In this document: positions 1 to 40,252 of the stretch, in pieces
Layout of the letters: the number at the start of each line of letters is the position of its first letter
Numbering within the stretch: position 1 is the first letter of the stretch
Virus record (IMG/VR): IMGVR_UViG_3300046710_000196
Coordinates: 1 to 40,252 of that record
DNA length: 40,252 nt
Direction: 5' to 3' (one strand)
Source of the DNA: a virus
Notes under the pieces: model-generated
What the model saw: only the letters and a program-made list of their open reading frames with translations
Told to the model about the DNA's origin: nothing
Databases searched by the model: none
Position numbers and translations under genes: made by a program

Positions 1-127
1 AAATCCTTAAATCGGCCACGAAGCTGATCAAAGAGATTAACTCCGGCGGCCTGAGCGAAGAACTTTTCGACGAGATGGCCGGGCTGGTGGCAGAGACATT
101 CGGGAACCAGTTCTCAGCCGAGGAACT
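1..127. repeat. Terminal direct repeat, copy 1 (identical to 40126..40252); contig closes into a 40125-bp circle
   Basis: Compared base by base: 1..127 equals 40126..40252. An ORF starting at 40035 reads through the junction without interruption. Confidence 0.95.
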
Positions 128-266
128 GGACAACGGGTCGGACATCGGAGAAATGATCCTGGTGTTGAACATGGTGATCGCCCGAGCGGTGGGAGTGATG
201 GGAAAAAACGCACTTCCCCCGGAACAGACCCCGGGGGAGGCGGCCCGCCCGACGAAAACTGGATGA
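1..266 (+). CDS. Tail assembly chaperone (gpG-like), 3' part of a 118-aa ORF that starts at 40035 and wraps the contig junction
   Basis: Codon phase starts at base 3 and the stop TGA is at 264-266. It lies between the major tail protein and the tape measure. It is a small acidic protein (..EELFDEMAGLVAETFGNQFSAEELDNGSD..), typical for siphophage chaperones. Confidence 0.8.
   Translation, partial: ILKSATKLIKEINSGGLSEELFDEMAGLVAETFGNQFSAEELDNGSDIGEMILVLNMVIARAVGVMGKNALPPEQTPGEAARPTKTG
203..209 (+). promoter_or_regulatory. Candidate -1 programmed ribosomal frameshift slippery heptamer A_AAA_AAC
   Basis: In the zero frame the codons are gga(201) aaa(204) aac(207), so 203..209 reads A AAA AAC (X XXY YYZ). 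The -1 frame is open from 203 to the TGA at 422-424. Confidence 0.55.
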
Positions 267-424
267 TCGATATGGAAATTGCGCTGGCGCGAACGTTAGG
301 TTGGAGCCTGCACGATATCGATGCAACTGATAGTTCGTCGCTTTTGGAGTTCGTTGCCAGGCTTACTGCGAATGGCGGAGCAGAACCCAAGAAAGTTTTT
401 GTAGATCAGGTAGATTGGTTATGA
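203..424 (+). CDS. -1 frame extension of the tail assembly chaperone (gpGT-like product); alternatively an independent 53-aa ORF from ATG 263
   Basis: I translated the -1 frame by hand: KKRTSPGTDPGGGGPPDENWMIDMEIALARTLGWSLHDIDATDSSSLLEFVARLTANGGAEPKKVFVDQVDWL*. It has ATGA overlaps at both ends (263-266 and 421-424). This is the conserved G/GT arrangement upstream of tape measure genes. Confidence 0.55.
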   Translation, partial: KKRTSPGTDPGGGGPPDENWMIDMEIALARTLGWSLHDIDATDSSSLLEFVARLTANGGAEPKKVFVDQVDWL

Positions 425-2628
425 GCGATCATCCTCTAAGCGCAAAAGTTGGATTAGAAACCACCGAGTTCAAAACCGGGGTAGCCGATCTGGGCCGGCA
501 GGTCAGGGTATTGGAAAGTGGATTTAAGGCAGTGGCGGCGGGTATGGGTGAGTGGGATAAAACGTCCGCCGGCCTGGAAGCGCGCAACAAATCCCTAACC
601 CTGGTGATCGAGAAACAGAAGCAAACCGTGGCGGCTTACACAACCGAGCTGCAAAGAATGACAGAAGGCGGCAAGGCATCAAGTACGGCGCTTGGAAATA
701 TGGAGATCAAGCTCAATAACGCGACGGCATCACTTAACAAGAATGAATACGAGCTGGGGCAGAATAGCACGGCGCTAAAGAATCTCGCAAGCGGTCAAAC
801 CAAGGCCGGGGCAGCGACGCTGAATCTCAAAGGCCAGTTAGGGCAGTTGGGGGGCGGAATAGGACAGGTGGTGCAAGGCCTGACCGGGATGAACCTGGGG
901 ATGCTGGGTGTGGCCGGTTTGGCAGCGGCTGCTGCCAACGAGATGCGCAAGTCAGTCACCGAAACCCTGGCCTACTCGAACCAGGTGCGCGACCTGGCCC
1001 GCAATGCCCACGTGAGCACCGAGGAAGCCAGCCGCATGATCCAGGTGGCCGATGACCTCAAGGTTGAATACAGCACTCTGACATCTGCGCTGAAAGCGGC
1101 CAATCAAGAGGGTTTTATCCTCAACCTGGATACCCTGGCGAAACTCTCTGATCAATATCTGGCAATCCAAGACCCGATTGCTAAAAATGCGTTTGCCCTT
1201 AAAAACCTAGGCAAGCAGTGGCAGGACCTAACCAAGTTCCTGGAGGCTGGCGGCGATAAAATCCGTGAGATGGCCGCCGATCAATCCAGCTCCCTGATAC
1301 TCACGGAGGCGCAGGTCAAATCGGCGCGAGAACTGGAAATACAGACAGACTCACTATCAGACAGTTGGCAGGGGCTAAAGTACACGATTGGTAATGCGGT
1401 GATCCCCACCCTCGCCGACCTGTTGGGCTCATTTAATAAAACGCTATCAGTAACCGAGCAGCTCACTAAAGCGGTCAAAGATGGCATCATCACGAGCGAG
1501 GAGTATCGCAATATCCAACAACAGCGGTCGCTTAGCACGTTTGACGAAGCCCAGATGGTTGAGGATTTGGCGCGCAAAACTAAAAATTATAACGATGAAG
1601 TAGGGCGACTTACCCAAAGCCAGGGATTTAATACAAAGCAGAGCAACGACCAAACTGTGGCGATTAGAAAAACCTCTCAGGCGATGGATGATCAGGCTCA
1701 AGAAATACAGAGCATTATCGATGCCATAAAAGCCGCCAACGACGCGACGACAAAGTATAACAATTCGACACTGACTGGAGCGGAGCAGGTATTCAGACTC
1801 GAGCAAGACCATAACCAATACATTATCGACTCCTCTGCGAAGCGCGGTGAACTTGAGGACGAACTTGCAAAACTGCGCAAGCAGGGATATTGGGAGACTA
1901 GCACCCAAGTCCAGGGTGTGAAAACAAGCCTGGAAAAACTTGACGGCGAGATTGCCGTCAATAAAACGAAATTTGACCAAGCGTCTTATGCAATCGTTGC
2001 TAATTTATTGACCCAAAAGCTTGCCGCAGATGGGGTGTTGAGCGACGAGGACATGAATAAGATATTCGCCTACGAACAATCGCATGGGCTTATGTCGCAG
2101 GCGGCCATAGATGACTGGAAAGCGATGGAGGGCGAGGCCGCGATTTATGCCCTGCAGTATACCAGCATGCCGGACAAAACTATCACCATCACCACAAATT
2201 ATCACGACGTTCACACAGGATCCGGATCGAGTGGGTCGGGTGGTTTATCGGACTATGGTCACTATGACGATCAGGGCAAGTGGATCCCAGGAGCGGCAAA
2301 GGGACTGAGTGACTTTGTGGTGCCTGCGGGTTACCCGAGCGACTCGTATCGCCTTGGCCTGACCAGCGGAGAGCATGTCACGGTCACACCGGCGGACCAG
2401 GTGGCGCAGATGGCGCGGGGGATGAGCGCAGCGGTGGCCGGGTTGGCGGGGTTGTCTATGAACGTCAATGTCAATGGCTCGGCCGGCGGCGGTGGCGCAC
2501 GCGCCGGAAATCAGATCAGCCTGGGCGGCATCCATATCACTGTCAGCGGCGGCGGAGACTCCCGCGCTATCAGCCAGGCTGCCGAGCAGGGTGTGCGCAG
2601 CGCTTTGCGAGCGACTGGAGTGATCTAA
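421..2628 (+). CDS. Tape measure protein
   Basis: A ~735-aa ORF lies directly after the chaperone pair. It is long and Ala/Gln/Leu/Lys-rich with helical character and a Gly-rich C-terminal part. The ORF-track start 415 is TTG; ATG 421 overlaps the upstream stop (ATGA). Confidence 0.8.
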   Translation: MSDHPLSAKVGLETTEFKTGVADLGRQVRVLESGFKAVAAGMGEWDKTSAGLEARNKSLTLVIEKQKQTVAAYTTELQRMTEGGKASSTALGNMEIKLNNATASLNKNEYELGQNSTALKNLASGQTKAGAATLNLKGQLGQLGGGIGQVVQGLTGMNLGMLGVAGLAAAAANEMRKSVTETLAYSNQVRDLARNAHVSTEEASRMIQVADDLKVEYSTLTSALKAANQEGFILNLDTLAKLSDQYLAIQDPIAKNAFALKNLGKQWQDLTKFLEAGGDKIREMAADQSSSLILTEAQVKSARELEIQTDSLSDSWQGLKYTIGNAVIPTLADLLGSFNKTLSVTEQLTKAVKDGIITSEEYRNIQQQRSLSTFDEAQMVEDLARKTKNYNDEVGRLTQSQGFNTKQSNDQTVAIRKTSQAMDDQAQEIQSIIDAIKAANDATTKYNNSTLTGAEQVFRLEQDHNQYIIDSSAKRGELEDELAKLRKQGYWETSTQVQGVKTSLEKLDGEIAVNKTKFDQASYAIVANLLTQKLAADGVLSDEDMNKIFAYEQSHGLMSQAAIDDWKAMEGEAAIYALQYTSMPDKTITITTNYHDVHTGSGSSGSGGLSDYGHYDDQGKWIPGAAKGLSDFVVPAGYPSDSYRLGLTSGEHVTVTPADQVAQMARGMSAAVAGLAGLSMNVNVNGSAGGGGARAGNQISLGGIHITVSGGGDSRAISQAAEQGVRSALRATGVI

Positions 2629-3492
2629 ATGTATCGACTGATCCGCTTCGGAACCACAGACCTGGAATACCGAAACCAGATAGACACCATCGGCAGCGGG
2701 CCCACGCCGGTCAATTATTTCAACCTGCCCGAGGGCGGCGCCATCGATGGCTTCGGGTCGGCGGATAAAAATCCAGGCATGGTGGAGCGGGTAAAGCAGA
2801 CGCAGTTATCCGCCAGAACGGACCTGGCATTGGCCAATCTGTTCTACGGCCTGATGGCGCTGCGCGGAAAGCGCGACAAGCTCTTCCGGCGCACCAGCCA
2901 GGGATATTACCAATGGCAATATGCCAGGTTGATAGAGATCGTCGCCAGCCGCGATTACCAACTTACACGTTATCAATGGATCCAGGACATAGAACTGCAT
3001 TTTGCCTGCCAAGATGCGTTCTGGCGAGGCCGTAACCGACGTTTCTGGACGCTGAACAGTGGAGTAAAACTGAATAGCGGTTATTCCCTGAATCCTTTAC
3101 AAGTATATGCATTGGCGACCAGTCCAGCAGCGGTCACCTTCACGGTTGGTGCGACCACAGATGCCGGCCGGGCAGCAGTGCGGTCAATGCAGATCATTGT
3201 ATCCGCCGGCGCCGCATCCATGAGCAACGTTACCATTGCCCGGACAGGCGGCGAAAGCCTGACCTATACCGGAACGATCCCCTCCGGTGGTCAGCTCATC
3301 ATCGATACGGGTACGATGCAGGTGAGCTGCACTGGCGTCTCAGGAGCCTACGTCAATCTGACTTTCAACCCGGCGGCGGATATGGCCGCCTGGTTCACCC
3401 TTGTTCCGGGTAGTAATACGGTTACCATCACGTACACCGGCGGTGGGACAGGCAAGGCGATTGAGTTTGTTTTCAACGATTGTTGGTATTAG
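2629..3492 (+). CDS. Distal tail protein (Dit-like)
   Basis: This 287-aa ORF abuts the tape measure stop (TAAATG). The call rests on position and size only. Confidence 0.5.
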   Translation: MYRLIRFGTTDLEYRNQIDTIGSGPTPVNYFNLPEGGAIDGFGSADKNPGMVERVKQTQLSARTDLALANLFYGLMALRGKRDKLFRRTSQGYYQWQYARLIEIVASRDYQLTRYQWIQDIELHFACQDAFWRGRNRRFWTLNSGVKLNSGYSLNPLQVYALATSPAAVTFTVGATTDAGRAAVRSMQIIVSAGAASMSNVTIARTGGESLTYTGTIPSGGQLIIDTGTMQVSCTGVSGAYVNLTFNPAADMAAWFTLVPGSNTVTITYTGGGTGKAIEFVFNDCWY

Positions 3493-3541
3493 CACCCTTA
3501 CGGGTGTCCGAAGCGGATACCCCTACGGGTATTCCGAAGCG
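3493..3541 (+). repeat. Two tandem copies of a hairpin-containing repeat (..ACGGGTnTyCCGAAGCG)
   Basis: The copies are cacccttacgggtgtccgaagcg (3493-3515) and atacccctacgggtattccgaagcg (3517-3541). Each forms a 5-6 bp stem with a 4-nt loop. They are followed by RBS taaggaga and ATG 3555. Confidence 0.7.
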
Positions 3542-3554
3542 TAAGGAGACATGA

Positions 3555-6242
3555 ATGAGCCCAGCAAATAACCACACAGATATTGCAGCGGGAGCGGACG
3601 CGGACAATTCTACGTTTAATGACCCTCTGGGGCAGCTTGATGCTGCCATCGGCGCGGCGGTTTCTACCCTGAATACTGCAGCTAAAACGCTGGTAGGAGC
3701 TACCAACGAGGTGAATACTCGAATAAGTGGATCGGTTGATGCCGATGGAACGCTCAAGGCCGGGGCCGTGGATGGATCAACCGTCATTACAGATGGAGTT
3801 GTCACTGATGCAAAAATGGCAACGGATGCAAAGGTGGGCAGCCTGGCAACTCTCGGAACACCGCTCAAAAGCAGCATTATTGCCGCGCTTGGCACGGCGA
3901 TACCAACCACAGTTGCGAAGTCGGCATTCGGGGCAATAAATGAGTTAAAGAGCCTGATATCGCTGATTGGGACAGGTGGACAAAAGATCTATGGCGTGCT
4001 GTGGGATAAATCATCTAACCCGGTTTTGACCCGAACCGATTCGGCGGTCGGGATGGTCGCTGCCGCCGGCGTGGATGCGGGGATAGTCACGAATGATTTC
4101 GATAGCGCCGAAATCTACCGGGACATCGTTGAGGTGACAGACAGTTATGGGAATGTATTCGTGCGCATCCCGAGTTTCTACATCGAAAAAACCAGCGGGG
4201 CGATGGTAACCTGGCGCATTTCGAAGATATCTTTCGGATCCGCCTATATGCCGAAGTGTTTTATCGCTACGGACGGGTCGATTTTACCCTATGTGGATGT
4301 TGGCAAATACAACGCCTCGCTCAGTACGGACACCACCAGAATTGAGAGCAAGGCCGAAACATTCCCATTGATCAATAAAACCATTGCAGAGTTCCGGACC
4401 TACGCAAGCGCGAATAGAACGGATTATCAACAACTAGACGTCCATATTTGGGATGTGTTGCAAGTTTTATTCCTGGTCGAGTTCGCGACGCTCAATTCGC
4501 AGAGCATCATGGCGGGCTGGAGCCTGGGCAATTACACGGCCACATACGTCGCAACGGTTGCAGAAAGCGCAGTAAATCGGATCATCCTGGCCAATGCCAA
4601 CGCGGCCCATTTTGCGGTCGGGATGCCGATTGCAGTTGGCACAGCCCTGGGCGGGAATCAGAGGTTTTATGGTCGCCTGATCACTGCGATCGACGTCTAT
4701 GACGGCAGCAACAAGGCTATCTCATTCGATGGGGCGCCGGTCAATATTTCTATAGGCGATATGCTATATAACACGGGCTGGAAATCCGGTTTCAGCTCTG
4801 CGATCGTTGCAAAATCAGGCGGGCCGGTTTCTTTGAGTAGCGGCGTGAAACCTTGCATGTATCGCGGGATTGAGAATCCGTGGGGGAGCGTATGGCAATG
4901 GGCGGATGGTCTCAACGTCTTGGATAATCATGGATGGGTTTGTGCAGATCAGAAACAGTTCGCCAGCGATCTGTTTGCAGCGCCTTACGAGGTGTTGGCT
5001 TACGTGAATGGCAACGCTAACGGGTATATCTCTGCGCTTGGGTATGACCCAGCGCACCCAGGCATCTCACTCCCTACGGGTGTAATTGGGTCTGCCACCA
5101 CCTATTACTCAGATTCATACTATCAGACGACCGGGGGCAAGGTTGCCTGTATTGGGGGATCGCACAATTTGACAACGCCCGTCGGCCTGTTCTGCAAGGC
5201 GTTGCACTATCCATCTACGTTAATTTCTTCTGTCAATGGAGCAAGGCTTTGCCGAAAGGCGAGCACGATGGAATTGAGCGGTTTCAACATAGTGGAATTA
5301 CCGGACGAGCACATGCGGCATACAACGCCGAGTCTGGATCACTTCTTCACCGATCAAACCGCATGGCTGGCGGCCAATGCCGCCAGGCTGAACATAAAAT
5401 TTGTCACCCAGATTGGAGACGTTGTCGATGACACCACTGGAGGCGACTCATACAAGGCGACCGAGTACGTGGCCGCCGATGCCGGGATAACCGCGCTGGG
5501 AAACAGTTTGCCGTTTATGGTCAGTTTGGGCAATCACGATTCAGATCTGGCTACGGGTCATCCTGAATACGGTCGCAACACAACGCTATTTAACGGGACG
5601 TTCCCGCAAGCCAGGTACACTAGCATGTCGTGGTGGTCTGGAGGATTTTACGAAGGCAGCAAAACCGATAATGCTTACTATCTGGCGACGATCGCAGGAA
5701 TCGATTACCTGTTCCTTTCGATAGAATGCGGTCCACGGCAGGAAGTTGTGGATTGGGCGATTACCTTGTGCGGGACGACTTATCCTAACCGCAAGGTAAT
5801 TCTGCTGACCCACGCGTTCACGTTCTCCAAAGACGCGGGCGGACTGGGCGGCGGCACGGATGGAGACGGGCACCCGGCTACGACAGGGGACGAGTATGAA
5901 ACCGATGGTTGGACAGGCTCAAATCATCCGGCCACGCATAATGGGTTACAGCTGTGGAATGAGCTGGTAAAAACTAGCGCTAACATTATCCTGGTAATTT
6001 CAGGACACCACTTACTCGACGGTTTTGCAGGCGGGGCGCATTCGGTGGCAGCCGCGGACGATGGGCACAAGGTAGTGCGAGTCATCGCAAACTATCAGGT
6101 AGGAACCAACGCCGGATCGGGCTATTTTAGGATTTATAACGTGGACCCGGTAAAACATACGATCAGCTGGTGGTCCTATTCGCCGGCGCTGAATTCCTGG
6201 CTAACAGACGCCGAAAACCAATGTTCAGTGAGCACCATTTAG
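3555..6242 (+). CDS. Large tail fibre / receptor-binding protein with a C-terminal calcineurin-like metallophosphoesterase domain
   Basis: 895 aa. The N-terminus is Ala/Thr/Gly-rich and fibre-like. The central part carries the motif YRGIENPWGSVWQWADG. The C-terminal ~325 aa (nt 5268..6239) carry the ordered motifs PDEH, IGDVVDD, LGNHD, LLTHAF and SGHH. Confidence 0.7.
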   Translation: MSPANNHTDIAAGADADNSTFNDPLGQLDAAIGAAVSTLNTAAKTLVGATNEVNTRISGSVDADGTLKAGAVDGSTVITDGVVTDAKMATDAKVGSLATLGTPLKSSIIAALGTAIPTTVAKSAFGAINELKSLISLIGTGGQKIYGVLWDKSSNPVLTRTDSAVGMVAAAGVDAGIVTNDFDSAEIYRDIVEVTDSYGNVFVRIPSFYIEKTSGAMVTWRISKISFGSAYMPKCFIATDGSILPYVDVGKYNASLSTDTTRIESKAETFPLINKTIAEFRTYASANRTDYQQLDVHIWDVLQVLFLVEFATLNSQSIMAGWSLGNYTATYVATVAESAVNRIILANANAAHFAVGMPIAVGTALGGNQRFYGRLITAIDVYDGSNKAISFDGAPVNISIGDMLYNTGWKSGFSSAIVAKSGGPVSLSSGVKPCMYRGIENPWGSVWQWADGLNVLDNHGWVCADQKQFASDLFAAPYEVLAYVNGNANGYISALGYDPAHPGISLPTGVIGSATTYYSDSYYQTTGGKVACIGGSHNLTTPVGLFCKALHYPSTLISSVNGARLCRKASTMELSGFNIVELPDEHMRHTTPSLDHFFTDQTAWLAANAARLNIKFVTQIGDVVDDTTGGDSYKATEYVAADAGITALGNSLPFMVSLGNHDSDLATGHPEYGRNTTLFNGTFPQARYTSMSWWSGGFYEGSKTDNAYYLATIAGIDYLFLSIECGPRQEVVDWAITLCGTTYPNRKVILLTHAFTFSKDAGGLGGGTDGDGHPATTGDEYETDGWTGSNHPATHNGLQLWNELVKTSANIILVISGHHLLDGFAGGAHSVAAADDGHKVVRVIANYQVGTNAGSGYFRIYNVDPVKHTISWWSYSPALNSWLTDAENQCSVSTI

Positions 6243-6252
6243 AGCGGCAGCA

Positions 6253-8100
6253 ATGGGCATACAGAACTTCTGGGTCGACATTGAGGATAGTAGTGGCGCC
6301 AGGTGCGGCAGCGGGCCGCTGCGGGCAGCAGGGTTCACGATCTCGAAACTGCTATCCGCCTCAGGGGAGTTTTCCTTTGACATTTCTGGCGCAGATGCCA
6401 ACCTGGCGGCACTGGCGGTCAAGCGGGTGGCCATTTGCCGGTATGTCGAGGGAGGAACGGTCAAGGTGTTTGGTGGGGGTGTGATCGATAAGATCACTGC
6501 CGAAATAACCACCGGCGGCCTCGTTTATACCGTGACCGGAAATGACATCTTGCGAGAGCTGACTTACCGATCGGTGGGGTCGTTGGCGCTGGAGAGCAGC
6601 GGCGCAGGCGTGACAAATGGCCCAAGCCAGGTGATGGCCCTGGCGCCGGCCGGCTGGACGCTCACCGGCGGGACCACAACAACGCCGGTCTACGTGGGCT
6701 ACGATGGCGAGAGCGTGCTCACTGCCCTGGTCGGGATTGGGGCGAAGATCGGAGAGCATTGGCGGCTCGGATCCGGACGGGAGATTGTCTGGCTGGGTCC
6801 GGCGAGCGGGTTTGTCAGCTCTGGCGTGCGAGCCGTGCAGCACGTCAACGACCCGGTAGCAGCTGAGGATGCGGATGATATTGCGGTCATCTCGTCCCTG
6901 GAAGAGGAAGCTGACGCCACCGACCTGATCACCCGCATCATTCCACGCGGAAGCGGAACCGGGAGCACCATTTTGACATTGGCGGCGGCGACCGATACGG
7001 CGCCGGCCGGGTACACCCTAGACAAGCCCAATAATTTTCTCAAATATGACGCCGGGGAAACCGCGCATGGGCGGATCGAGCGGGTGGTGGATTTTAAAGA
7101 CATCGGCCCCCTGACGAACACCACGGTCGACGTCCAGTCAGCGGCCAACGCCCTGCTGGAAAATGGGTACCAATATTTGAGGCTGTATGGGGCGGCGCAT
7201 AAGTTTTACAAACTTGAGCTGGCATCTGTCAACCAGATCCTGGAGCCTGGCACGCTGCTGCGGGTGGTTTACCGCCAGCTCGTGGATGGCGCCGTGGTTT
7301 ATGACCTGGATAATGATTTCATCATCCTCTCGGTCAAACAATCGCTGGACCCGACCGGGTTGCACACCACGCAGGTGGAGGTAGCAACCATCGATCGGAT
7401 GCCGGACAGCGATGGGGCTTACATGGCCAGCCAGGTGGCGAGCTCGAGGATCTTGTCGGTCCACCAACAGCTTGGGCCATCGGTGGATACGCTGACCTGG
7501 CGGGACGAGCTGGATGATAGCTACCCGGCGAGCTTCCGCTTCTGGTTGGGGAGCGAGTACACGACGATCCGGCAGGCCATGCTGAGGTTTAAGATCCAGC
7601 CGCTTCGATCGACGGTTAAGTCGGTGGGTGCCACATCCACTACCACCTCATCTGGAGGTGCCGGAACGTGGACCGCCACTGATGAGATTTCGTGGGGAAG
7701 CGACAACACTTCTGTCCCATTGCCATTTTCCGAGCTAGAGCATCATCATGCGATTGGCGCTACTATGCACTCGCACCCTGTGGACATCCCCAGCCATACG
7801 CACGATGTAACGGCCGCGATTGTCGCCACTTATGGCATCTTTGCTGAGAGCGGCGGTAATACATTAGTTATTGGTAACCTGGTGATCACGCTCAACGGCG
7901 GGGCAGATCTGGCCAGCTCTGTGGTCGACATCGGGAACGGCTGGTATGCGCTGGATATCAGCGCCGGGTTGGTCGATGCTATTTTTAGACCGGTACAGGA
8001 AAACAATGAGATCGTGATTTCCACCGGCACTGCTAAAACAGCCCGGTTGGAAGCGCAGCTGACTATCAGCGGCGTCGTGCAGGCGGTCAGTTATGCATAG
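6253..8100 (+). CDS. Tail tip / baseplate-hub-like structural protein with a His-x-His cluster
   Basis: This 615-aa ORF lies in the tail module. It contains a His-rich segment, LEHHHAIGATMHSHPVDIPSHTHDV (nt ~7741-7806). The call rests on position. Confidence 0.55.
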   Translation: MGIQNFWVDIEDSSGARCGSGPLRAAGFTISKLLSASGEFSFDISGADANLAALAVKRVAICRYVEGGTVKVFGGGVIDKITAEITTGGLVYTVTGNDILRELTYRSVGSLALESSGAGVTNGPSQVMALAPAGWTLTGGTTTTPVYVGYDGESVLTALVGIGAKIGEHWRLGSGREIVWLGPASGFVSSGVRAVQHVNDPVAAEDADDIAVISSLEEEADATDLITRIIPRGSGTGSTILTLAAATDTAPAGYTLDKPNNFLKYDAGETAHGRIERVVDFKDIGPLTNTTVDVQSAANALLENGYQYLRLYGAAHKFYKLELASVNQILEPGTLLRVVYRQLVDGAVVYDLDNDFIILSVKQSLDPTGLHTTQVEVATIDRMPDSDGAYMASQVASSRILSVHQQLGPSVDTLTWRDELDDSYPASFRFWLGSEYTTIRQAMLRFKIQPLRSTVKSVGATSTTTSSGGAGTWTATDEISWGSDNTSVPLPFSELEHHHAIGATMHSHPVDIPSHTHDVTAAIVATYGIFAESGGNTLVIGNLVITLNGGADLASSVVDIGNGWYALDISAGLVDAIFRPVQENNEIVISTGTAKTARLEAQLTISGVVQAVSYA

Positions 8101-8118
8101 GTAGAAAGGACGACAAAA

Positions 8119-8979
8119 ATGACAATTGATCTGAAACAGTACGTACTGGGCCTGGATGTTTGGGAAGGCTCTGGAAATATCGATGAGGGCATCATCAAAG
8201 CCGCGGGGGTCGAATTTCTGATCGTCCGCATGAACCCATCATGGGGCGGTCTAGAATACGACAAAAACTTTTTGTCACAATGGGCGGAATGCTCCGGGCT
8301 GAAGCGTGCGGCTTATGTAGTGGTATCCCCGCTGAATGTTGGACACACTTTTACGCCCCTGGAGTACGTCAATTGGATCCTAGCGAAGAAGCCGCCGGAT
8401 TGTACCATCATCGCTCTGGACGTGGAAGTCGATGCAGCCAGGCTGTACAACGATCCGTTCATCACGCCACAGTATTATTCCGCCTTCCTGGCAGGTATCT
8501 TCGCCGGTTTGCACGCAGCCGGGGTAACTTGCATTCAATATTCCGGGGCCTGGTTTTACGCAATGGTCAAACCCTGGGTCAAACCAGATTACATTTTCCA
8601 ATGGTGGGCCAGATACATGACGGCAGTTCAACCAGCGGTTCCAAGGAATGCTCAGGGCAATCTAATATTTCCAGTCAGCACCTGGCCGGTGTTGATGGCC
8701 AAGATCGCCGGGATGAGTTGGACGCCGCTGACAACTGGGTTCACAGAAGCCATGACTGGGAGGATTGTAATCTGGCAGGTTACGAGCGTTTTTGTGCTGC
8801 CTGGCTGTCCCTACAACCAGCCAGTGGACGTCAATATCATGCTCAGGACTGATTTTGAGCGGATATTCGGAACATCACCGGTCGTCATCCCACCGGTCAT
8901 CCCGCCAGTATTACTTACAGACGCGCAGGTTATCGCCCAGCTCGTATCCGATTGGCGAAAAGCGCACCCGGGACAATGA
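8119..8979 (+). CDS. Endolysin, GH25-type muramidase-like
   Basis: The N-terminus reads LGLDVWEGSGNIDEGIIKAAGVEFLIVRM. Further motifs are IIALDVEVD and IVIWQVTS...PVDVNIM, matching the GH25 pattern (GiDvS.wqG.idw..vk..gv.F..ik; lDvE; WQy...vDlN). RBS aaagga is present. Confidence 0.7.
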   Translation: MTIDLKQYVLGLDVWEGSGNIDEGIIKAAGVEFLIVRMNPSWGGLEYDKNFLSQWAECSGLKRAAYVVVSPLNVGHTFTPLEYVNWILAKKPPDCTIIALDVEVDAARLYNDPFITPQYYSAFLAGIFAGLHAAGVTCIQYSGAWFYAMVKPWVKPDYIFQWWARYMTAVQPAVPRNAQGNLIFPVSTWPVLMAKIAGMSWTPLTTGFTEAMTGRIVIWQVTSVFVLPGCPYNQPVDVNIMLRTDFERIFGTSPVVIPPVIPPVLLTDAQVIAQLVSDWRKAHPGQ

Positions 8980-9066
8980 CCAGGTGAACGGTGACGTCTG
9001 GGAGCAGGTCGGCGGCCTATGGATCGCCAAAAAGTACCAGGGGCAGATCCTGGCGGAGTAGCGCAA

Positions 9067-9093
9067 ATCGCCCGGGTTGTCTACCCGGGTGAT
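9067..9093. terminator. Hairpin between convergent genes (possible bidirectional terminator)
   Basis: atcgcccggg (9067-76) pairs with cccgggtgat (9084-93): 10 bp including one G-T, with a 7-nt loop. The stop codon of the minus-strand gene (9081-83) sits in the loop. The U tracts are weak. Confidence 0.35.
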
Positions 9094-9350
9094 TTGAGAG
9101 GTGGAATTTTAGCGAGGCGCTTATGGACCTCGGCGATGATCAGTTCGACCTCGGCGACGTCCTGGAGGTAACGGTAGGCGGTAGACCGGTTCCCGAGGTC
9201 GAGGAGGTTGGCGATTTCTTGGAGAGTGATCCCCTCCAGGTAACCAACGCGGCTGAGCTCGTATAGGGCCGCCACACAGGCGGCCCTGTGAATGTTTTTG
9301 GTGAGACCGGAGGGTCTAGGCGGCATGGCAATTATTTTTTTGCATGGCAA
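9081..9350 (-). CDS. Small HTH DNA-binding protein (regulator or possible recombination directionality factor)
   Basis: It carries the HTH-like segment ITLQEIANLLDLGNRSTAYRYLQDV. It is the last gene of the minus-strand operon. An alternative start is Met9 at 9326. Confidence 0.55.
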   Translation of the reverse strand: MPCKKIIAMPPRPSGLTKNIHRAACVAALYELSRVGYLEGITLQEIANLLDLGNRSTAYRYLQDVAEVELIIAEVHKRLAKIPPLKSPG

Positions 9351-9780
9351 TGTTGATCAGGGTCCGGATAGTCTCGCTCATACCGCCCTCTTGGGCTTTG
9401 AGCCAGTCGATCATCTCCTGTGGCAGCCAGAGGTTGGTGGATTTCATGGCCTCACCGAAATAGGACGGTCGACCGGCTGAGGCTTCCTCGACCACGGCAT
9501 CAAAGGCTTGCCCGTATTCGACCGCGTGCTCTGGGAGATCATCCCAAAGTTGCATTGCTTCTTCCCGGCTGGCCGGGGTAATGTTATCGCGTTCGCCCTG
9601 CCACTGGGTAAGGCGGACCGTGAAAAATGCGCCGCCGCGGGTCTTGTACAAGAATGTGTTATGACCGCCGCGCTCGAAATTGTTTCCATCCCAGTACTCG
9701 TTGTCTGCGATGAGAGTCGCTGTCTTGACGGTGTACCGCTTGCCCGCAATTACTTTTGTCATACTGTCTGATGGGTGCAT
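9316..9780 (-). CDS. Hypothetical protein with a C-terminal ribbon-helix-helix-like segment
   Basis: The strong RBS AAGGAGA lies 6 nt upstream of ATG 9780 (MHPSDSMTKV..), which I prefer over the ORF-track start 9864. The C-terminus NLWLPQEMIDWLKAQEGGMSETIRTLINIAM looks RHH-like. Confidence 0.6.
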   Translation of the reverse strand: MHPSDSMTKVIAGKRYTVKTATLIADNEYWDGNNFERGGHNTFLYKTRGGAFFTVRLTQWQGERDNITPASREEAMQLWDDLPEHAVEYGQAFDAVVEEASAGRPSYFGEAMKSTNLWLPQEMIDWLKAQEGGMSETIRTLINIAMQKNNCHAA

Positions 9781-9839
9781 TTTAATCTCCTTCATTTTTA
9801 TGGTTGCTGCCGGCCTAACCGACCGGCGGGGATAATTGA

Positions 9840-10334
9840 TTACGACTGGCAGTCGCCGTAGCAATAGGAGTGGCAGCGGGGGCAGAGGCCGTTTTTGATC
9901 TGGCGGGCATATTCGGCGGCCTCAAGGTCCAGCTCTTTGTCTGCGGCGGCAGCCTGGGTGATAGCTGCCTGCTCCAGGGCTACCTGCTCATCGGTCTTGG
10001 CGACTTCGGCATCCAACCCGGCGATCATGCTCATGGCCAGGTCATATACATCCTTGTTGACGTAGGCGTCGCTAATCCGGGCAAAGGCGCCAGCGGGAAT
10101 TTTCTGAAACTTGCTAGCTGTGGCGAAAAATGCGAATCCGCCTGGTTTACCAGAGGTCGATACGGTTGCGCCGTTGCGCTTGCTGGTCAGTTTGACTTCA
10201 TAGTTTTCAAAAACTTCCCGCCCGGTGGGGAGATTGTAGCCATCCAGATAAGCTACTTTGTCGCTTACGGTGCGGGTCAGTTTAATCTCGATGATGATGT
10301 TTTCGGTTTGGGTGGTGCGGGTCGCTGTTGTCAT
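9840..10334 (-). CDS. Hypothetical protein (164 aa) with a C-terminal Cys cluster CPRCHSYCYGDC
   Basis: RBS AGGAG lies upstream of ATG 10334. It is the first gene behind the consensus promoter at 10366-10393. Confidence 0.6.
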   Translation of the reverse strand: MTTATRTTQTENIIIEIKLTRTVSDKVAYLDGYNLPTGREVFENYEVKLTSKRNGATVSTSGKPGGFAFFATASKFQKIPAGAFARISDAYVNKDVYDLAMSMIAGLDAEVAKTDEQVALEQAAITQAAAADKELDLEAAEYARQIKNGLCPRCHSYCYGDCQS

Positions 10335-10365
10335 TTGCTCGTCTCCTGATTAGTTGGTTATCTAT

Positions 10366-10393
10366 ATTATATACCGATATATGTTATTGTCAA
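10366..10393 (-). promoter_or_regulatory. Near-consensus sigma70-type promoter (minus strand)
   Basis: The minus strand reads TTGACA (10393-10388), a 16-nt spacer, then TATAAT (10371-10366). It sits in an AT-rich intergenic stretch ~30 nt upstream of the 10334 start. Confidence 0.6.
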
Positions 10394-10429
10394 TAGGTAT
10401 AAGGTAATCTGACTAAAATTGGTATATTT

Positions 10430-10466
10430 GGGATTAAAACAACCCCGGCGGCTATTTGGGCCGCCG
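10430..10466 (-). terminator. Rho-independent terminator downstream of the serine recombinase gene
   Basis: The stem cggcggc/gccgccg (10446-52 / 10460-66) has a 7-nt loop. On the minus strand it is followed by ggggTTGTTTTAAtcc. Confidence 0.55.
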
Positions 10467-10506
10467 AGTATATTTACGGAGATGAGTCGTAAAATTGAGG
10501 GTAAAA

Positions 10507-10555
10507 CTGTATCTATGGAGAGGTGCCCCCAACGGGGCGAAGGATATAGATACAG
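10507..10555. other. 49-bp imperfect palindrome, candidate attP for the adjacent serine recombinase
   Basis: The outer arms are ctgtatctat (10507-16) and atagatacag (10546-55). The inner pair is gcccc/ggggc (10525-29 / 10534-38). It lies 11 bp from the recombinase stop codon. Confidence 0.3.
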
Positions 10556-10565
10556 AACCGGGCAG

Positions 10566-12080
10566 TCAACCATCGGGGATCGGGTTATGGCAGATGATCT
10601 GGCCAAGGATCTGCGCGCCGTCGCGGTCGACGCTGATGCGGGCGACAAAACCATGCAGCAGCCGGCGGACGGTTTCGGGGTCCTGGCTGGCCAGATTCTG
10701 GCGCAGGTTGGCGGCCAGGATCTGGAGCTGGCCCAGGGTGAAATTGGCGGGCGGAGCGGCGCTCTGATCGGTAAGGCGGCTCTGTTCGGCAAGGGCCTCG
10801 GATTCGTCCAGCTCGAGCTGGTGAAGCTTTGCGGTGAGGGCCCGGCCGGGGCCGGCGTCGGCGATGGCGGCGGTGACATTCGAAATGCGCCGGCGGACGT
10901 TGGCCAGGCGCGGGCGGAGGGCGGCGATCTGCTGTTCGAGCTCGGCGGCCTGCCTGGCCTGGCCATGCAGGATGAGGGATTGGATTTCAGCCAGGCTTTC
11001 AGTTGTGATGGCCTCTGCAACGGTAGCGAGCACAGCGGTTTCCAGGGCAGCGCGGGGTATGGGCTTTAGGTCGCAGTCACGCCGGCGGACGGCAGCCGAG
11101 CAGGCATAGCGATCATAGGTGCGGCTGCTGCGTTGAGACGCTCCGGCGCCGAAGAGGGGTGATCCGCAGCGGGCGCAATAGGCCAGGCCGGAGAGGAGAT
11201 ATTTGCTGCCGTCGCGGCGGGGATGGCGGGGATTGCCGCGCCCATTATCCGGAGACAGGTTGCTGTGAGCGGAATGCTGCCGGACCAGGAGCTGGACAGA
11301 ATCCCAAGTGGCCTGGTCGATGATGGGGGCGCAGTAATCCGGGATGACCTGGTCGCCGAATTCGAGGATACCGATATAAATCCGGTTGGCGAAAAAGGTT
11401 GTATAGCTGTTGAGGCTGCCGTAGAGATGGGTGACCTGGTTGATCTCGGCCAGTGAGCGGCCGGCGGCGCGCAGTTCGAAGGCCTGGCGCACCAGCGGAA
11501 TCGTATCCGGATCCGGGACCCAGCGGTGAGCGATGTGGGGCTGGCCATCCCGGCGCCCGGGCAGCTCGACCGGCTGGCGGACGAAACCGCGCGGCGGCGT
11601 CCCGGGCATGGCGCCGTAGGTCAGCACCAGGTGGGCCAGGCCGCGCTTGACGTCCCGGGAAAGGTCACTTAAAAATCTTTCGTTCATCCAGTCGATGGCG
11701 GCCTCGAAGAAGCGACCCTCGGGACCGTCGGGAATATTATCGTTGATGGATAAAACCTTATATCCTCGCCGGCGCAGATCGGCGCGGTAGAACGCGGCGT
11801 CATTCATGTCACGTGAGAAGCGGGACATCTTCCAAATGACCACGCCCTCCTCCGTGCAGCCACCTCGCCGGAAATAATCCATCATGGAAAGGAACCCTTC
11901 CCGGCCCACCACGCTGGAACCCGGGCGAGCCTCATCCTTGAACCAGTGGGTGATGGCAAAGCCGTTCTGAACAGACCAGGCGCGCAGGGCGGCCTCTTGT
12001 TGGGCGGTGGAGAGGTCCTGGGCATCGCCGCCGCTGTCACGCAGGTAGGCGGCGAGGGTATGAATGGGAGAATCGGTCAT
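10566..12080 (-). CDS. Large serine recombinase (integrase)
   Basis: 504 aa. It has an N-terminal resolvase-type domain (AAYLRDSGG.., SRFSRD) and a recombinase domain. It also has a Cys ribbon (CARCGSPLFG...YACS) and a C-terminal coiled coil. Confidence 0.85.
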   Translation of the reverse strand: MTDSPIHTLAAYLRDSGGDAQDLSTAQQEAALRAWSVQNGFAITHWFKDEARPGSSVVGREGFLSMMDYFRRGGCTEEGVVIWKMSRFSRDMNDAAFYRADLRRRGYKVLSINDNIPDGPEGRFFEAAIDWMNERFLSDLSRDVKRGLAHLVLTYGAMPGTPPRGFVRQPVELPGRRDGQPHIAHRWVPDPDTIPLVRQAFELRAAGRSLAEINQVTHLYGSLNSYTTFFANRIYIGILEFGDQVIPDYCAPIIDQATWDSVQLLVRQHSAHSNLSPDNGRGNPRHPRRDGSKYLLSGLAYCARCGSPLFGAGASQRSSRTYDRYACSAAVRRRDCDLKPIPRAALETAVLATVAEAITTESLAEIQSLILHGQARQAAELEQQIAALRPRLANVRRRISNVTAAIADAGPGRALTAKLHQLELDESEALAEQSRLTDQSAAPPANFTLGQLQILAANLRQNLASQDPETVRRLLHGFVARISVDRDGAQILGQIICHNPIPDG

Positions 12081-12247
12081 CTGCTTTTAACCTGGATCAT
12101 TCAGGAAATCCAGTAGACATAAGAGGTGTTATATCCACTGGAATTTTATACAAGCGATTGGGGGGCGTTGAGAGGCATTCTGGGCGGGCTTGGGTCAAAG
12201 AATCGTGTGACCGGGCGGCTGGGGGCGCTGTAGGGCAGGTTTAGGTT

Positions 12248-12910
12248 CTAGTGAGGGATACAACCAGGTAGACAGGATTTTATGCCCGATATTGAAGATG
12301 TAAAGCTGTTGAGATCGTTATTCTCGCTATCAAAATGCGCTTTGATTTGGCTGTCTGTATCCTGGACCATGAAACCGATGAAGCCGTTGATACTTTCGCC
12401 CATGGCGTCTTCCAAGCAACTTTTGGCATATTCTATACAGGGAACCACTTCCAGATTAATCAATTCTTGCCGGATGGATTGCATATTTGCTATTGGGGCG
12501 GATAAGGCGATTCGGCTGGTGCTGTTGGCGAGTTGTTCGGCATCGCCAAACCGGCTCAATATTTTTGTAATATCATCATAGGATTTATCAAAGGCAGACT
12601 GACCGCACCAGGCTTCGATGGTGGCGGTTTGATGGGGATAGATGCCGTATTGGGGAGAATAGAAATAGCCCCAGGCTCCTCCTCCGGCAAGAAGCAGGAA
12701 AACAAGTAAAATGATCGCCCCTGCAATAAAAGGAGGCATCTTGTTTTTAGTTTTGAGAGGAGCAGGGATTGCCGGCTGGAGTGGGGTCTCTTCTTGCTCT
12801 ATCGGTGGTTCTTCTAATGGTTTTGATTCTGTGGGAAGATCTCTACCGCAGAACCGGCAGACAACCGCATCGTCCTGGATCTCTTCGGCGCAAAACGGAC
12901 ACTTTTTCAT
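12248..12910 (-). CDS. Zinc-ribbon membrane protein
   Basis: The N-terminus is [25 protein letters not shown] (CxxC..CxxC). A single TM helix follows ([25 protein letters not shown]). The gene is AT-rich. Confidence 0.65.
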
Positions 12911-12929
12911 TGTTCCCTCTCTTTCAGGA

Positions 12930-13814
12930 TCAATAATCGATCATGGACTTGAAATCGTCTTCACCTATAATGCGAATGGATTGTCCCTGGGTAATTAATT
13001 CCTCGGTTTTTCTGTGTTTTGAGCTCTTGTTATAACCAGCAAGTTTGCGGGAATCTTGATCGCCGACCACAAGAATGGTTGTATGTTTGTTTACTCCTGC
13101 GTCTATATTGCAACCCATCCGATAGGCTAATTGGGCGGCTTCCATCCTGGTAATGGATAATGCTCCCGTGAAAACAACGACCTCTCCGTAAAGGCTTCCA
13201 TTAGGATCTGGTTCTGAATTTGCAAGAGTTCTGTATCTTTGGTCTGCCATATCAGAATGGGACCTTATAAGCCATTCCTCAATAGAAAGGTTTGTTCGCT
13301 CAATTGCTTTTAAAAACACTCTACCGGCCGTGATCGCATCATCCAAGGCATCGTGAGGCTTTTCGTGGGGAATATTCAACAAAAAAGACAGATTTGTCAG
13401 GGAATATCCGCTTATTCTTACTTCTTCCCAAGTACGCCTTGCAACCCTAGCCGTATCCAGCCATTTACAAGAAAGGGGGCTTCTGTTGAGGTATTCCGCA
13501 CAGCTCCGGAATGCCACTCTGTCGAATGGCATATGGTGGACCACAATGAAGCCTGTTATTTTCCTGGTTATTCGATCATAAAGCTCGGGGAGTTTGATTG
13601 CACCCTGGACCATCTCTGAGGTAATTCCATGTATATCAATATTAATGCTTGCAAAGTCGGTCTCAGGGTTCACGTAAGATTTCCAGGTGTCGACAATTTC
13701 CCCATTTTTAAAATAGGCTAATCCAATTTGACAAATGCTCCAAAAATCTTCATTGGCAGTTTCAACATCCAGGGCAATGAAATCGGGATTGATTTCTTCG
13801 ATATTAGGTAACAT
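12930..13814 (-). CDS. DEDDh 3'-5' exonuclease (DnaQ/epsilon-like) fused to a C-terminal BRCT domain
   Basis: Exo motifs are [20 protein letters not shown] and [11 protein letters not shown]. The BRCT-like C-terminus is [44 protein letters not shown]. Confidence 0.75.
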
Positions 13815-13856
13815 GCTTTTCCTTATATAAATCCCCGCATAATTAGAATTATTGTT

Positions 13857-14270
13857 CTATTCCTCTATTAACGCAGTTCGAGCCGGGGCTCCCCTCCGGC
13901 TCGTTCGTTTTTTGATTAGCTTGTCGGGCTGCTTTCGCTTGCCTGCTTTTATTTTTGCAAACTCAATTATATCTTGTCTATCTTCCTCAGTGAGATCGTA
14001 AAAAACATCGTTCCATTGATCCAGCATAGGGACATATTCCGGCTCCGGGTCGATCAATCCCGACAGGCGCAATAAAAACACCTGACCTCCGCCGAATGTT
14101 TTTTCGAGCGCAATTACTGTATCGAAACTCGGCCGATATCCAGCTGAAATAATATCTGAAATTGTTGGGTGGGAAACGCCCACATTCCGGGCGGTTTCCC
14201 GCGTCCCCCAATTTCTTTTTTTCATTTCGGCATTTAGCCAGTCGACAAATTCTCTCGGGGTCTGTTTCAT
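13857..14270 (-). CDS. XRE-family HTH repressor (CI-like)
   Basis: The HTH is WGTRETARNVGVSHPTISDIISAGYRPSFDTV. It is divergent from the RHH gene. I chose start ATG 14270 (MKQTPREF..) because the longer ORF (start 14348) would run through a very AT-rich stretch holding a consensus plus-strand promoter. Confidence 0.7.
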   Translation of the reverse strand: MKQTPREFVDWLNAEMKKRNWGTRETARNVGVSHPTISDIISAGYRPSFDTVIALEKTFGGGQVFLLRLSGLIDPEPEYVPMLDQWNDVFYDLTEEDRQDIIEFAKIKAGKRKQPDKLIKKRTSRRGAPARTALIEE

Positions 14271-14326
14271 ATATAAAATAATAACCAGTTTGGTAGAAGA
14301 TGTTTTATCCAATATGGAAGAAACTA

Positions 14327-14354
14327 TTGACAATTCATAATTACTCATTATAAT
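14327..14354 (+). promoter_or_regulatory. Near-consensus sigma70-type early promoter (plus strand)
   Basis: It reads TTGACA (14327-32), a 16-nt spacer, then TATAAT (14349-54), ~40 nt upstream of ATG 14393. The octamer TGGTAGAA occurs at 14291-98 and 14357-64, which are possible operator half-sites. Confidence 0.6.
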
Positions 14355-14392
14355 AATGGTAGAAACATTTACCGTTTTGGAAGCGAGGATTT

Positions 14393-14626
14393 ATGGCAAA
14401 AAGCATCACTAAAACTTACGCTCTAACCGAGATCGAGATTGAGATAATCTCCAAAAAGGCCGATTCGATGGGCGATTCGTCTGCTAGCGCTGCGCTCCGA
14501 GCCATCATCCGGGAATGGAACTATTTTAACAGCCGACCCGAACCGGCTTGGCGGATGAGCCACAGCCGCATCACGGCTGAGAATCTTACCGAGGCGGACT
14601 TGTCCGCCAGAAGCGAGGCGGCCTGA
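14393..14626 (+). CDS. Small RHH/Cro-like early regulator
   Basis: 77 aa, the first gene of the rightward operon, divergent from the repressor. The N-terminus (KTYALTEIEIEIISKKADSMGDSSASAALRAIIREW) resembles strand-helix-helix. Confidence 0.55.
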   Translation: MAKSITKTYALTEIEIEIISKKADSMGDSSASAALRAIIREWNYFNSRPEPAWRMSHSRITAENLTEADLSARSEAA

Positions 14627-14985
14627 TGGGTAGGAAACGGATGAAATCATCACTTGCCTCCGCAGCAGACGCCCTGCTCGAAGCCAGGCGGTTGCATGGT
14701 TTGCTTATGGCGAGTCAAAACGTGCTGATTGGCAAGTTCGGGGCCGCGATGGCGCAAAACGCCCGGATGAAGTCCGCGCTCATGAAGCTTTCCGCTTTCG
14801 AGCCTGAAACCGATTTCGGTAAATGGGTTTTTGAGACAGCCACGGAAGGATTGCAAGACCTCTCTCCCGAGCCCGAGGAGCCGGCCGCGCTGACATCCGT
14901 CAACCTGGCGGCAAGCGGCGCCGGCATCACCACAGCGGATCTCGCCATGCTGAACCTGACCTCGAGTATCGAGGAGACGAAATGA
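14626..14985 (+). CDS. Hypothetical protein
   Basis: This 119-aa ORF overlaps the upstream gene by 1 nt (TGATG). Confidence 0.55.
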   Translation: MGRKRMKSSLASAADALLEARRLHGLLMASQNVLIGKFGAAMAQNARMKSALMKLSAFEPETDFGKWVFETATEGLQDLSPEPEEPAALTSVNLAASGAGITTADLAMLNLTSSIEETK

Positions 14986-15161
14986 TCCTGGCCATCCTCA
15001 TCTTAATTGGCATATTGTACCTGACGGTAGCGGTGTTCACCTGGTCGCTTTGCCGGGCGGCAGCCGACGCCGACCAACTCATAGAAGAAATGTGGTTGAT
15101 TGAGCGGGCGGGTCAGACCGTTTCCGTAGAAACGGTAGAAAAGCCCGGCGGTGAGCAATGA
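14982..15161 (+). CDS. Small membrane protein (59 aa)
   Basis: Translated by hand: MILAILILIGILYLTVAVFTWSLC... It has an ATGA overlap with the upstream gene. It is below the ORF-track size cutoff. Confidence 0.5.
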   Translation: MILAILILIGILYLTVAVFTWSLCRAAADADQLIEEMWLIERAGQTVSVETVEKPGGEQ

Positions 15162-15324
15162 GCGCTCCCTTAAACGGGGCAACCGTCCTGGGTAAGAGGA
15201 CGGCTGCCGATAGGACGGGGAAAGGTTTGAACTCTCTCTCCCTTTTGAACTCAGTTCGAGTTCTGACACACCCTCACGAAGCAGCCTCATTATATCAGAA
15301 TAATGGGACCGATTCAAGAGGTTG

Positions 15325-15397
15325 TGCCCCCGGTCAGGGTCGAACTGGCATAGGACATTTCGTGAGGATGTCGCACTTTCCATTGTGCTACGGGGGC
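15325..15397 (-). tRNA. tRNA-Val(CAC)-like gene, 73 nt, no encoded CCA
   Basis: I folded the minus strand by hand. The acceptor stem is 7 bp (GCCCCCG/CGGGGGC). U8 and A14 are present. The D stem is GCAC/GUGC with a GG-containing loop. The anticodon loop is CU-CAC-GA, the variable loop is 5 nt, and the T loop is UUCGACC with G53-C61. The discriminator is A73. There are two C/A mismatches, at 31-39 and 50-64. Confidence 0.65.
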
Positions 15398-15405
15398 ACG
15401 CCCTT

Positions 15406-15434
15406 ATTCTATAGGCGATCCCCCGGGAATACAA
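15406..15434 (-). promoter_or_regulatory. Possible promoter for the tRNA-like gene
   Basis: The minus strand reads TTGTAT (15434-29), a 17-nt spacer, then TAGAAT (15411-06), ending ~8 nt before the tRNA 5' end. Confidence 0.35.
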
Positions 15435-15453
15435 GCAACCGAAAGGCGAGGGA

Positions 15454-15609
15454 ATGATGGGTATTTTGCGCTGGCTGATGATCGCCTTGCTGGAGCTGGC
15501 CCTGCCCAGCCGGAAGTGGATCCCGGTGGTGATGGATGGCGAGGTTCGGGTGCGGATCACGCCGGCCGGCCGGGAAGCGCTGGAAGAAGCTCGGCAGGCT
15601 GAACGATGA
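15454..15609 (+). CDS. Small hypothetical protein (51 aa)
   Basis: Translated by hand: MMGILRWLMIALLELALPSRKWIPVVMDGEVRVRITPAGREALEEARQAER. An RBS-like aaaggcgaggga lies upstream. It has an ATGA overlap with the next ORF. Confidence 0.45.
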   Translation: MMGILRWLMIALLELALPSRKWIPVVMDGEVRVRITPAGREALEEARQAER

Positions 15610-15842
15610 AATGGACCACCCATTTTGAAATGGTCCCTATCCCGGTTCCGCCGGAGGCCCGTTTCAGACTCCTGGATGCCCAGCGCATGCTGGCGGAGAT
15701 GATGCGGGTAGAGGCGATCCGGCTCGGCTGGCTGCCGCCGGACCCGGTCCCGGCGGCGCCGGTAACGGCGGTGATAGTCGAACCGGAAGAAACAGAGGCC
15801 GAACTTTTGGCCATGGCAACCATGGCGACCATCGAAGTATAA
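15606..15842 (+). CDS. Hypothetical protein (78 aa)
   Basis: ORF in the plus-strand operon, translationally coupled to the upstream ORF. Confidence 0.5.
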   Translation: MKWTTHFEMVPIPVPPEARFRLLDAQRMLAEMMRVEAIRLGWLPPDPVPAAPVTAVIVEPEETEAELLAMATMATIEV

Positions 15843-15858
15843 GTTGGCGGAGGGAAAC

Positions 15859-15942
15859 ATGTTTTTATCTATCATCTTTGGATTGATCCTTGTCATCCCG
15901 GCCCTCTATTCGACGGGGCGGGACATTCAGAACGATCGCTGA
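15859..15942 (+). CDS. Possible 27-aa membrane peptide
   Basis: The peptide is MFLSIIFGLILVIPALYSTGRDIQNDR, with RBS ggaggga upstream. Very short, so weakly supported. Confidence 0.3.
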   Translation: MFLSIIFGLILVIPALYSTGRDIQNDR

Positions 15943-15947
15943 TCCCG

Positions 15948-17021
15948 ATGGATTTGCCTGAAACAATAGACTTGTCGGAGCCGATGGAACTGGCTACGGT
16001 CGACCGTCCGGAAGGACCGGTTGAAGATTGGGCGCAGGCCTTCGAAGCCTGGCTGGGCGGGATGGCCGTGAATACACAGACGGCCTATAAAGCGGCCTGG
16101 CGGGCGCTGCTGGCCCAATGCCGCCTGAAGCCATGGCAGATCGGGCGGGGCGACGTGGCCCGCTGGGTGGAGTCTTTGCGCCAGAAAGGCCTGGCGGAGA
16201 AAACGATCAACATGCGGGTGGCCGGGATCTCTTCTTTCTTCCGGTATGCCGGAAACGATTTTACTGTTACTCGCAATGGGCGAGAGGAGCCGCTGTTCGC
16301 GGGCCTCAACCCGGCCGGGGCGCGGACGCTGCGGAATAAAGCCGCAGCTTACAAGCGCAGCGGCTTCCTCTCGCCCGAGGAGTCCAGGCTGCTGCTGACG
16401 GTGGTCTCCATGCGGACCGGGATCCAGGCCAAACGAGACTACGCCCTGTTCCTGACCTACCTGATGACGGGCCGACGCAACAGCGAGGTGCGGCAACTGA
16501 AATGGGGCGACCTGGAAACAGCAATGGATGGGAAGGCCTACTACACCTGGTCCGGGAAGGGCCAGACGGACGTGAAGCACGAGCTGCCGGCGCCCTGCCT
16601 GGAAGCGATCCGGGCCTGGCTGGTTGCGGACGGACGGCTGAGGTCGATCCAGCCTGGCGACACCATATTTACGGCCACAAACGACCATGCCAGCCGGCTG
16701 CCGGGCGGAAAAACATGGGCTCCCGGGGCGCCATTGAGCTCGAAGCAGGTGGGCAAGCTGCTCCGGTACTATGCAGCGCTGGGCGGGATCGAAGGCCACA
16801 TCCACGTGCACATGCTCCGCCACTCCGCCGCCATGCTGCGCAAAGCCGTCGGGGATGACGTTGAAGCGATCAGCTCGCAGCTGGTGCATTCGAGCCTGGC
16901 AGTGACGCAAATTTACCTCCATAGTCTGGAAGGCCGGGGCGATGAGAGCTGGGAAAAGGTGGCGGCCTTGCTGGGTGTGCCAATCAAGAATAACAAGATC
17001 CGGAAGAAATCCAAAGAATAG
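15948..17021 (+). CDS. Tyrosine recombinase (phage integrase / Xer-like family)
   Basis: It has an N-terminal SAM-like domain. Catalytic signatures are TGRRNSEV, HMLRHSAA and LVHSSLAVTQIYLH (R..HxxR..H..Y). Confidence 0.85.
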   Translation: MDLPETIDLSEPMELATVDRPEGPVEDWAQAFEAWLGGMAVNTQTAYKAAWRALLAQCRLKPWQIGRGDVARWVESLRQKGLAEKTINMRVAGISSFFRYAGNDFTVTRNGREEPLFAGLNPAGARTLRNKAAAYKRSGFLSPEESRLLLTVVSMRTGIQAKRDYALFLTYLMTGRRNSEVRQLKWGDLETAMDGKAYYTWSGKGQTDVKHELPAPCLEAIRAWLVADGRLRSIQPGDTIFTATNDHASRLPGGKTWAPGAPLSSKQVGKLLRYYAALGGIEGHIHVHMLRHSAAMLRKAVGDDVEAISSQLVHSSLAVTQIYLHSLEGRGDESWEKVAALLGVPIKNNKIRKKSKE

Positions 17022-17033
17022 AGAGGCAAAAGG

Positions 17034-17408
17034 ATGCAAATAGACCTGGTATTCATCATTGTTTTGCTGATTTTGGCGCTGTTCGGGGTGGGCTACAACT
17101 CCCTGGTGGGTTATTTGGAACGGAGCCGGCTGAGCCAGGCGTACACGGCATACCTGGTGGTGCTGGGGGTGCTGGTGACGTTGGGCGGAGCGGCATTCCT
17201 GATCGGCCCGCTGCCGGCGCTGGTGGTGTTGGCGTGCTTTGCGGTCAGCGGGCTGCCGATGGTGGTGGGATCCAGCCTGCGGTCAGCCTTGGAAATGCGC
17301 CGGGATCACAAGCTGGCGCGGCAGATGGCGAAGGAGGTAATCGATGGCGAAACCCATCCCGGGCGGGTACCTATGGCGGCAAACACTTACGAAGGCGAGG
17401 AACGCTGA
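17034..17408 (+). CDS. Membrane protein (about 3 TM helices)
   Basis: Hydrophobic segments include LVFIIVLLILALFGVGY, AYLVVLGVLVTLGGAAFLIG and LVVLACFAVSGLPMVVG. Confidence 0.55.
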   Translation: MQIDLVFIIVLLILALFGVGYNSLVGYLERSRLSQAYTAYLVVLGVLVTLGGAAFLIGPLPALVVLACFAVSGLPMVVGSSLRSALEMRRDHKLARQMAKEVIDGETHPGRVPMAANTYEGEER

Positions 17409-17565
17409 CCGGGCGGTCAGGGAAGCGCTGCGCCGGCTGGCAGAGGATGAGCAGCTGCGGCCCGGCCAGGCGATTCTACTGGTTAAGGCTGCGAACGCGC
17501 TCATGGAGAATCTTGAAGCGCTGGACGAGCTGTCGCAAATTTTAGACCATCAGAAAGGAGATTGA
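17344..17565 (+). CDS. Hypothetical protein (73 aa; start uncertain)
   Basis: The ORF overlaps the previous gene by 65 nt. No better in-frame start was seen. Confidence 0.4.
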   Translation: MAKPIPGGYLWRQTLTKARNADRAVREALRRLAEDEQLRPGQAILLVKAANALMENLEALDELSQILDHQKGD

Positions 17566-17566
17566 G

Positions 17567-18049
17567 ATGAACGGTTTTGTAAGTGAAGGCGTGAGTTTAA
17601 ATACTTTGACGATCGATGATGATGATCCATCCGAGGGTATCCGCTCGATAAGTTACTCCAAATTGTTCACCCTGGGCGGTTACGAGAACGAAAAGATCGA
17701 CGTGACGATCCAATTGGCGCCCGGGGAGGACCCGGACCAGGCGGCGGACCGGGCCAAGGCCTGGGTGGAGCGGATCCATGGAGAGGCGGTAAACCTGCAG
17801 GATTCGATCCACGAGCTGCGGCGCAAGAATTCAGAGCTCGAATTTAATACGGACCGGCTGTGCGAATTCCGCAACAAGCTCCTGAAGGAGTGCAAACAGA
17901 TCAGCGCCATCCGGGTGGCCAACGGAATTCCTCCGGTGGACCTGAGTGAGCTCGGATATTATCCCGAAGACAAGCCGAAAGTAGAGTCGGAGCCCTCGCC
18001 GGAAGACGATCTGGAAGACGATCACAACCGGGATGATGTTCCATTTTAG
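17567..18049 (+). CDS. Hypothetical acidic protein (160 aa)
   Basis: RBS aaaggag lies upstream. Codon usage is protein-like and the C-terminus is acidic. Confidence 0.6.
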   Translation: MNGFVSEGVSLNTLTIDDDDPSEGIRSISYSKLFTLGGYENEKIDVTIQLAPGEDPDQAADRAKAWVERIHGEAVNLQDSIHELRRKNSELEFNTDRLCEFRNKLLKECKQISAIRVANGIPPVDLSELGYYPEDKPKVESEPSPEDDLEDDHNRDDVPF

Positions 18050-18057
18050 GAGCCGAC

Positions 18058-18288
18058 ATGGAAGAGCAAGCGATTTATCAGGCGGGCGAATTCGATCTGG
18101 CGGATGTATTTGACCTGGTACAGGCCGCGGAGATCAACCTGGCGTTTGCCAAACGTCACCACGAGGGTCAGAAATATGGGATGGCCTATAAGGAGCTGTG
18201 CCAGGCGGCGGATTATCTGCGGGGTGGTTTGCAGGCGCTGGAGAAGCTCTTGATTCCACCCGAGGCCGGCTCGCCGGCGGAAAAATGA
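18058..18288 (+). CDS. Hypothetical protein (76 aa)
   Basis: RBS ggag lies upstream. The protein looks helical. Confidence 0.55.
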   Translation: MEEQAIYQAGEFDLADVFDLVQAAEINLAFAKRHHEGQKYGMAYKELCQAADYLRGGLQALEKLLIPPEAGSPAEK

Positions 18289-18294
18289 TTGCAT

Positions 18295-18930
18295 GGGGCG
18301 CTGGAATAGCAGCGGCTTCCGCATTCCTCCTGGCCGCATCGGATGTTCGAGGCATCTGAGCCCCGCTCACACCCGGCATTTTGCGAGGGTTGGCGTTTCA
18401 GAGAATGTCTAAGAACGCTGGTGAGGTCGCCCACTCGTTGAGGTCTGAGGCTGTGCGGATGTCAGGCGATTAGAAAAACAGGCCACTCGAACGCCGGACG
18501 GACAAGGCGTGACAGCTCGGAGAGACGGCAGCACTTTTACAACAGCATAATCTGGCGGCGGCGTGGACAGTGACACGCAGGATTTCGACCGGGAATACAG
18601 GGAGACCTGAGCCTCGGCGCAATAACGCAACCCAGGCGACGTGGCGATAGGTAGAGATGCCTATCCCGTAAAGAGTGGTTGCAATCCGGCATAAGCCTAC
18701 CCCGTTGTAACCGGAATATCGGATCTGGCGAAAAGCCAGAAAGCGAACCCGGAGATCCGACTCGGGGCCGCCAGTTTGCACCAGCCTATGCGCCGAACCG
18801 TGATCGTGTAATTAAGGACAACCTTTGTGCTGATCACCCAAAAGGTCTTACCCTCGGTGACCCACCCGGCAGACAATCGAAAAGAGTCTGACGGGGCGCT
18901 CGGGCTGGTTACTTCTCGAAAGAGCGTCGA
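18295..18930 (+). ncRNA. Candidate large structured non-coding RNA or leader (family unknown)
   Basis: This is the largest ORF-free interval in the genome; all six frames give only junk ORFs. Many local helices and one 8-bp long-range helix were found by hand, listed in the findings. Several contain G-T pairs that work only on the plus strand. Confidence 0.4.
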
Positions 18931-18940
18931 TGGAGGTTTT

Positions 18941-19159
18941 ATGCTGGTCCAGGTAGTGAATGATTTTTTGGCGGTAGAGCTGCCGGGCGACCGGAGGGTG
19001 GTCGATCTCCGGGCCTATCCGGTCCTGGTGGCCGGCCAAAAGATGGACGCCGCGGTTGAATTTTTCAGGACTGAATTGGGTTGGATTGTCGAAGACCTGC
19101 GGCGGATCGAGACCGAGACGCCGGGCGAAATGGTTGATCTGGAATGGTTTCAGAAGTAA
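18941..19159 (+). CDS. Hypothetical protein (72 aa)
   Basis: RBS ggagg lies 4 nt upstream of ATG 18941. I prefer this start over the ORF-track start 18827. Confidence 0.55.
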   Translation: MLVQVVNDFLAVELPGDRRVVDLRAYPVLVAGQKMDAAVEFFRTELGWIVEDLRRIETETPGEMVDLEWFQK

Positions 19160-19169
19160 GGAGAAAGAA

Positions 19170-20030
19170 ATGAAAATCAAATGCGAATACATCGTACCGA
19201 ACCCGCAGCAGCCGCGGGTGGATTTTAACCAGGAGGATCTGGAAACGCTGGCGCAATCTATCGAGGAAAACGGCTTGATCCAGCCGGTGGTGGTGGAACA
19301 GGCCGGAACGAAATTTATCCTGATCGACGGCGAGCGCAGATGGCGGGCGCACCTGCTGCTGGGACTGCCCGAGATCGAAGCCGTGATCCGGCCCAGCTCC
19401 AATGGATCGGGCAGTCGAGAGCGCTTGTTCCTGGCGCTGGCGGCCAACCTGCAGCGGACCGACCTGCGGCCCATCGAAGAAGCCGAGGCATATTCCACCC
19501 TGCGCAACCAGCTGGGAATGAGTATAACCGAGATCACCCAACGCGTCGGGCGGACCTCTACACACGTATACAGCCGGATCAAGCTGTTGGATTTCCCGGC
19601 TGAGGTCCAGTCATACTTCAACAGCGGGCGCCTGCCGCTGGACGAACGGGTGTTCAACTCCCTGCGGAAATTGGAGCTCGAGGACCAGGTCCGGATCGCC
19701 CGGGCGGCGGTCTTACGCCAGCTGACGGTGCATGGGATCTGTTCTATTTGCACGCGCATTCTCAACGGGTACGCCTACGACACCACGAAGAAAACCCCGG
19801 CCATGGAAGGCGGGCGGGCGCATACCTACAAGACGCATACGCCAACAGACGTCAAGGATGCGATGCTGGTGGTCGAGCAGCACGCCGGCGTGGTTGCCTG
19901 GGAGCGGATTGCAGCGGCAGCTCGGGAAACGTGCCGGGAGGACTGCGTTCTATTCGAAGATGCCTCGCCGAAAATGTGTGCGAACTGCCCGGCGAAGGAT
20001 TTGATCAGAAGGATCGAAAAACAGGAGTAA
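19170..20030 (+). CDS. ParB-family protein with a C-terminal Cys cluster
   Basis: RBS aaggag precedes ATG 19170. ParB N-terminal motifs are IVPNPQQPRVDF and LIDGERRWRA (arginine patch). The HTH is MSITEITQRVGRTSTHVYSRIKLL. The C-terminus carries CSIC, CREDC and CANC. Confidence 0.8.
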   Translation: MKIKCEYIVPNPQQPRVDFNQEDLETLAQSIEENGLIQPVVVEQAGTKFILIDGERRWRAHLLLGLPEIEAVIRPSSNGSGSRERLFLALAANLQRTDLRPIEEAEAYSTLRNQLGMSITEITQRVGRTSTHVYSRIKLLDFPAEVQSYFNSGRLPLDERVFNSLRKLELEDQVRIARAAVLRQLTVHGICSICTRILNGYAYDTTKKTPAMEGGRAHTYKTHTPTDVKDAMLVVEQHAGVVAWERIAAAARETCREDCVLFEDASPKMCANCPAKDLIRRIEKQE

Positions 20031-20034
20031 CACT

Positions 20035-21249
20035 ATGAATATTTTGTACGTTCCCCTCGATAAAATTGTAGCCAACCCTTTCCAGGTCCGCCATGAAGAT
20101 CCGCAGCATGTCAAGAACCTGGCGATCTCGATTGCAGCCAATGGTCTGCTCCAAATCCCAACCGCCAGGGCTGAACTGGCCGGGAAGCATTGCTACCAAC
20201 TGGCCTTTGGCCATTCCCGGCTGGCAGCCTTCAAATGGATTCGGGATGCCAAGCCTCTTAGCATTTCCGCATTAAGAGCTTCTACGGATGGCTCATGCGA
20301 TTGGACCACCATGCCGCTTAACATCGTAGAGCTTACCGACCAGCAGATGTTCGAGGCAGTCGTGGCTGAAAACATGGCCCGCAAGGACCTGGACCCCATC
20401 GAGCAGGCTATGGCCATGGTGGTTTACCGGGATAAATTCGGTAAAACGTCCGTGGAAATCGGGACGCTCTTCGGTCTGAGCGATTCGGCGGTGCGCAATA
20501 AGATGCGGCTGCTCAAGCTGCCCGAAAACCTGCAGGTCCTGTTATCGCACGGCGAGCTCCCCGAAGGAGCCGGCCGGGCCCTGGTAAACCTCTTCGAACT
20601 GAGCGAGGCACAGCGCACGGCAGCGGAGGAGCAGGAGGATCTGTGCCCGTCTGTGATCATCGAGGCGGCGCTGTCGGGAGCGCAGCCGGAGGCGATCACG
20701 GGCATGATCAACAAGCTGCTCGTGCGATTGATCCAGAAACCAGATAGCACGGTATGGAGCGACACAGAAGCCGGCGCTTATATCGGCTCCGCGACACGGA
20801 CCGCAGTTCTGGCTCCCGAGCCGGCGCTTATATCGGCTCCGGCGCCGATGCCTGCCGAACAAGAAATGGAAACGACGCCGGCTCCCATCCCCATCCCACC
20901 GCCGGCCAGTTGGGGGCCGATGGTGGAAACTGCGGTCCAGGCCCCCAGGCCGGCTCCGGCGGCGATCCCTGCGCCACCCGCGCCCGCCACCCCACCCGCG
21001 CCGACCTATTTCAGCACGGAAATTGCTCCGGCTCCAATGCTGGATTGGGCCCATTCCACGATCACGCTGACCCTGACCTACTGGCCGGAGGACGGAAACC
21101 CCAACGGGCGGACGGTTATGATCGGCGGCCGGCTGAATCAGTTAGTCCCGGTCATGCGCATGAGCCGCGAAAAGATGCTGCAGCTCCCGATTCAGCTCAG
21201 CTCATTAATAGACGAGCTGCAGCTCTGGACCAAAGAAGGTGAGAAATGA
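20035..21249 (+). CDS. Second ParB-like protein with a Pro/Ala-rich linker
   Basis: Motifs are IVANPFQVRHEDP, FGHSRLAAF (a variant arginine patch) and the HTH KTSVEIGTLFGLSDSAVRNKMRLLKL. A long P/A-rich segment and a C-terminal domain follow. Confidence 0.7.
   Translation: MNILYVPLDKIVANPFQVRHEDPQHVKNLAISIAANGLLQIPTARAELAGKHCYQLAFGHSRLAAFKWIRDAKPLSISALRASTDGSCDWTTMPLNIVELTDQQMFEAVVAENMARKDLDPIEQAMAMVVYRDKFGKTSVEIGTLFGLSDSAVRNKMRLLKLPENLQVLLSHGELPEGAGRALVNLFELSEAQRTAAEEQEDLCPSVIIEAALSGAQPEAITGMINKLLVRLIQKPDSTVWSDTEAGAYIGSATRTAVLAPEPALISAPAPMPAEQEMETTPAPIPIPPPASWGPMVETAVQAPRPAPAAIPAPPAPATPPAPTYFSTEIAPAPMLDWAHSTITLTLTYWPEDGNPNGRTVMIGGRLNQLVPVMRMSREKMLQLPIQLSSLIDELQLWTKEGEK
20769..20841 (+). repeat. 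Two exact 23-bp direct repeats, 50 bp apart, inside the ParB-like gene
   Basis: agccggcgcttatatcggctccg occurs at 20769-20791 and 20819-20841. Each has AGCCG/CGGCT arms around an AT core. The two copies are read in different reading frames. Confidence 0.9.
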
Positions 21250-21674
21250 ACTATATCGTCTCGATCGAAGGCCAAAGCATCCCGCTGCCCGAAGAGATCG
21301 GGTCCAGCGATGACGCTGTCAAACGTGCCCTGGCGCCTTACTATCCCGAGGCCGCCAATGCCATGCTTACCCGGGTAACCCAGGGCGACACCACCACCAT
21401 CACGGTGATCAAAAAAGCCGGCACAAAAGGCCGTGGACTTGCAGCCCTAATCGCCTGCCCGGGCGGGAAGAACCCGGCCATGACGCTGTACGAGGAGATC
21501 AATGCCCTGGATGAACTCGCCCGGATGGACCCCCTGACCCTGCTGGAGATGGATGCCCGCATCGAAGAGGCTATCACAGCGGGAGGGCAACAGGCCGAAG
21601 CGGTGGCTTTTGCGGCGAAACGCCTGATCCGGTCGGCGGCCCAACCTGCGCCGGTCATCATTTTGGGGTTCTAA
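21246..21674 (+). CDS. Ubiquitin-like (prokaryotic Ub / PRTRC protein C-like) domain fused to an 80-aa C-terminal extension
   Basis: The N-terminal 62 aa, MNYIVSIEGQSIPLPEEIGSSDDAVKRALAPYYPEAANAMLTRVTQGDTTTITVIKKAGTKG, fit my recollection of the PRTRC-C pattern (..YYPE..A......GTKG). I could not verify this against a profile. It has an ATGA overlap with the upstream gene. Confidence 0.55.
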   Translation: MNYIVSIEGQSIPLPEEIGSSDDAVKRALAPYYPEAANAMLTRVTQGDTTTITVIKKAGTKGRGLAALIACPGGKNPAMTLYEEINALDELARMDPLTLLEMDARIEEAITAGGQQAEAVAFAAKRLIRSAAQPAPVIILGF

Positions 21675-22645
21675 TGCTCGACTGCCTGCCAGCGCTGGCT
21701 GCCGGTCCGACATTCAAGGAGGTCACACTCTTCTTGACCGCGCGCCGGCAGCCGAAGCTGGAGGATATGGTCGAGAGCCTGGATCTGCTGCGCAAACGCA
21801 CCCGCTTTGCGGTGATCCTCCAGGCGCTCAACCCGGAAAAATTCAGAGAGGTATGCGCCGGCCGATATGAGCTGGTGGTCGGAGATGTCAGCGAAGATCC
21901 GCTGATCGAGGCGGCGGTGGGGGAGATCAGTGATATTGCGCCCCTTGACCTGGAAGAAACCTTCATGTGCCTCGAAGACGGGTATGAGTACATTGATTAC
22001 CTCTACCCGGAGCACCTGGGCTACCCCATAGGCTGGGATGAATGGGAAGAACTGCACGATAACCCGAATGATTGGACTGAAACCATGGCGCTGTATGTGT
22101 TCGTCACCGCTCTGCGCCTGGGTGAAACGGAAGTTCTCGGCTCCTCCTCCGAACATTATGGCTGGGATCTGGAGGTCGAAGATTTGGAAGCGGGGATCCC
22201 AGAAGCCAATTGGGACCGTTTGTTTATCCTGCTGGACCAGCGCCAGATGAGCTGTTTCAAGAACGCCCTCGACGTGTGCATATATGATACCGGGAATCCG
22301 TATTTCGACTACAACCCTTATGATGAAGAGAGATGCCCCGACCTGCCGGGCATTACAGTGGAAGGGGTCCGCGCGCTGGAGAAAGCCTGGCAGGAAGCCC
22401 AACCCATCCGGCTCGATCACGAAACGGCTGCCGAGCAGTTTGCCCACGATCCTACGCTGGCGAAGGTGCTTTTGATGCTCTGGGCGGAGAGCGCAGACAA
22501 GCCTGAGCCGCGGCGGCCTCAAACCCTGGCCGAGATATGGGCGGATGAGCAGCCGGAACGGATCATCGATCCGTTTTACGGTCCGCTGGATGGGTGCGAA
22601 CAGGAAGTTCGCGAGGATGAAGAAGAACCCCTGGAGGAAGCATGA
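21674..22645 (+). CDS. Acidic Trp-rich hypothetical protein (323 aa), cassette component of unknown function
   Basis: It is translationally coupled on both sides. No motif was recognised. Confidence 0.6.
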   Translation: MLDCLPALAAGPTFKEVTLFLTARRQPKLEDMVESLDLLRKRTRFAVILQALNPEKFREVCAGRYELVVGDVSEDPLIEAAVGEISDIAPLDLEETFMCLEDGYEYIDYLYPEHLGYPIGWDEWEELHDNPNDWTETMALYVFVTALRLGETEVLGSSSEHYGWDLEVEDLEAGIPEANWDRLFILLDQRQMSCFKNALDVCIYDTGNPYFDYNPYDEERCPDLPGITVEGVRALEKAWQEAQPIRLDHETAAEQFAHDPTLAKVLLMLWAESADKPEPRRPQTLAEIWADEQPERIIDPFYGPLDGCEQEVREDEEEPLEEA

Positions 22646-23337
22646 ACAACACTGTTGATCTGCAAACCCGATTCCTGGCCCTGGCGGCGCTGGAGGACCC
22701 GGCGATTGAAGCCCAGGGCGTGCTTTACTTTTTGGAAGGGCATTATCTGTTCCGCTATCGGGAGAATAAGACCGTCAAGACCAAGTTCGTCACGTCTGCA
22801 GACGTGGCGGCGGCTTTTACCCAGCAGGATCTGGATACCGGCTGGCAGCCGGCCGGTATTGTGCGCCAGGGTCAAAGAGCCAGGGGACAATTCTTCGTAT
22901 ACAGCGCCCCGGCTCAGAGGGTGGAGATCCGCCTGGCGCAGAATGAGGCGCCGGTCGTGGTCCCCATCCCGCGCACGGTCCTTTTGGGAATCGGAGGCGG
23001 CTATCGTCTATGGGCCCTGCGCAGCAAGTATTTTTCCCCCGATGAGCGCGCTTACCTGGCGCCCTTCCCCAATATCAACCCCGGCGGCTCTATCTGTTGG
23101 GGTCAGAACACGCCCCCGCCGGCGGCGGTGGAAAAAGCAAGGGAGGTCTGGGAACTGTTTTTCGAGACGCCCTTCAACCAGGATCTGTCGGCGGGGAAGT
23201 CGGTCGCCCATCCCGAGGATGTACGCCTGGCCTTGCGCGAGCTGGCCGAAAAGAAAGCCCGCTCCTTTCCTATCGCAGGCCTGGTTGGGGAGCGATTCGG
23301 AACAATCGGCCAGTTGATCGAGCAGGCTTTGAGCTAG
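22642..23337 (+). CDS. E2-like (UBC-fold) protein
   Basis: The motif PFPNINPGGSICWGQN resembles the UBC active-site motif HPN(I/V)..G.IC. The candidate catalytic Cys is codon 152 (nt 23095-23097). Confidence 0.65.
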   Translation: MNNTVDLQTRFLALAALEDPAIEAQGVLYFLEGHYLFRYRENKTVKTKFVTSADVAAAFTQQDLDTGWQPAGIVRQGQRARGQFFVYSAPAQRVEIRLAQNEAPVVVPIPRTVLLGIGGGYRLWALRSKYFSPDERAYLAPFPNINPGGSICWGQNTPPPAAVEKAREVWELFFETPFNQDLSAGKSVAHPEDVRLALRELAEKKARSFPIAGLVGERFGTIGQLIEQALS

Positions 23338-23339
23338 TT

Positions 23340-23951
23340 ATGTTTGTCAATCACATTGTTGCCAATAATCCTTATCTGCCCAGGATGGGCCCTTTCCTGT
23401 ATACATATATCCTGGCTGCTAATGGAATTTTCGTCAGGGCCCGGCGTCCGGAGTTAGCGGCCCTGATCTGGGTGGCCAGCGTCCGGGAGCCGGTGCGCGG
23501 CCTGTATGAAGTACATCCGTATGTCGGTATGGACTGCCGGGTTCCTGTGCTCCAGGTGGCACGGATGTTCGAGATGGCCTACCGGGCGGACGGGAAAGAG
23601 ATCCTATTTTACCTGTCTGCCAATCCCTGGCGGATCCAGGTCCCAGAACAGGTCCAGCGCGGCGCCTCGGTCCACCCGGTGGATCCATATGCCGGCGGGG
23701 CCAACACGATCATCGAGGTCCACAGCCACCATGGGATGAAAGCATTTTTCTCGGAGGAGGATGACCGTGAGGAGCAGACCGGCTTTCGGATCTATGCCGT
23801 GCTGGGGGATTTATACAACCGGCCGGCGATCCGAGTGCGGGTCGGGATCTACGGCCATTTCTGGGAGATCCCGGCCGACTGGGTTTTTGAACTGCCGCAA
23901 GGCGTTAAAGATGGGTTATATGAGGGTATCGAATATGAGCACACCCGTTGA
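23340..23951 (+). CDS. JAB/MPN (JAMM) metallopeptidase
   Basis: EVHSHHGMKAFFSEEDD matches HxHx7Sx2D exactly. I prefer start ATG 23340, 3 nt after the upstream stop, over the ORF-track start 23097. Confidence 0.75.
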   Translation: MFVNHIVANNPYLPRMGPFLYTYILAANGIFVRARRPELAALIWVASVREPVRGLYEVHPYVGMDCRVPVLQVARMFEMAYRADGKEILFYLSANPWRIQVPEQVQRGASVHPVDPYAGGANTIIEVHSHHGMKAFFSEEDDREEQTGFRIYAVLGDLYNRPAIRVRVGIYGHFWEIPADWVFELPQGVKDGLYEGIEYEHTR

Positions 23952-24774
23952 ATTAAACCTGGATTTTGTGAACGCAGCCCGGCTGCTATTGCCGGCATAC
24001 GATTCGGTCACCCTGGCCCTGGTGGGCTGCGGCGGGACCGGTTCCTGGCTGGCGCCCTCGCTAGCCCGGATTGCCCGCCTGCTGGCAGAAAAATTCCACA
24101 AGGAAGTTGCTTTATATTTCATCGATCCCGACCGGGTAGAGGCGAAAAACGTTTACCGCCAAAACTTCTGCGAGGCTGAGGTTGGACGTTTCAAGGCGGA
24201 CGCTTTAGCTTTTCGCTATGGCCTGGCCTGGGGGGTTGAAATATCGGCGCCTATCCAGCCGTTCGAGCGCACCATTTTTAATGGTTCGGTGAGGGATGAC
24301 GCTCTGAAGGTCGTGGTGGGCTGCGTGGATAATGCTGCGGCGCGCCGGAATATTGAAGCGGCTGTCACCGGCGCCGGCCAGAAACAGGCGCGCTACTGGT
24401 GGTTGGACTGCGGGAACCACCAATCCGCCGGGCAGATCGTCCTCGGATGCGGCGTCAAGAGACCCCAAAAACCGTTCGAGCTGGCCGGTTATTGCTCCTG
24501 GCTGCCCCTCCCGACCATCCATCACCCCGAGCTCCTGCGGGTGGACCAGGGCGAGAAGTCTATCGATCAGGAGCTTTCTTGCGCCGACCTGGCCTTGCAG
24601 GACAGCCAGGGCCTGGCGATCAACCAGCGCATTGCCGCTGAGGCATCCGACTACCTGGTGCGCCTGCTTATCACAAAGGACCTACAGAAATATGCCACCT
24701 ACATCGACCTGGCGTCCGGATCGGCGAGATCCAAATACATCACGCCTGCCATAATGGAGAATCGAAATGAGTGA
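23935..24774 (+). CDS. E1-like / ThiF-family adenylyltransferase
   Basis: The Rossmann motif is LVGCGGTGSW. ThiF-type motifs are IDPDRVEAKNVYRQNF and VVGCVDNAAARRNI. I chose start 23935 (RBS gaggg); the alternatives are 23911 and 23920. Confidence 0.75.
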   Translation: MSTPVELNLDFVNAARLLLPAYDSVTLALVGCGGTGSWLAPSLARIARLLAEKFHKEVALYFIDPDRVEAKNVYRQNFCEAEVGRFKADALAFRYGLAWGVEISAPIQPFERTIFNGSVRDDALKVVVGCVDNAAARRNIEAAVTGAGQKQARYWWLDCGNHQSAGQIVLGCGVKRPQKPFELAGYCSWLPLPTIHHPELLRVDQGEKSIDQELSCADLALQDSQGLAINQRIAAEASDYLVRLLITKDLQKYATYIDLASGSARSKYITPAIMENRNE

Positions 24775-25066
24775 AGACTATGAATATTACAAATATATTT
24801 CAAAACCGGTCGGGTTCCTGCCGATGGAAGAGCAGTGGGAAGCGGCGCAGAAGGCGATCAAGGAGCTGGCAGAATTTCGGGAAAGGGCCATGGCGGCAAT
24901 AGAGTTCCACCCCCGCGCGTGGAAGTTGATGCTTAAGCGAAAAAACTTTGTTGAGGATGTTTATCGTCTCATCCGAGCGAATGAAAGAAAATTACACAAT
25001 TGGAACGAAGGCGATGAAATACGTTTTCTCGAAGCTATCTACCCTTCAGCAGAGGAGAAGCGCTAA
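24767..25066 (+). CDS. Hypothetical protein (99 aa)
   Basis: The ORF overlaps the E1-like gene end by 8 nt. Confidence 0.55.
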   Translation: MSEDYEYYKYISKPVGFLPMEEQWEAAQKAIKELAEFRERAMAAIEFHPRAWKLMLKRKNFVEDVYRLIRANERKLHNWNEGDEIRFLEAIYPSAEEKR

Positions 25067-26068
25067 ATGGCTAATCCGATCCTGACAGCAACGCTACTGC
25101 GGACACTCAAGGGCTCGCCGCTGAGCGTATTGATGGCGCTGGCGCTGGTGCGGCAGCCGGTGGAGGCGCAGTGGCTGGAGCGCACGACAGGATACTCTGA
25201 CAAGAGCGTATCAAATGCGCTGCTGTTCCTGGAGGAGAACGGCTGGGCGATCCGAAACGGGCGGTATGGCTGGATTATGGCAGGGGAGTCGGTGCAGCTG
25301 CCGTTGATGGTTCCCGAGATAGAGAGCCAGTCTGCGGCGGATGAAGCGGAAGAGCCGGCGGAAATCGGAGAAGAATTGTCCGAGAAACGTTTCCACGGAA
25401 ACGAACAAACGTTCTATACTGGAGAGGAAACAGGAGAAAGCATATCCGATAAGGGGGACTCGGAGAAATTCCGACTCGGAAATTCTCCGAGTCCCGACTC
25501 TAGTAGTAGTAGTAGATCTATTCTTCTAGATTCTAGTAAGGATCTACTACTAGCTAGAAAGGGGGAGTCGGAGAAATTCCGGGTCGATGTTCTGGAAGAG
25601 CTGGATAGATGGGGTATTCGTGAGCCGGTTCGAAGCCGGATAGCCAAAAAGCCAGATATAGCCGTTGAAAGTATTCGATACCATTGTTCAACGAGCGAAA
25701 CCTCTGGTCAAGCGATCTATCGTATTGAGCATGATTGGAAAATTAAGGCGGCTCCGCCTGGTTTGAGATTGCCAGAGACCGTTTCCGTGGAAACGGTCGA
25801 GGAGGAACCGGGCGACGAGATTGCGGAGGGATGGTGGCAGTCCGTGATGGCCGGTCTGCGGGAAATGATGCCGCGGGCGCAGTTCGAAACCTGGGTCCAG
25901 CCGGCCGGGCGGGCCTGGCAAGAGGGTGAGGCGCTGGTGATATTGGCGGTCAACGATGGATTGAAGCGTTGTATCGAGAAATTTACCGATCCCGAGGCGC
26001 TGAATCTGCTGGTCGAGCAGGTCAGCGGTGGAGTGGTCAGACGATTGGATATAGTTATTCCAGAATGA
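25067..26068 (+). CDS. Replication initiator-like protein (N-terminal winged-helix, C-terminal DnaA-N-like domain)
   Basis: The N-terminus LRTLKGSPLSVLMALALVRQPVEAQWLERTTGYSDKSVSNALLFLEENGW looks wHTH-like. The C-terminus WWQSVMAGLREMMPRAQFETWVQPAG...ALVILAVNDGLKRCIEKF resembles DnaA domain I. The gene contains the iteron/AT-rich block. Confidence 0.6.
   Translation: MANPILTATLLRTLKGSPLSVLMALALVRQPVEAQWLERTTGYSDKSVSNALLFLEENGWAIRNGRYGWIMAGESVQLPLMVPEIESQSAADEAEEPAEIGEELSEKRFHGNEQTFYTGEETGESISDKGDSEKFRLGNSPSPDSSSSSRSILLDSSKDLLLARKGESEKFRVDVLEELDRWGIREPVRSRIAKKPDIAVESIRYHCSTSETSGQAIYRIEHDWKIKAAPPGLRLPETVSVETVEEEPGDEIAEGWWQSVMAGLREMMPRAQFETWVQPAGRAWQEGEALVILAVNDGLKRCIEKFTDPEALNLLVEQVSGGVVRRLDIVIPE
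25453..25586. repeat. Candidate origin of replication: iterons flanking an AT-rich palindrome
   Basis: Direct 26-mers GGGGGACTCGGAGAAATTCCGACTCG (25453-78) and GGGGGAGTCGGAGAAATTCCGGGTCG (25561-86) match at 23 of 26 positions. An inverted copy lies at 25478-95. The central ~60 bp are AT-rich, with the inverted repeat TAGTAGTAGATC/GATCTACTACTA. Confidence 0.5.
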
Positions 26069-26340
26069 AAGTAGACAAAATGAGCCTGGACGAATTAAAA
26101 CAAATATGTGAAAAGGCGATAAATTATCGTGGCTTTATAAACTTGCCAGGGAAAGCCAGAATAACACTCAACCTTCCCGAGAGCAAAAACGCCCCCAGGC
26201 GCCGCCGTATCTTTGGTAAGTCGGGCCCATTCGGGAATGTCGTTGCCTGGGGATTTGATGGATACGATACGGTTATTTTCGACGCACAAGAGGTGCTGGA
26301 TTTCATAATTGGCGTTCAGACACTGGAAGGAGAGGCATAA
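26065..26340 (+). CDS. Hypothetical protein (91 aa)
   Basis: It has an ATGA overlap with the initiator stop. The gene is AT-rich. Confidence 0.55.
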   Translation: MKVDKMSLDELKQICEKAINYRGFINLPGKARITLNLPESKNAPRRRRIFGKSGPFGNVVAWGFDGYDTVIFDAQEVLDFIIGVQTLEGEA

Positions 26341-26565
26341 ATGAATGACGAATTCAAGTCGCTATTTCCTGGAGAAAAGGAAAATATAAATAAAGTAATA
26401 GACATTGCTGAAATTTATGGTTATGGCAATTTGATTGCGCATCTCAGGCGAGCATGGGCCATAAAATTGATAAAGTCTAATCCGCTGCTGGATTATAAAA
26501 GCGCGTTAGAGTGCACAAACTCAGACGGTTATCCTCGGGAAGCCATCTCACCAGAGGCGCAATGA
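26341..26565 (+). CDS. Hypothetical protein (74 aa)
   Basis: The ORF abuts the previous stop (TAAATG). Confidence 0.55.
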   Translation: MNDEFKSLFPGEKENINKVIDIAEIYGYGNLIAHLRRAWAIKLIKSNPLLDYKSALECTNSDGYPREAISPEAQ

Positions 26566-26807
26566 CAAGATTCGCTGAAGAAGCCAATTACTGGGACACC
26601 ACTGTTTCTCCTGCAAAAAGTATGGGCGAGATCCAGGAAATATTGGAGGAATTCGGCGTGCGGGACATCCTGATCACCCAGGGCCAGGCTAGAGGTGGCT
26701 CATTCCGGGTCCCTGCCTCTCACAGCCAGCGAGGTAGATGTCAGCCGGCTGGTCAACGAGGCGGAAATATTCCCGGCTTTGCCCGAAGGGACGGTCGATG
26801 CCATTGA
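26562..26807 (+). CDS. Hypothetical protein; 3' half may be out of frame
   Basis: It starts at ATG 26562 (ATGA overlap). The first ~45 aa look protein-like (MTRFAEEANYWDTTVSPAKSMGEIQEILEEFGVRDILITQGQ). The remainder is Arg/Gly/Pro-rich, while the +1 frame reads more naturally. Confidence 0.4.
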   Translation: MTRFAEEANYWDTTVSPAKSMGEIQEILEEFGVRDILITQGQARGGSFRVPASHSQRGRCQPAGQRGGNIPGFARRDGRCH

Positions 26808-27022
26808 CGCCGCGTGAGCTCCAGGTGCTTCAGGCGTTGGCGGATGGGAAATCACCGAAGGAAATCTGTTTTATGTTTTGTATTCACCGGAGTACGGTGT
26901 TTTTTCACATTCGGCGCATTAAGGAAAAACTCAACGCCGTTTCACGCGAGGAAGCGGTTGCTCATGGTTGTTTTATTGGTTTGGTCAAACCGATAATGGA
27001 GCACTTCCCAAGCCCCAATTAA
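26798..27022 (+). CDS. LuxR/GerE-type HTH transcription regulator
   Basis: The signature is MPLTPRELQVLQALADGKSPKEICFMFCIHRSTVFFHIRRIKEKL. I prefer start 26798 over the ORF-track start 26738. Confidence 0.75.
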   Translation: MPLTPRELQVLQALADGKSPKEICFMFCIHRSTVFFHIRRIKEKLNAVSREEAVAHGCFIGLVKPIMEHFPSPN

Positions 27023-27054
27023 GTCATTCGTACAGTATCGAATAATCCTTTAAA

Positions 27055-27091
27055 CGGCTACTCTATAAAAGGAGTAGCCGCATTTTGTTTT
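27055..27091 (+). terminator. Rho-independent terminator ending the early operon
   Basis: The stem cggctactct/ggagtagccg (27055-64 / 27071-80) has a 6-nt loop and is followed by cattttgtttt. Confidence 0.8.
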
Positions 27092-27104
27092 ATAGGAGAC
27101 TGAA

Positions 27105-27449
27105 ATGGATTGGTCAGCATTTACCAAGGCAACCGTGGCGGGCATCCCGCTGTTGTTCGTCGTTCTCGGGCTGGTCGAGTGGCTCAAGAAATTCAACAAG
27201 CCGGACGGAACACCGAAGTTTGACGGTAACGTCATACTGCTCCTATCCCTCGGGCTGGGTTTATTGTTCGGCGGCGGGTACATGATCACCGTCACCAGGC
27301 CGCCAATATTGGACCTATGGGAGATTTACGTCTATTGGTTTGCGGTCGTCGTTTATGGTCTGGCCATGGGCCTGGTTGCATCCGGGCTATACGATGCCGT
27401 CAAAACGATGATCGAGAAGATTTTTACCAAAGCCAACCTGGACGGGTAG
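27105..27449 (+). CDS. Holin-like membrane protein (3 TM)
   Basis: RBS aggaga is present. Hydrophobic helices are VAGIPLLFVVLGLVEWL, VILLLSLGLGLLFGGGYMI and YWFAVVVYGLAMGLVASGLY. The function is inferred only. Confidence 0.4.
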   Translation: MDWSAFTKATVAGIPLLFVVLGLVEWLKKFNKPDGTPKFDGNVILLLSLGLGLLFGGGYMITVTRPPILDLWEIYVYWFAVVVYGLAMGLVASGLYDAVKTMIEKIFTKANLDG

Positions 27450-27452
27450 GCC

Positions 27453-27746
27453 ATGACCCCCGATACTATTGCATCGTTGATCAATCTGGGCAGCGCCGGC
27501 GTCGTCATCATTGTGGTGATCATCTTCCTGAATTTCATCACGAAAAGGGATGAGGAGTGGCGCTCTTTTTTTACACTCTTGAACGCCAACAGCAAGGACG
27601 ACATGCGGGCATTCGCCAATACGATGGATCGCCTGGTGACCAGGGTTGATAGCATCGGGACCGAGCTTGACAACCACGACGCACATGTGGATGAGCGAGT
27701 CAAGCTTATTACAGGCGCCGCCCGCACCCAACCAAGGACACGATAA
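27453..27746 (+). CDS. Membrane protein (1 N-terminal TM; holin/antiholin/spanin-like)
   Basis: It has the TM segment LINLGSAGVVIIVVIIFLNFI. The function is inferred only. Confidence 0.4.
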   Translation: MTPDTIASLINLGSAGVVIIVVIIFLNFITKRDEEWRSFFTLLNANSKDDMRAFANTMDRLVTRVDSIGTELDNHDAHVDERVKLITGAARTQPRTR

Positions 27747-27748
27747 GC

Positions 27749-28102
27749 ATGCCCACCGGCGCGCTCAAACCCTGCTTATATCCTGGCTGCACCACTCTCG
27801 TGCGACGTGGTCGCTGCGATATCCATCGCAATAAAGAGATCGATCGCCACAACAAGGACGCGGATCGCCTGCTCCATACCGCGCACTGGCATCGACTCAG
27901 GCGCATGCAGCTCGCCAGGCAGCCCTGGTGCGAAGAGTGCTTGAAGACTGACATCTATACGCCAGCCACCGACGTCGACCACAAGGAGCGGCACGAAGGC
28001 GACCCCGTTAAGTTCTTTGGCGGCGCGCTCCAGAGCCTGTGCCATTCTCATCACTCTGCCAAGACGGCGCGAGAAGTTTTTAGTCAGGGGATGGGTGGCT
28101 AA
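27749..28102 (+). CDS. HNH endonuclease (packaging-associated)
   Basis: The Cys/His pattern is CTTLVRRGRCDIH, HWHRLR, WCEECL, DVDHKERH and LCHSHH. It lies immediately upstream of terS/terL, as in HK97-like cos phages. Confidence 0.8.
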   Translation: MPTGALKPCLYPGCTTLVRRGRCDIHRNKEIDRHNKDADRLLHTAHWHRLRRMQLARQPWCEECLKTDIYTPATDVDHKERHEGDPVKFFGGALQSLCHSHHSAKTAREVFSQGMGG

Positions 28103-28186
28103 AATGTTTTGCGTTGGAGAGCGAACAGCGGGCGTGGCCAGCGATATAAAATTAATTTTCAATGTGGAGAATCCAGTTAACCCATT

Positions 28187-28864
28187 ATGCCAGCCAGAAA
28201 ACCAGCCGGACTGATCACCAGGGCCGAAACCAAGGCCAAAAAGGCAGCCAGAGTCGGGGGCGAAGCCGCTCTGAAGCCGCGCCGGTCGCTGCCGCTCAGT
28301 CCACCGGCGAGGCTGAAGGGGCACGAGGTGGCGGAGACCACCTGGCGGCGGATGATGCGCATGTACCGCGGTCTCGAAGCCGAGGTGGTGACCGGGATGG
28401 ACCTGGATCTCCTGGTGGACTACTGCATCCTGACCGAGCAGGTTGTGGAGATGGATCACCTGCGGAAGCGAGCAGCCGATGTTTATGCTGAGCTGGACCG
28501 CAAGCTGGGTGAGATCGGCGCCAGGCGGGCTGAGCTGCGCAAAGAGTTGACAATGCTGAAAGCGGAAACGGAGCAGGAGGTGCAGATCGAAGCACTGCAT
28601 GCCAGGATCGATAAACTAGATGATCAGTACCTGGATGTGATGCTCAAGATGGCGAGCGCCTTCGAAGGCATTGTGAAGTTGGATGGCCGCGTCGATCGCA
28701 AGCGGGACCTGGTATTCAAGTTCCGCCAGTCGCTGTACCTGACGCCCAGGGCCAGGGCGGGTGCGGCGCCGGCTCAGAAAGAAGAGCTGCCGCCTCCGGA
28801 CGATATGGAGCAGCTGCTGGACGATATCAACAATACTCTGAATGGTAAACAGGATGGCCAATGA
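28187..28864 (+). CDS. terS: Terminase small subunit (P27-like)
   Basis: It has a basic N-terminus (MPARKPAGLITRAETKAKKAARVGGE) and a coiled-coil middle. It lies directly upstream of terL with an ATGA overlap. Confidence 0.7.
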   Translation: MPARKPAGLITRAETKAKKAARVGGEAALKPRRSLPLSPPARLKGHEVAETTWRRMMRMYRGLEAEVVTGMDLDLLVDYCILTEQVVEMDHLRKRAADVYAELDRKLGEIGARRAELRKELTMLKAETEQEVQIEALHARIDKLDDQYLDVMLKMASAFEGIVKLDGRVDRKRDLVFKFRQSLYLTPRARAGAAPAQKEELPPPDDMEQLLDDINNTLNGKQDGQ

Positions 28865-30546
28865 AGCGATTCCTGGTTACCCTGATATGCCTGGCGGGCC
28901 TGATCTTACTGGGAGGTGCAGCCGTGTTCAGTGAGGCGCGGGCAGACCGGGCGGTCAAGTTCTTCGAGTCCTTGAAGCACACCAAGGGCCGCTTCTACGG
29001 GCAGCCGTTCATTCTTTTGGATTGGGAGAAGCAGATCATCCGGGACGTGTACGGCACGCTCAAAGATAATGGTACCCGGCAATATAAATATGCCTATATC
29101 GAGGTCCCAAAGAAGAACGGGAAATCCGAGCTGGCAGCCGGGGCGGCCCTATACCAGACATTCGCAGATGGCGAGAAAAAGGGTGAAGTTTACGGCTGCG
29201 CTGCGGACCGGGCGCAGGCGGCGATCGTGTTCGATGTGGCCGTGGACATGATCAGCCAGGCGCCGACGCTGGCCAAGCGCGCCAGGATCACCGGCAGCCG
29301 GAAGCGGATCACGGACCGGGTCAGCGGAACTTACTACCAGGTCCTTTCGGCGGAGGCGTTCACCAAACACGGCCTGAATTTGTCGGCCTGTGTCTTTGAT
29401 GAGCTGCATGCTCAGCCGAACCGGGACCTGTGGGACGTGATGACGTTCGGGGCCGGCGATGCCCGGCAGCAGCCGATCTGGTGGATCATCACTACGGCCG
29501 GCGACGATCCGGACCGGGTGTCCGTGGGCTGGGAGCAGCACGAAAAAGCGCTGAAGATCCTGACCGGAGAGATTGTCGATCCGACCTGGTACGTGGTGGT
29601 TTACGGGTACGAAGGCGATGATATCTACAACGAGGACAACTGGTACCTGGCCAACCCGTCTTTGGGTACCACAATCCAGATCGAATCGGTGAGAGAAGCC
29701 GCAGAGAGGGCCAAGGTCAACCCGGCCGAAGAACGTTTATTCCGCTGGCTGCGCCTCGATCAATGGATCACCACCAAGCTCACGACCTGGCAGCCCATCA
29801 GCCTGTTCGACGAAACCGAAGGCGATTGGGCCCGGGCGGACCTGGCCGGGAAAGATTGTTATATCGGCCTGGACCTGTCGACCACCACCGACCTCTCGGC
29901 GATCGCCGGGATATTTCCGCCGCAGGGCACGCAGTTGGACTGGCGGGTGATCTGGGACGCCTTCATTCCGGCGGAGAATATGCAGGATCGCATCCGGAAC
30001 GATCATGTACCTTATGACCAGTGGCAGACAGCCGGCGGATTGACGGCGACGCCCGGCGACACGATCGATTACACCGAGATCCACAAGCGGATCCTGATCT
30101 GGAAGACATTGTATAACGTGATCGAGCTGGACGCCGACCGGGCCTTTGCCACGATGCTCCTGCAGGTGCTGGCGCAGGATGGCCTGGTGTGCGTGGATGT
30201 GCCGCAGACTTTTGTGAGCCTGACGGACCCGCTCAACCAGACCGAGATCCTGCTGAAAGGCAAGGCGCCGGATCCGGATGTCAAAGTAGTGACCGGGAAT
30301 CTGCTCACCGGCCGGATGACCCATGAGAACAACCTGGTCGCCCGGTGGTGCTTCGGGAATACCGCCATCGCCCAGAACGGCCAGGGTTTCATCAAATTCG
30401 TCAAGGAGCACAAGGGCAAATCGGTGGTGCGGACCAAGCGGATCGATACCACCGCGGCCTGGATCAATGCGATGGCCAGGGCCAGGTTCTATACGGGCAA
30501 GGTGGACCTGTCCGCAGAGATTCTTTCCGGGGATTGGGGAATGTGA
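28861..30546 (+). CDS. terL: Terminase large subunit
   Basis: Motifs include FYGQPFILLDWEKQIIRDVYG, a Walker A-like VPKKNGKSELAAG and DELH. An alternative start is GTG 28924 behind RBS gggagg, which would remove the odd hydrophobic N-terminus. Confidence 0.85.
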   Translation: MKRFLVTLICLAGLILLGGAAVFSEARADRAVKFFESLKHTKGRFYGQPFILLDWEKQIIRDVYGTLKDNGTRQYKYAYIEVPKKNGKSELAAGAALYQTFADGEKKGEVYGCAADRAQAAIVFDVAVDMISQAPTLAKRARITGSRKRITDRVSGTYYQVLSAEAFTKHGLNLSACVFDELHAQPNRDLWDVMTFGAGDARQQPIWWIITTAGDDPDRVSVGWEQHEKALKILTGEIVDPTWYVVVYGYEGDDIYNEDNWYLANPSLGTTIQIESVREAAERAKVNPAEERLFRWLRLDQWITTKLTTWQPISLFDETEGDWARADLAGKDCYIGLDLSTTTDLSAIAGIFPPQGTQLDWRVIWDAFIPAENMQDRIRNDHVPYDQWQTAGGLTATPGDTIDYTEIHKRILIWKTLYNVIELDADRAFATMLLQVLAQDGLVCVDVPQTFVSLTDPLNQTEILLKGKAPDPDVKVVTGNLLTGRMTHENNLVARWCFGNTAIAQNGQGFIKFVKEHKGKSVVRTKRIDTTAAWINAMARARFYTGKVDLSAEILSGDWGM

Positions 30547-30713
30547 TGAAACTGAAACGTTATTTTGACGACATTCTACTCATCCTGGGCTGCATCCTGA
30601 TCCTGATCGGAGTCTACCAGGCGCTGCCCGTGGCCACCTGGTTTGTGGCCGGCGGCATGTGCATCTCCTTTGGCGTGTTGGTGGGCCTGGCCGGCAACGA
30701 GGTGAAGAAATGA
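30546..30713 (+). CDS. Small membrane protein (55 aa)
   Basis: The protein is MKLKRYFDDILLILGCILILIGVYQALPVATWFVAGGMCISFGVLVGLAGNEVKK. It overlaps the terL stop and the portal start. Confidence 0.45.
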   Translation: MKLKRYFDDILLILGCILILIGVYQALPVATWFVAGGMCISFGVLVGLAGNEVKK

Positions 30714-31969
30714 TCATCCGCAATCTCGCAATCCGCAACGTGATTGTAGCGCCTGTTCCGAATTCTGATTACGCCAGCATGGTCGAATATCCCTATACCA
30801 ATACTCGAGTTGTCACGATCGAATCCAGCCGGCGCATCCATATCGCTTTTCGCTGCATGAATATTCTGAGCGATGACATTGGCAGCATGCCGTTGCAGAC
30901 ATTCCAGAAAGTAGGTGAACGCCTCAATCCTGCCGATGCGCCCGGAAACATTGCCTGGCTCTTGGAAGTGGAGCCGAATCGCTGGATGAATCCGTTTATC
31001 TTCAAAAAGACGATCATCCTATGGCTCTTAAATTGGGGAGCGTCCTATATCTGGATGAGACCCGGCGCCCAGGAATTAATTATTCTGCCATCGGATGCAA
31101 CCGTCCCTTTATACGAAATATCTTCAGGCAACCTATGGTATCAGGTGACCTGGCCGTATTGGTCGCCCATGTATAACCCGAACAGAAATCCCGTCTATTA
31201 TCCGGACGTCGAGGTTCTCAAGCTCCTGATTAATTCCGACGACGGTATAACCGGTCGCTCGGTTATGACATTCGCCCGTGAAAGCATGGAGCGCCAACTG
31301 GGAGCGCATGATACACAAGGAAGATTTTACAAACAGGGTCTCAATCCCGGCGGTATTTTGTGGATGGCCGGGGAATTAAACAAAGAAGCCCGTGAAAAGG
31401 TGCGAGAAACTTACGAAGAGGCCATGAGCGGATCCGAAAACGCTTATCGCCTGGCTATTTTGGACAGCAAAGCAACTAAATTCGAACAAATTTCAATGTC
31501 GCCTGACGATGCGCAATTCCTGGAAAGCATCCAAGCCACGGATGTGGAGATTGCAAATTACTATGGGATCCCGCTATTTAAACTTAATTCCGGCAAACAA
31601 TCCTATGAATCGAATGCTCAGCTGGACCTGGATTATCTTAAAACAACCCTGAATCCCTATCTGACCCAGTGGGAGAACGAGGCAAAACGGAAATGGTTAA
31701 CACAGGCACAGTTAGCTCGAGGCTGGTATCACAAATTCAACCGGGCCGAGATCCTGGCTACGGATGCAAACAACCGTGCAGTTTATCTCGAGAAGAAAAT
31801 TCTTAGCGGACAAATGACACCCAACGAATCCCGCGCGATAGAAGATCAGCCGCCTTACCCAGGCGGCGACAGTCATTATATTCCGGCCAATATTGGGCAA
31901 GTATTACCAGATGGCAGCATTAAAACGGGCGGGGCGGCCCCGGCTAGCACGCCTGCAGGAGGTAAGTGA
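30710..31969 (+). CDS. Portal protein
   Basis: This 419-aa ORF lies between terL and the ClpP-like protease, which is the canonical order. I prefer start ATG 30710 (RBS gaggtga) over 30659. Confidence 0.75.
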   Translation: MIIRNLAIRNVIVAPVPNSDYASMVEYPYTNTRVVTIESSRRIHIAFRCMNILSDDIGSMPLQTFQKVGERLNPADAPGNIAWLLEVEPNRWMNPFIFKKTIILWLLNWGASYIWMRPGAQELIILPSDATVPLYEISSGNLWYQVTWPYWSPMYNPNRNPVYYPDVEVLKLLINSDDGITGRSVMTFARESMERQLGAHDTQGRFYKQGLNPGGILWMAGELNKEAREKVRETYEEAMSGSENAYRLAILDSKATKFEQISMSPDDAQFLESIQATDVEIANYYGIPLFKLNSGKQSYESNAQLDLDYLKTTLNPYLTQWENEAKRKWLTQAQLARGWYHKFNRAEILATDANNRAVYLEKKILSGQMTPNESRAIEDQPPYPGGDSHYIPANIGQVLPDGSIKTGGAAPASTPAGGK

Positions 31970-32751
31970 TGAATAAACAACCTATTCGGTGCTTCGAGGG
32001 CACGACCAAACCGCATGAGCCATTCTGGACGGTGCGGAATGCGGTTGAGACCGGAGGCGAGCCTGAGATGGAGCTTTACGGCTACATTTCAGAGTTTAGC
32101 TGGTTCGAGGACGACGTCACCCCGAAACTTTTCAAAGACGCTTTGTACAATCTTGGGAATGGCGGGCCGATCACAGTGCGGATGAACAGCGGGGGCGGGG
32201 ACGTGATCGCAGCAAGCATGATCCGGTCGATTATGAGTGATTATCCGGGGCATATTACGGTGCGGATCGATGGCCTGGCAGCCAGTGCAGCGGTGATCGT
32301 GGCGATCGCCGGCAAGACTGTGAAGATCATGGATACGGCCTATATGATGATCCATGATCCGGCGGTAGCGCTGTTTATGGCCGTGCTCGATATTAACACC
32401 CTGGGCGGCCTGCTGGATTCGCTGAAGTCCGTCAAGACGGGGATCATGGAGACCTACCAGGCCAAAACGGGGCTCAGCATCGACCGGCTCAATAAGATGA
32501 TGGTTTCTGAAACCTGGATGTCAGCGTCTGAAGCGGTCAATTATGGCTTTGCAGATGAGGTAATTTCCGGTGGGCAGCAAGCATCCAACCGGTTACGAAA
32601 TGCAGCGTTTATCAATGCGCTGCAAAATTACGAGCACGTACCGGCCGCCCTGGCTGCAGTAGCCCGGGACGGGGATATCCCCCGGACGGTGATTAACCCA
32701 GCGGTGGAGATACTCCGCGCTGAAGTTCGACTTTATGCAAAAGGAGCATAA
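31969..32751 (+). CDS. Prohead protease, ClpP (S14) family
   Basis: The signature is NSGGGDVIAASMIRSIM...VRIDGLAASAAVIVAIAG...MMIHDP. RBS aggagg lies 6 nt upstream of ATG 31969; the ORF-track start 31966 is GTG. Confidence 0.8.
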   Translation: MNKQPIRCFEGTTKPHEPFWTVRNAVETGGEPEMELYGYISEFSWFEDDVTPKLFKDALYNLGNGGPITVRMNSGGGDVIAASMIRSIMSDYPGHITVRIDGLAASAAVIVAIAGKTVKIMDTAYMMIHDPAVALFMAVLDINTLGGLLDSLKSVKTGIMETYQAKTGLSIDRLNKMMVSETWMSASEAVNYGFADEVISGGQQASNRLRNAAFINALQNYEHVPAALAAVARDGDIPRTVINPAVEILRAEVRLYAKGA

Positions 32752-32753
32752 TC

Positions 32754-34049
32754 ATGAACCTGAAAAAGTATTTTGACGCCGTTAACACGGCCGAGGCGCG
32801 GGTTCAAGAAATCGCCGCGCAAATCGATGAGCACTTCGAGGCCGATGAAACCGAGAAGGCGCTCGAACTGAAACCGCAGCTCGATGAGGCCAAGGCGAAA
32901 GCCAAGGCTGCCAGCGAGCTGTACCTATCCATGCTGAACGCCAACTTCGGCGGCGCCGATCCGGCGCAGCGGTTTGGGCCAGTGGGCGGGACCGTTCAGG
33001 TCATACTGGACGAAGCCGACCAGCCGTTCTCCAAGGGTGAGTTCTTCATGGCCGTCAAGAACGCTGCGTTATACCCAGGGCGTGAAGATCCACGCCTGCG
33101 ACCCTTAAAGGTCAGGGATGCAACCGGCACGAGCGAAGGTGTGCCGGCGGAAGGCGGATATCTCCTTCAACCCTCAGTGGCGCCTGGCATCCTGGAGCGC
33201 ATGTATACCACCGGTCAAATCCTTAAGCGGATTGCCAAAGATCCAATTGGGGCCAACTCGAACTCGATGGCCTACAACGGCGTGGATGAGACCAGCCGGG
33301 CAGACGGATCTCGCCACGGTGGGATCCTGGGCTACTGGCTGTCCGAGGGTGGAACGAAAATAGCTACAAAGCCAAAGTTCTACCAGTTCGATCTGAAGCT
33401 CAAGAAAGTGGCTGCGTTGTGCTATGCCACCGATGAGCAGCTGATGGATACAACCAACCTGGAATCCTGGTTATCGCGGGTGGTCCCCGAAGAGCTGCGC
33501 TTTATGGCCGAGGATGCCATTTACGAAGGCAATGGGGTGGGGAAACCCTTAGGATTCTTACTCAGCCCCTGCCTGATCTCTGTGCTGCGCCAGACTCTCG
33601 CAACCGTCAGCTACATCGACATCGTCAACATGTGGTCTCGGCGCTGGGCAGGTGAGTCGGATTACGTCTGGTTGATCAACCAGGACGTCACCCCGCAGCT
33701 CGACCAACTCTACCTGACATCGACCTTGCCGGTTCCGCCCAATTTCGTCACCTATGGCGCCGACGGCGTCATGCGCATGAAGGGTAAAGAGGTCATCGAG
33801 GTCGAATATGCCCAAACGATGGGAACGGTGGGCGATATCGTGCTGGCGTCTTTGAGCCAGTACCAGGCCATCACCAAGGGCGATGTGCAAACTGCCAGCT
33901 CCATTCACGTGGCGTTTGTCACAGATGAAACTGCTTTCCGCTTCATCTACCGGATTGACGGCCAGCCCTCCTGGGGCTCCGCGGTAACCCCGCTGCATGG
34001 ATCAAACACCCAATCGCCATTCGTGGCATTGGCGACAGCGACCGCCTGA
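32754..34049 (+). CDS. Major capsid protein (HK97-like, with an N-terminal coiled-coil delta/scaffold region)
   Basis: This 431-aa ORF follows the protease. The N-terminus AEARVQEIAAQIDEHFEADETEKALELKPQLDEAKAKAKAASELY is scaffold-like. Confidence 0.8.
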   Translation: MNLKKYFDAVNTAEARVQEIAAQIDEHFEADETEKALELKPQLDEAKAKAKAASELYLSMLNANFGGADPAQRFGPVGGTVQVILDEADQPFSKGEFFMAVKNAALYPGREDPRLRPLKVRDATGTSEGVPAEGGYLLQPSVAPGILERMYTTGQILKRIAKDPIGANSNSMAYNGVDETSRADGSRHGGILGYWLSEGGTKIATKPKFYQFDLKLKKVAALCYATDEQLMDTTNLESWLSRVVPEELRFMAEDAIYEGNGVGKPLGFLLSPCLISVLRQTLATVSYIDIVNMWSRRWAGESDYVWLINQDVTPQLDQLYLTSTLPVPPNFVTYGADGVMRMKGKEVIEVEYAQTMGTVGDIVLASLSQYQAITKGDVQTASSIHVAFVTDETAFRFIYRIDGQPSWGSAVTPLHGSNTQSPFVALATATA

Positions 34050-34112
34050 TAGGATCGGGGCGCCGTCAATTGAAGTTCTAAGATCAAGCCTTCGGGCGAA
34101 AGGATCAATAAA

Positions 34113-34616
34113 ATGGGAAATACTTTTGTTGCGTACGAAAACGTTTTTCCGATGCTGGCCCCTGTGGATATTGCGGGAACCGCCCAGGCAACGCCATATA
34201 TGGACCTTAAAGCTGCACAGGACGTGATGCTTTATGTCTATGTTGGCGGAATCACAACGGCCTCCGCGGATCAGACTGCCGGCCCTGTGATCACCATCGA
34301 GGCCGCAACCGGCGGCGCCTCTGCCTCAAATGAGGTCAACGTCGAGTTCGATTACCGCCTGAGTGCGGCTACCGGAACCAATACCTGGGCCGCGATTGCA
34401 TCTGCGTCGGCAGGCCTGGATCTGACCGTCACCGGCGATGGCAAGATGGTAGCAATCCACATCGATCCGTCAAAAGTGGCGGAAGCGTTGGCCGATGCTC
34501 GTTTTGTACGGGCCGTGATCACTCCTGGAACCGGCGGGGCAACCTGCCTGGTTAGCGCCTGGGCCGCGATTACCCCGCGCTACCGGATGACCACGATGGT
34601 CAGCGCGGCAACCTAA
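34113..34616 (+). CDS. Ala/Thr/Ser-rich head-associated protein (possible decoration protein)
   Basis: This 167-aa ORF follows the capsid gene. The call rests on position only. Confidence 0.4.
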   Translation: MGNTFVAYENVFPMLAPVDIAGTAQATPYMDLKAAQDVMLYVYVGGITTASADQTAGPVITIEAATGGASASNEVNVEFDYRLSAATGTNTWAAIASASAGLDLTVTGDGKMVAIHIDPSKVAEALADARFVRAVITPGTGGATCLVSAWAAITPRYRMTTMVSAAT

Positions 34617-34636
34617 CATATCGTTTCTGCCTGAAT

Positions 34637-34668
34637 GGGCCGGGAGGTCTTCTCCTTCCTCCCGGCCC
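34637..34668 (+). other. Strong 11-bp hairpin without a U tract
   Basis: gggccgggagg (34637-47) pairs with cctcccggccc (34658-68), with a 10-nt loop. It is followed directly by RBS aggag and ATG 34682. Confidence 0.7.
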
Positions 34669-34681
34669 AGGAGAGTAAGCG

Positions 34682-35521
34682 ATGCGAGTCGGAAACAATC
34701 CTATGAGAGCTGCACAGGCGCCCGGCCATGTTCCTGAACTGGTGACCGGGGTTATCACCTATTTGCCGGACCGGCATGGTTATCATGCCACCCGCCTGGA
34801 GGTGGTCCAGGCCTGCCTGGGGAGTATGCGCAAAGGGGCGCCAGGCGCTGCGGTTCTGGTGTGGGATAACGGCAGCGGCAAAGAATTACGGGATTGGCTG
34901 GTGAATGATTACAAGCCGGACTACCTGGTGCTGTCCCCAAATATCGGCAAGCAGTCGGCCAGGGCAGCGATCGTAGGCATGTTTCCGCCGAAAACCATCA
35001 TCGGAGTCTCGGATGACGATATGCTGTTTTATCCGGGATGGTTGGAGGCGCATTTACGGCTGCTGAAAGGCTTCCCGAACGTCGGGATGGTATCCGGCTG
35101 GCCCGTTAGAGCCTCGTTTGGATGGGCCACAGACCATACAGTCAAATGGGGCGAGGTAAACGGAGAGATCCGGCGCGGGCGGTTTATATCCGACGACGAA
35201 GAGCGGGATTATGCGCTCTCGGTTGGGCTCGTTCCGTCAGAACATCTGCGGCGGTTCAAGGACCGCAAGGATATCCAGGTGGAGTATCAAAGCCTGACCG
35301 CGTATGCTACCGCTCAACACTGCCAGTTTTTGTGTTATGCGGGAATGATCGCAGCCTTGTGTAAATGGGAAGGAGCGGCAATGGGCGACGAGAAACCGTT
35401 CGACTGTGGAATGGACGAGGCTGGCCTACTGCGGCTGACCACAATCGAGCGGACCACGCGCCACATGGGGAATGTGGTTGACGACCGCCTGCGGGCGGAA
35501 CTGAAAGGCATGGAACTATGA
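34682..35521 (+). CDS. Family-2-like glycosyltransferase
   Basis: The GT-A pattern is VITYLPDR...LVWDNGSGKE...GVSDDDMLFYPGW (DxD). Confidence 0.65.
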   Translation: MRVGNNPMRAAQAPGHVPELVTGVITYLPDRHGYHATRLEVVQACLGSMRKGAPGAAVLVWDNGSGKELRDWLVNDYKPDYLVLSPNIGKQSARAAIVGMFPPKTIIGVSDDDMLFYPGWLEAHLRLLKGFPNVGMVSGWPVRASFGWATDHTVKWGEVNGEIRRGRFISDDEERDYALSVGLVPSEHLRRFKDRKDIQVEYQSLTAYATAQHCQFLCYAGMIAALCKWEGAAMGDEKPFDCGMDEAGLLRLTTIERTTRHMGNVVDDRLRAELKGMEL

Positions 35522-36021
35522 AAAAATGGTTTGAGCCATCTACACCTGAAGAGATGCCCAGCGAGCCCTGGCTGAACAAGGCGGCGCTGGCCTACCTGGC
35601 AACGATCACGCTGCCGACGAGCAATGTATTGGAGCATGGATCGGGCGGATCCACCCTATGGTTCGCGAAAAATGCCGGACATGTGACCTCCATCGAATCG
35701 GACCCGGAATGGTACAAGGAGGTGCTGCGCAGGAAGACGGGCGCCCACCTGGTTCTATGGGATCAGCGTAGCCTGCCGAAACTGGATCCACCTTACGACC
35801 TGCTGCTCATCGACGGGGAGCCGGTGGAGAATCGCATCCTTTACCTTAAAGAGGCCCGCAGGCTGGTGAAGCCCGGCGGGTGGGTAGTGCTGGATAACTG
35901 CAACCGGCCCGAATATGCCGAGGAGAGAGCATTTTTGCAGAAACTAGCGGAGCAGTCCACCATCTTCAGCACGCGGATTGGGCTGTATCTCAATACCGAG
36001 TTCTTCCGGTTGAGACTATGA
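35518..36021 (+). CDS. Class I SAM-dependent methyltransferase
   Basis: Motif I is VLEHGSGGSTLWFA. Acidic post-I residues are TSIESD and LLLIDGEP. Confidence 0.65.
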   Translation: MKKWFEPSTPEEMPSEPWLNKAALAYLATITLPTSNVLEHGSGGSTLWFAKNAGHVTSIESDPEWYKEVLRRKTGAHLVLWDQRSLPKLDPPYDLLLIDGEPVENRILYLKEARRLVKPGGWVVLDNCNRPEYAEERAFLQKLAEQSTIFSTRIGLYLNTEFFRLRL

Positions 36022-37097
36022 AAAAATTAGCGATCGTTGGCACGCATACCCGCACACGCGAACAGGCGCCGTTCGATGATCCGGAATATGAAATTTGGGT
36101 CTTCAACGAAGCTCCGCAGCAAGCCTGGTGCAAGCGCTGGGACTGCTGCTTTCAGCTGCACAAGCCCGAGGTGTACCGCTCGCCGAATAACTTCGTGCGA
36201 GCCGATCACTGGGATTGGCTGCAAGAGCAGCACGGCGCACGCCGGATTTACATGCAGGAATTTGACGACCGCGTGCCGAACAGTGAACGGTATCCGCTCG
36301 AGGAGATCATTGCAAGCATCCCAGGCGCACAACTGCGCTGGTTCAAGTCCACGCCGGCCTATGCCCTGGCCCTGGCGCTGTATCTTGGTTATGAACACAT
36401 TGCCCTTTATGGCCTGGACATGTCGTCCAATACGGAATACGGCTACCAGCTTCCTAACTACCAGTTCTGGGTGGGAATCGCCTACGGGTTGGGCCTATCG
36501 ATCGAGATGCTCTCCAACGAGAGCTATTTCACCGGCTCGCTGTATGCCTACGAGGGCGAGGTGCAGATCGACCGGAGCCATTTTGCCGAACGGGCAGGGG
36601 ATCTGGTAGGGACACGGAAACGCTCCGCCTGGCAAAGCGCCAAGGTTCGCAACCGCCTCGAAGATGCGATTGCAAATTCGAAGTTCGACAAGGTTTGTGA
36701 CCTGATCGCCGAGTGCCAGGAAGCGATCCTTCACGCCGGCGAAGCCGCAGGCGCTCTGGATGAGGCGAAAAGATATATGGGGCGGGATGACCCGATCCCA
36801 CGCCAGGAGTACGAGCGAACAGCGGCCCAGGCGCAGAAGGATGCAGAAGAGGCGCGTAAAGAAATGTGGATCGCTCACGGCGAGACACAATATGTCTGGA
36901 ATATTTGGAGACAGACCGGAAATCCACAGGCGCGCGAGCAGCTCAAGACCTTCAGTAAGAAGCAGCTTAAAGCTGCCGAGGACTGCGGGATCCGCTCCGG
37001 GATCATGCATGAAAACATGGACTACATGGTGTACGTCAATGACTTAATTACCGCAGCGGGCGGTCCTAAAACGCTGGCGGCACTGGGGGTGATATGA
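36018..37097 (+). CDS. Hypothetical Rossmann-like protein, possibly a second sugar-modifying enzyme
   Basis: The N-terminus is KKLAIVGTHTR...EIWVFNE. IALYGLDMS resembles nucleotide-sugar enzyme folds. The assignment is weak. Confidence 0.3.
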   Translation: MKKLAIVGTHTRTREQAPFDDPEYEIWVFNEAPQQAWCKRWDCCFQLHKPEVYRSPNNFVRADHWDWLQEQHGARRIYMQEFDDRVPNSERYPLEEIIASIPGAQLRWFKSTPAYALALALYLGYEHIALYGLDMSSNTEYGYQLPNYQFWVGIAYGLGLSIEMLSNESYFTGSLYAYEGEVQIDRSHFAERAGDLVGTRKRSAWQSAKVRNRLEDAIANSKFDKVCDLIAECQEAILHAGEAAGALDEAKRYMGRDDPIPRQEYERTAAQAQKDAEEARKEMWIAHGETQYVWNIWRQTGNPQAREQLKTFSKKQLKAAEDCGIRSGIMHENMDYMVYVNDLITAAGGPKTLAALGVI

Positions 37098-37900
37098 GCG
37101 ATCCAATTCGGGCAGGACTGGCGCATCTGACGGCCTTCGTGATGGTGGCCAGCAACGGAACCGTGGTCACCGGACTCGGGACCGCTATAGTCGTATCCGT
37201 TTCCAAAAACGGCGCGGCCTTTGTGGCCGGAGCTGGAACAAAAACTGAGATCGGCAGCGGTTGGTATACCTATGAGCTGACCGCTGCCGAGACCGACACG
37301 GTTGGACCGCTGGCCGTAAAGGTCACCGGAGCCGGCGCGGTCCAGCAAAACCTGCTGTTCCAGGTCGACTGGGCGGCTTATGCTGCCCCGGCCGGCACGT
37401 ATATCTTGACGGCCACAGAAGCCTCAGACGTGCTGCGCTGCGCCATCGATGACCCGAATATGCTGATGCTCCTGCCGCAGGTGGATGCCTATATTCTCAA
37501 CGCCACCGGGCGGGATTGGGCGGCTGATACGACTATCAACCCGGTGGCCAAGGGCGCGGCCCGGATGCTGCTGGTGAAATGGCATGAGGATCCGGGGATG
37601 AACGCCACCCAGGCAGCCTCGCTGGCTTTCGGCCTGACAGCCTGCCTGGTCCAGCTCGAAGCGCTGGCGCTGCGCTACAAGCAGTTCCAGGGCCGGGATG
37701 GGGCCGGATCCTGCTGCCTGATGGGGGCCCATTTTGGCGATACGGTTTCGACCCTGGTGGGCCTGGTCGGTGAGACCGGAGACCAATCGGCCGATTTTGA
37801 GGAGGTGATCACGATCAATAACACTATCCAACAAACATCGACCGATGACCTATCGGAGAACTGGTACCGGGCCTACCTGTTACCGGTGAGCAGCCTATGA
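37094..37900 (+). CDS. Head-tail connector (gp6-like C-terminal domain) with an extra N-terminal domain
   Basis: The C-terminal part is ILTATEASDVLRCAIDDPNMLMLLPQVDAYILNATGRDW...ARMLLVKWHEDPG. It sits at the start of the connector gene set. Confidence 0.55.
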   Translation: MSDPIRAGLAHLTAFVMVASNGTVVTGLGTAIVVSVSKNGAAFVAGAGTKTEIGSGWYTYELTAAETDTVGPLAVKVTGAGAVQQNLLFQVDWAAYAAPAGTYILTATEASDVLRCAIDDPNMLMLLPQVDAYILNATGRDWAADTTINPVAKGAARMLLVKWHEDPGMNATQAASLAFGLTACLVQLEALALRYKQFQGRDGAGSCCLMGAHFGDTVSTLVGLVGETGDQSADFEEVITINNTIQQTSTDDLSENWYRAYLLPVSSL

Positions 37901-38241
37901 ACCTGAATGGGACGGTCACCAACCCGGGCGAGCTGAGAACGCCAATCACGCTTCAGAGCCGGAGCGTATCTGAGGGAGCGGGCGGCTTCGAGACTGAAGG
38001 CTGGGTGACGATTGCGGCGGTCTACTCCAAATGGGTCAACGTGCACGGATCCGAGGCCTGGGTTGCGGCGACCAATAACGCCCTGGAGGCTGCCACTGTC
38101 ACGATCCGCTACCGGGATGATGTGGACCTGACCTGCGCGGTGCTGCTCGGGTCTGAGCGCTATGAGATTGTGAGCATTGACAACGTCCGCCATCGCAATG
38201 AATATTTGGAGCTTAAACTCCAGCGGATGACGGAGGCTTAA
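37897..38241 (+). CDS. Head-tail adaptor / head closure protein
   Basis: 114 aa. The pattern PGELRTPITLQ...GGFETEGWVTIAAVYSKWVNVHGSEAW...TVTIRYRDDV...RYEIVSIDNV is typical of phage head-tail joining proteins. Confidence 0.65.
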   Translation: MNLNGTVTNPGELRTPITLQSRSVSEGAGGFETEGWVTIAAVYSKWVNVHGSEAWVAATNNALEAATVTIRYRDDVDLTCAVLLGSERYEIVSIDNVRHRNEYLELKLQRMTEA

Positions 38242-38636
38242 TGTCGATCAAGACGCGGCTTACCACTTCGGGATTTTCTGAATACCTAGAAAAGATCGTC
38301 AAGGCCGGCCAGGACATCGATGCGATTGCGGATGAAGCCCTTGCAGCCGGCGGGTCAGTGCTGGTGGAGGGCATGCACCGGCGGGTACCCAAGGACACCG
38401 GGAATCTTGACGCGCACCTGGCGGTTTCCGCGCCTCAGCAGGATGGCAACTTCCATTTTATCGAAGTGGGCCTGCTGCATGGAACGGATGCAAATACCGC
38501 CCGGTACGGCGCCGCCCAGGAGTTCGGAACGTCGCATACGCCGGCGCAACCTTATATCCGTCCAACGATGGACGAAGATATGCGCAAAGCGCGGGGAGAC
38601 ATGAAAGAGGTTTTTGTGGCGAAAGGTGCTTTATGA
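38241..38636 (+). CDS. HK97 gp10-like tail-completion protein
   Basis: Motifs are GNLDAHLAV and ARYGAAQEFGTSHTPAQPYIRPTMDE. Confidence 0.65.
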   Translation: MSIKTRLTTSGFSEYLEKIVKAGQDIDAIADEALAAGGSVLVEGMHRRVPKDTGNLDAHLAVSAPQQDGNFHFIEVGLLHGTDANTARYGAAQEFGTSHTPAQPYIRPTMDEDMRKARGDMKEVFVAKGAL

Positions 38637-38983
38637 CCTCGATCTGGGAGCGGACGGCATCAGCCCTGACCGGACTGAGCATCCCGATGGCAGACAACAT
38701 CAAGCTGGTAGCCACCGGTTCAGCGCTGCCCGATCGGTTCATGGTCTACAGCCTGGTCTCCAGCCCGCCGGAGCAGTGGGCGGATGACGAGGAAACCCTG
38801 CGTTCGTATCGGATGCAGGTCTCGATTTATGATCGCAGCGGGCTGGCGGCGCTTCCGGATGTAGCGGCAAGCATGATAGCGGCAGGTTTCGGGCGCGGTC
38901 CGATCCGCGAGTTACCTTACGACCAGGCGACGAGGCATTTTGGCCTTGCGATGGAATTTATATTCATGGAAGATCAAGTTTGA
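38633..38983 (+). CDS. Tail terminator-like protein
   Basis: This 116-aa ORF lies immediately upstream of the major tail protein. The call rests on position only. Confidence 0.45.
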   Translation: MTSIWERTASALTGLSIPMADNIKLVATGSALPDRFMVYSLVSSPPEQWADDEETLRSYRMQVSIYDRSGLAALPDVAASMIAAGFGRGPIRELPYDQATRHFGLAMEFIFMEDQV

Positions 38984-38999
38984 AAAAGGAGTAACCCCT

Positions 39000-39932
39000 A
39001 TGAGTCCATTAAGTATCAATGCAGGCGAGTACAAATCCACAATTGGGTTGGATAACCTCTATATCGCCGAAGTAACTTCCGATGACGCGAGCGCCTATGT
39101 AGCCGGCACGCCGGAACGCCTGGCGCCGGCTGCCAATGCGGTCCACGAGCCATCGGTCACCAACCAGATCCAATGGGCGGACGACCAGCCTTATGACGTT
39201 CTGTCGGCGCAGGGAGAGACCAAGATCACCCTGACGATCACCGGCCTGCCGGCTGAAATGCTGGCCTGGATCACCGGCGCGACGTTCGACGATACGACCG
39301 GGCGAGTGTTCGACAATGCCAACCCGGCCCTGGCGCCGTACTTTGCGCTGATGTTCCGCAGCCAGAAGTCGAACGGGTCCTACCGCTACTACTGCTACCT
39401 GAAAGGGAAATTCAGCCCGCCCAAAGAGGAATCGGCGACCAAGACCGACAAACCCGATCCAAAATCGACCCAGGTGGAATTTGTGGCGATCAAGACTGTC
39501 TACGAGTTCAGCCTGGGCGGCGGCTTGACCGACTCCGTCAAGCGGGTATGGGGCGATGAGGATACCGATGCCTTTGTAGCGACCGGCTGGTTCGTCCAGG
39601 TCCAGACGCCGGAAACGACCTCGGTTTCAGCTCTGGCGCTCTCATCGAGCGTCCCGACCGATCCGGGCACGAACATCGTGGTGAGCGCCGATCTGAGCCT
39701 GACCTTCAACAACGCTCTGGTGAGCGCCGCCGTGCATGGGGTTGCGCTCTACCTTGTTTCAGATGGGTCGCTGGTTGCAGGAACGATCGTCCTGGATACT
39801 GCCAAAAAGGTGATCACGATCAATCCGACCGCAAGCCTCACCGCGGGGGTTGCCTACCTGTTGACCTATGCGGTCACGGACATCTACGGCCAGACCCTGC
39901 GCGGCGCGGTCAACCTGGCTACGGCAGCCTAA
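39000..39932 (+). CDS. Major tail protein with a C-terminal Ig-like domain
   Basis: RBS aaaaggag precedes ATG 39000. The C-terminal ~90 aa (SALALSSSVPTDPGTNIVVSADLSLTFNNAL...VITINPTASLTAGVAYLLTYAVTDIYGQTL) look like a bacterial Ig-like domain. Confidence 0.7.
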   Translation: MSPLSINAGEYKSTIGLDNLYIAEVTSDDASAYVAGTPERLAPAANAVHEPSVTNQIQWADDQPYDVLSAQGETKITLTITGLPAEMLAWITGATFDDTTGRVFDNANPALAPYFALMFRSQKSNGSYRYYCYLKGKFSPPKEESATKTDKPDPKSTQVEFVAIKTVYEFSLGGGLTDSVKRVWGDEDTDAFVATGWFVQVQTPETTSVSALALSSSVPTDPGTNIVVSADLSLTFNNALVSAAVHGVALYLVSDGSLVAGTIVLDTAKKVITINPTASLTAGVAYLLTYAVTDIYGQTLRGAVNLATAA

Positions 39933-39977
39933 GTAAGCTAGGCAGGTTAGCCGAAGTCATTTTCAGCTATACAAAAT

Positions 39978-40020
39978 CTCCCCGGCCAGCCCTCTTAAAT
40001 GCGAGGGTCAGGCCGGGGAG
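39978..40020 (+). other. Long bipartite hairpin between the major tail and chaperone genes
   Basis: The outer 10 bp pair ctccccggcc (39978-87) with ggccggggag (40011-20). The inner 5 bp pair ccctc with gaggg. No U tract follows; the next RBS follows directly. Confidence 0.7.
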
Positions 40021-40034
40021 AGAAAGGATTGAGT

Positions 40035-40252
40035 ATGCCATTGAGCACGCCGATATCGATCACGCTGTACGATAAGAAATCGGGCGAGGTTGTAAAAACC
40101 TACAGCCGGGTGTTCATACCGTGGAAAATCCTTAAATCGGCCACGAAGCTGATCAAAGAGATTAACTCCGGCGGCCTGAGCGAAGAACTTTTCGACGAGA
40201 TGGCCGGGCTGGTGGCAGAGACATTCGGGAACCAGTTCTCAGCCGAGGAACT
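40035..40252 (+). CDS. Tail assembly chaperone (gpG-like), 5' part; continues at 128..266 of the circular unit
   Basis: ATG 40035 with RBS gagaaagga. The reading frame continues through the terminal repeat into 1..266. Confidence 0.8.
   Translation, partial: MPLSTPISITLYDKKSGEVVKTYSRVFIPWKILKSATKLIKEINSGGLSEELFDEMAGLVAETFGNQFSAEE
40126..40252. repeat. Terminal direct repeat, copy 2 (identical to 1..127)
   Basis: Compared base by base with 1..127. Confidence 0.95.

Follow-up and report, generated by a model that had tools for sequence, protein, structure and literature searches.

A probable plus-strand RNA locus with tRNA-like modules in a gene-free stretch of a temperate phage genome

To our knowledge, phages have so far been seen to mimic tRNA in a few isolated instances only: additional tRNAs, complete tmRNAs and, in one phage, DS6A, a TLD-only RNA. 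The tRNA region of T4 also gives rise to two further stable RNAs whose function is not known. YrlA RNAs, bacterial Y-RNA-like molecules that are bound by Rsr/Ro60 and sometimes occur in phages, mimic the tRNA elbow with a T-arm and a D-arm but in a permuted topology: the Ro-binding stem is built from their two ends, and a loop closes the acceptor-like stem. The TMERs of murine gammaherpesvirus 68 and engineered tRNA scaffolds combine a tRNA-like element with a variable cargo, are processed by the host tRNA machinery and stabilise the cargo. The closest known counterpart of the locus described here is the TLD-only ("CDS-less") tmRNA of mycobacteriophage DS6A, with kin in the jakobid mitochondrial and Mallomonadaceae plastid mini-tmRNAs. 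According to the literature, a tRNA-like domain (TLD) by itself inhibits tmRNA, chargeable or not, and may do so by sequestering SmpB (PMC4131195, PMC11915505).

The window that we analysed, the whole 40,252-nt stretch of viral DNA, comes from a temperate phage and contains a 650-base gene-free stretch, 18289-18940, without a credible ORF. Its 5' limit is set by the stop codon (18286-18288) of an upstream 76-aa ORF and its 3' limit by the next credible start, the ATG at 18941, preceded by GGAGG at 18933-37. Besides a single 70-aa ORF, those on the plus strand of the gap measure just 30-39 aa, and the minus strand has an Arg/Ser/Pro-rich ORF of 103 aa. The preliminary description of this DNA had called the region about 650 nt without a plausible ORF and the longest non-coding gap of the genome, and both statements agree with our ORF lists, the only other ORF-poor stretch of the window covering ~290 nt around tRNA-Val (15324-15397). 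To a missed protein, be it a small ORF or a frameshifted or recoded gene, we give next to no credence: plus-strand ORFs of 30-70 aa do exist, but their small size and their wealth of Arg, Pro and Ser speak against it, as do the indels between the gap and its homologous stretch in the related contig L095, whose lengths are not divisible by three, and the lack of any ORF common to the two; the other genes of the window are long ORFs in the standard code. The flanking genes are early genes (integrase ... ParB) read in the same direction as the plus strand of the gap.

We read the gap as a functional plus-strand RNA locus with tRNA-like modules, at a probability of roughly 0.7. It is non-coding and has homologues in other phages, and its tRNA-like architecture shows covariation and lies on a defined strand. 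It is best read as three structured modules, TLD-A and D2, which are tRNA-shaped, and D3, a four-way junction. With the ROOL and GOLLD RNAs it shares a long non-coding phage stretch rich in helices; unlike them, it splits into self-contained modules, each some 70-220 nt long and two with a tRNA-like shape, and has no match in Rfam 15, so that an earlier suggestion of a ROOL- or GOLLD-like ornate RNA does not hold. At the gathering score, a scan of the whole window with Rfam 15 found nothing in the gap, and at E<=10 the region 18100-19100 gave one chance-level match (E 3.5) and none from the tmRNA clan; the idea that the RNA may be a new class agrees with these searches, in which no known class matched. 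ARAGORN placed no tRNA or tmRNA in the gap and found tRNA-Val as the only tRNA of the window.

Folding energies compared with those of shuffled sequences gave z = -2.9 (20 shuffles) and -2.7 (100 shuffles) for the plus strand of the whole gap, against -0.03 and -0.35 for the minus strand. The excess stability is confined to 18552-18912, with plus-strand z values of about -4.5 to -4.7 (18552-18774: -4.53 plus, -3.26 minus; 18775-18912: -4.71 plus, -3.02 minus), while 18294-18540 is indistinguishable from shuffles (z +0.30) though it is the part conserved in relatives. Fold energy against shuffles, a test named in the preliminary description, thus favours structure in the first of these segments and not in the second. 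The segment 18552-18771 ranks 4th among 182 genome-wide windows of 220 nt (mean z -0.77, sd 1.45) and is therefore unusual but not unique; the non-coding regions of the relatives L095, L099 and L103 showed no excess stability. All helices listed earlier are present at the coordinates given for them, including the 8-bp long-range pair 18552-59/18767-74 (repeat I4), which is part of the minimum free energy (MFE) structure. The earlier picture of a large structured RNA is right in that the gap is structured on the plus strand and non-coding, but the region is a string of separately folding modules and not one RNA.

A DNA element in place of an RNA, whether a parS centromere serving the neighbouring ParB proteins, an origin of replication or an attP, had in part been considered before as a partition or replication site and is very improbable. 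Two ParB-family genes adjoin the gap, integrase lies 1.3 kb away, and D2 and D3 are fairly stable on the minus strand too (z about -3), all of which would suit such an element. However, the gap has no iterons, no parS-like or repeated palindromes and no AT-rich stretch, its only repeats being short two- or three-copy ones of chance size, and its GC content of 0.57 is like that of the genome. Its conserved features are asymmetric and strand-specific (the T-loop, retained G-U pairs), and the modules of relatives adjoin SSB or integrase genes or sit in tRNA arrays, not next to ParB. Better candidates lie elsewhere in the window: iterons and palindromes at 25283-25604, inside a DnaA_N-like gene, for an origin, and the tRNA-Val adjoining integrase for attP.

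Relatives of the gap were found by an alignment-based ThiF scan; a single-protein ThiF pattern gave nothing. A ParB1-based search returned only chromosomal ParBs or phages with another gene order and no comparable gap, and a metagenome scan with the ThiF alignment returned mostly short contigs, of which only L208 was useful. The 5' pattern GGGCGNTGGAANANCARCGG had 35 matches in IMG/VR, the real ones confined to two known contigs and the rest chance matches inside genes. The 670-nt gap of L092 was rejected as a relative, being a minus-strand gene. Our scanner for a T-arm plus acceptor made about 7 false matches per 1.3 Mb on the control strand and by itself is no evidence; the covariance-model searches covered loci selected by pattern. 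In 50,697 cultured phage genomes, blastn found no match to the gap or to an element of the type-B family described below. The first module comprises the following features:

18294-18366, plus strand: TLD-A, tRNA-like domain of 73 nt (comparative model, pair counts, MFE)
18295-99/18360-64, plus strand: acceptor stem of TLD-A, with G:A at the 6th position
plus strand, D-region of TLD-A: CUGGAAUAGCA, unpaired, containing GG, D-stem absent
18312-16/18333-37, plus strand: stem P2 of TLD-A, GCGGC/GCCGC, closing the CU-rich loop UUCCGCAUUCCUCCUG
18340-45/18353-58, plus strand: T-arm of TLD-A, GUUCGAGGC, with the canonical T-loop UUCGAGG

TLD-A is a 73-nt tRNA-like domain with covariation support. Acceptor and T-arm form a 12-bp stack (6+6), the T-loop has the pattern G53 U54 U55 C56 G57 A58 .. 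C61, and the anticodon arm is replaced by a stem closing a 16-nt CU-rich loop. The domain scores 78.8 bits with covariance model R1 and 78.4 bits with R2, both of which had the window in their training sets, and R1 gives 31-104 bits to the homologues in L095, L097, L099 (two copies) and L107 (two copies). Homology between the window and L095 was found by nhmmer at E 4.5e-5, and homology to L097 was found as well; the module is rare, with seven copies found in five contigs when roughly 170 related loci are considered, and each copy lies on the strand of the genes. In the alignment, which was fitted to the covariance model and on which the pair counts rest, 98.2% of the pair cells are paired compared with about 50% in slid controls, 7 of 16 pairs have changed on both sides, and the score is reached by 0 of 500 shuffles. 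The P2 pairing is kept in all seven copies, with A-U to G-C covariation, and the MFE structure of the isolated segment contains the comparative structure, P2 included. A helix GGAAT/ATTCC enclosing GCGG/CCGC, proposed earlier, is present in the sequence but competes with this conserved pairing. A G-U pair in the T-stem is retained in four of seven homologues, in line with the earlier argument from G-U pairs for a plus-strand transcript. CUCC or CCCC occurs in the loops of all seven copies, and five have an 8-mer with at least seven pyrimidines. The hairpin CGGATG-TTCGAGG-CATCTG of the preliminary description, in which the two tRNA-shaped modules had gone unnoticed, is the canonical T-arm of TLD-A.

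TLD-A has the architecture of a tmRNA TLD: acceptor, D-loop without a D-stem, P2, and a GUUCRANNC T-arm stacked on the acceptor. With the DS6A TLD (L279, 28478-28556) it shares the acceptor, a GG-containing D-loop without a D-stem, P2 with a short loop, a short linker, the T-arm and the 3' acceptor strand, as well as an intergenic position on the gene strand and a length of about 70-90 nt. The two differ in that TLD-A has G3-C70 and 6+6 bp where the tmRNA TLD has G3:U70 and 7+5 bp, and in that TLD-A carries a CU-rich apical loop and is followed by further modules. By analogy, and as a narrower form of our main reading, TLD-A might be a degenerate TLD-only tmRNA that titrates host trans-translation via SmpB, perhaps EF-Tu or the ribosomal A site. 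We consider this unlikely. Apart from the shared architecture and the reported inhibition of tmRNA by a TLD, charged or not, it is favoured by the 5' sequence GGGGCGaUGGAAuAuCAaCGG, which resembles the Rfam tmRNA consensus GGGGguGAucuGGaUUCGACggg, by a true TLD-only tmRNA near a type-B element in L309, and by the best match of the TLD-A model in the 60.6-kb DS6A genome, which is its TLD (18.4 bits, E 0.028). The same model, however, gives 17.7 bits to the TLD-only tmRNA of L309 and 17-24 bits to ordinary tRNAs; scoring tmRNA TLDs no better than tRNAs, it leaves a specific tmRNA relationship unsupported. Pair 6/127, at the position of the alanine identity pair G3:U70 found in the mini-tmRNAs of DS6A and L309, is G-C in 7/7 copies. 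The Rfam tmRNA model detects the 92-nt L309 TLD (53.1 bits) but nothing in the window at E<=10, the ARAGORN tmRNA detector makes no call on TLD-A, its discriminator in the window is G, and CCA is not encoded.

The spacer between TLD-A and D2 contains four further features:

18367-18391, plus strand: linker 3' of TLD-A, U-rich CAUUUUG and a conserved GAGGG (alignment of window and L095, L097)
18392-18419, plus strand: hairpin GGCGUU/AACGCU, one G-U (sequence, MFE)
18491-18510, plus strand: hairpin ACGCC-loop-GGCGU, arms identical in L095
18511-18530, plus strand: GACAGC hairpin, GACA-GC(U)CG-GAGAGA-CGGC-A (pairs 18515-29, 18516-28, 18518-27, 18519-26)

The linker GAGGG and the CU-rich loop of TLD-A have complementary sequences and may pair, although the pairing is without covariation. 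The hairpin at 18392-18419 is not conserved in L095 and lies in the part of the gap without excess stability, and the loop of the next hairpin differs from that of L095 in sequence and in length (10 vs 21 nt). The GACAGC hairpin is conserved and covarying, with the general pattern GACA-GCNNG-GAGAGA-CNNGC-A, which among 163 loci occurs only on the plus strand of L095, L099, L102 and L103; it is present once in the window. Its fourth stem pair is CG, AU, GU or UA across 7 copies, as counted by hand, MAFFT having failed to hold the hairpins in register. The second tRNA-shaped module follows:

18552-18774, plus strand: D2, tRNA-shaped RNA of 223 nt, best assigned to the type-B family (covariance model R3, z, MFE)
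18552-58/18768-74, plus strand: acceptor stem of D2, with an 8th pair 18559-18767
18561-65/18574-78, plus strand: D-arm of D2, GCGTG/CACGC
18700-04/18763-67, plus strand: stem at the T-arm position of D2, CCCCG/CGGGG, enclosing a 58-nt arm
18725-39, plus strand: boxB-like CUGGC-GAAAA-GCCAG inside the 58-nt arm

A branched insert of about 120 nt stands in D2 where a tRNA has its anticodon arm, and the energy of the skeleton is at most 1.9 kcal/mol above the MFE. Alternatively, the T position can pair as CCCGG-AGAUCCGAC-UCGGG around a loop of 9 nt. The window was left out of model R3, which derives from L103, L104 and L107 and matches D2 over its full length at 18548-18778 (+) with 27.2 bits and E 3.5e-4 in 1.7 Mb; the score is modest, fourth best behind the three training sequences, and the E-values are rough. 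The type-B 5' motif nnGGCGGCGGyGUGG-loop-CACGC, which combines the acceptor 5' strand with the D-arm, is present in the window at 18552-78 as CUGGCGGCGGCGUGGACAGUGACACGC and aligns to L103, L104 and L107, and the helices covary across the family. The canonical type-B T-arm, yCAGG-UUCRAAU-CCUGr before the 3' acceptor strand, is not found in D2, which is therefore a divergent member. From these sequence comparisons, D2 is best read as belonging to a type-B family of phage RNAs absent from Rfam 15. The 8-bp pair and the GCGTG/CACGC helix of the preliminary description are the acceptor stem and D-arm of this second tRNA-like RNA.

The type-B scaffold keeps acceptor, D-arm and T-arm and has an insert of 10-250 nt in place of the anticodon arm. 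About 25 further members were found in IMG/VR at 30-62 bits, which brings the family to about 25-30 contigs, and sizes range from a 67-nt minimal form without any anticodon arm (L281) up to 311 nt. Across the family 97.1% of the cells are paired and 13 of 17 pairs have changed on both sides; the covariation check named in the preliminary description holds for the scaffold helices of D2's family as it does for TLD-A, and the evidence on the interior of D2 and on D3 comes from folding. Type-B elements often stand in tandem with or beside true tRNAs, or inside tRNA arrays, which supports co-processing with tRNAs; some are far from any particular gene class, and CCA is mostly not encoded. L107 holds both kinds of module, in L295 a type-B element comes after a TLD whose loop is C-rich, and in L309 a type-B element sits ~800 nt upstream of the TLD-only tmRNA, both on one strand. 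At the elements, ARAGORN, run on 52 loci, made no tmRNA call and no tRNA call other than an odd tRNA-Asp(atc) on L287/L313, and Rfam gave nothing relevant for L104 and L107 at either the gathering score or E<=10.

The modules resemble canonical tRNAs and phage tRNA arrays in their 12-bp acceptor/T-arm stack, GUUCRANNC T-loop and GG-containing D-loop and, for type B, in the D-arm and the physical linkage to true tRNAs. They are unlike them in having no 5-bp anticodon stem with a 7-nt loop, and neither RF00005 nor ARAGORN matches them. They could be functionless pseudogenes, decayed remnants of a phage tRNA cluster, in keeping with tRNA-like features without a usable anticodon arm, the rejection by ARAGORN and the Rfam tRNA model, the tRNA-Val in the window and the type-B elements in tRNA arrays. 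We hold such decay to be highly unlikely. Compensatory changes keep the helices between phages with no more than 35-65% protein identity, the type-B D- and T-arm sequences are nearly invariant in >25 contigs while the insert varies freely, and a minimal form without an anticodon arm exists; helix retention, invariant arms and minimal form point to selection for a scaffold rather than to decay. Several related readings were also tried and rejected: a permuted two-piece tmRNA, for which the strand order is wrong; a tag-peptide ORF, for which neither D2 nor L107 has a plausible candidate; a group I intron interrupting a tRNA, the region being too short and without an Rfam match; and a YrlA-type Y RNA, which has the wrong topology and whose Rsr gene is absent. 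In contrast to the permuted YrlA form, the 5' and 3' ends of the modules here form the acceptor stem, and there is no Rfam match; a Pfam scan of 30 window ORFs found no TROVE/Rsr or RtcB family match.

The gap ends with two further features on the same strand:

18780-18909, plus strand: D3, four-way junction of 130 nt (repeat I2, MFE, z)
18910-18940, plus strand: GAAA-loop hairpin CUC-GAAA-GAG and GGAGG ribosome-binding site (read from sequence)

The very stable D3 has a closing helix ACCAGCC..GCGCC / GGCGC..GGGCUGGU that encloses three hairpins, and no homologues were found in the searched relatives. Its last hairpin, 18885-18906, is weakly terminator-like, the one such site in the terminator scan, and no sigma-70-like promoter was found for the gap. 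D3 ends 30 nt 5' of the ribosome-binding site of a 72-aa ORF that starts at 18941 and is followed by ParB. This arrangement would fit a cis-acting role, in which the modules are tRNA-like "punctuation" or stable ends of an early polycistronic mRNA, uncoupling and stabilising the downstream message, and the excised pieces have no function. The locus is always on the strand of its flanking genes, and a gene follows directly: the 72-aa ORF and ParB here, SSB in L095, L102 and L208, integrase in L097. But the downstream gene varies by phage while the modules are conserved, type-B elements also occur in tRNA arrays away from any gene class, and hypervariable inserts and conserved C-rich loops suggest a role of the RNA itself, so that we attach only a small probability to the cis-acting role.

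How a functional RNA locus of this kind would work is much less certain than the locus itself. The gap RNAs would be transcribed as part of a long transcript, and their tRNA-like ends could be recognised by host tRNA-maturation enzymes, RNase P on the 5' side and RNase Z or exonucleases, possibly with the CCA-adding enzyme, on the 3' side, which would excise the modules as stable tRNA-shaped small RNAs. The conserved scaffold would then provide processing and stability, and the phage-specific work would fall to the variable parts, in TLD-A the CU-rich "anti-Shine-Dalgarno-like" loop and in D2 the branched insert. They may pair with G-rich sequences, or the RNAs may serve as decoys, drawing off host factors, SmpB for example, that recognise the elbow and acceptor of tRNA or tmRNA, with the TLD-only tmRNA of DS6A as precedent. 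More tentatively, we suggest a natural phage "tRNA scaffold" system, in which the acceptor/D/T elbow is a universal carrier of diverse cargo RNAs at the anticodon-arm position and the window holds an array, one member having the CU-rich anti-Shine-Dalgarno-like loop (translational regulator or decoy) and the other a 190-nt branched cargo; this is possible but doubtful. By analogy, TMERs and engineered tRNA scaffolds are alike in that a conserved tRNA-like element is joined to variable RNA. They differ in being eukaryotic (Pol III) or artificial, and the TMER cargo lies 3' of the element and not at the anticodon-arm position.

To the scattered cases of phage tRNA mimicry the present analysis adds a covariation-supported, tRNA-shaped family with hypervariable inserts in about 25-30 uncultured phage contigs and no Rfam 15 match, another tRNA-like module, less frequent and marked by a C-rich loop that is conserved, and the observation that the two kinds of module recur side by side. 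For annotation, this means that standard tRNA, tmRNA and Rfam tools miss all these elements, one odd ARAGORN tRNA-Asp(atc) call aside. If the modules are processed like tRNAs, they would show a phage route to stable small RNAs without dedicated promoters or terminators, and they would be candidate regulators or decoys acting against translation, ribosome rescue or tRNA-targeting defences, as well as natural templates for RNA-scaffold engineering. Should the scaffold reading be true, they would represent a new class of bacterial-virus small RNAs and a prokaryotic counterpart of the herpesviral tRNA-linked RNAs.

The 652-nt gap at 18289-18940 lies in the genome of a temperate, siphovirus-like phage. 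It is bounded by the stop codon of a 76-aa ORF at 18288 and the ATG, preceded by the ribosome-binding site GGAGG, of a 72-aa ORF at 18941. The genes marking the setting are as follows; two site-specific recombinases, one of the serine and one of the tyrosine type, are among them.

Genes recognised in the window
10566-12080, minus strand: large serine recombinase
15948-17021, plus strand: tyrosine integrase
19170-21249: two ParB-family genes
Within the cassette 19170-24774: Prok-E2_D gene and ThiF/E1-like gene
25067-26068: DnaA_N-like initiator gene
Also in the window: tail genes, HTH repressor, terminase, portal, ClpP and capsid genes

Inspection of both strands found no credible ORF between 18288 and 18941: the plus strand holds ORFs of 30-39 aa and one of 70 aa, and the minus strand a 103-aa Arg/Ser/Pro-rich shadow, in agreement with the preliminary description, whose listed helices were also all found in place. 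That the gap codes for protein is further contradicted by the lack of any ORF common to it and the homologous stretch of a related locus, L095. The locus is noncoding and belongs to the plus strand.

As the preliminary description had proposed, we compared the gap with Rfam 15. The whole window gave no match at the gathering score, and 18100-19100 gave one chance-level lncRNA match (E 3.5) at E<=10; this result and the modular build of the locus exclude the ROOL/GOLLD-type RNA suggested earlier. ARAGORN found only a tRNA-Val, at 15324-15397, in the window and none in the gap, and blastn of the gap against cultured phages gave no match. ParB1 is without close relatives (45% identity at best), and in its relatives the gap is absent and the gene order differs. 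The block 3' of the gap (ParB2, p142, p323, E2, ThiF) is syntenic in IMG/VR contigs, and an alignment search with the ThiF-like protein provided 70 viral and 80 metagenome loci, each with 10-kb flanks. The entire cassette at 19170-24774 (ParB, ParB-like, p142, p323, Prok-E2_D, ThiF/E1-like), syntenic in ~70 IMG/VR and ~80 metagenome contigs, presumably resembles the 'PRTRC' (ParB-related, ThiF-related) cassette of integrative elements. With nhmmer the gap matched a single locus (L095 582-852, plus strand, E 4.5e-5), over window positions 18294-18543 only, and a two-sequence profile of window and L095 also reached L097 and, weakly, L099. The L095 homologue sits inside 730 nt free of ORFs, upstream of SSB and integrase genes, and that of L097 upstream of an integrase; the noncoding element is thus conserved next to genes that differ among the three.

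The conserved core, 18294-18366, reads as a tRNA-like domain (TLD-A), GGGGCG / C-UGGAAUAGCA / GCGGC-[UUCCGCAUUCCUCCUG]-GCCGC / AU / CGGAUG-UUCGAGG-CAUCUG / A-GCCCC, with an acceptor stem, an unpaired D-region containing GG, a helix closing a variable loop, and a T-arm. The T-arm loop matches the universal G53-U54-U55-C56-R57-A58..C61 pattern, the arm stacks directly on the acceptor (6+6 = 12 bp), and the MFE structure of the isolated 73 nt holds all three helices. A covariance model trained on window, L095 and L097 added two copies each in L099 and L107, every one on the gene strand, and a second model, from all seven copies, found no further one in 1.7 Mb of related loci, making the module rare. 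In the seven-copy alignment, which was fitted to the model, standard pairs fill 98.2% of pair cells, both sides have changed in 7 of 16 pairs, and covariation scores 0.417, as opposed to 0.145 for shuffled alignments, none of 500 shuffles reaching the observed value; sliding the partners lowered pairing to ~50%. A G-U pair is retained in the T-stem of four of the seven copies, which fits a plus-strand RNA. The inner-helix loop varies from 12 to 44 nt; CUCC or CCCC is present in all seven loops and an 8-mer with at least seven pyrimidines in five (UUCCUCCU, UCCCCCUC, UUUUCCCC, CCCCCCUG, UCGCUCCU). Related TLDs in L102, L208 and L295 display CCCCCCU in a hairpin with a covarying stem (CCUG/CAGG vs CAUG/CAUG).

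One phage RNA of this general kind, the TLD-only RNA of mycobacteriophage DS6A, is recorded in the literature (PMC4131195); a similar molecule strongly inhibits tmRNA, chargeable or not, perhaps by titrating SmpB (PMC4131195), and mini-tmRNAs lacking the CDS have been described (PMC11915505). The TLD of phage DS6A, which we located at 28478-28556 of JN698994, equals TLD-A in architecture and scores best when that genome is searched with the TLD-A model (18.4 bits, E 0.028). A tmRNA identity was rejected: the alanine identity pair G3:U70 is replaced by G-C in every TLD-A copy, and the Rfam tmRNA model has no match in the window, yet detects a TLD-only form in another locus, L309. With the TLD-A model, ordinary tRNAs score as high as tmRNA TLDs. 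Judged by sequence, TLD-A may work like a TLD, or at least is built like one, and is not classifiable as tmRNA. The class of YrlA-type Y RNAs, whose topology is permuted, was rejected as well; Pfam showed no Rsr or RtcB match in 30 window ORFs.

The first 27 nt of the second module, D2 (18552-18774), CUGGCGGCGGCGUGGACAGUGACACGC, match elements in L103, L104 and L107 that end in a canonical T-arm and acceptor strand, yCAGG-UUCRAAU-CCUGr-CCGCCa, and have cloverleaf-like MFE folds. The 8-bp 'long-range pair' and the GCGTG/CACGC helix of the preliminary description are present, in fact as acceptor stem and D-arm. A model of this tRNA-shaped family, type B, built from the three elements with the window left out, matched window 18548-18778 at full length on the plus strand (27.2 bits, E 3.5e-4 in 1.7 Mb), its top match after the training sequences. 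Within the family D2 is divergent: a CCCCG/CGGGG stem (18700-04/18763-67) occupies the T-arm position and closes off a 58-nt arm that includes a boxB-like CUGGC-GAAAA-GCCAG. Its tRNA-like skeleton lies 1.9 kcal/mol above the MFE.

Scanning IMG/VR for the 3' motif returned 33 contigs, against an estimated ~0.5 expected by chance, and ~25 of them score 30-62 bits with the type-B model. The family hardly varies in 5' acceptor strand, D-arm and T-arm, and total length ranges from 67 nt (L281, without any anticodon arm) to 311 nt. In an alignment of 36 distinct sequences, a few of them intron-like true tRNAs, pairing holds in 97.1% of cells and both sides have changed in 13 of 17 pairs, each value far above shuffled and slid controls; the T-arm pairs are partly set by the search pattern, those of the acceptor and D-stem are not. 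That the modules are pseudogenised tRNAs is contradicted by the compensatory changes, which extend across phages with proteins 35-65% identical, and by an invariant scaffold with free inserts. Selection maintains the helices of both tRNA-like modules.

ARAGORN and Rfam missed the type-B elements, and a 79-nt 'tRNA-Asp(atc)' called by ARAGORN on a short (86-nt) element (L287 96-174, L313 3849-3927) is an example of type B mis-annotated as an odd tRNA. In other phages, elements of these kinds show linkage to tRNA genes, type B forming tandems with, or neighbouring, true tRNAs (L296, L297, L308) or lying within tRNA arrays (L289, L306, L310); flanking proteins (RecA, methylase, sigma factor) share no theme. 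In L297 a DUF3800-VIII RNA (4303-4368, minus strand; RF03075, 44.7 bits) borders directly on type B (4172-4305), and a tRNA lies ~650 nt away. L107 combines two copies of TLD-A with a single type-B element, and L295 shows the window's order: a TLD with C-rich loop, a terminator-like hairpin, then type B. In L309, type B is followed, ~800 nt downstream, by a TLD-only tmRNA of 92 nt (5205-5296, minus strand; RF00023, 53.1 bits, gathering score 47) that has G3:U70 and ends in CCAC, without full CCA; this mini-tmRNA of an uncultured phage contig is a second natural DS6A-type example.

The spacer between the modules (18367-18551) has no excess folding stability and contains two conserved hairpins. 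ACGCC-loop-GGCGU has the same arms in L095 and a different loop length. Besides the window, only 4 of 163 loci have the 'GACAGC' hairpin, GACA-GCNNG-GAGAGA-CNNGC-A, on their plus strand, its fourth stem pair being CG, AU, GU or UA (n=7 copies); it lies upstream of the TLD in L099 and L208 and within the type-B element in L107, indicating that modules are shuffled between phages. Another conserved noncoding module (L104 3540-3620, L208 3955-4030, L102 540-700; CCCUGACGGCU..GUUGAGACCACGUCAGACA..GAGACCCGUCAG), with repeated GAGACC motifs and a plus-strand fold z of ~-3, is absent from the window. In L103 (500-640 and 1290-1330), AT-rich direct repeats (GTGAAAAACGAAAA x2, AAGCACACAA x2) just upstream of the RNA locus and a clear terminator-like hairpin at its end (GGGAGGGAC..GTCCCTCCC, then a U-rich tail) suggest an independent transcription unit of ~690 nt.

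Against dinucleotide shuffles, a control that the preliminary description had called for, the 652 nt taken whole show excess folding stability on the plus strand alone (z -2.9 and -2.7; minus strand -0.03 and -0.35).

Folding z scores of segments
18294-18540: plus strand +0.30, minus strand +0.78
18552-18774 (D2): plus strand -4.53, minus strand -3.26
18775-18912: plus strand -4.71, minus strand -3.02
18780-18909, plus strand (D3): four-way junction, three hairpins enclosed by an interrupted 13-bp helix, z -4.7

No D3 homologues were found in the relatives searched. Among 182 non-overlapping 220-nt plus-strand windows (mean z -0.77, sd 1.45), 18552-18771 ranks fourth, unusual and not unique in the genome; two others, 39892-40111 (z -5.8) and 37252-37471 (z -4.5), lie in the late gene region. 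By far the strongest, 25372-25591 (220 nt, z -9.6), falls where direct repeats and near-perfect palindromes (GGGACTCGGAGAAATTCCGA / TCGGAAATTCTCCGAGTCCC) cluster, at 25283-25604 inside the DnaA_N-like gene; this cluster looks like a replication origin within an initiator gene by analogy with lambda O/ori. A DNA-level element in the gap itself, also raised earlier, is disfavoured by this convincing origin-like cluster elsewhere, by the normal GC and absence of iterons or palindromes in the gap, and by the strand-specificity of its conserved features. The tRNA-Val (anticodon cac, minus strand) is genuine and lies just upstream of the tyrosine integrase in a ~290-nt ORF-poor stretch (15161-15454), a possible attP region; the 297-aa minus-strand ORF over it (15003-15896) looks spurious.

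The structured gap of the preliminary description is real and differs in nature from what was proposed, being a modular locus that belongs with phage tRNA/tmRNA mimics: two modules have tRNA architecture, and we put the probability of a functional plus-strand RNA locus with tRNA-like modules at roughly 0.7. The locus would be transcribed together with the early genes, and RNase P and 3' processing enzymes, which measure the 12-bp acceptor/T stack, would cut at the tRNA-like ends; TLD-A preserves this stack as 6+6 and type B as 7+5. Processing would yield stable small RNAs, with variable parts that target G-rich sequences or, alternatively, are decoys for tRNA/tmRNA-binding factors. A natural tRNA scaffold with cargo is a tentative reading, and a specific SmpB decoy an improbable one. 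Cis-acting punctuation of the early mRNA is a real alternative, compatible with a trans role. Phage tRNA/tmRNA mimics are known; what appears to be new, on comparative sequence grounds, is a sizeable, covariation-supported RNA family with no match in Rfam 15. The locus is more interesting than a generic structured gap.

Follow-up and report, generated by a model that had tools for sequence, protein, structure and literature searches.

All characterised bacterial operons that combine E1, E2 and JAB proteins are anti-phage defence systems (PMC11601596; PMC10557695). For the PRTRC, or '6d', systems, the literature searched contains neither functional study nor biochemistry, in agreement with the first-pass annotation of the locus described here, which treated PRTRC as a cassette with no assigned function. 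Phages carrying such cassettes are on record: a full PRTRC set is annotated in RefSeq for Ralstonia phage Dina, Burkholderia phage BgVeeders33 shares this set, a 2026 paper describes PRTRC in a B. gladioli prophage (PMC13366799), and a related ThiF is found in 16 INPHARED phage records. The novelty of the phage location had therefore been overstated, and the locus, although useful as a lead, is not the first of its kind: phage-borne PRTRC is already known, and what we report is a divergent variant.

The cassette and its phage

The window, that is, the entire 40,252-nucleotide stretch of IMG/VR record IMGVR_UViG_3300046710_000196, carries an exact 127-bp terminal repeat, which indicates that the contig is complete and circular. 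It encodes terminase, portal, protease, capsid and tape measure proteins as well as two recombinases, including a serine integrase; the tyrosine recombinase is linked to the cassette. The sequence represents the whole genome of a temperate phage whose hosts are bacteria of the Anaerolineae type. Between 19170 and 24774, seven closely coupled genes on the plus strand specify a pair of ParB proteins, a small predicted beta-grasp protein, the acidic all-helical p4, an E2, a JAMM peptidase and a ThiF/E1 (Table 1). The genes are joined by ATGA overlaps at 21246 and 22642 and by overlaps of 1 nt at 21674, 17 nt at 23935 and 8 nt at 24767, as first described; only the E2/JAB junction needed correction, the gap being 2 nt rather than 3 and the JAB start 23340 rather than 23341. 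Both the coupling of the genes and their setting in a complete temperate phage are borne out.

Table 1. Features of the cassette, its surroundings and related loci
Feature	Position	Strand	Description
CI-like repressor gene	13857-14348	minus	HTH_3
Candidate early rightward promoter	14327..14354	+	TTGACA-16-TATAAT, 12/12
ParB1	19170..20030	+	286 aa; canonical ParB N-domain, HTH, Cys-rich tail
ParB2	20035..21249	+	404 aa; divergent ParB N-domain, HTH_ParB, Pro/Ala-rich linker, C-terminal domain
p3	21246-21674	+	142 aa; putative Ubl domain and helical C-terminal domain
Ubl domain of p3 (residues 1-62)	21246..21431	+	minimal beta-beta-alpha-beta-beta beta-grasp (AF2 model), tail AGTKG
C-terminal domain of p3 (residues 63-142)	21432..21674	+	helical; invariant Gly-Phe at end
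p4	21674..22645	+	323 aa; all-alpha, strongly acidic
E2 (Prok-E2_D, PRTRC_B-like)	22642..23337	+	231 aa
JAB/JAMM metallopeptidase (PRTRC_A-like)	23340..23951	+	203 aa; extra N-terminal domain
ThiF/E1-like	23935..24774	+	279 aa; single adenylation domain
p8	24767..25066	+	99 aa; 8-nt overlap with ThiF
p9, putative replication/origin-binding protein	25067..26068	+	DnaA_N 20.3 bits, cut-off 24.6
LuxR/GerE regulator gene	26738-27022		
Terminator-like hairpin	27055..27080	+	10-bp stem, then T-rich tail
Separate p3 C-terminal-domain genes	L022 801-1067; L024 4574-4846; L025 4304-4561		in more distant viral relatives

Domain assignments and relation to PRTRC

The domain matches are far beyond chance. 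Pfam assigns the E2 to Prok-E2_D (E 1.5e-20), the peptidase to Prok-JAB (E 1.3e-6) and the adenylase to ThiF (E 4e-11); the ParB proteins match ParB_N (E 3e-21) and HTH_ParB (E 5.7e-13 and 8e-16). The best NCBIfam models of the three enzymes are all PRTRC models, namely PRTRC_B (1.3e-12), PRTRC_A (3.5e-14) and PRTRC_ThiF (4.2e-42), respectively. Together with the motifs, all of which were found as claimed in ParB1, ParB2, p3, E2, JAB and ThiF, these matches uphold the enzyme identities of the first-pass annotation, including its reading of the E2 active site.

The further statement that the gene set matches PRTRC does not hold in the strict sense, because no component reaches its NCBI curated cut-off (ThiF 144.2 vs 144.75, 0.5 bit short; B 47.6 vs 131.45; A 52.8 vs 101.8; C 13.8 vs 45.95; ParB 47.6 or 27 vs 278.6), PRTRC_E is absent, and p4, which occupies the PRTRC_F position in the gene order, has no detectable homology to PRTRC_F (hhalign probability 0.1%). 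The cassette is a divergent branch of the PRTRC/'6d' class.

The E2 carries the motif PFPNINPGGSICWGQN, with Cys152 (nt 23095-23097) as the sole cysteine of the protein, and its FPN motif supplies an invariant Asn144. The FPNxxxxGxIC pattern differs little from its eukaryotic E2 counterpart but lacks the classical HPN histidine; likewise, a second histidine, further downstream, which Iyer et al. describe as absolutely conserved among 6d E2s, varies in the E2s of the present phage clade. Among PDB sequences, the sole match, non-significant at E 0.71, is to a UBC E2, with the alignment falling on HPN..C. In the JAB, Glu87 lies upstream of HSHHGMKAFFSEED (HxHx7SxxD; residues 128-141, nt 23721-23762). 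The ThiF protein has the P-loop GCGGTGS, DPDRVEAKNVYRQ and DNAAAR, with Asp158 as a key residue, and a profile of its family finds the active adenylation domains of UBA6, UBA1, UBA3, UBA5, ThiF, MccB, Cap2 and BubCD; within the invariant Ser215-Cys216 pair, the cysteine (nt 24580-24582) is a candidate thioester residue. Cys152 and Asn144 of the E2, the Glu, HxH and S..D of the JAB, and the P-loop, Asp, Arg and Ser-Cys of the E1 do not vary between the phage clade, canonical PRTRC and a Bacillus phage.

Conservation of gene order and the ParB proteins

The six-gene core ParB2-Ubl-p4-E2-JAB-E1 keeps its order in the related Anaerolineae-type phage and prophage loci compared (L003-L012, L019 and L021; the L020 sequence stops within p4), always within the replication/early module, and relatives occur as integrated elements in chromosomal contigs of Anaerolineaceae. 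A ParB-less form occurs on Nostoc and Chlorohelix plasmids. No adjacent ParB N-domain was found in L022-L025, Bacillus phages or Nostoc plasmid pn3: L022-L025 and pn3 have a Ubl-p4-E2-E1 core, and Bacillus jumbo phages a Ubl-E2-JAB-E1 set. Vibrio and Salmonella jumbo phages carry related ThiF genes.

ParB1 has GERRWRA at residue 54 and, further on, CSIC, CREDC and CANC, a tail reminiscent of the Cys-rich stretch in canonical PRTRC ParB (Burkholderia sequence compared). It varies among related phages, being adjacent to the cassette in L006 only and separated from it in L011. ParB2, with GHSR at residue 59 and a conserved C-terminal domain of ~68 aa (nt 21043-21246), is the ParB directly 5' of the Ubl gene wherever the phage clade keeps that region, and in pn3 this C-terminal domain stands directly 5' of Ubl without the ParB part.

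The putative Ubl precursor p3 and the acidic protein p4

The N-terminal part of p3 ends in KKAGTKG at Gly62 (nt 21429-21431). The first-pass annotation called it beta-grasp-like, and the AF2 model (pLDDT 79) shows this fold; the best small-domain Foldseek matches are UBL domains, although this similarity is not significant (E >= 0.09). The PRTRC_C model TIGR03738 aligns with residues 22-62, its end coinciding exactly with Gly62 (E 0.048), and the p3 family HMM matches PRTRC_C of Dina and BgVeeders33 at ~3e-4. The predicted fold and these marginal profile links point to a beta-grasp Ubl.

Lys61 and Gly62 are invariant in 24 p3 homologues, and the linker that follows differs in length. A canonical plasmid PRTRC_C ends AGAKG-AHA, three residues past KG, and that of Dina ends AVGRKG plus about 60 residues; L022 encodes a stand-alone 68-aa Ubl in which a stop follows KG, and one Bacillus phage carries a tandem array of five Ubl units, every one with QAGTKG at its end. 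Because the Ubl architectures of relatives (stand-alone ending in KG, three-residue tail, tandem units) compare in this way, Gly62 is likely the mature C-terminus. A JAB is present where the Ubl has a tail or fusion (L023, L024 and all fused loci) and absent from L022 and L025, where the Ubl has no tail, a correlation that involves two JAB-less loci only, and in L025 the last two residues of the Ubl ORF are KH instead of KG. The canonical tail, the range of Ubl forms and this correlation give strong comparative support to the earlier proposal that the JAB cuts after GTKG. In more distant viral relatives, the C-terminal domain of p3 is a separate 85-90-aa gene.

p4 is a new protein family of 157 clusters, with a pI of 4.1 (D+E 73 vs K+R 25), the conserved motifs LYPxxCGYPMGWDEWEE and TGNPYFDYNPYDE, and a structure model with pTM 0.71.

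Flanking genes and control signals

The promoter match, unique within 13800-28900, overlaps the 5' end of the divergent CI-like repressor gene and probably drives a long plus-strand early unit that includes the cassette. No strong terminator lies between it and 27055, where the strongest plus-strand terminator-like hairpin 3' of the cassette, located after the LuxR/GerE regulator gene, is the likely end of this unit; both signals are consensus matches alone, and Chloroflexota promoters may differ. p8 is not conserved: tblastn detected it at none of the related loci, and it probably does not belong to the system. The p9 gene contains iteron-like repeats and a palindrome at 25451-25586 (D3, I2, I3, I11), and at most of the related loci a homologue adjoins the cassette, as a rule 5' of ParB2. 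The 'replication initiator' label draws only on the sub-threshold DnaA_N match and the in-gene repeats.

Proposed pathway and alternative explanations

All parts, catalytic residues and the gene order are present and conserved; the chemical steps, and with them the roles of Cys216 and p4 and the target, we infer. p3 would be made as a precursor in which the Ubl (residues 1-62) is fused to an 80-aa helical domain, and the JAMM peptidase would cut after Lys61-Gly62, yielding a Ubl with a C-terminal glycine and a free helical domain. The E1 would adenylate Gly62 and probably load the Ubl onto its Cys216, from which it would pass to Cys152 of the E2 and on to a target lysine, the E2 acting alone or with p4 or the freed helical domain as a specificity factor. 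Besides trimming the precursor, the JAB may also undo the tag. That the cassette is a working Ubl conjugation pathway, built into a temperate phage's early operon and serving that phage, is the reading to which we give slightly better than even credence.

The proteins might instead conjugate nothing, the E1 adenylating a small protein for sulfur transfer (as with ThiS/MoaD) or peptide modification (as by MccB), with the E2-like protein as a non-catalytic scaffold. The single adenylation domain, like those of ThiF, MoeB and MccB, a Ubl that ends in K-G rather than G-G, and the two histidines missing from the E2 fit this account; the invariant Cys152 and Asn144 in a near-eukaryotic motif do not, the JAMM peptidase and the poly-Ubl and precursor architectures are hallmarks of conjugation, and rhodanese, cysteine desulfurase and thiazole/MoCo genes were not found in the window, so that we consider it very unlikely. 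A DNA partition or maintenance module, in which the ParB proteins act, the Ubl enzymes only tune ParB and the phage could persist as a plasmid-like episome, also seems improbable. Its appeal lies in the two HTH-bearing ParB proteins, the ParB that precedes canonical PRTRC cassettes too, and linkage to a putative replication protein as well as to a tyrosine recombinase, which might serve in dimer resolution; the literature label 'ParB/ThiF partitioning cassette' expresses the idea, and PMC13366799 repeats it. Yet the window has no ParA- or ParM-type NTPase (the ParA Walker motif KGGxGK[ST] occurs in none of its frames, confirming the reported absence of ParA), the surroundings of the cassette revealed no array of parS-like repeats, relatives are chromosomally integrated and the phage has its serine integrase, and cores persist without ParB in L022-L025, pn3 and the Bacillus jumbo phages.

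Prophages often carry defences, and a lysogen could use the cassette for anti-phage defence or superinfection exclusion, as Bil, type II CBASS and 6A-MBL do, by tagging a protein of an incoming phage or priming an effector. The precedent of the characterised E1/E2/JAB operons favours this possibility, as do weak matches of ThiF to the NCBIfam '6A-MBL anti-phage system' and PADLOC Cap2 'E1-E2' models, but we judge it unlikely: there is no adjacent effector, CD-NTase or CapH/CapP/CapW-type regulator, and the cassette is translationally coupled to ParB genes. Moreover, E2, JAB and p4 have no match among PADLOC defence models, the core is syntenic in the early/replication module of all related phages rather than variable cargo, it lies downstream of a presumed repressor-controlled early promoter, and related cassettes occur in jumbo phages. 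For these last reasons, we favour the phage-serving conjugation pathway over a lysogen-expressed defence of the host: it would benefit the phage during infection or induction, and its substrate may be the ParB/replication nucleoprotein complex of the phage itself or, as counter-defence, host proteins.

Gene composition and enzyme identities

Seven plus-strand genes of the window form a tightly packed cassette that encodes two ParB-like proteins (ParB1 and ParB2), a protein (p3) in which a ubiquitin-like domain (Ubl, residues 1-62) is fused to an 80-amino acid helical C-terminal domain (hereafter, the GF-ended domain), an acidic 323-amino acid protein (p4), and E2-like, JAB, and ThiF (E1)-like enzymes. 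All seven genes, and every motif quoted for them in the first-pass annotation, were recovered from the sequence. The successive junctions are a 4-nt gap, an ATGA overlap, a 1-nt overlap, a second ATGA overlap, a 2-nt gap, and a 17-nt overlap, and the ThiF gene overlaps the next gene by 8 nt; the overlaps are as originally claimed, with the gap between the E2 and JAB genes corrected from 3 to 2 nt.

Coordinates of the cassette genes and of the separate genes for the Ubl and the GF-ended protein in distant viral contigs
Source	Feature	Coordinates	Strand	Basis
Window	ParB1	19170-20030	+	gene call
Window	ParB2	20035-21249	+	gene call
Window	p3	21246-21674	+	gene call
Window	p4	21674-22645	+	gene call
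Window	E2	22642-23337	+	gene call
Window	JAB	23340-23951	+	gene call
Window	ThiF	23935-24774	+	gene call
L022	Ubl	238-444		
L022	GF-ended protein	801-1067		
L024	Ubl	4089-4343		
L024	GF-ended protein	4574-4846		
L025	Ubl	3854-4063		
L025	GF-ended protein	4304-4561		

The enzyme identities proposed from the sequence are borne out by profile HMM matches far above chance in Pfam and NCBIfam. In Pfam, the E2 matched Prok-E2_D (E = 1.5e-20, 74.1 bits, threshold 25), the JAB protein matched Prok-JAB (E = 1.3e-6, 28.7 bits, threshold 25), the E1 matched ThiF (E = 4e-11), and ParB_N and HTH_ParB were detected in both ParB proteins. The top NCBIfam matches were PRTRC_ThiF (4.2e-42) for the E1, PRTRC_A (3.5e-14) for the JAB protein, and PRTRC_B (1.3e-12) for the E2, all from the ParB-Related, ThiF-Related Cassette (PRTRC). 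The E1 is a 279-amino acid protein with one adenylation domain, and its family profile matches the active adenylation domains of UBA6, UBA1, UBA3, UBA5, SAE2, ThiF, MccB, Cap2, and BubCD. Designed 'Bagel' propeller proteins in the PDB matched E2 residues 18-56 by sequence, but this is a short segment of repeat-like character that does not belong to the UBC core, and the matches were judged spurious.

Predicted active sites

Invariance was judged across the phage clade, the canonical PRTRC proteins, and the protein of Bacillus phage vB_BceM_WH1. In the E2, Pro141, Asn144, Cys152, and Gly154 are invariant, and Cys152 (nt 23095-23097) is the sole cysteine. Its FPNINPGGSIC string is the counterpart of HPNxxxxGxIC in eukaryotic E2s, with FPN in place of HPN, and the single PDB sequence match of this protein, non-significant at E = 0.71, is to a UBC enzyme aligned exactly at the FPN..C site. 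The invariant JAB residues are a Glu, HxH, and S..D, with His128 and His130 named as catalytic. The invariant positions of the E1 comprise the P-loop, DxD, RQ, a Lys, an Arg, CVD..R, D158-G-N, GQ, and Ser215-Cys216. Cys216 lies 58 residues past the Mg-binding Asp, approximately the distance that separates Asp127 from Cys184 in ThiF and Asp130 from Cys187 in MoeB, and this spacing marks it as the candidate thioester cysteine.

The Ubl precursor and its predicted processing site

In the AF2 model of p3 (pLDDT 79), residues 2-55 form a beta-beta-alpha-beta-beta arrangement, followed by a tail to Gly62 and by helices at residues 62-129. A Foldseek search with this model returned no significant match. 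The best compact matches were FAF1 UBL1 (probability 0.97, TM 0.53) and the Dsk2 UBL (0.87); FERM F1 lobes and protein G/L-type domains were also returned. The beta-grasp domain predicted earlier for nt 21246-21431 is favored by the model and by the UBL domains among its compact matches, although none of these reached significance.

The comparative evidence, the strongest part of the case, indicates that Gly62 is likely to be the mature end of the Ubl. Lys61 and Gly62 are invariant in 24 p3 homologues; behind them come a linker whose length varies and the conserved domain, which ends in an invariant Gly-Phe. The PRTRC_C model TIGR03738 matches residues 22-62 (13.8 bits, E = 0.048) and reaches its own end at Gly62. 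Burkholderia PRTRC_C terminates in AGAKG-AHA, and PRTRC_C of Ralstonia phage Dina reads AVGRKG and continues for about 60 residues. In more distant IMG/VR viral contigs, p3 is split into two genes, one for a stand-alone Ubl and one for a GF-ended protein of 85-90 amino acids. The Ubl of L022 (68 amino acids) ends in '...MPKG' directly before the stop codon, and its second protein (88 amino acids) ends in '...VPVGF'. A JAB gene is absent from L022 and L025, where the Ubl ORF lacks a tail and E2 and ThiF are adjacent, and is present where the Ubl is tailed (L024) or fused (L023 and all close relatives); this correlation comes from a small sample with two JAB-less loci, in one of which (L025) the Ubl ORF ends in KH. 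Together, the Ubl ends and the pattern of JAB genes and tails lend comparative support to the idea, raised in the first-pass annotation, that JAB cuts after GTKG.

In Bacillus jumbo phage vB_BceM_WH1, gp211 (1898-2797 of the locus) consists of five tandem PRTRC_C-like Ubl units, each ending in QAGTKG, an architecture that we interpret as a poly-Ubl precursor. Its gene lies two genes upstream of that for the E2 (gp214), which is followed by a 460-amino acid JAB-containing protein (gp215), ThiF (gp216), and a NADAR protein (gp217). The annotation of gp211 is 'virion structural protein', and the same gene occurs in phages Edson and KLEB27-3; a literature search found no paper on vB_BceM_WH1. As a separate observation, residues 3-115 of p3 match the PADLOC model C3a152 with E = 1.8e-15; the label of this model, 'Type III-C specific', presumably denotes a family from the neighbourhood of CRISPR type III loci.

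Relationship to PRTRC

The PRTRC set was represented by NCBIfam/TIGRFAM models TIGR03734-03742, with Burkholderia aenigmatica plasmid NZ_CP091649 and Ralstonia phage Dina (NC_055026) as examples. The canonical order on the Burkholderia plasmid is ParB-E-C-F-B-A-ThiF; the RefSeq annotation of Dina gives E-C-F-B-A-ThiF, and Burkholderia phage BgVeeders33 carries the same genes, unannotated. By position, the window conforms to the mobile-element order ParB-(E)-C-F-B-A-ThiF. The first-pass annotation had concluded that the gene set matches PRTRC, and this does not hold at the level of the curated families, given that every component scores under its cut-off, PRTRC_E is missing, and an unrelated family occupies the F position. 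The ThiF protein comes closest, with 144.2 bits against TIGR03736 (E = 4.2e-42, model positions 11-240 of 245; cut-off 144.75, short by 0.5 bit). The E2 obtains 47.6 bits against TIGR03737 (PRTRC_B, cut-off 131.45), which makes it a homologue of PRTRC_B outside the curated family. The JAB protein obtains 52.8 bits against TIGR03735 (PRTRC_A, cut-off 101.8), the 13.8 bits of the Ubl compare with a PRTRC_C cut-off of 45.95, and ParB1 and ParB2 score 47.6 and 27 bits against the PRTRC ParB model TIGR03734 (cut-off 278.6), with the generic ParB model TIGR00180 fitting both better. No protein encoded within 17000-27000 matched PRTRC_E (TIGR03741). In the converse direction, when 14 sequences were searched with an HMM of the p3 family, PRTRC_C of both Dina and BgVeeders33 matched at about 3e-4.

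The cassette resembles PRTRC in its succession of ParB, Ubl (C), a helical protein of about 300-380 amino acids, E2 (B), JAB (A), and ThiF, in the Ubl tail AG-x-KG with a predicted removable extension, and in its carriage by mobile elements including phages. It differs in the fusion of the Ubl to a conserved 80-amino acid domain ending in GF, in the presence of two ParBs, the second with its own C-terminal domain, in the absence of a PRTRC_E gene, and in the unrelated p4 family at the F position. We classify it as a distinct branch of PRTRC rather than a borderline member.

Distribution among phages and plasmids

With p3, p4, and E2 as probes, we collected related phage and prophage loci (L003-L012 and L017-L021). 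All share the single order ParB2-p3-p4-E2-JAB-ThiF wherever the contig reaches far enough, with cassette protein identities of 35-65%. By this synteny, we regard the cassette as a core module conserved within a clade of Anaerolineae phages. The nearest plasmid relatives, with ThiF proteins 40-49% identical, reside on cyanobacterial plasmids and a Chlorohelix plasmid, where PGAP labels the products 'ThiF family adenylyltransferase', 'Mov34/MPN/PAD-1', or 'hypothetical', never PRTRC. Family HMMs detected p3 on the Nostoc plasmid and p4 on both the Nostoc and the Chlorohelix plasmids: the conjugative plasmid pn3 of Nostoc holds a whole Ubl-p4-E2-JAB-ThiF variant, and the Candidatus Chlorohelix plasmid has p4-E2-JAB-ThiF at the very start of its record. 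In addition, 16 INPHARED phage records contain a related ThiF.

The p4 family

Protein p4 is strongly acidic (pI 4.1, 73 D+E versus 25 K+R) and all-alpha in its AF2 model (pTM 0.71). Its family comprises 157 clusters at 50% identity, with the strongly conserved motifs LYPxxCGYPMGWDEWEE and TGNPYFDYNPYDE. The family had no match in Pfam, NCBIfam, PHROG, or PADLOC, and a Foldseek comparison of the model with PDB and BFVD gave no fold match (best E > 1). We considered and rejected the possibility that p4 is a diverged PRTRC_F: there was no TIGR03742 match at E up to 10, none among 66 diverse family members, no family-HMM match, and an hhalign probability of 0.1% against three PRTRC_F proteins. 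We therefore treat p4 as a new family by sequence. It fits the verbal description by Iyer et al. of the helical protein of the '6d' operon, a likeness by description only.

ParB proteins and the adjacent replication gene

ParB2 combines a ParB-like N-domain and HTH, in which GHSR replaces GERR, with a Pro/Ala-rich linker and a conserved C-terminal domain. The linker holds an exact 23-nt direct repeat (20769-20791 and 20819-20841) and differs greatly between relatives, in length as well as in sequence. On the plasmid pn3 of Nostoc sp. UHCC 0926, the C-terminal domain occurs without the ParB N-domain and HTH, directly upstream of the Ubl (4467-5111 of the locus), so that this domain, rather than ParB as such, may be the conserved partner of the Ubl machinery. 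By eye it resembles PRTRC_E, yet a fused PRTRC_E found no support, with an hhalign probability of 0.1% against the PRTRC_E N-domain. ParB1 resembles the Burkholderia PRTRC ParB in having a Cys-rich region behind its HTH. In the clade it is variable, adjoining the cassette in L006 only, with a separated copy in L011. Within the available flanks, there is no adjacent ParB in L022-L025 or in the Bacillus phages. The reported lack of ParA was confirmed by a Pfam scan of the flanking genes and a search for KGGxGK[ST] in all frames, and no convincing parS-like repeat arrays were found around the ParB genes.

Downstream of ThiF lie p8 (24767-25066), which is not conserved in the related loci, and p9 (25067-26068), a putative replication protein with a sub-threshold DnaA_N match. 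A p9 homologue adjoins the cassette in most related loci, usually upstream of ParB2. The p9 gene contains a perfect 16-nt inverted repeat pair (25388-25403 and 25780-25795, 376 nt apart) and, within 25451-25586, a 20-nt palindrome (25455-25495) whose 28-nt unit is repeated 108 nt downstream; these repeats look iteron- or origin-like.

Phage genome and early transcription unit

An exact 127-bp direct terminal repeat (1-127 and 40126-40252) shows that the window is a complete phage genome, circularly closed and about 40.1 kb in size. Together with structural genes (tape measure, tail protein, terminase, portal, protease, and capsid), two recombinases, and a CI-like repressor, it substantiates the temperate phage context described earlier. 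No DNA similarity to known phages was detected. Two Anaerolineaceae MAG contigs carry integrated relatives, a third relative lies in a Bellilinea MAG, and from these locations the host is most likely a member of Anaerolineae.

One recombinase is a large serine integrase (10566-12080, minus strand). The other, a tyrosine recombinase (15948-17021, plus strand), stands first in the early plus-strand block and might be a dimer resolvase rather than the integrase; several related loci (L004, L008, L010, and L011) also have it upstream of the cassette. The HTH_3 repressor gene (13857-14348, minus strand) adjoins an RNase_T-BRCT exonuclease gene (12930-13814, minus strand), and a perfect sigma-70-type promoter match, TTGACA-16-TATAAT (14327-14354), overlaps the start of the repressor gene and faces away from it, a lambda-like immunity layout. 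The strongest plus-strand terminator-like hairpin (27055-27080) directly follows the gene for a LuxR/GerE-type regulator (26738-27022, E = 3e-14), which closes the early block. From these consensus matches, with the promoter far upstream and the strongest terminator only beyond the regulator gene, the cassette is probably part of one long early transcription unit.

ARAGORN called a tRNA-Val (CAC) at 15324-15397 (minus strand), inside a minus-strand ORF of 297 amino acids (15003-15896); an Rfam scan of the whole window returned nothing at the gathering threshold, tRNA included, and the call could be false or reflect an attP-related tRNA fragment. The cassette block is preceded by about 540 nt (18289-18826) in which there is no convincing ORF, no Rfam match, and no conservation in related loci; the folding energy there is ordinary (z = -1.3).

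Comparison with bacterial ubiquitin-like systems

The PRTRC-type gene set is operon type '6d' in the classification by Iyer, Burroughs and Aravind and has been known computationally since 2006. In their description (PMC1779556), the 6d products are a small Ubl whose terminal Gly is conserved, an alpha-helical protein that diverges rapidly but retains charged residues, an E2 that has a conserved Cys, lacks the HPN His, and carries a His farther downstream said to be absolutely conserved, a JAB extended by an N-terminal domain, and an E1 that stands alone and has no rhodanese domain. The window shares the small beta-grasp Ubl (judged from the AF2 model) with a conserved Gly, the E2 Cys in the absence of the HPN His, the N-terminal alpha+beta domain of JAB, and the rhodanese-free E1. 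It departs from 6d in the E2: the downstream His, present in canonical PRTRC_B (FTHP), is not conserved in the window's clade, where the corresponding column reads N-Q/A/x and varies. Furthermore, the Ubl Gly is internal because the Ubl is part of a fusion precursor, and the phage context and ParB coupling lie outside the 6d description.

Like type I/II BilABCD, the cassette has separate Ubl, E2, JAB, and E1 genes, expected thioester chemistry, and no E3 gene; the Bil E2 may choose targets directly (PMC11601596). In contrast to the multidomain IAD-AAD-CYS E1 of Bil (PMC11601596), the window E1 is a single domain. Moreover, Bil Ubls have one to three ubiquitin-like domains, and Bil is a defence encoded by the host that frequently occurs together with CapH/CapP; neither the E2 nor the JAB of the window was matched by a PADLOC model. 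In Bub, the Ubl precursor fusion BubAB is cleaved by the operon's JAB peptidase BubCD before activation (PMC11601596), the same fusion-and-trim logic as proposed here for p3. Bub (6E/DUF6527) employs oxyester chemistry (E1 Tyr, E2 Ser), has no catalytic cysteines, and includes a DUF6527 serine protease, whereas the window's clade retains invariant E2 Cys152 and E1 Cys216 and the window has no DUF6527 match in Pfam. Type II CBASS Cap2/Cap3 likewise pairs an E1-type adenylation domain, weakly similar in sequence, with a JAB antagonist or processor. Cap2, however, is an E2-E1 fusion that conjugates the CD-NTase, unlike the separate E2 and E1 with a dedicated Ubl as substrate, and no CD-NTase or effector domains were found in the scanned window genes.

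A possible role in the phage life cycle

In the scheme we envisage, JAB would process p3 to release the free Ubl, which would pass to the E1 (Cys216), to the E2 (Cys152), and then to a target lysine, with p4 and/or the released GF-ended domain acting as specificity factors. The target could be the phage's own ParB/replication complex or host defence proteins, so that tagging would either regulate the former or disarm host immunity. We infer that the system serves the phage itself, early in infection or induction, because the cassette forms a syntenic core of the replication module, is coupled to ParB, and probably lies downstream of a repressor-controlled promoter, because related cassettes occur in jumbo phages, and because its E2 and JAB match no defence model. 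Taken as a whole, the proposal of a full phage-encoded Ubl cascade that tags proteins early for the virus, with p4 and the GF-ended domain conferring specificity, is a tentative one, and we would sooner expect some part of it to fail than all of it to hold.

Three rival readings seem less likely. A prophage-borne defence system would share its logic with Bil and type II CBASS; the replication-module synteny and the lack of defence-model matches for the E2 and JAB point instead to service to the phage. A pure partition module would take its cue from the ParB coupling. The missing ParA and the ParB-free relatives speak against it. Non-conjugating adenylation would build on the single-domain E1, and it has to accommodate an E2 whose sole cysteine is invariant.

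Implications

The first-pass annotation implied that the phage location was new. PRTRC in phages is already on record (PMC13366799), as well as in the RefSeq entry of Dina and among the INPHARED ThiF records. What appears to be new, from sequence comparison, is the divergent branch with the p4 family at the F position, the Ubl fusion, no PRTRC_E, and a ParB2 with its own domain, together with the core-module status in an Anaerolineae phage clade and the comparative case for the processing site. The 6a-6e families were described in 2022 as uncharacterised save CBASS. Of the five bacterial E1/E2/JAB classes of 2006, four (6a, CBASS, Bil, and Bub) have since been given a biochemical assignment, an anti-phage assignment, or both; the fifth, 6d/PRTRC, carried by plasmids, ICEs, and phages, has none, and our literature search found no functional study of PRTRC.

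The window offers a compact, complete, and deeply conserved version of 6d/PRTRC in a phage early operon, with handles for experiment: the predicted cut after Lys61-Gly62, which would leave a mono-Gly lysine remnant after trypsin, the putative catalytic residues E2 Cys152, E1 Cys216, and JAB His128/His130, and, as new candidates for specificity components, p4 and the GF-ended domain. Should the proposed role prove correct, PRTRC/6d would be the first ubiquitination-type system of bacteria to serve mobile elements instead of opposing them, and ubiquitin-like tagging would be used by both sides of the phage-host conflict.
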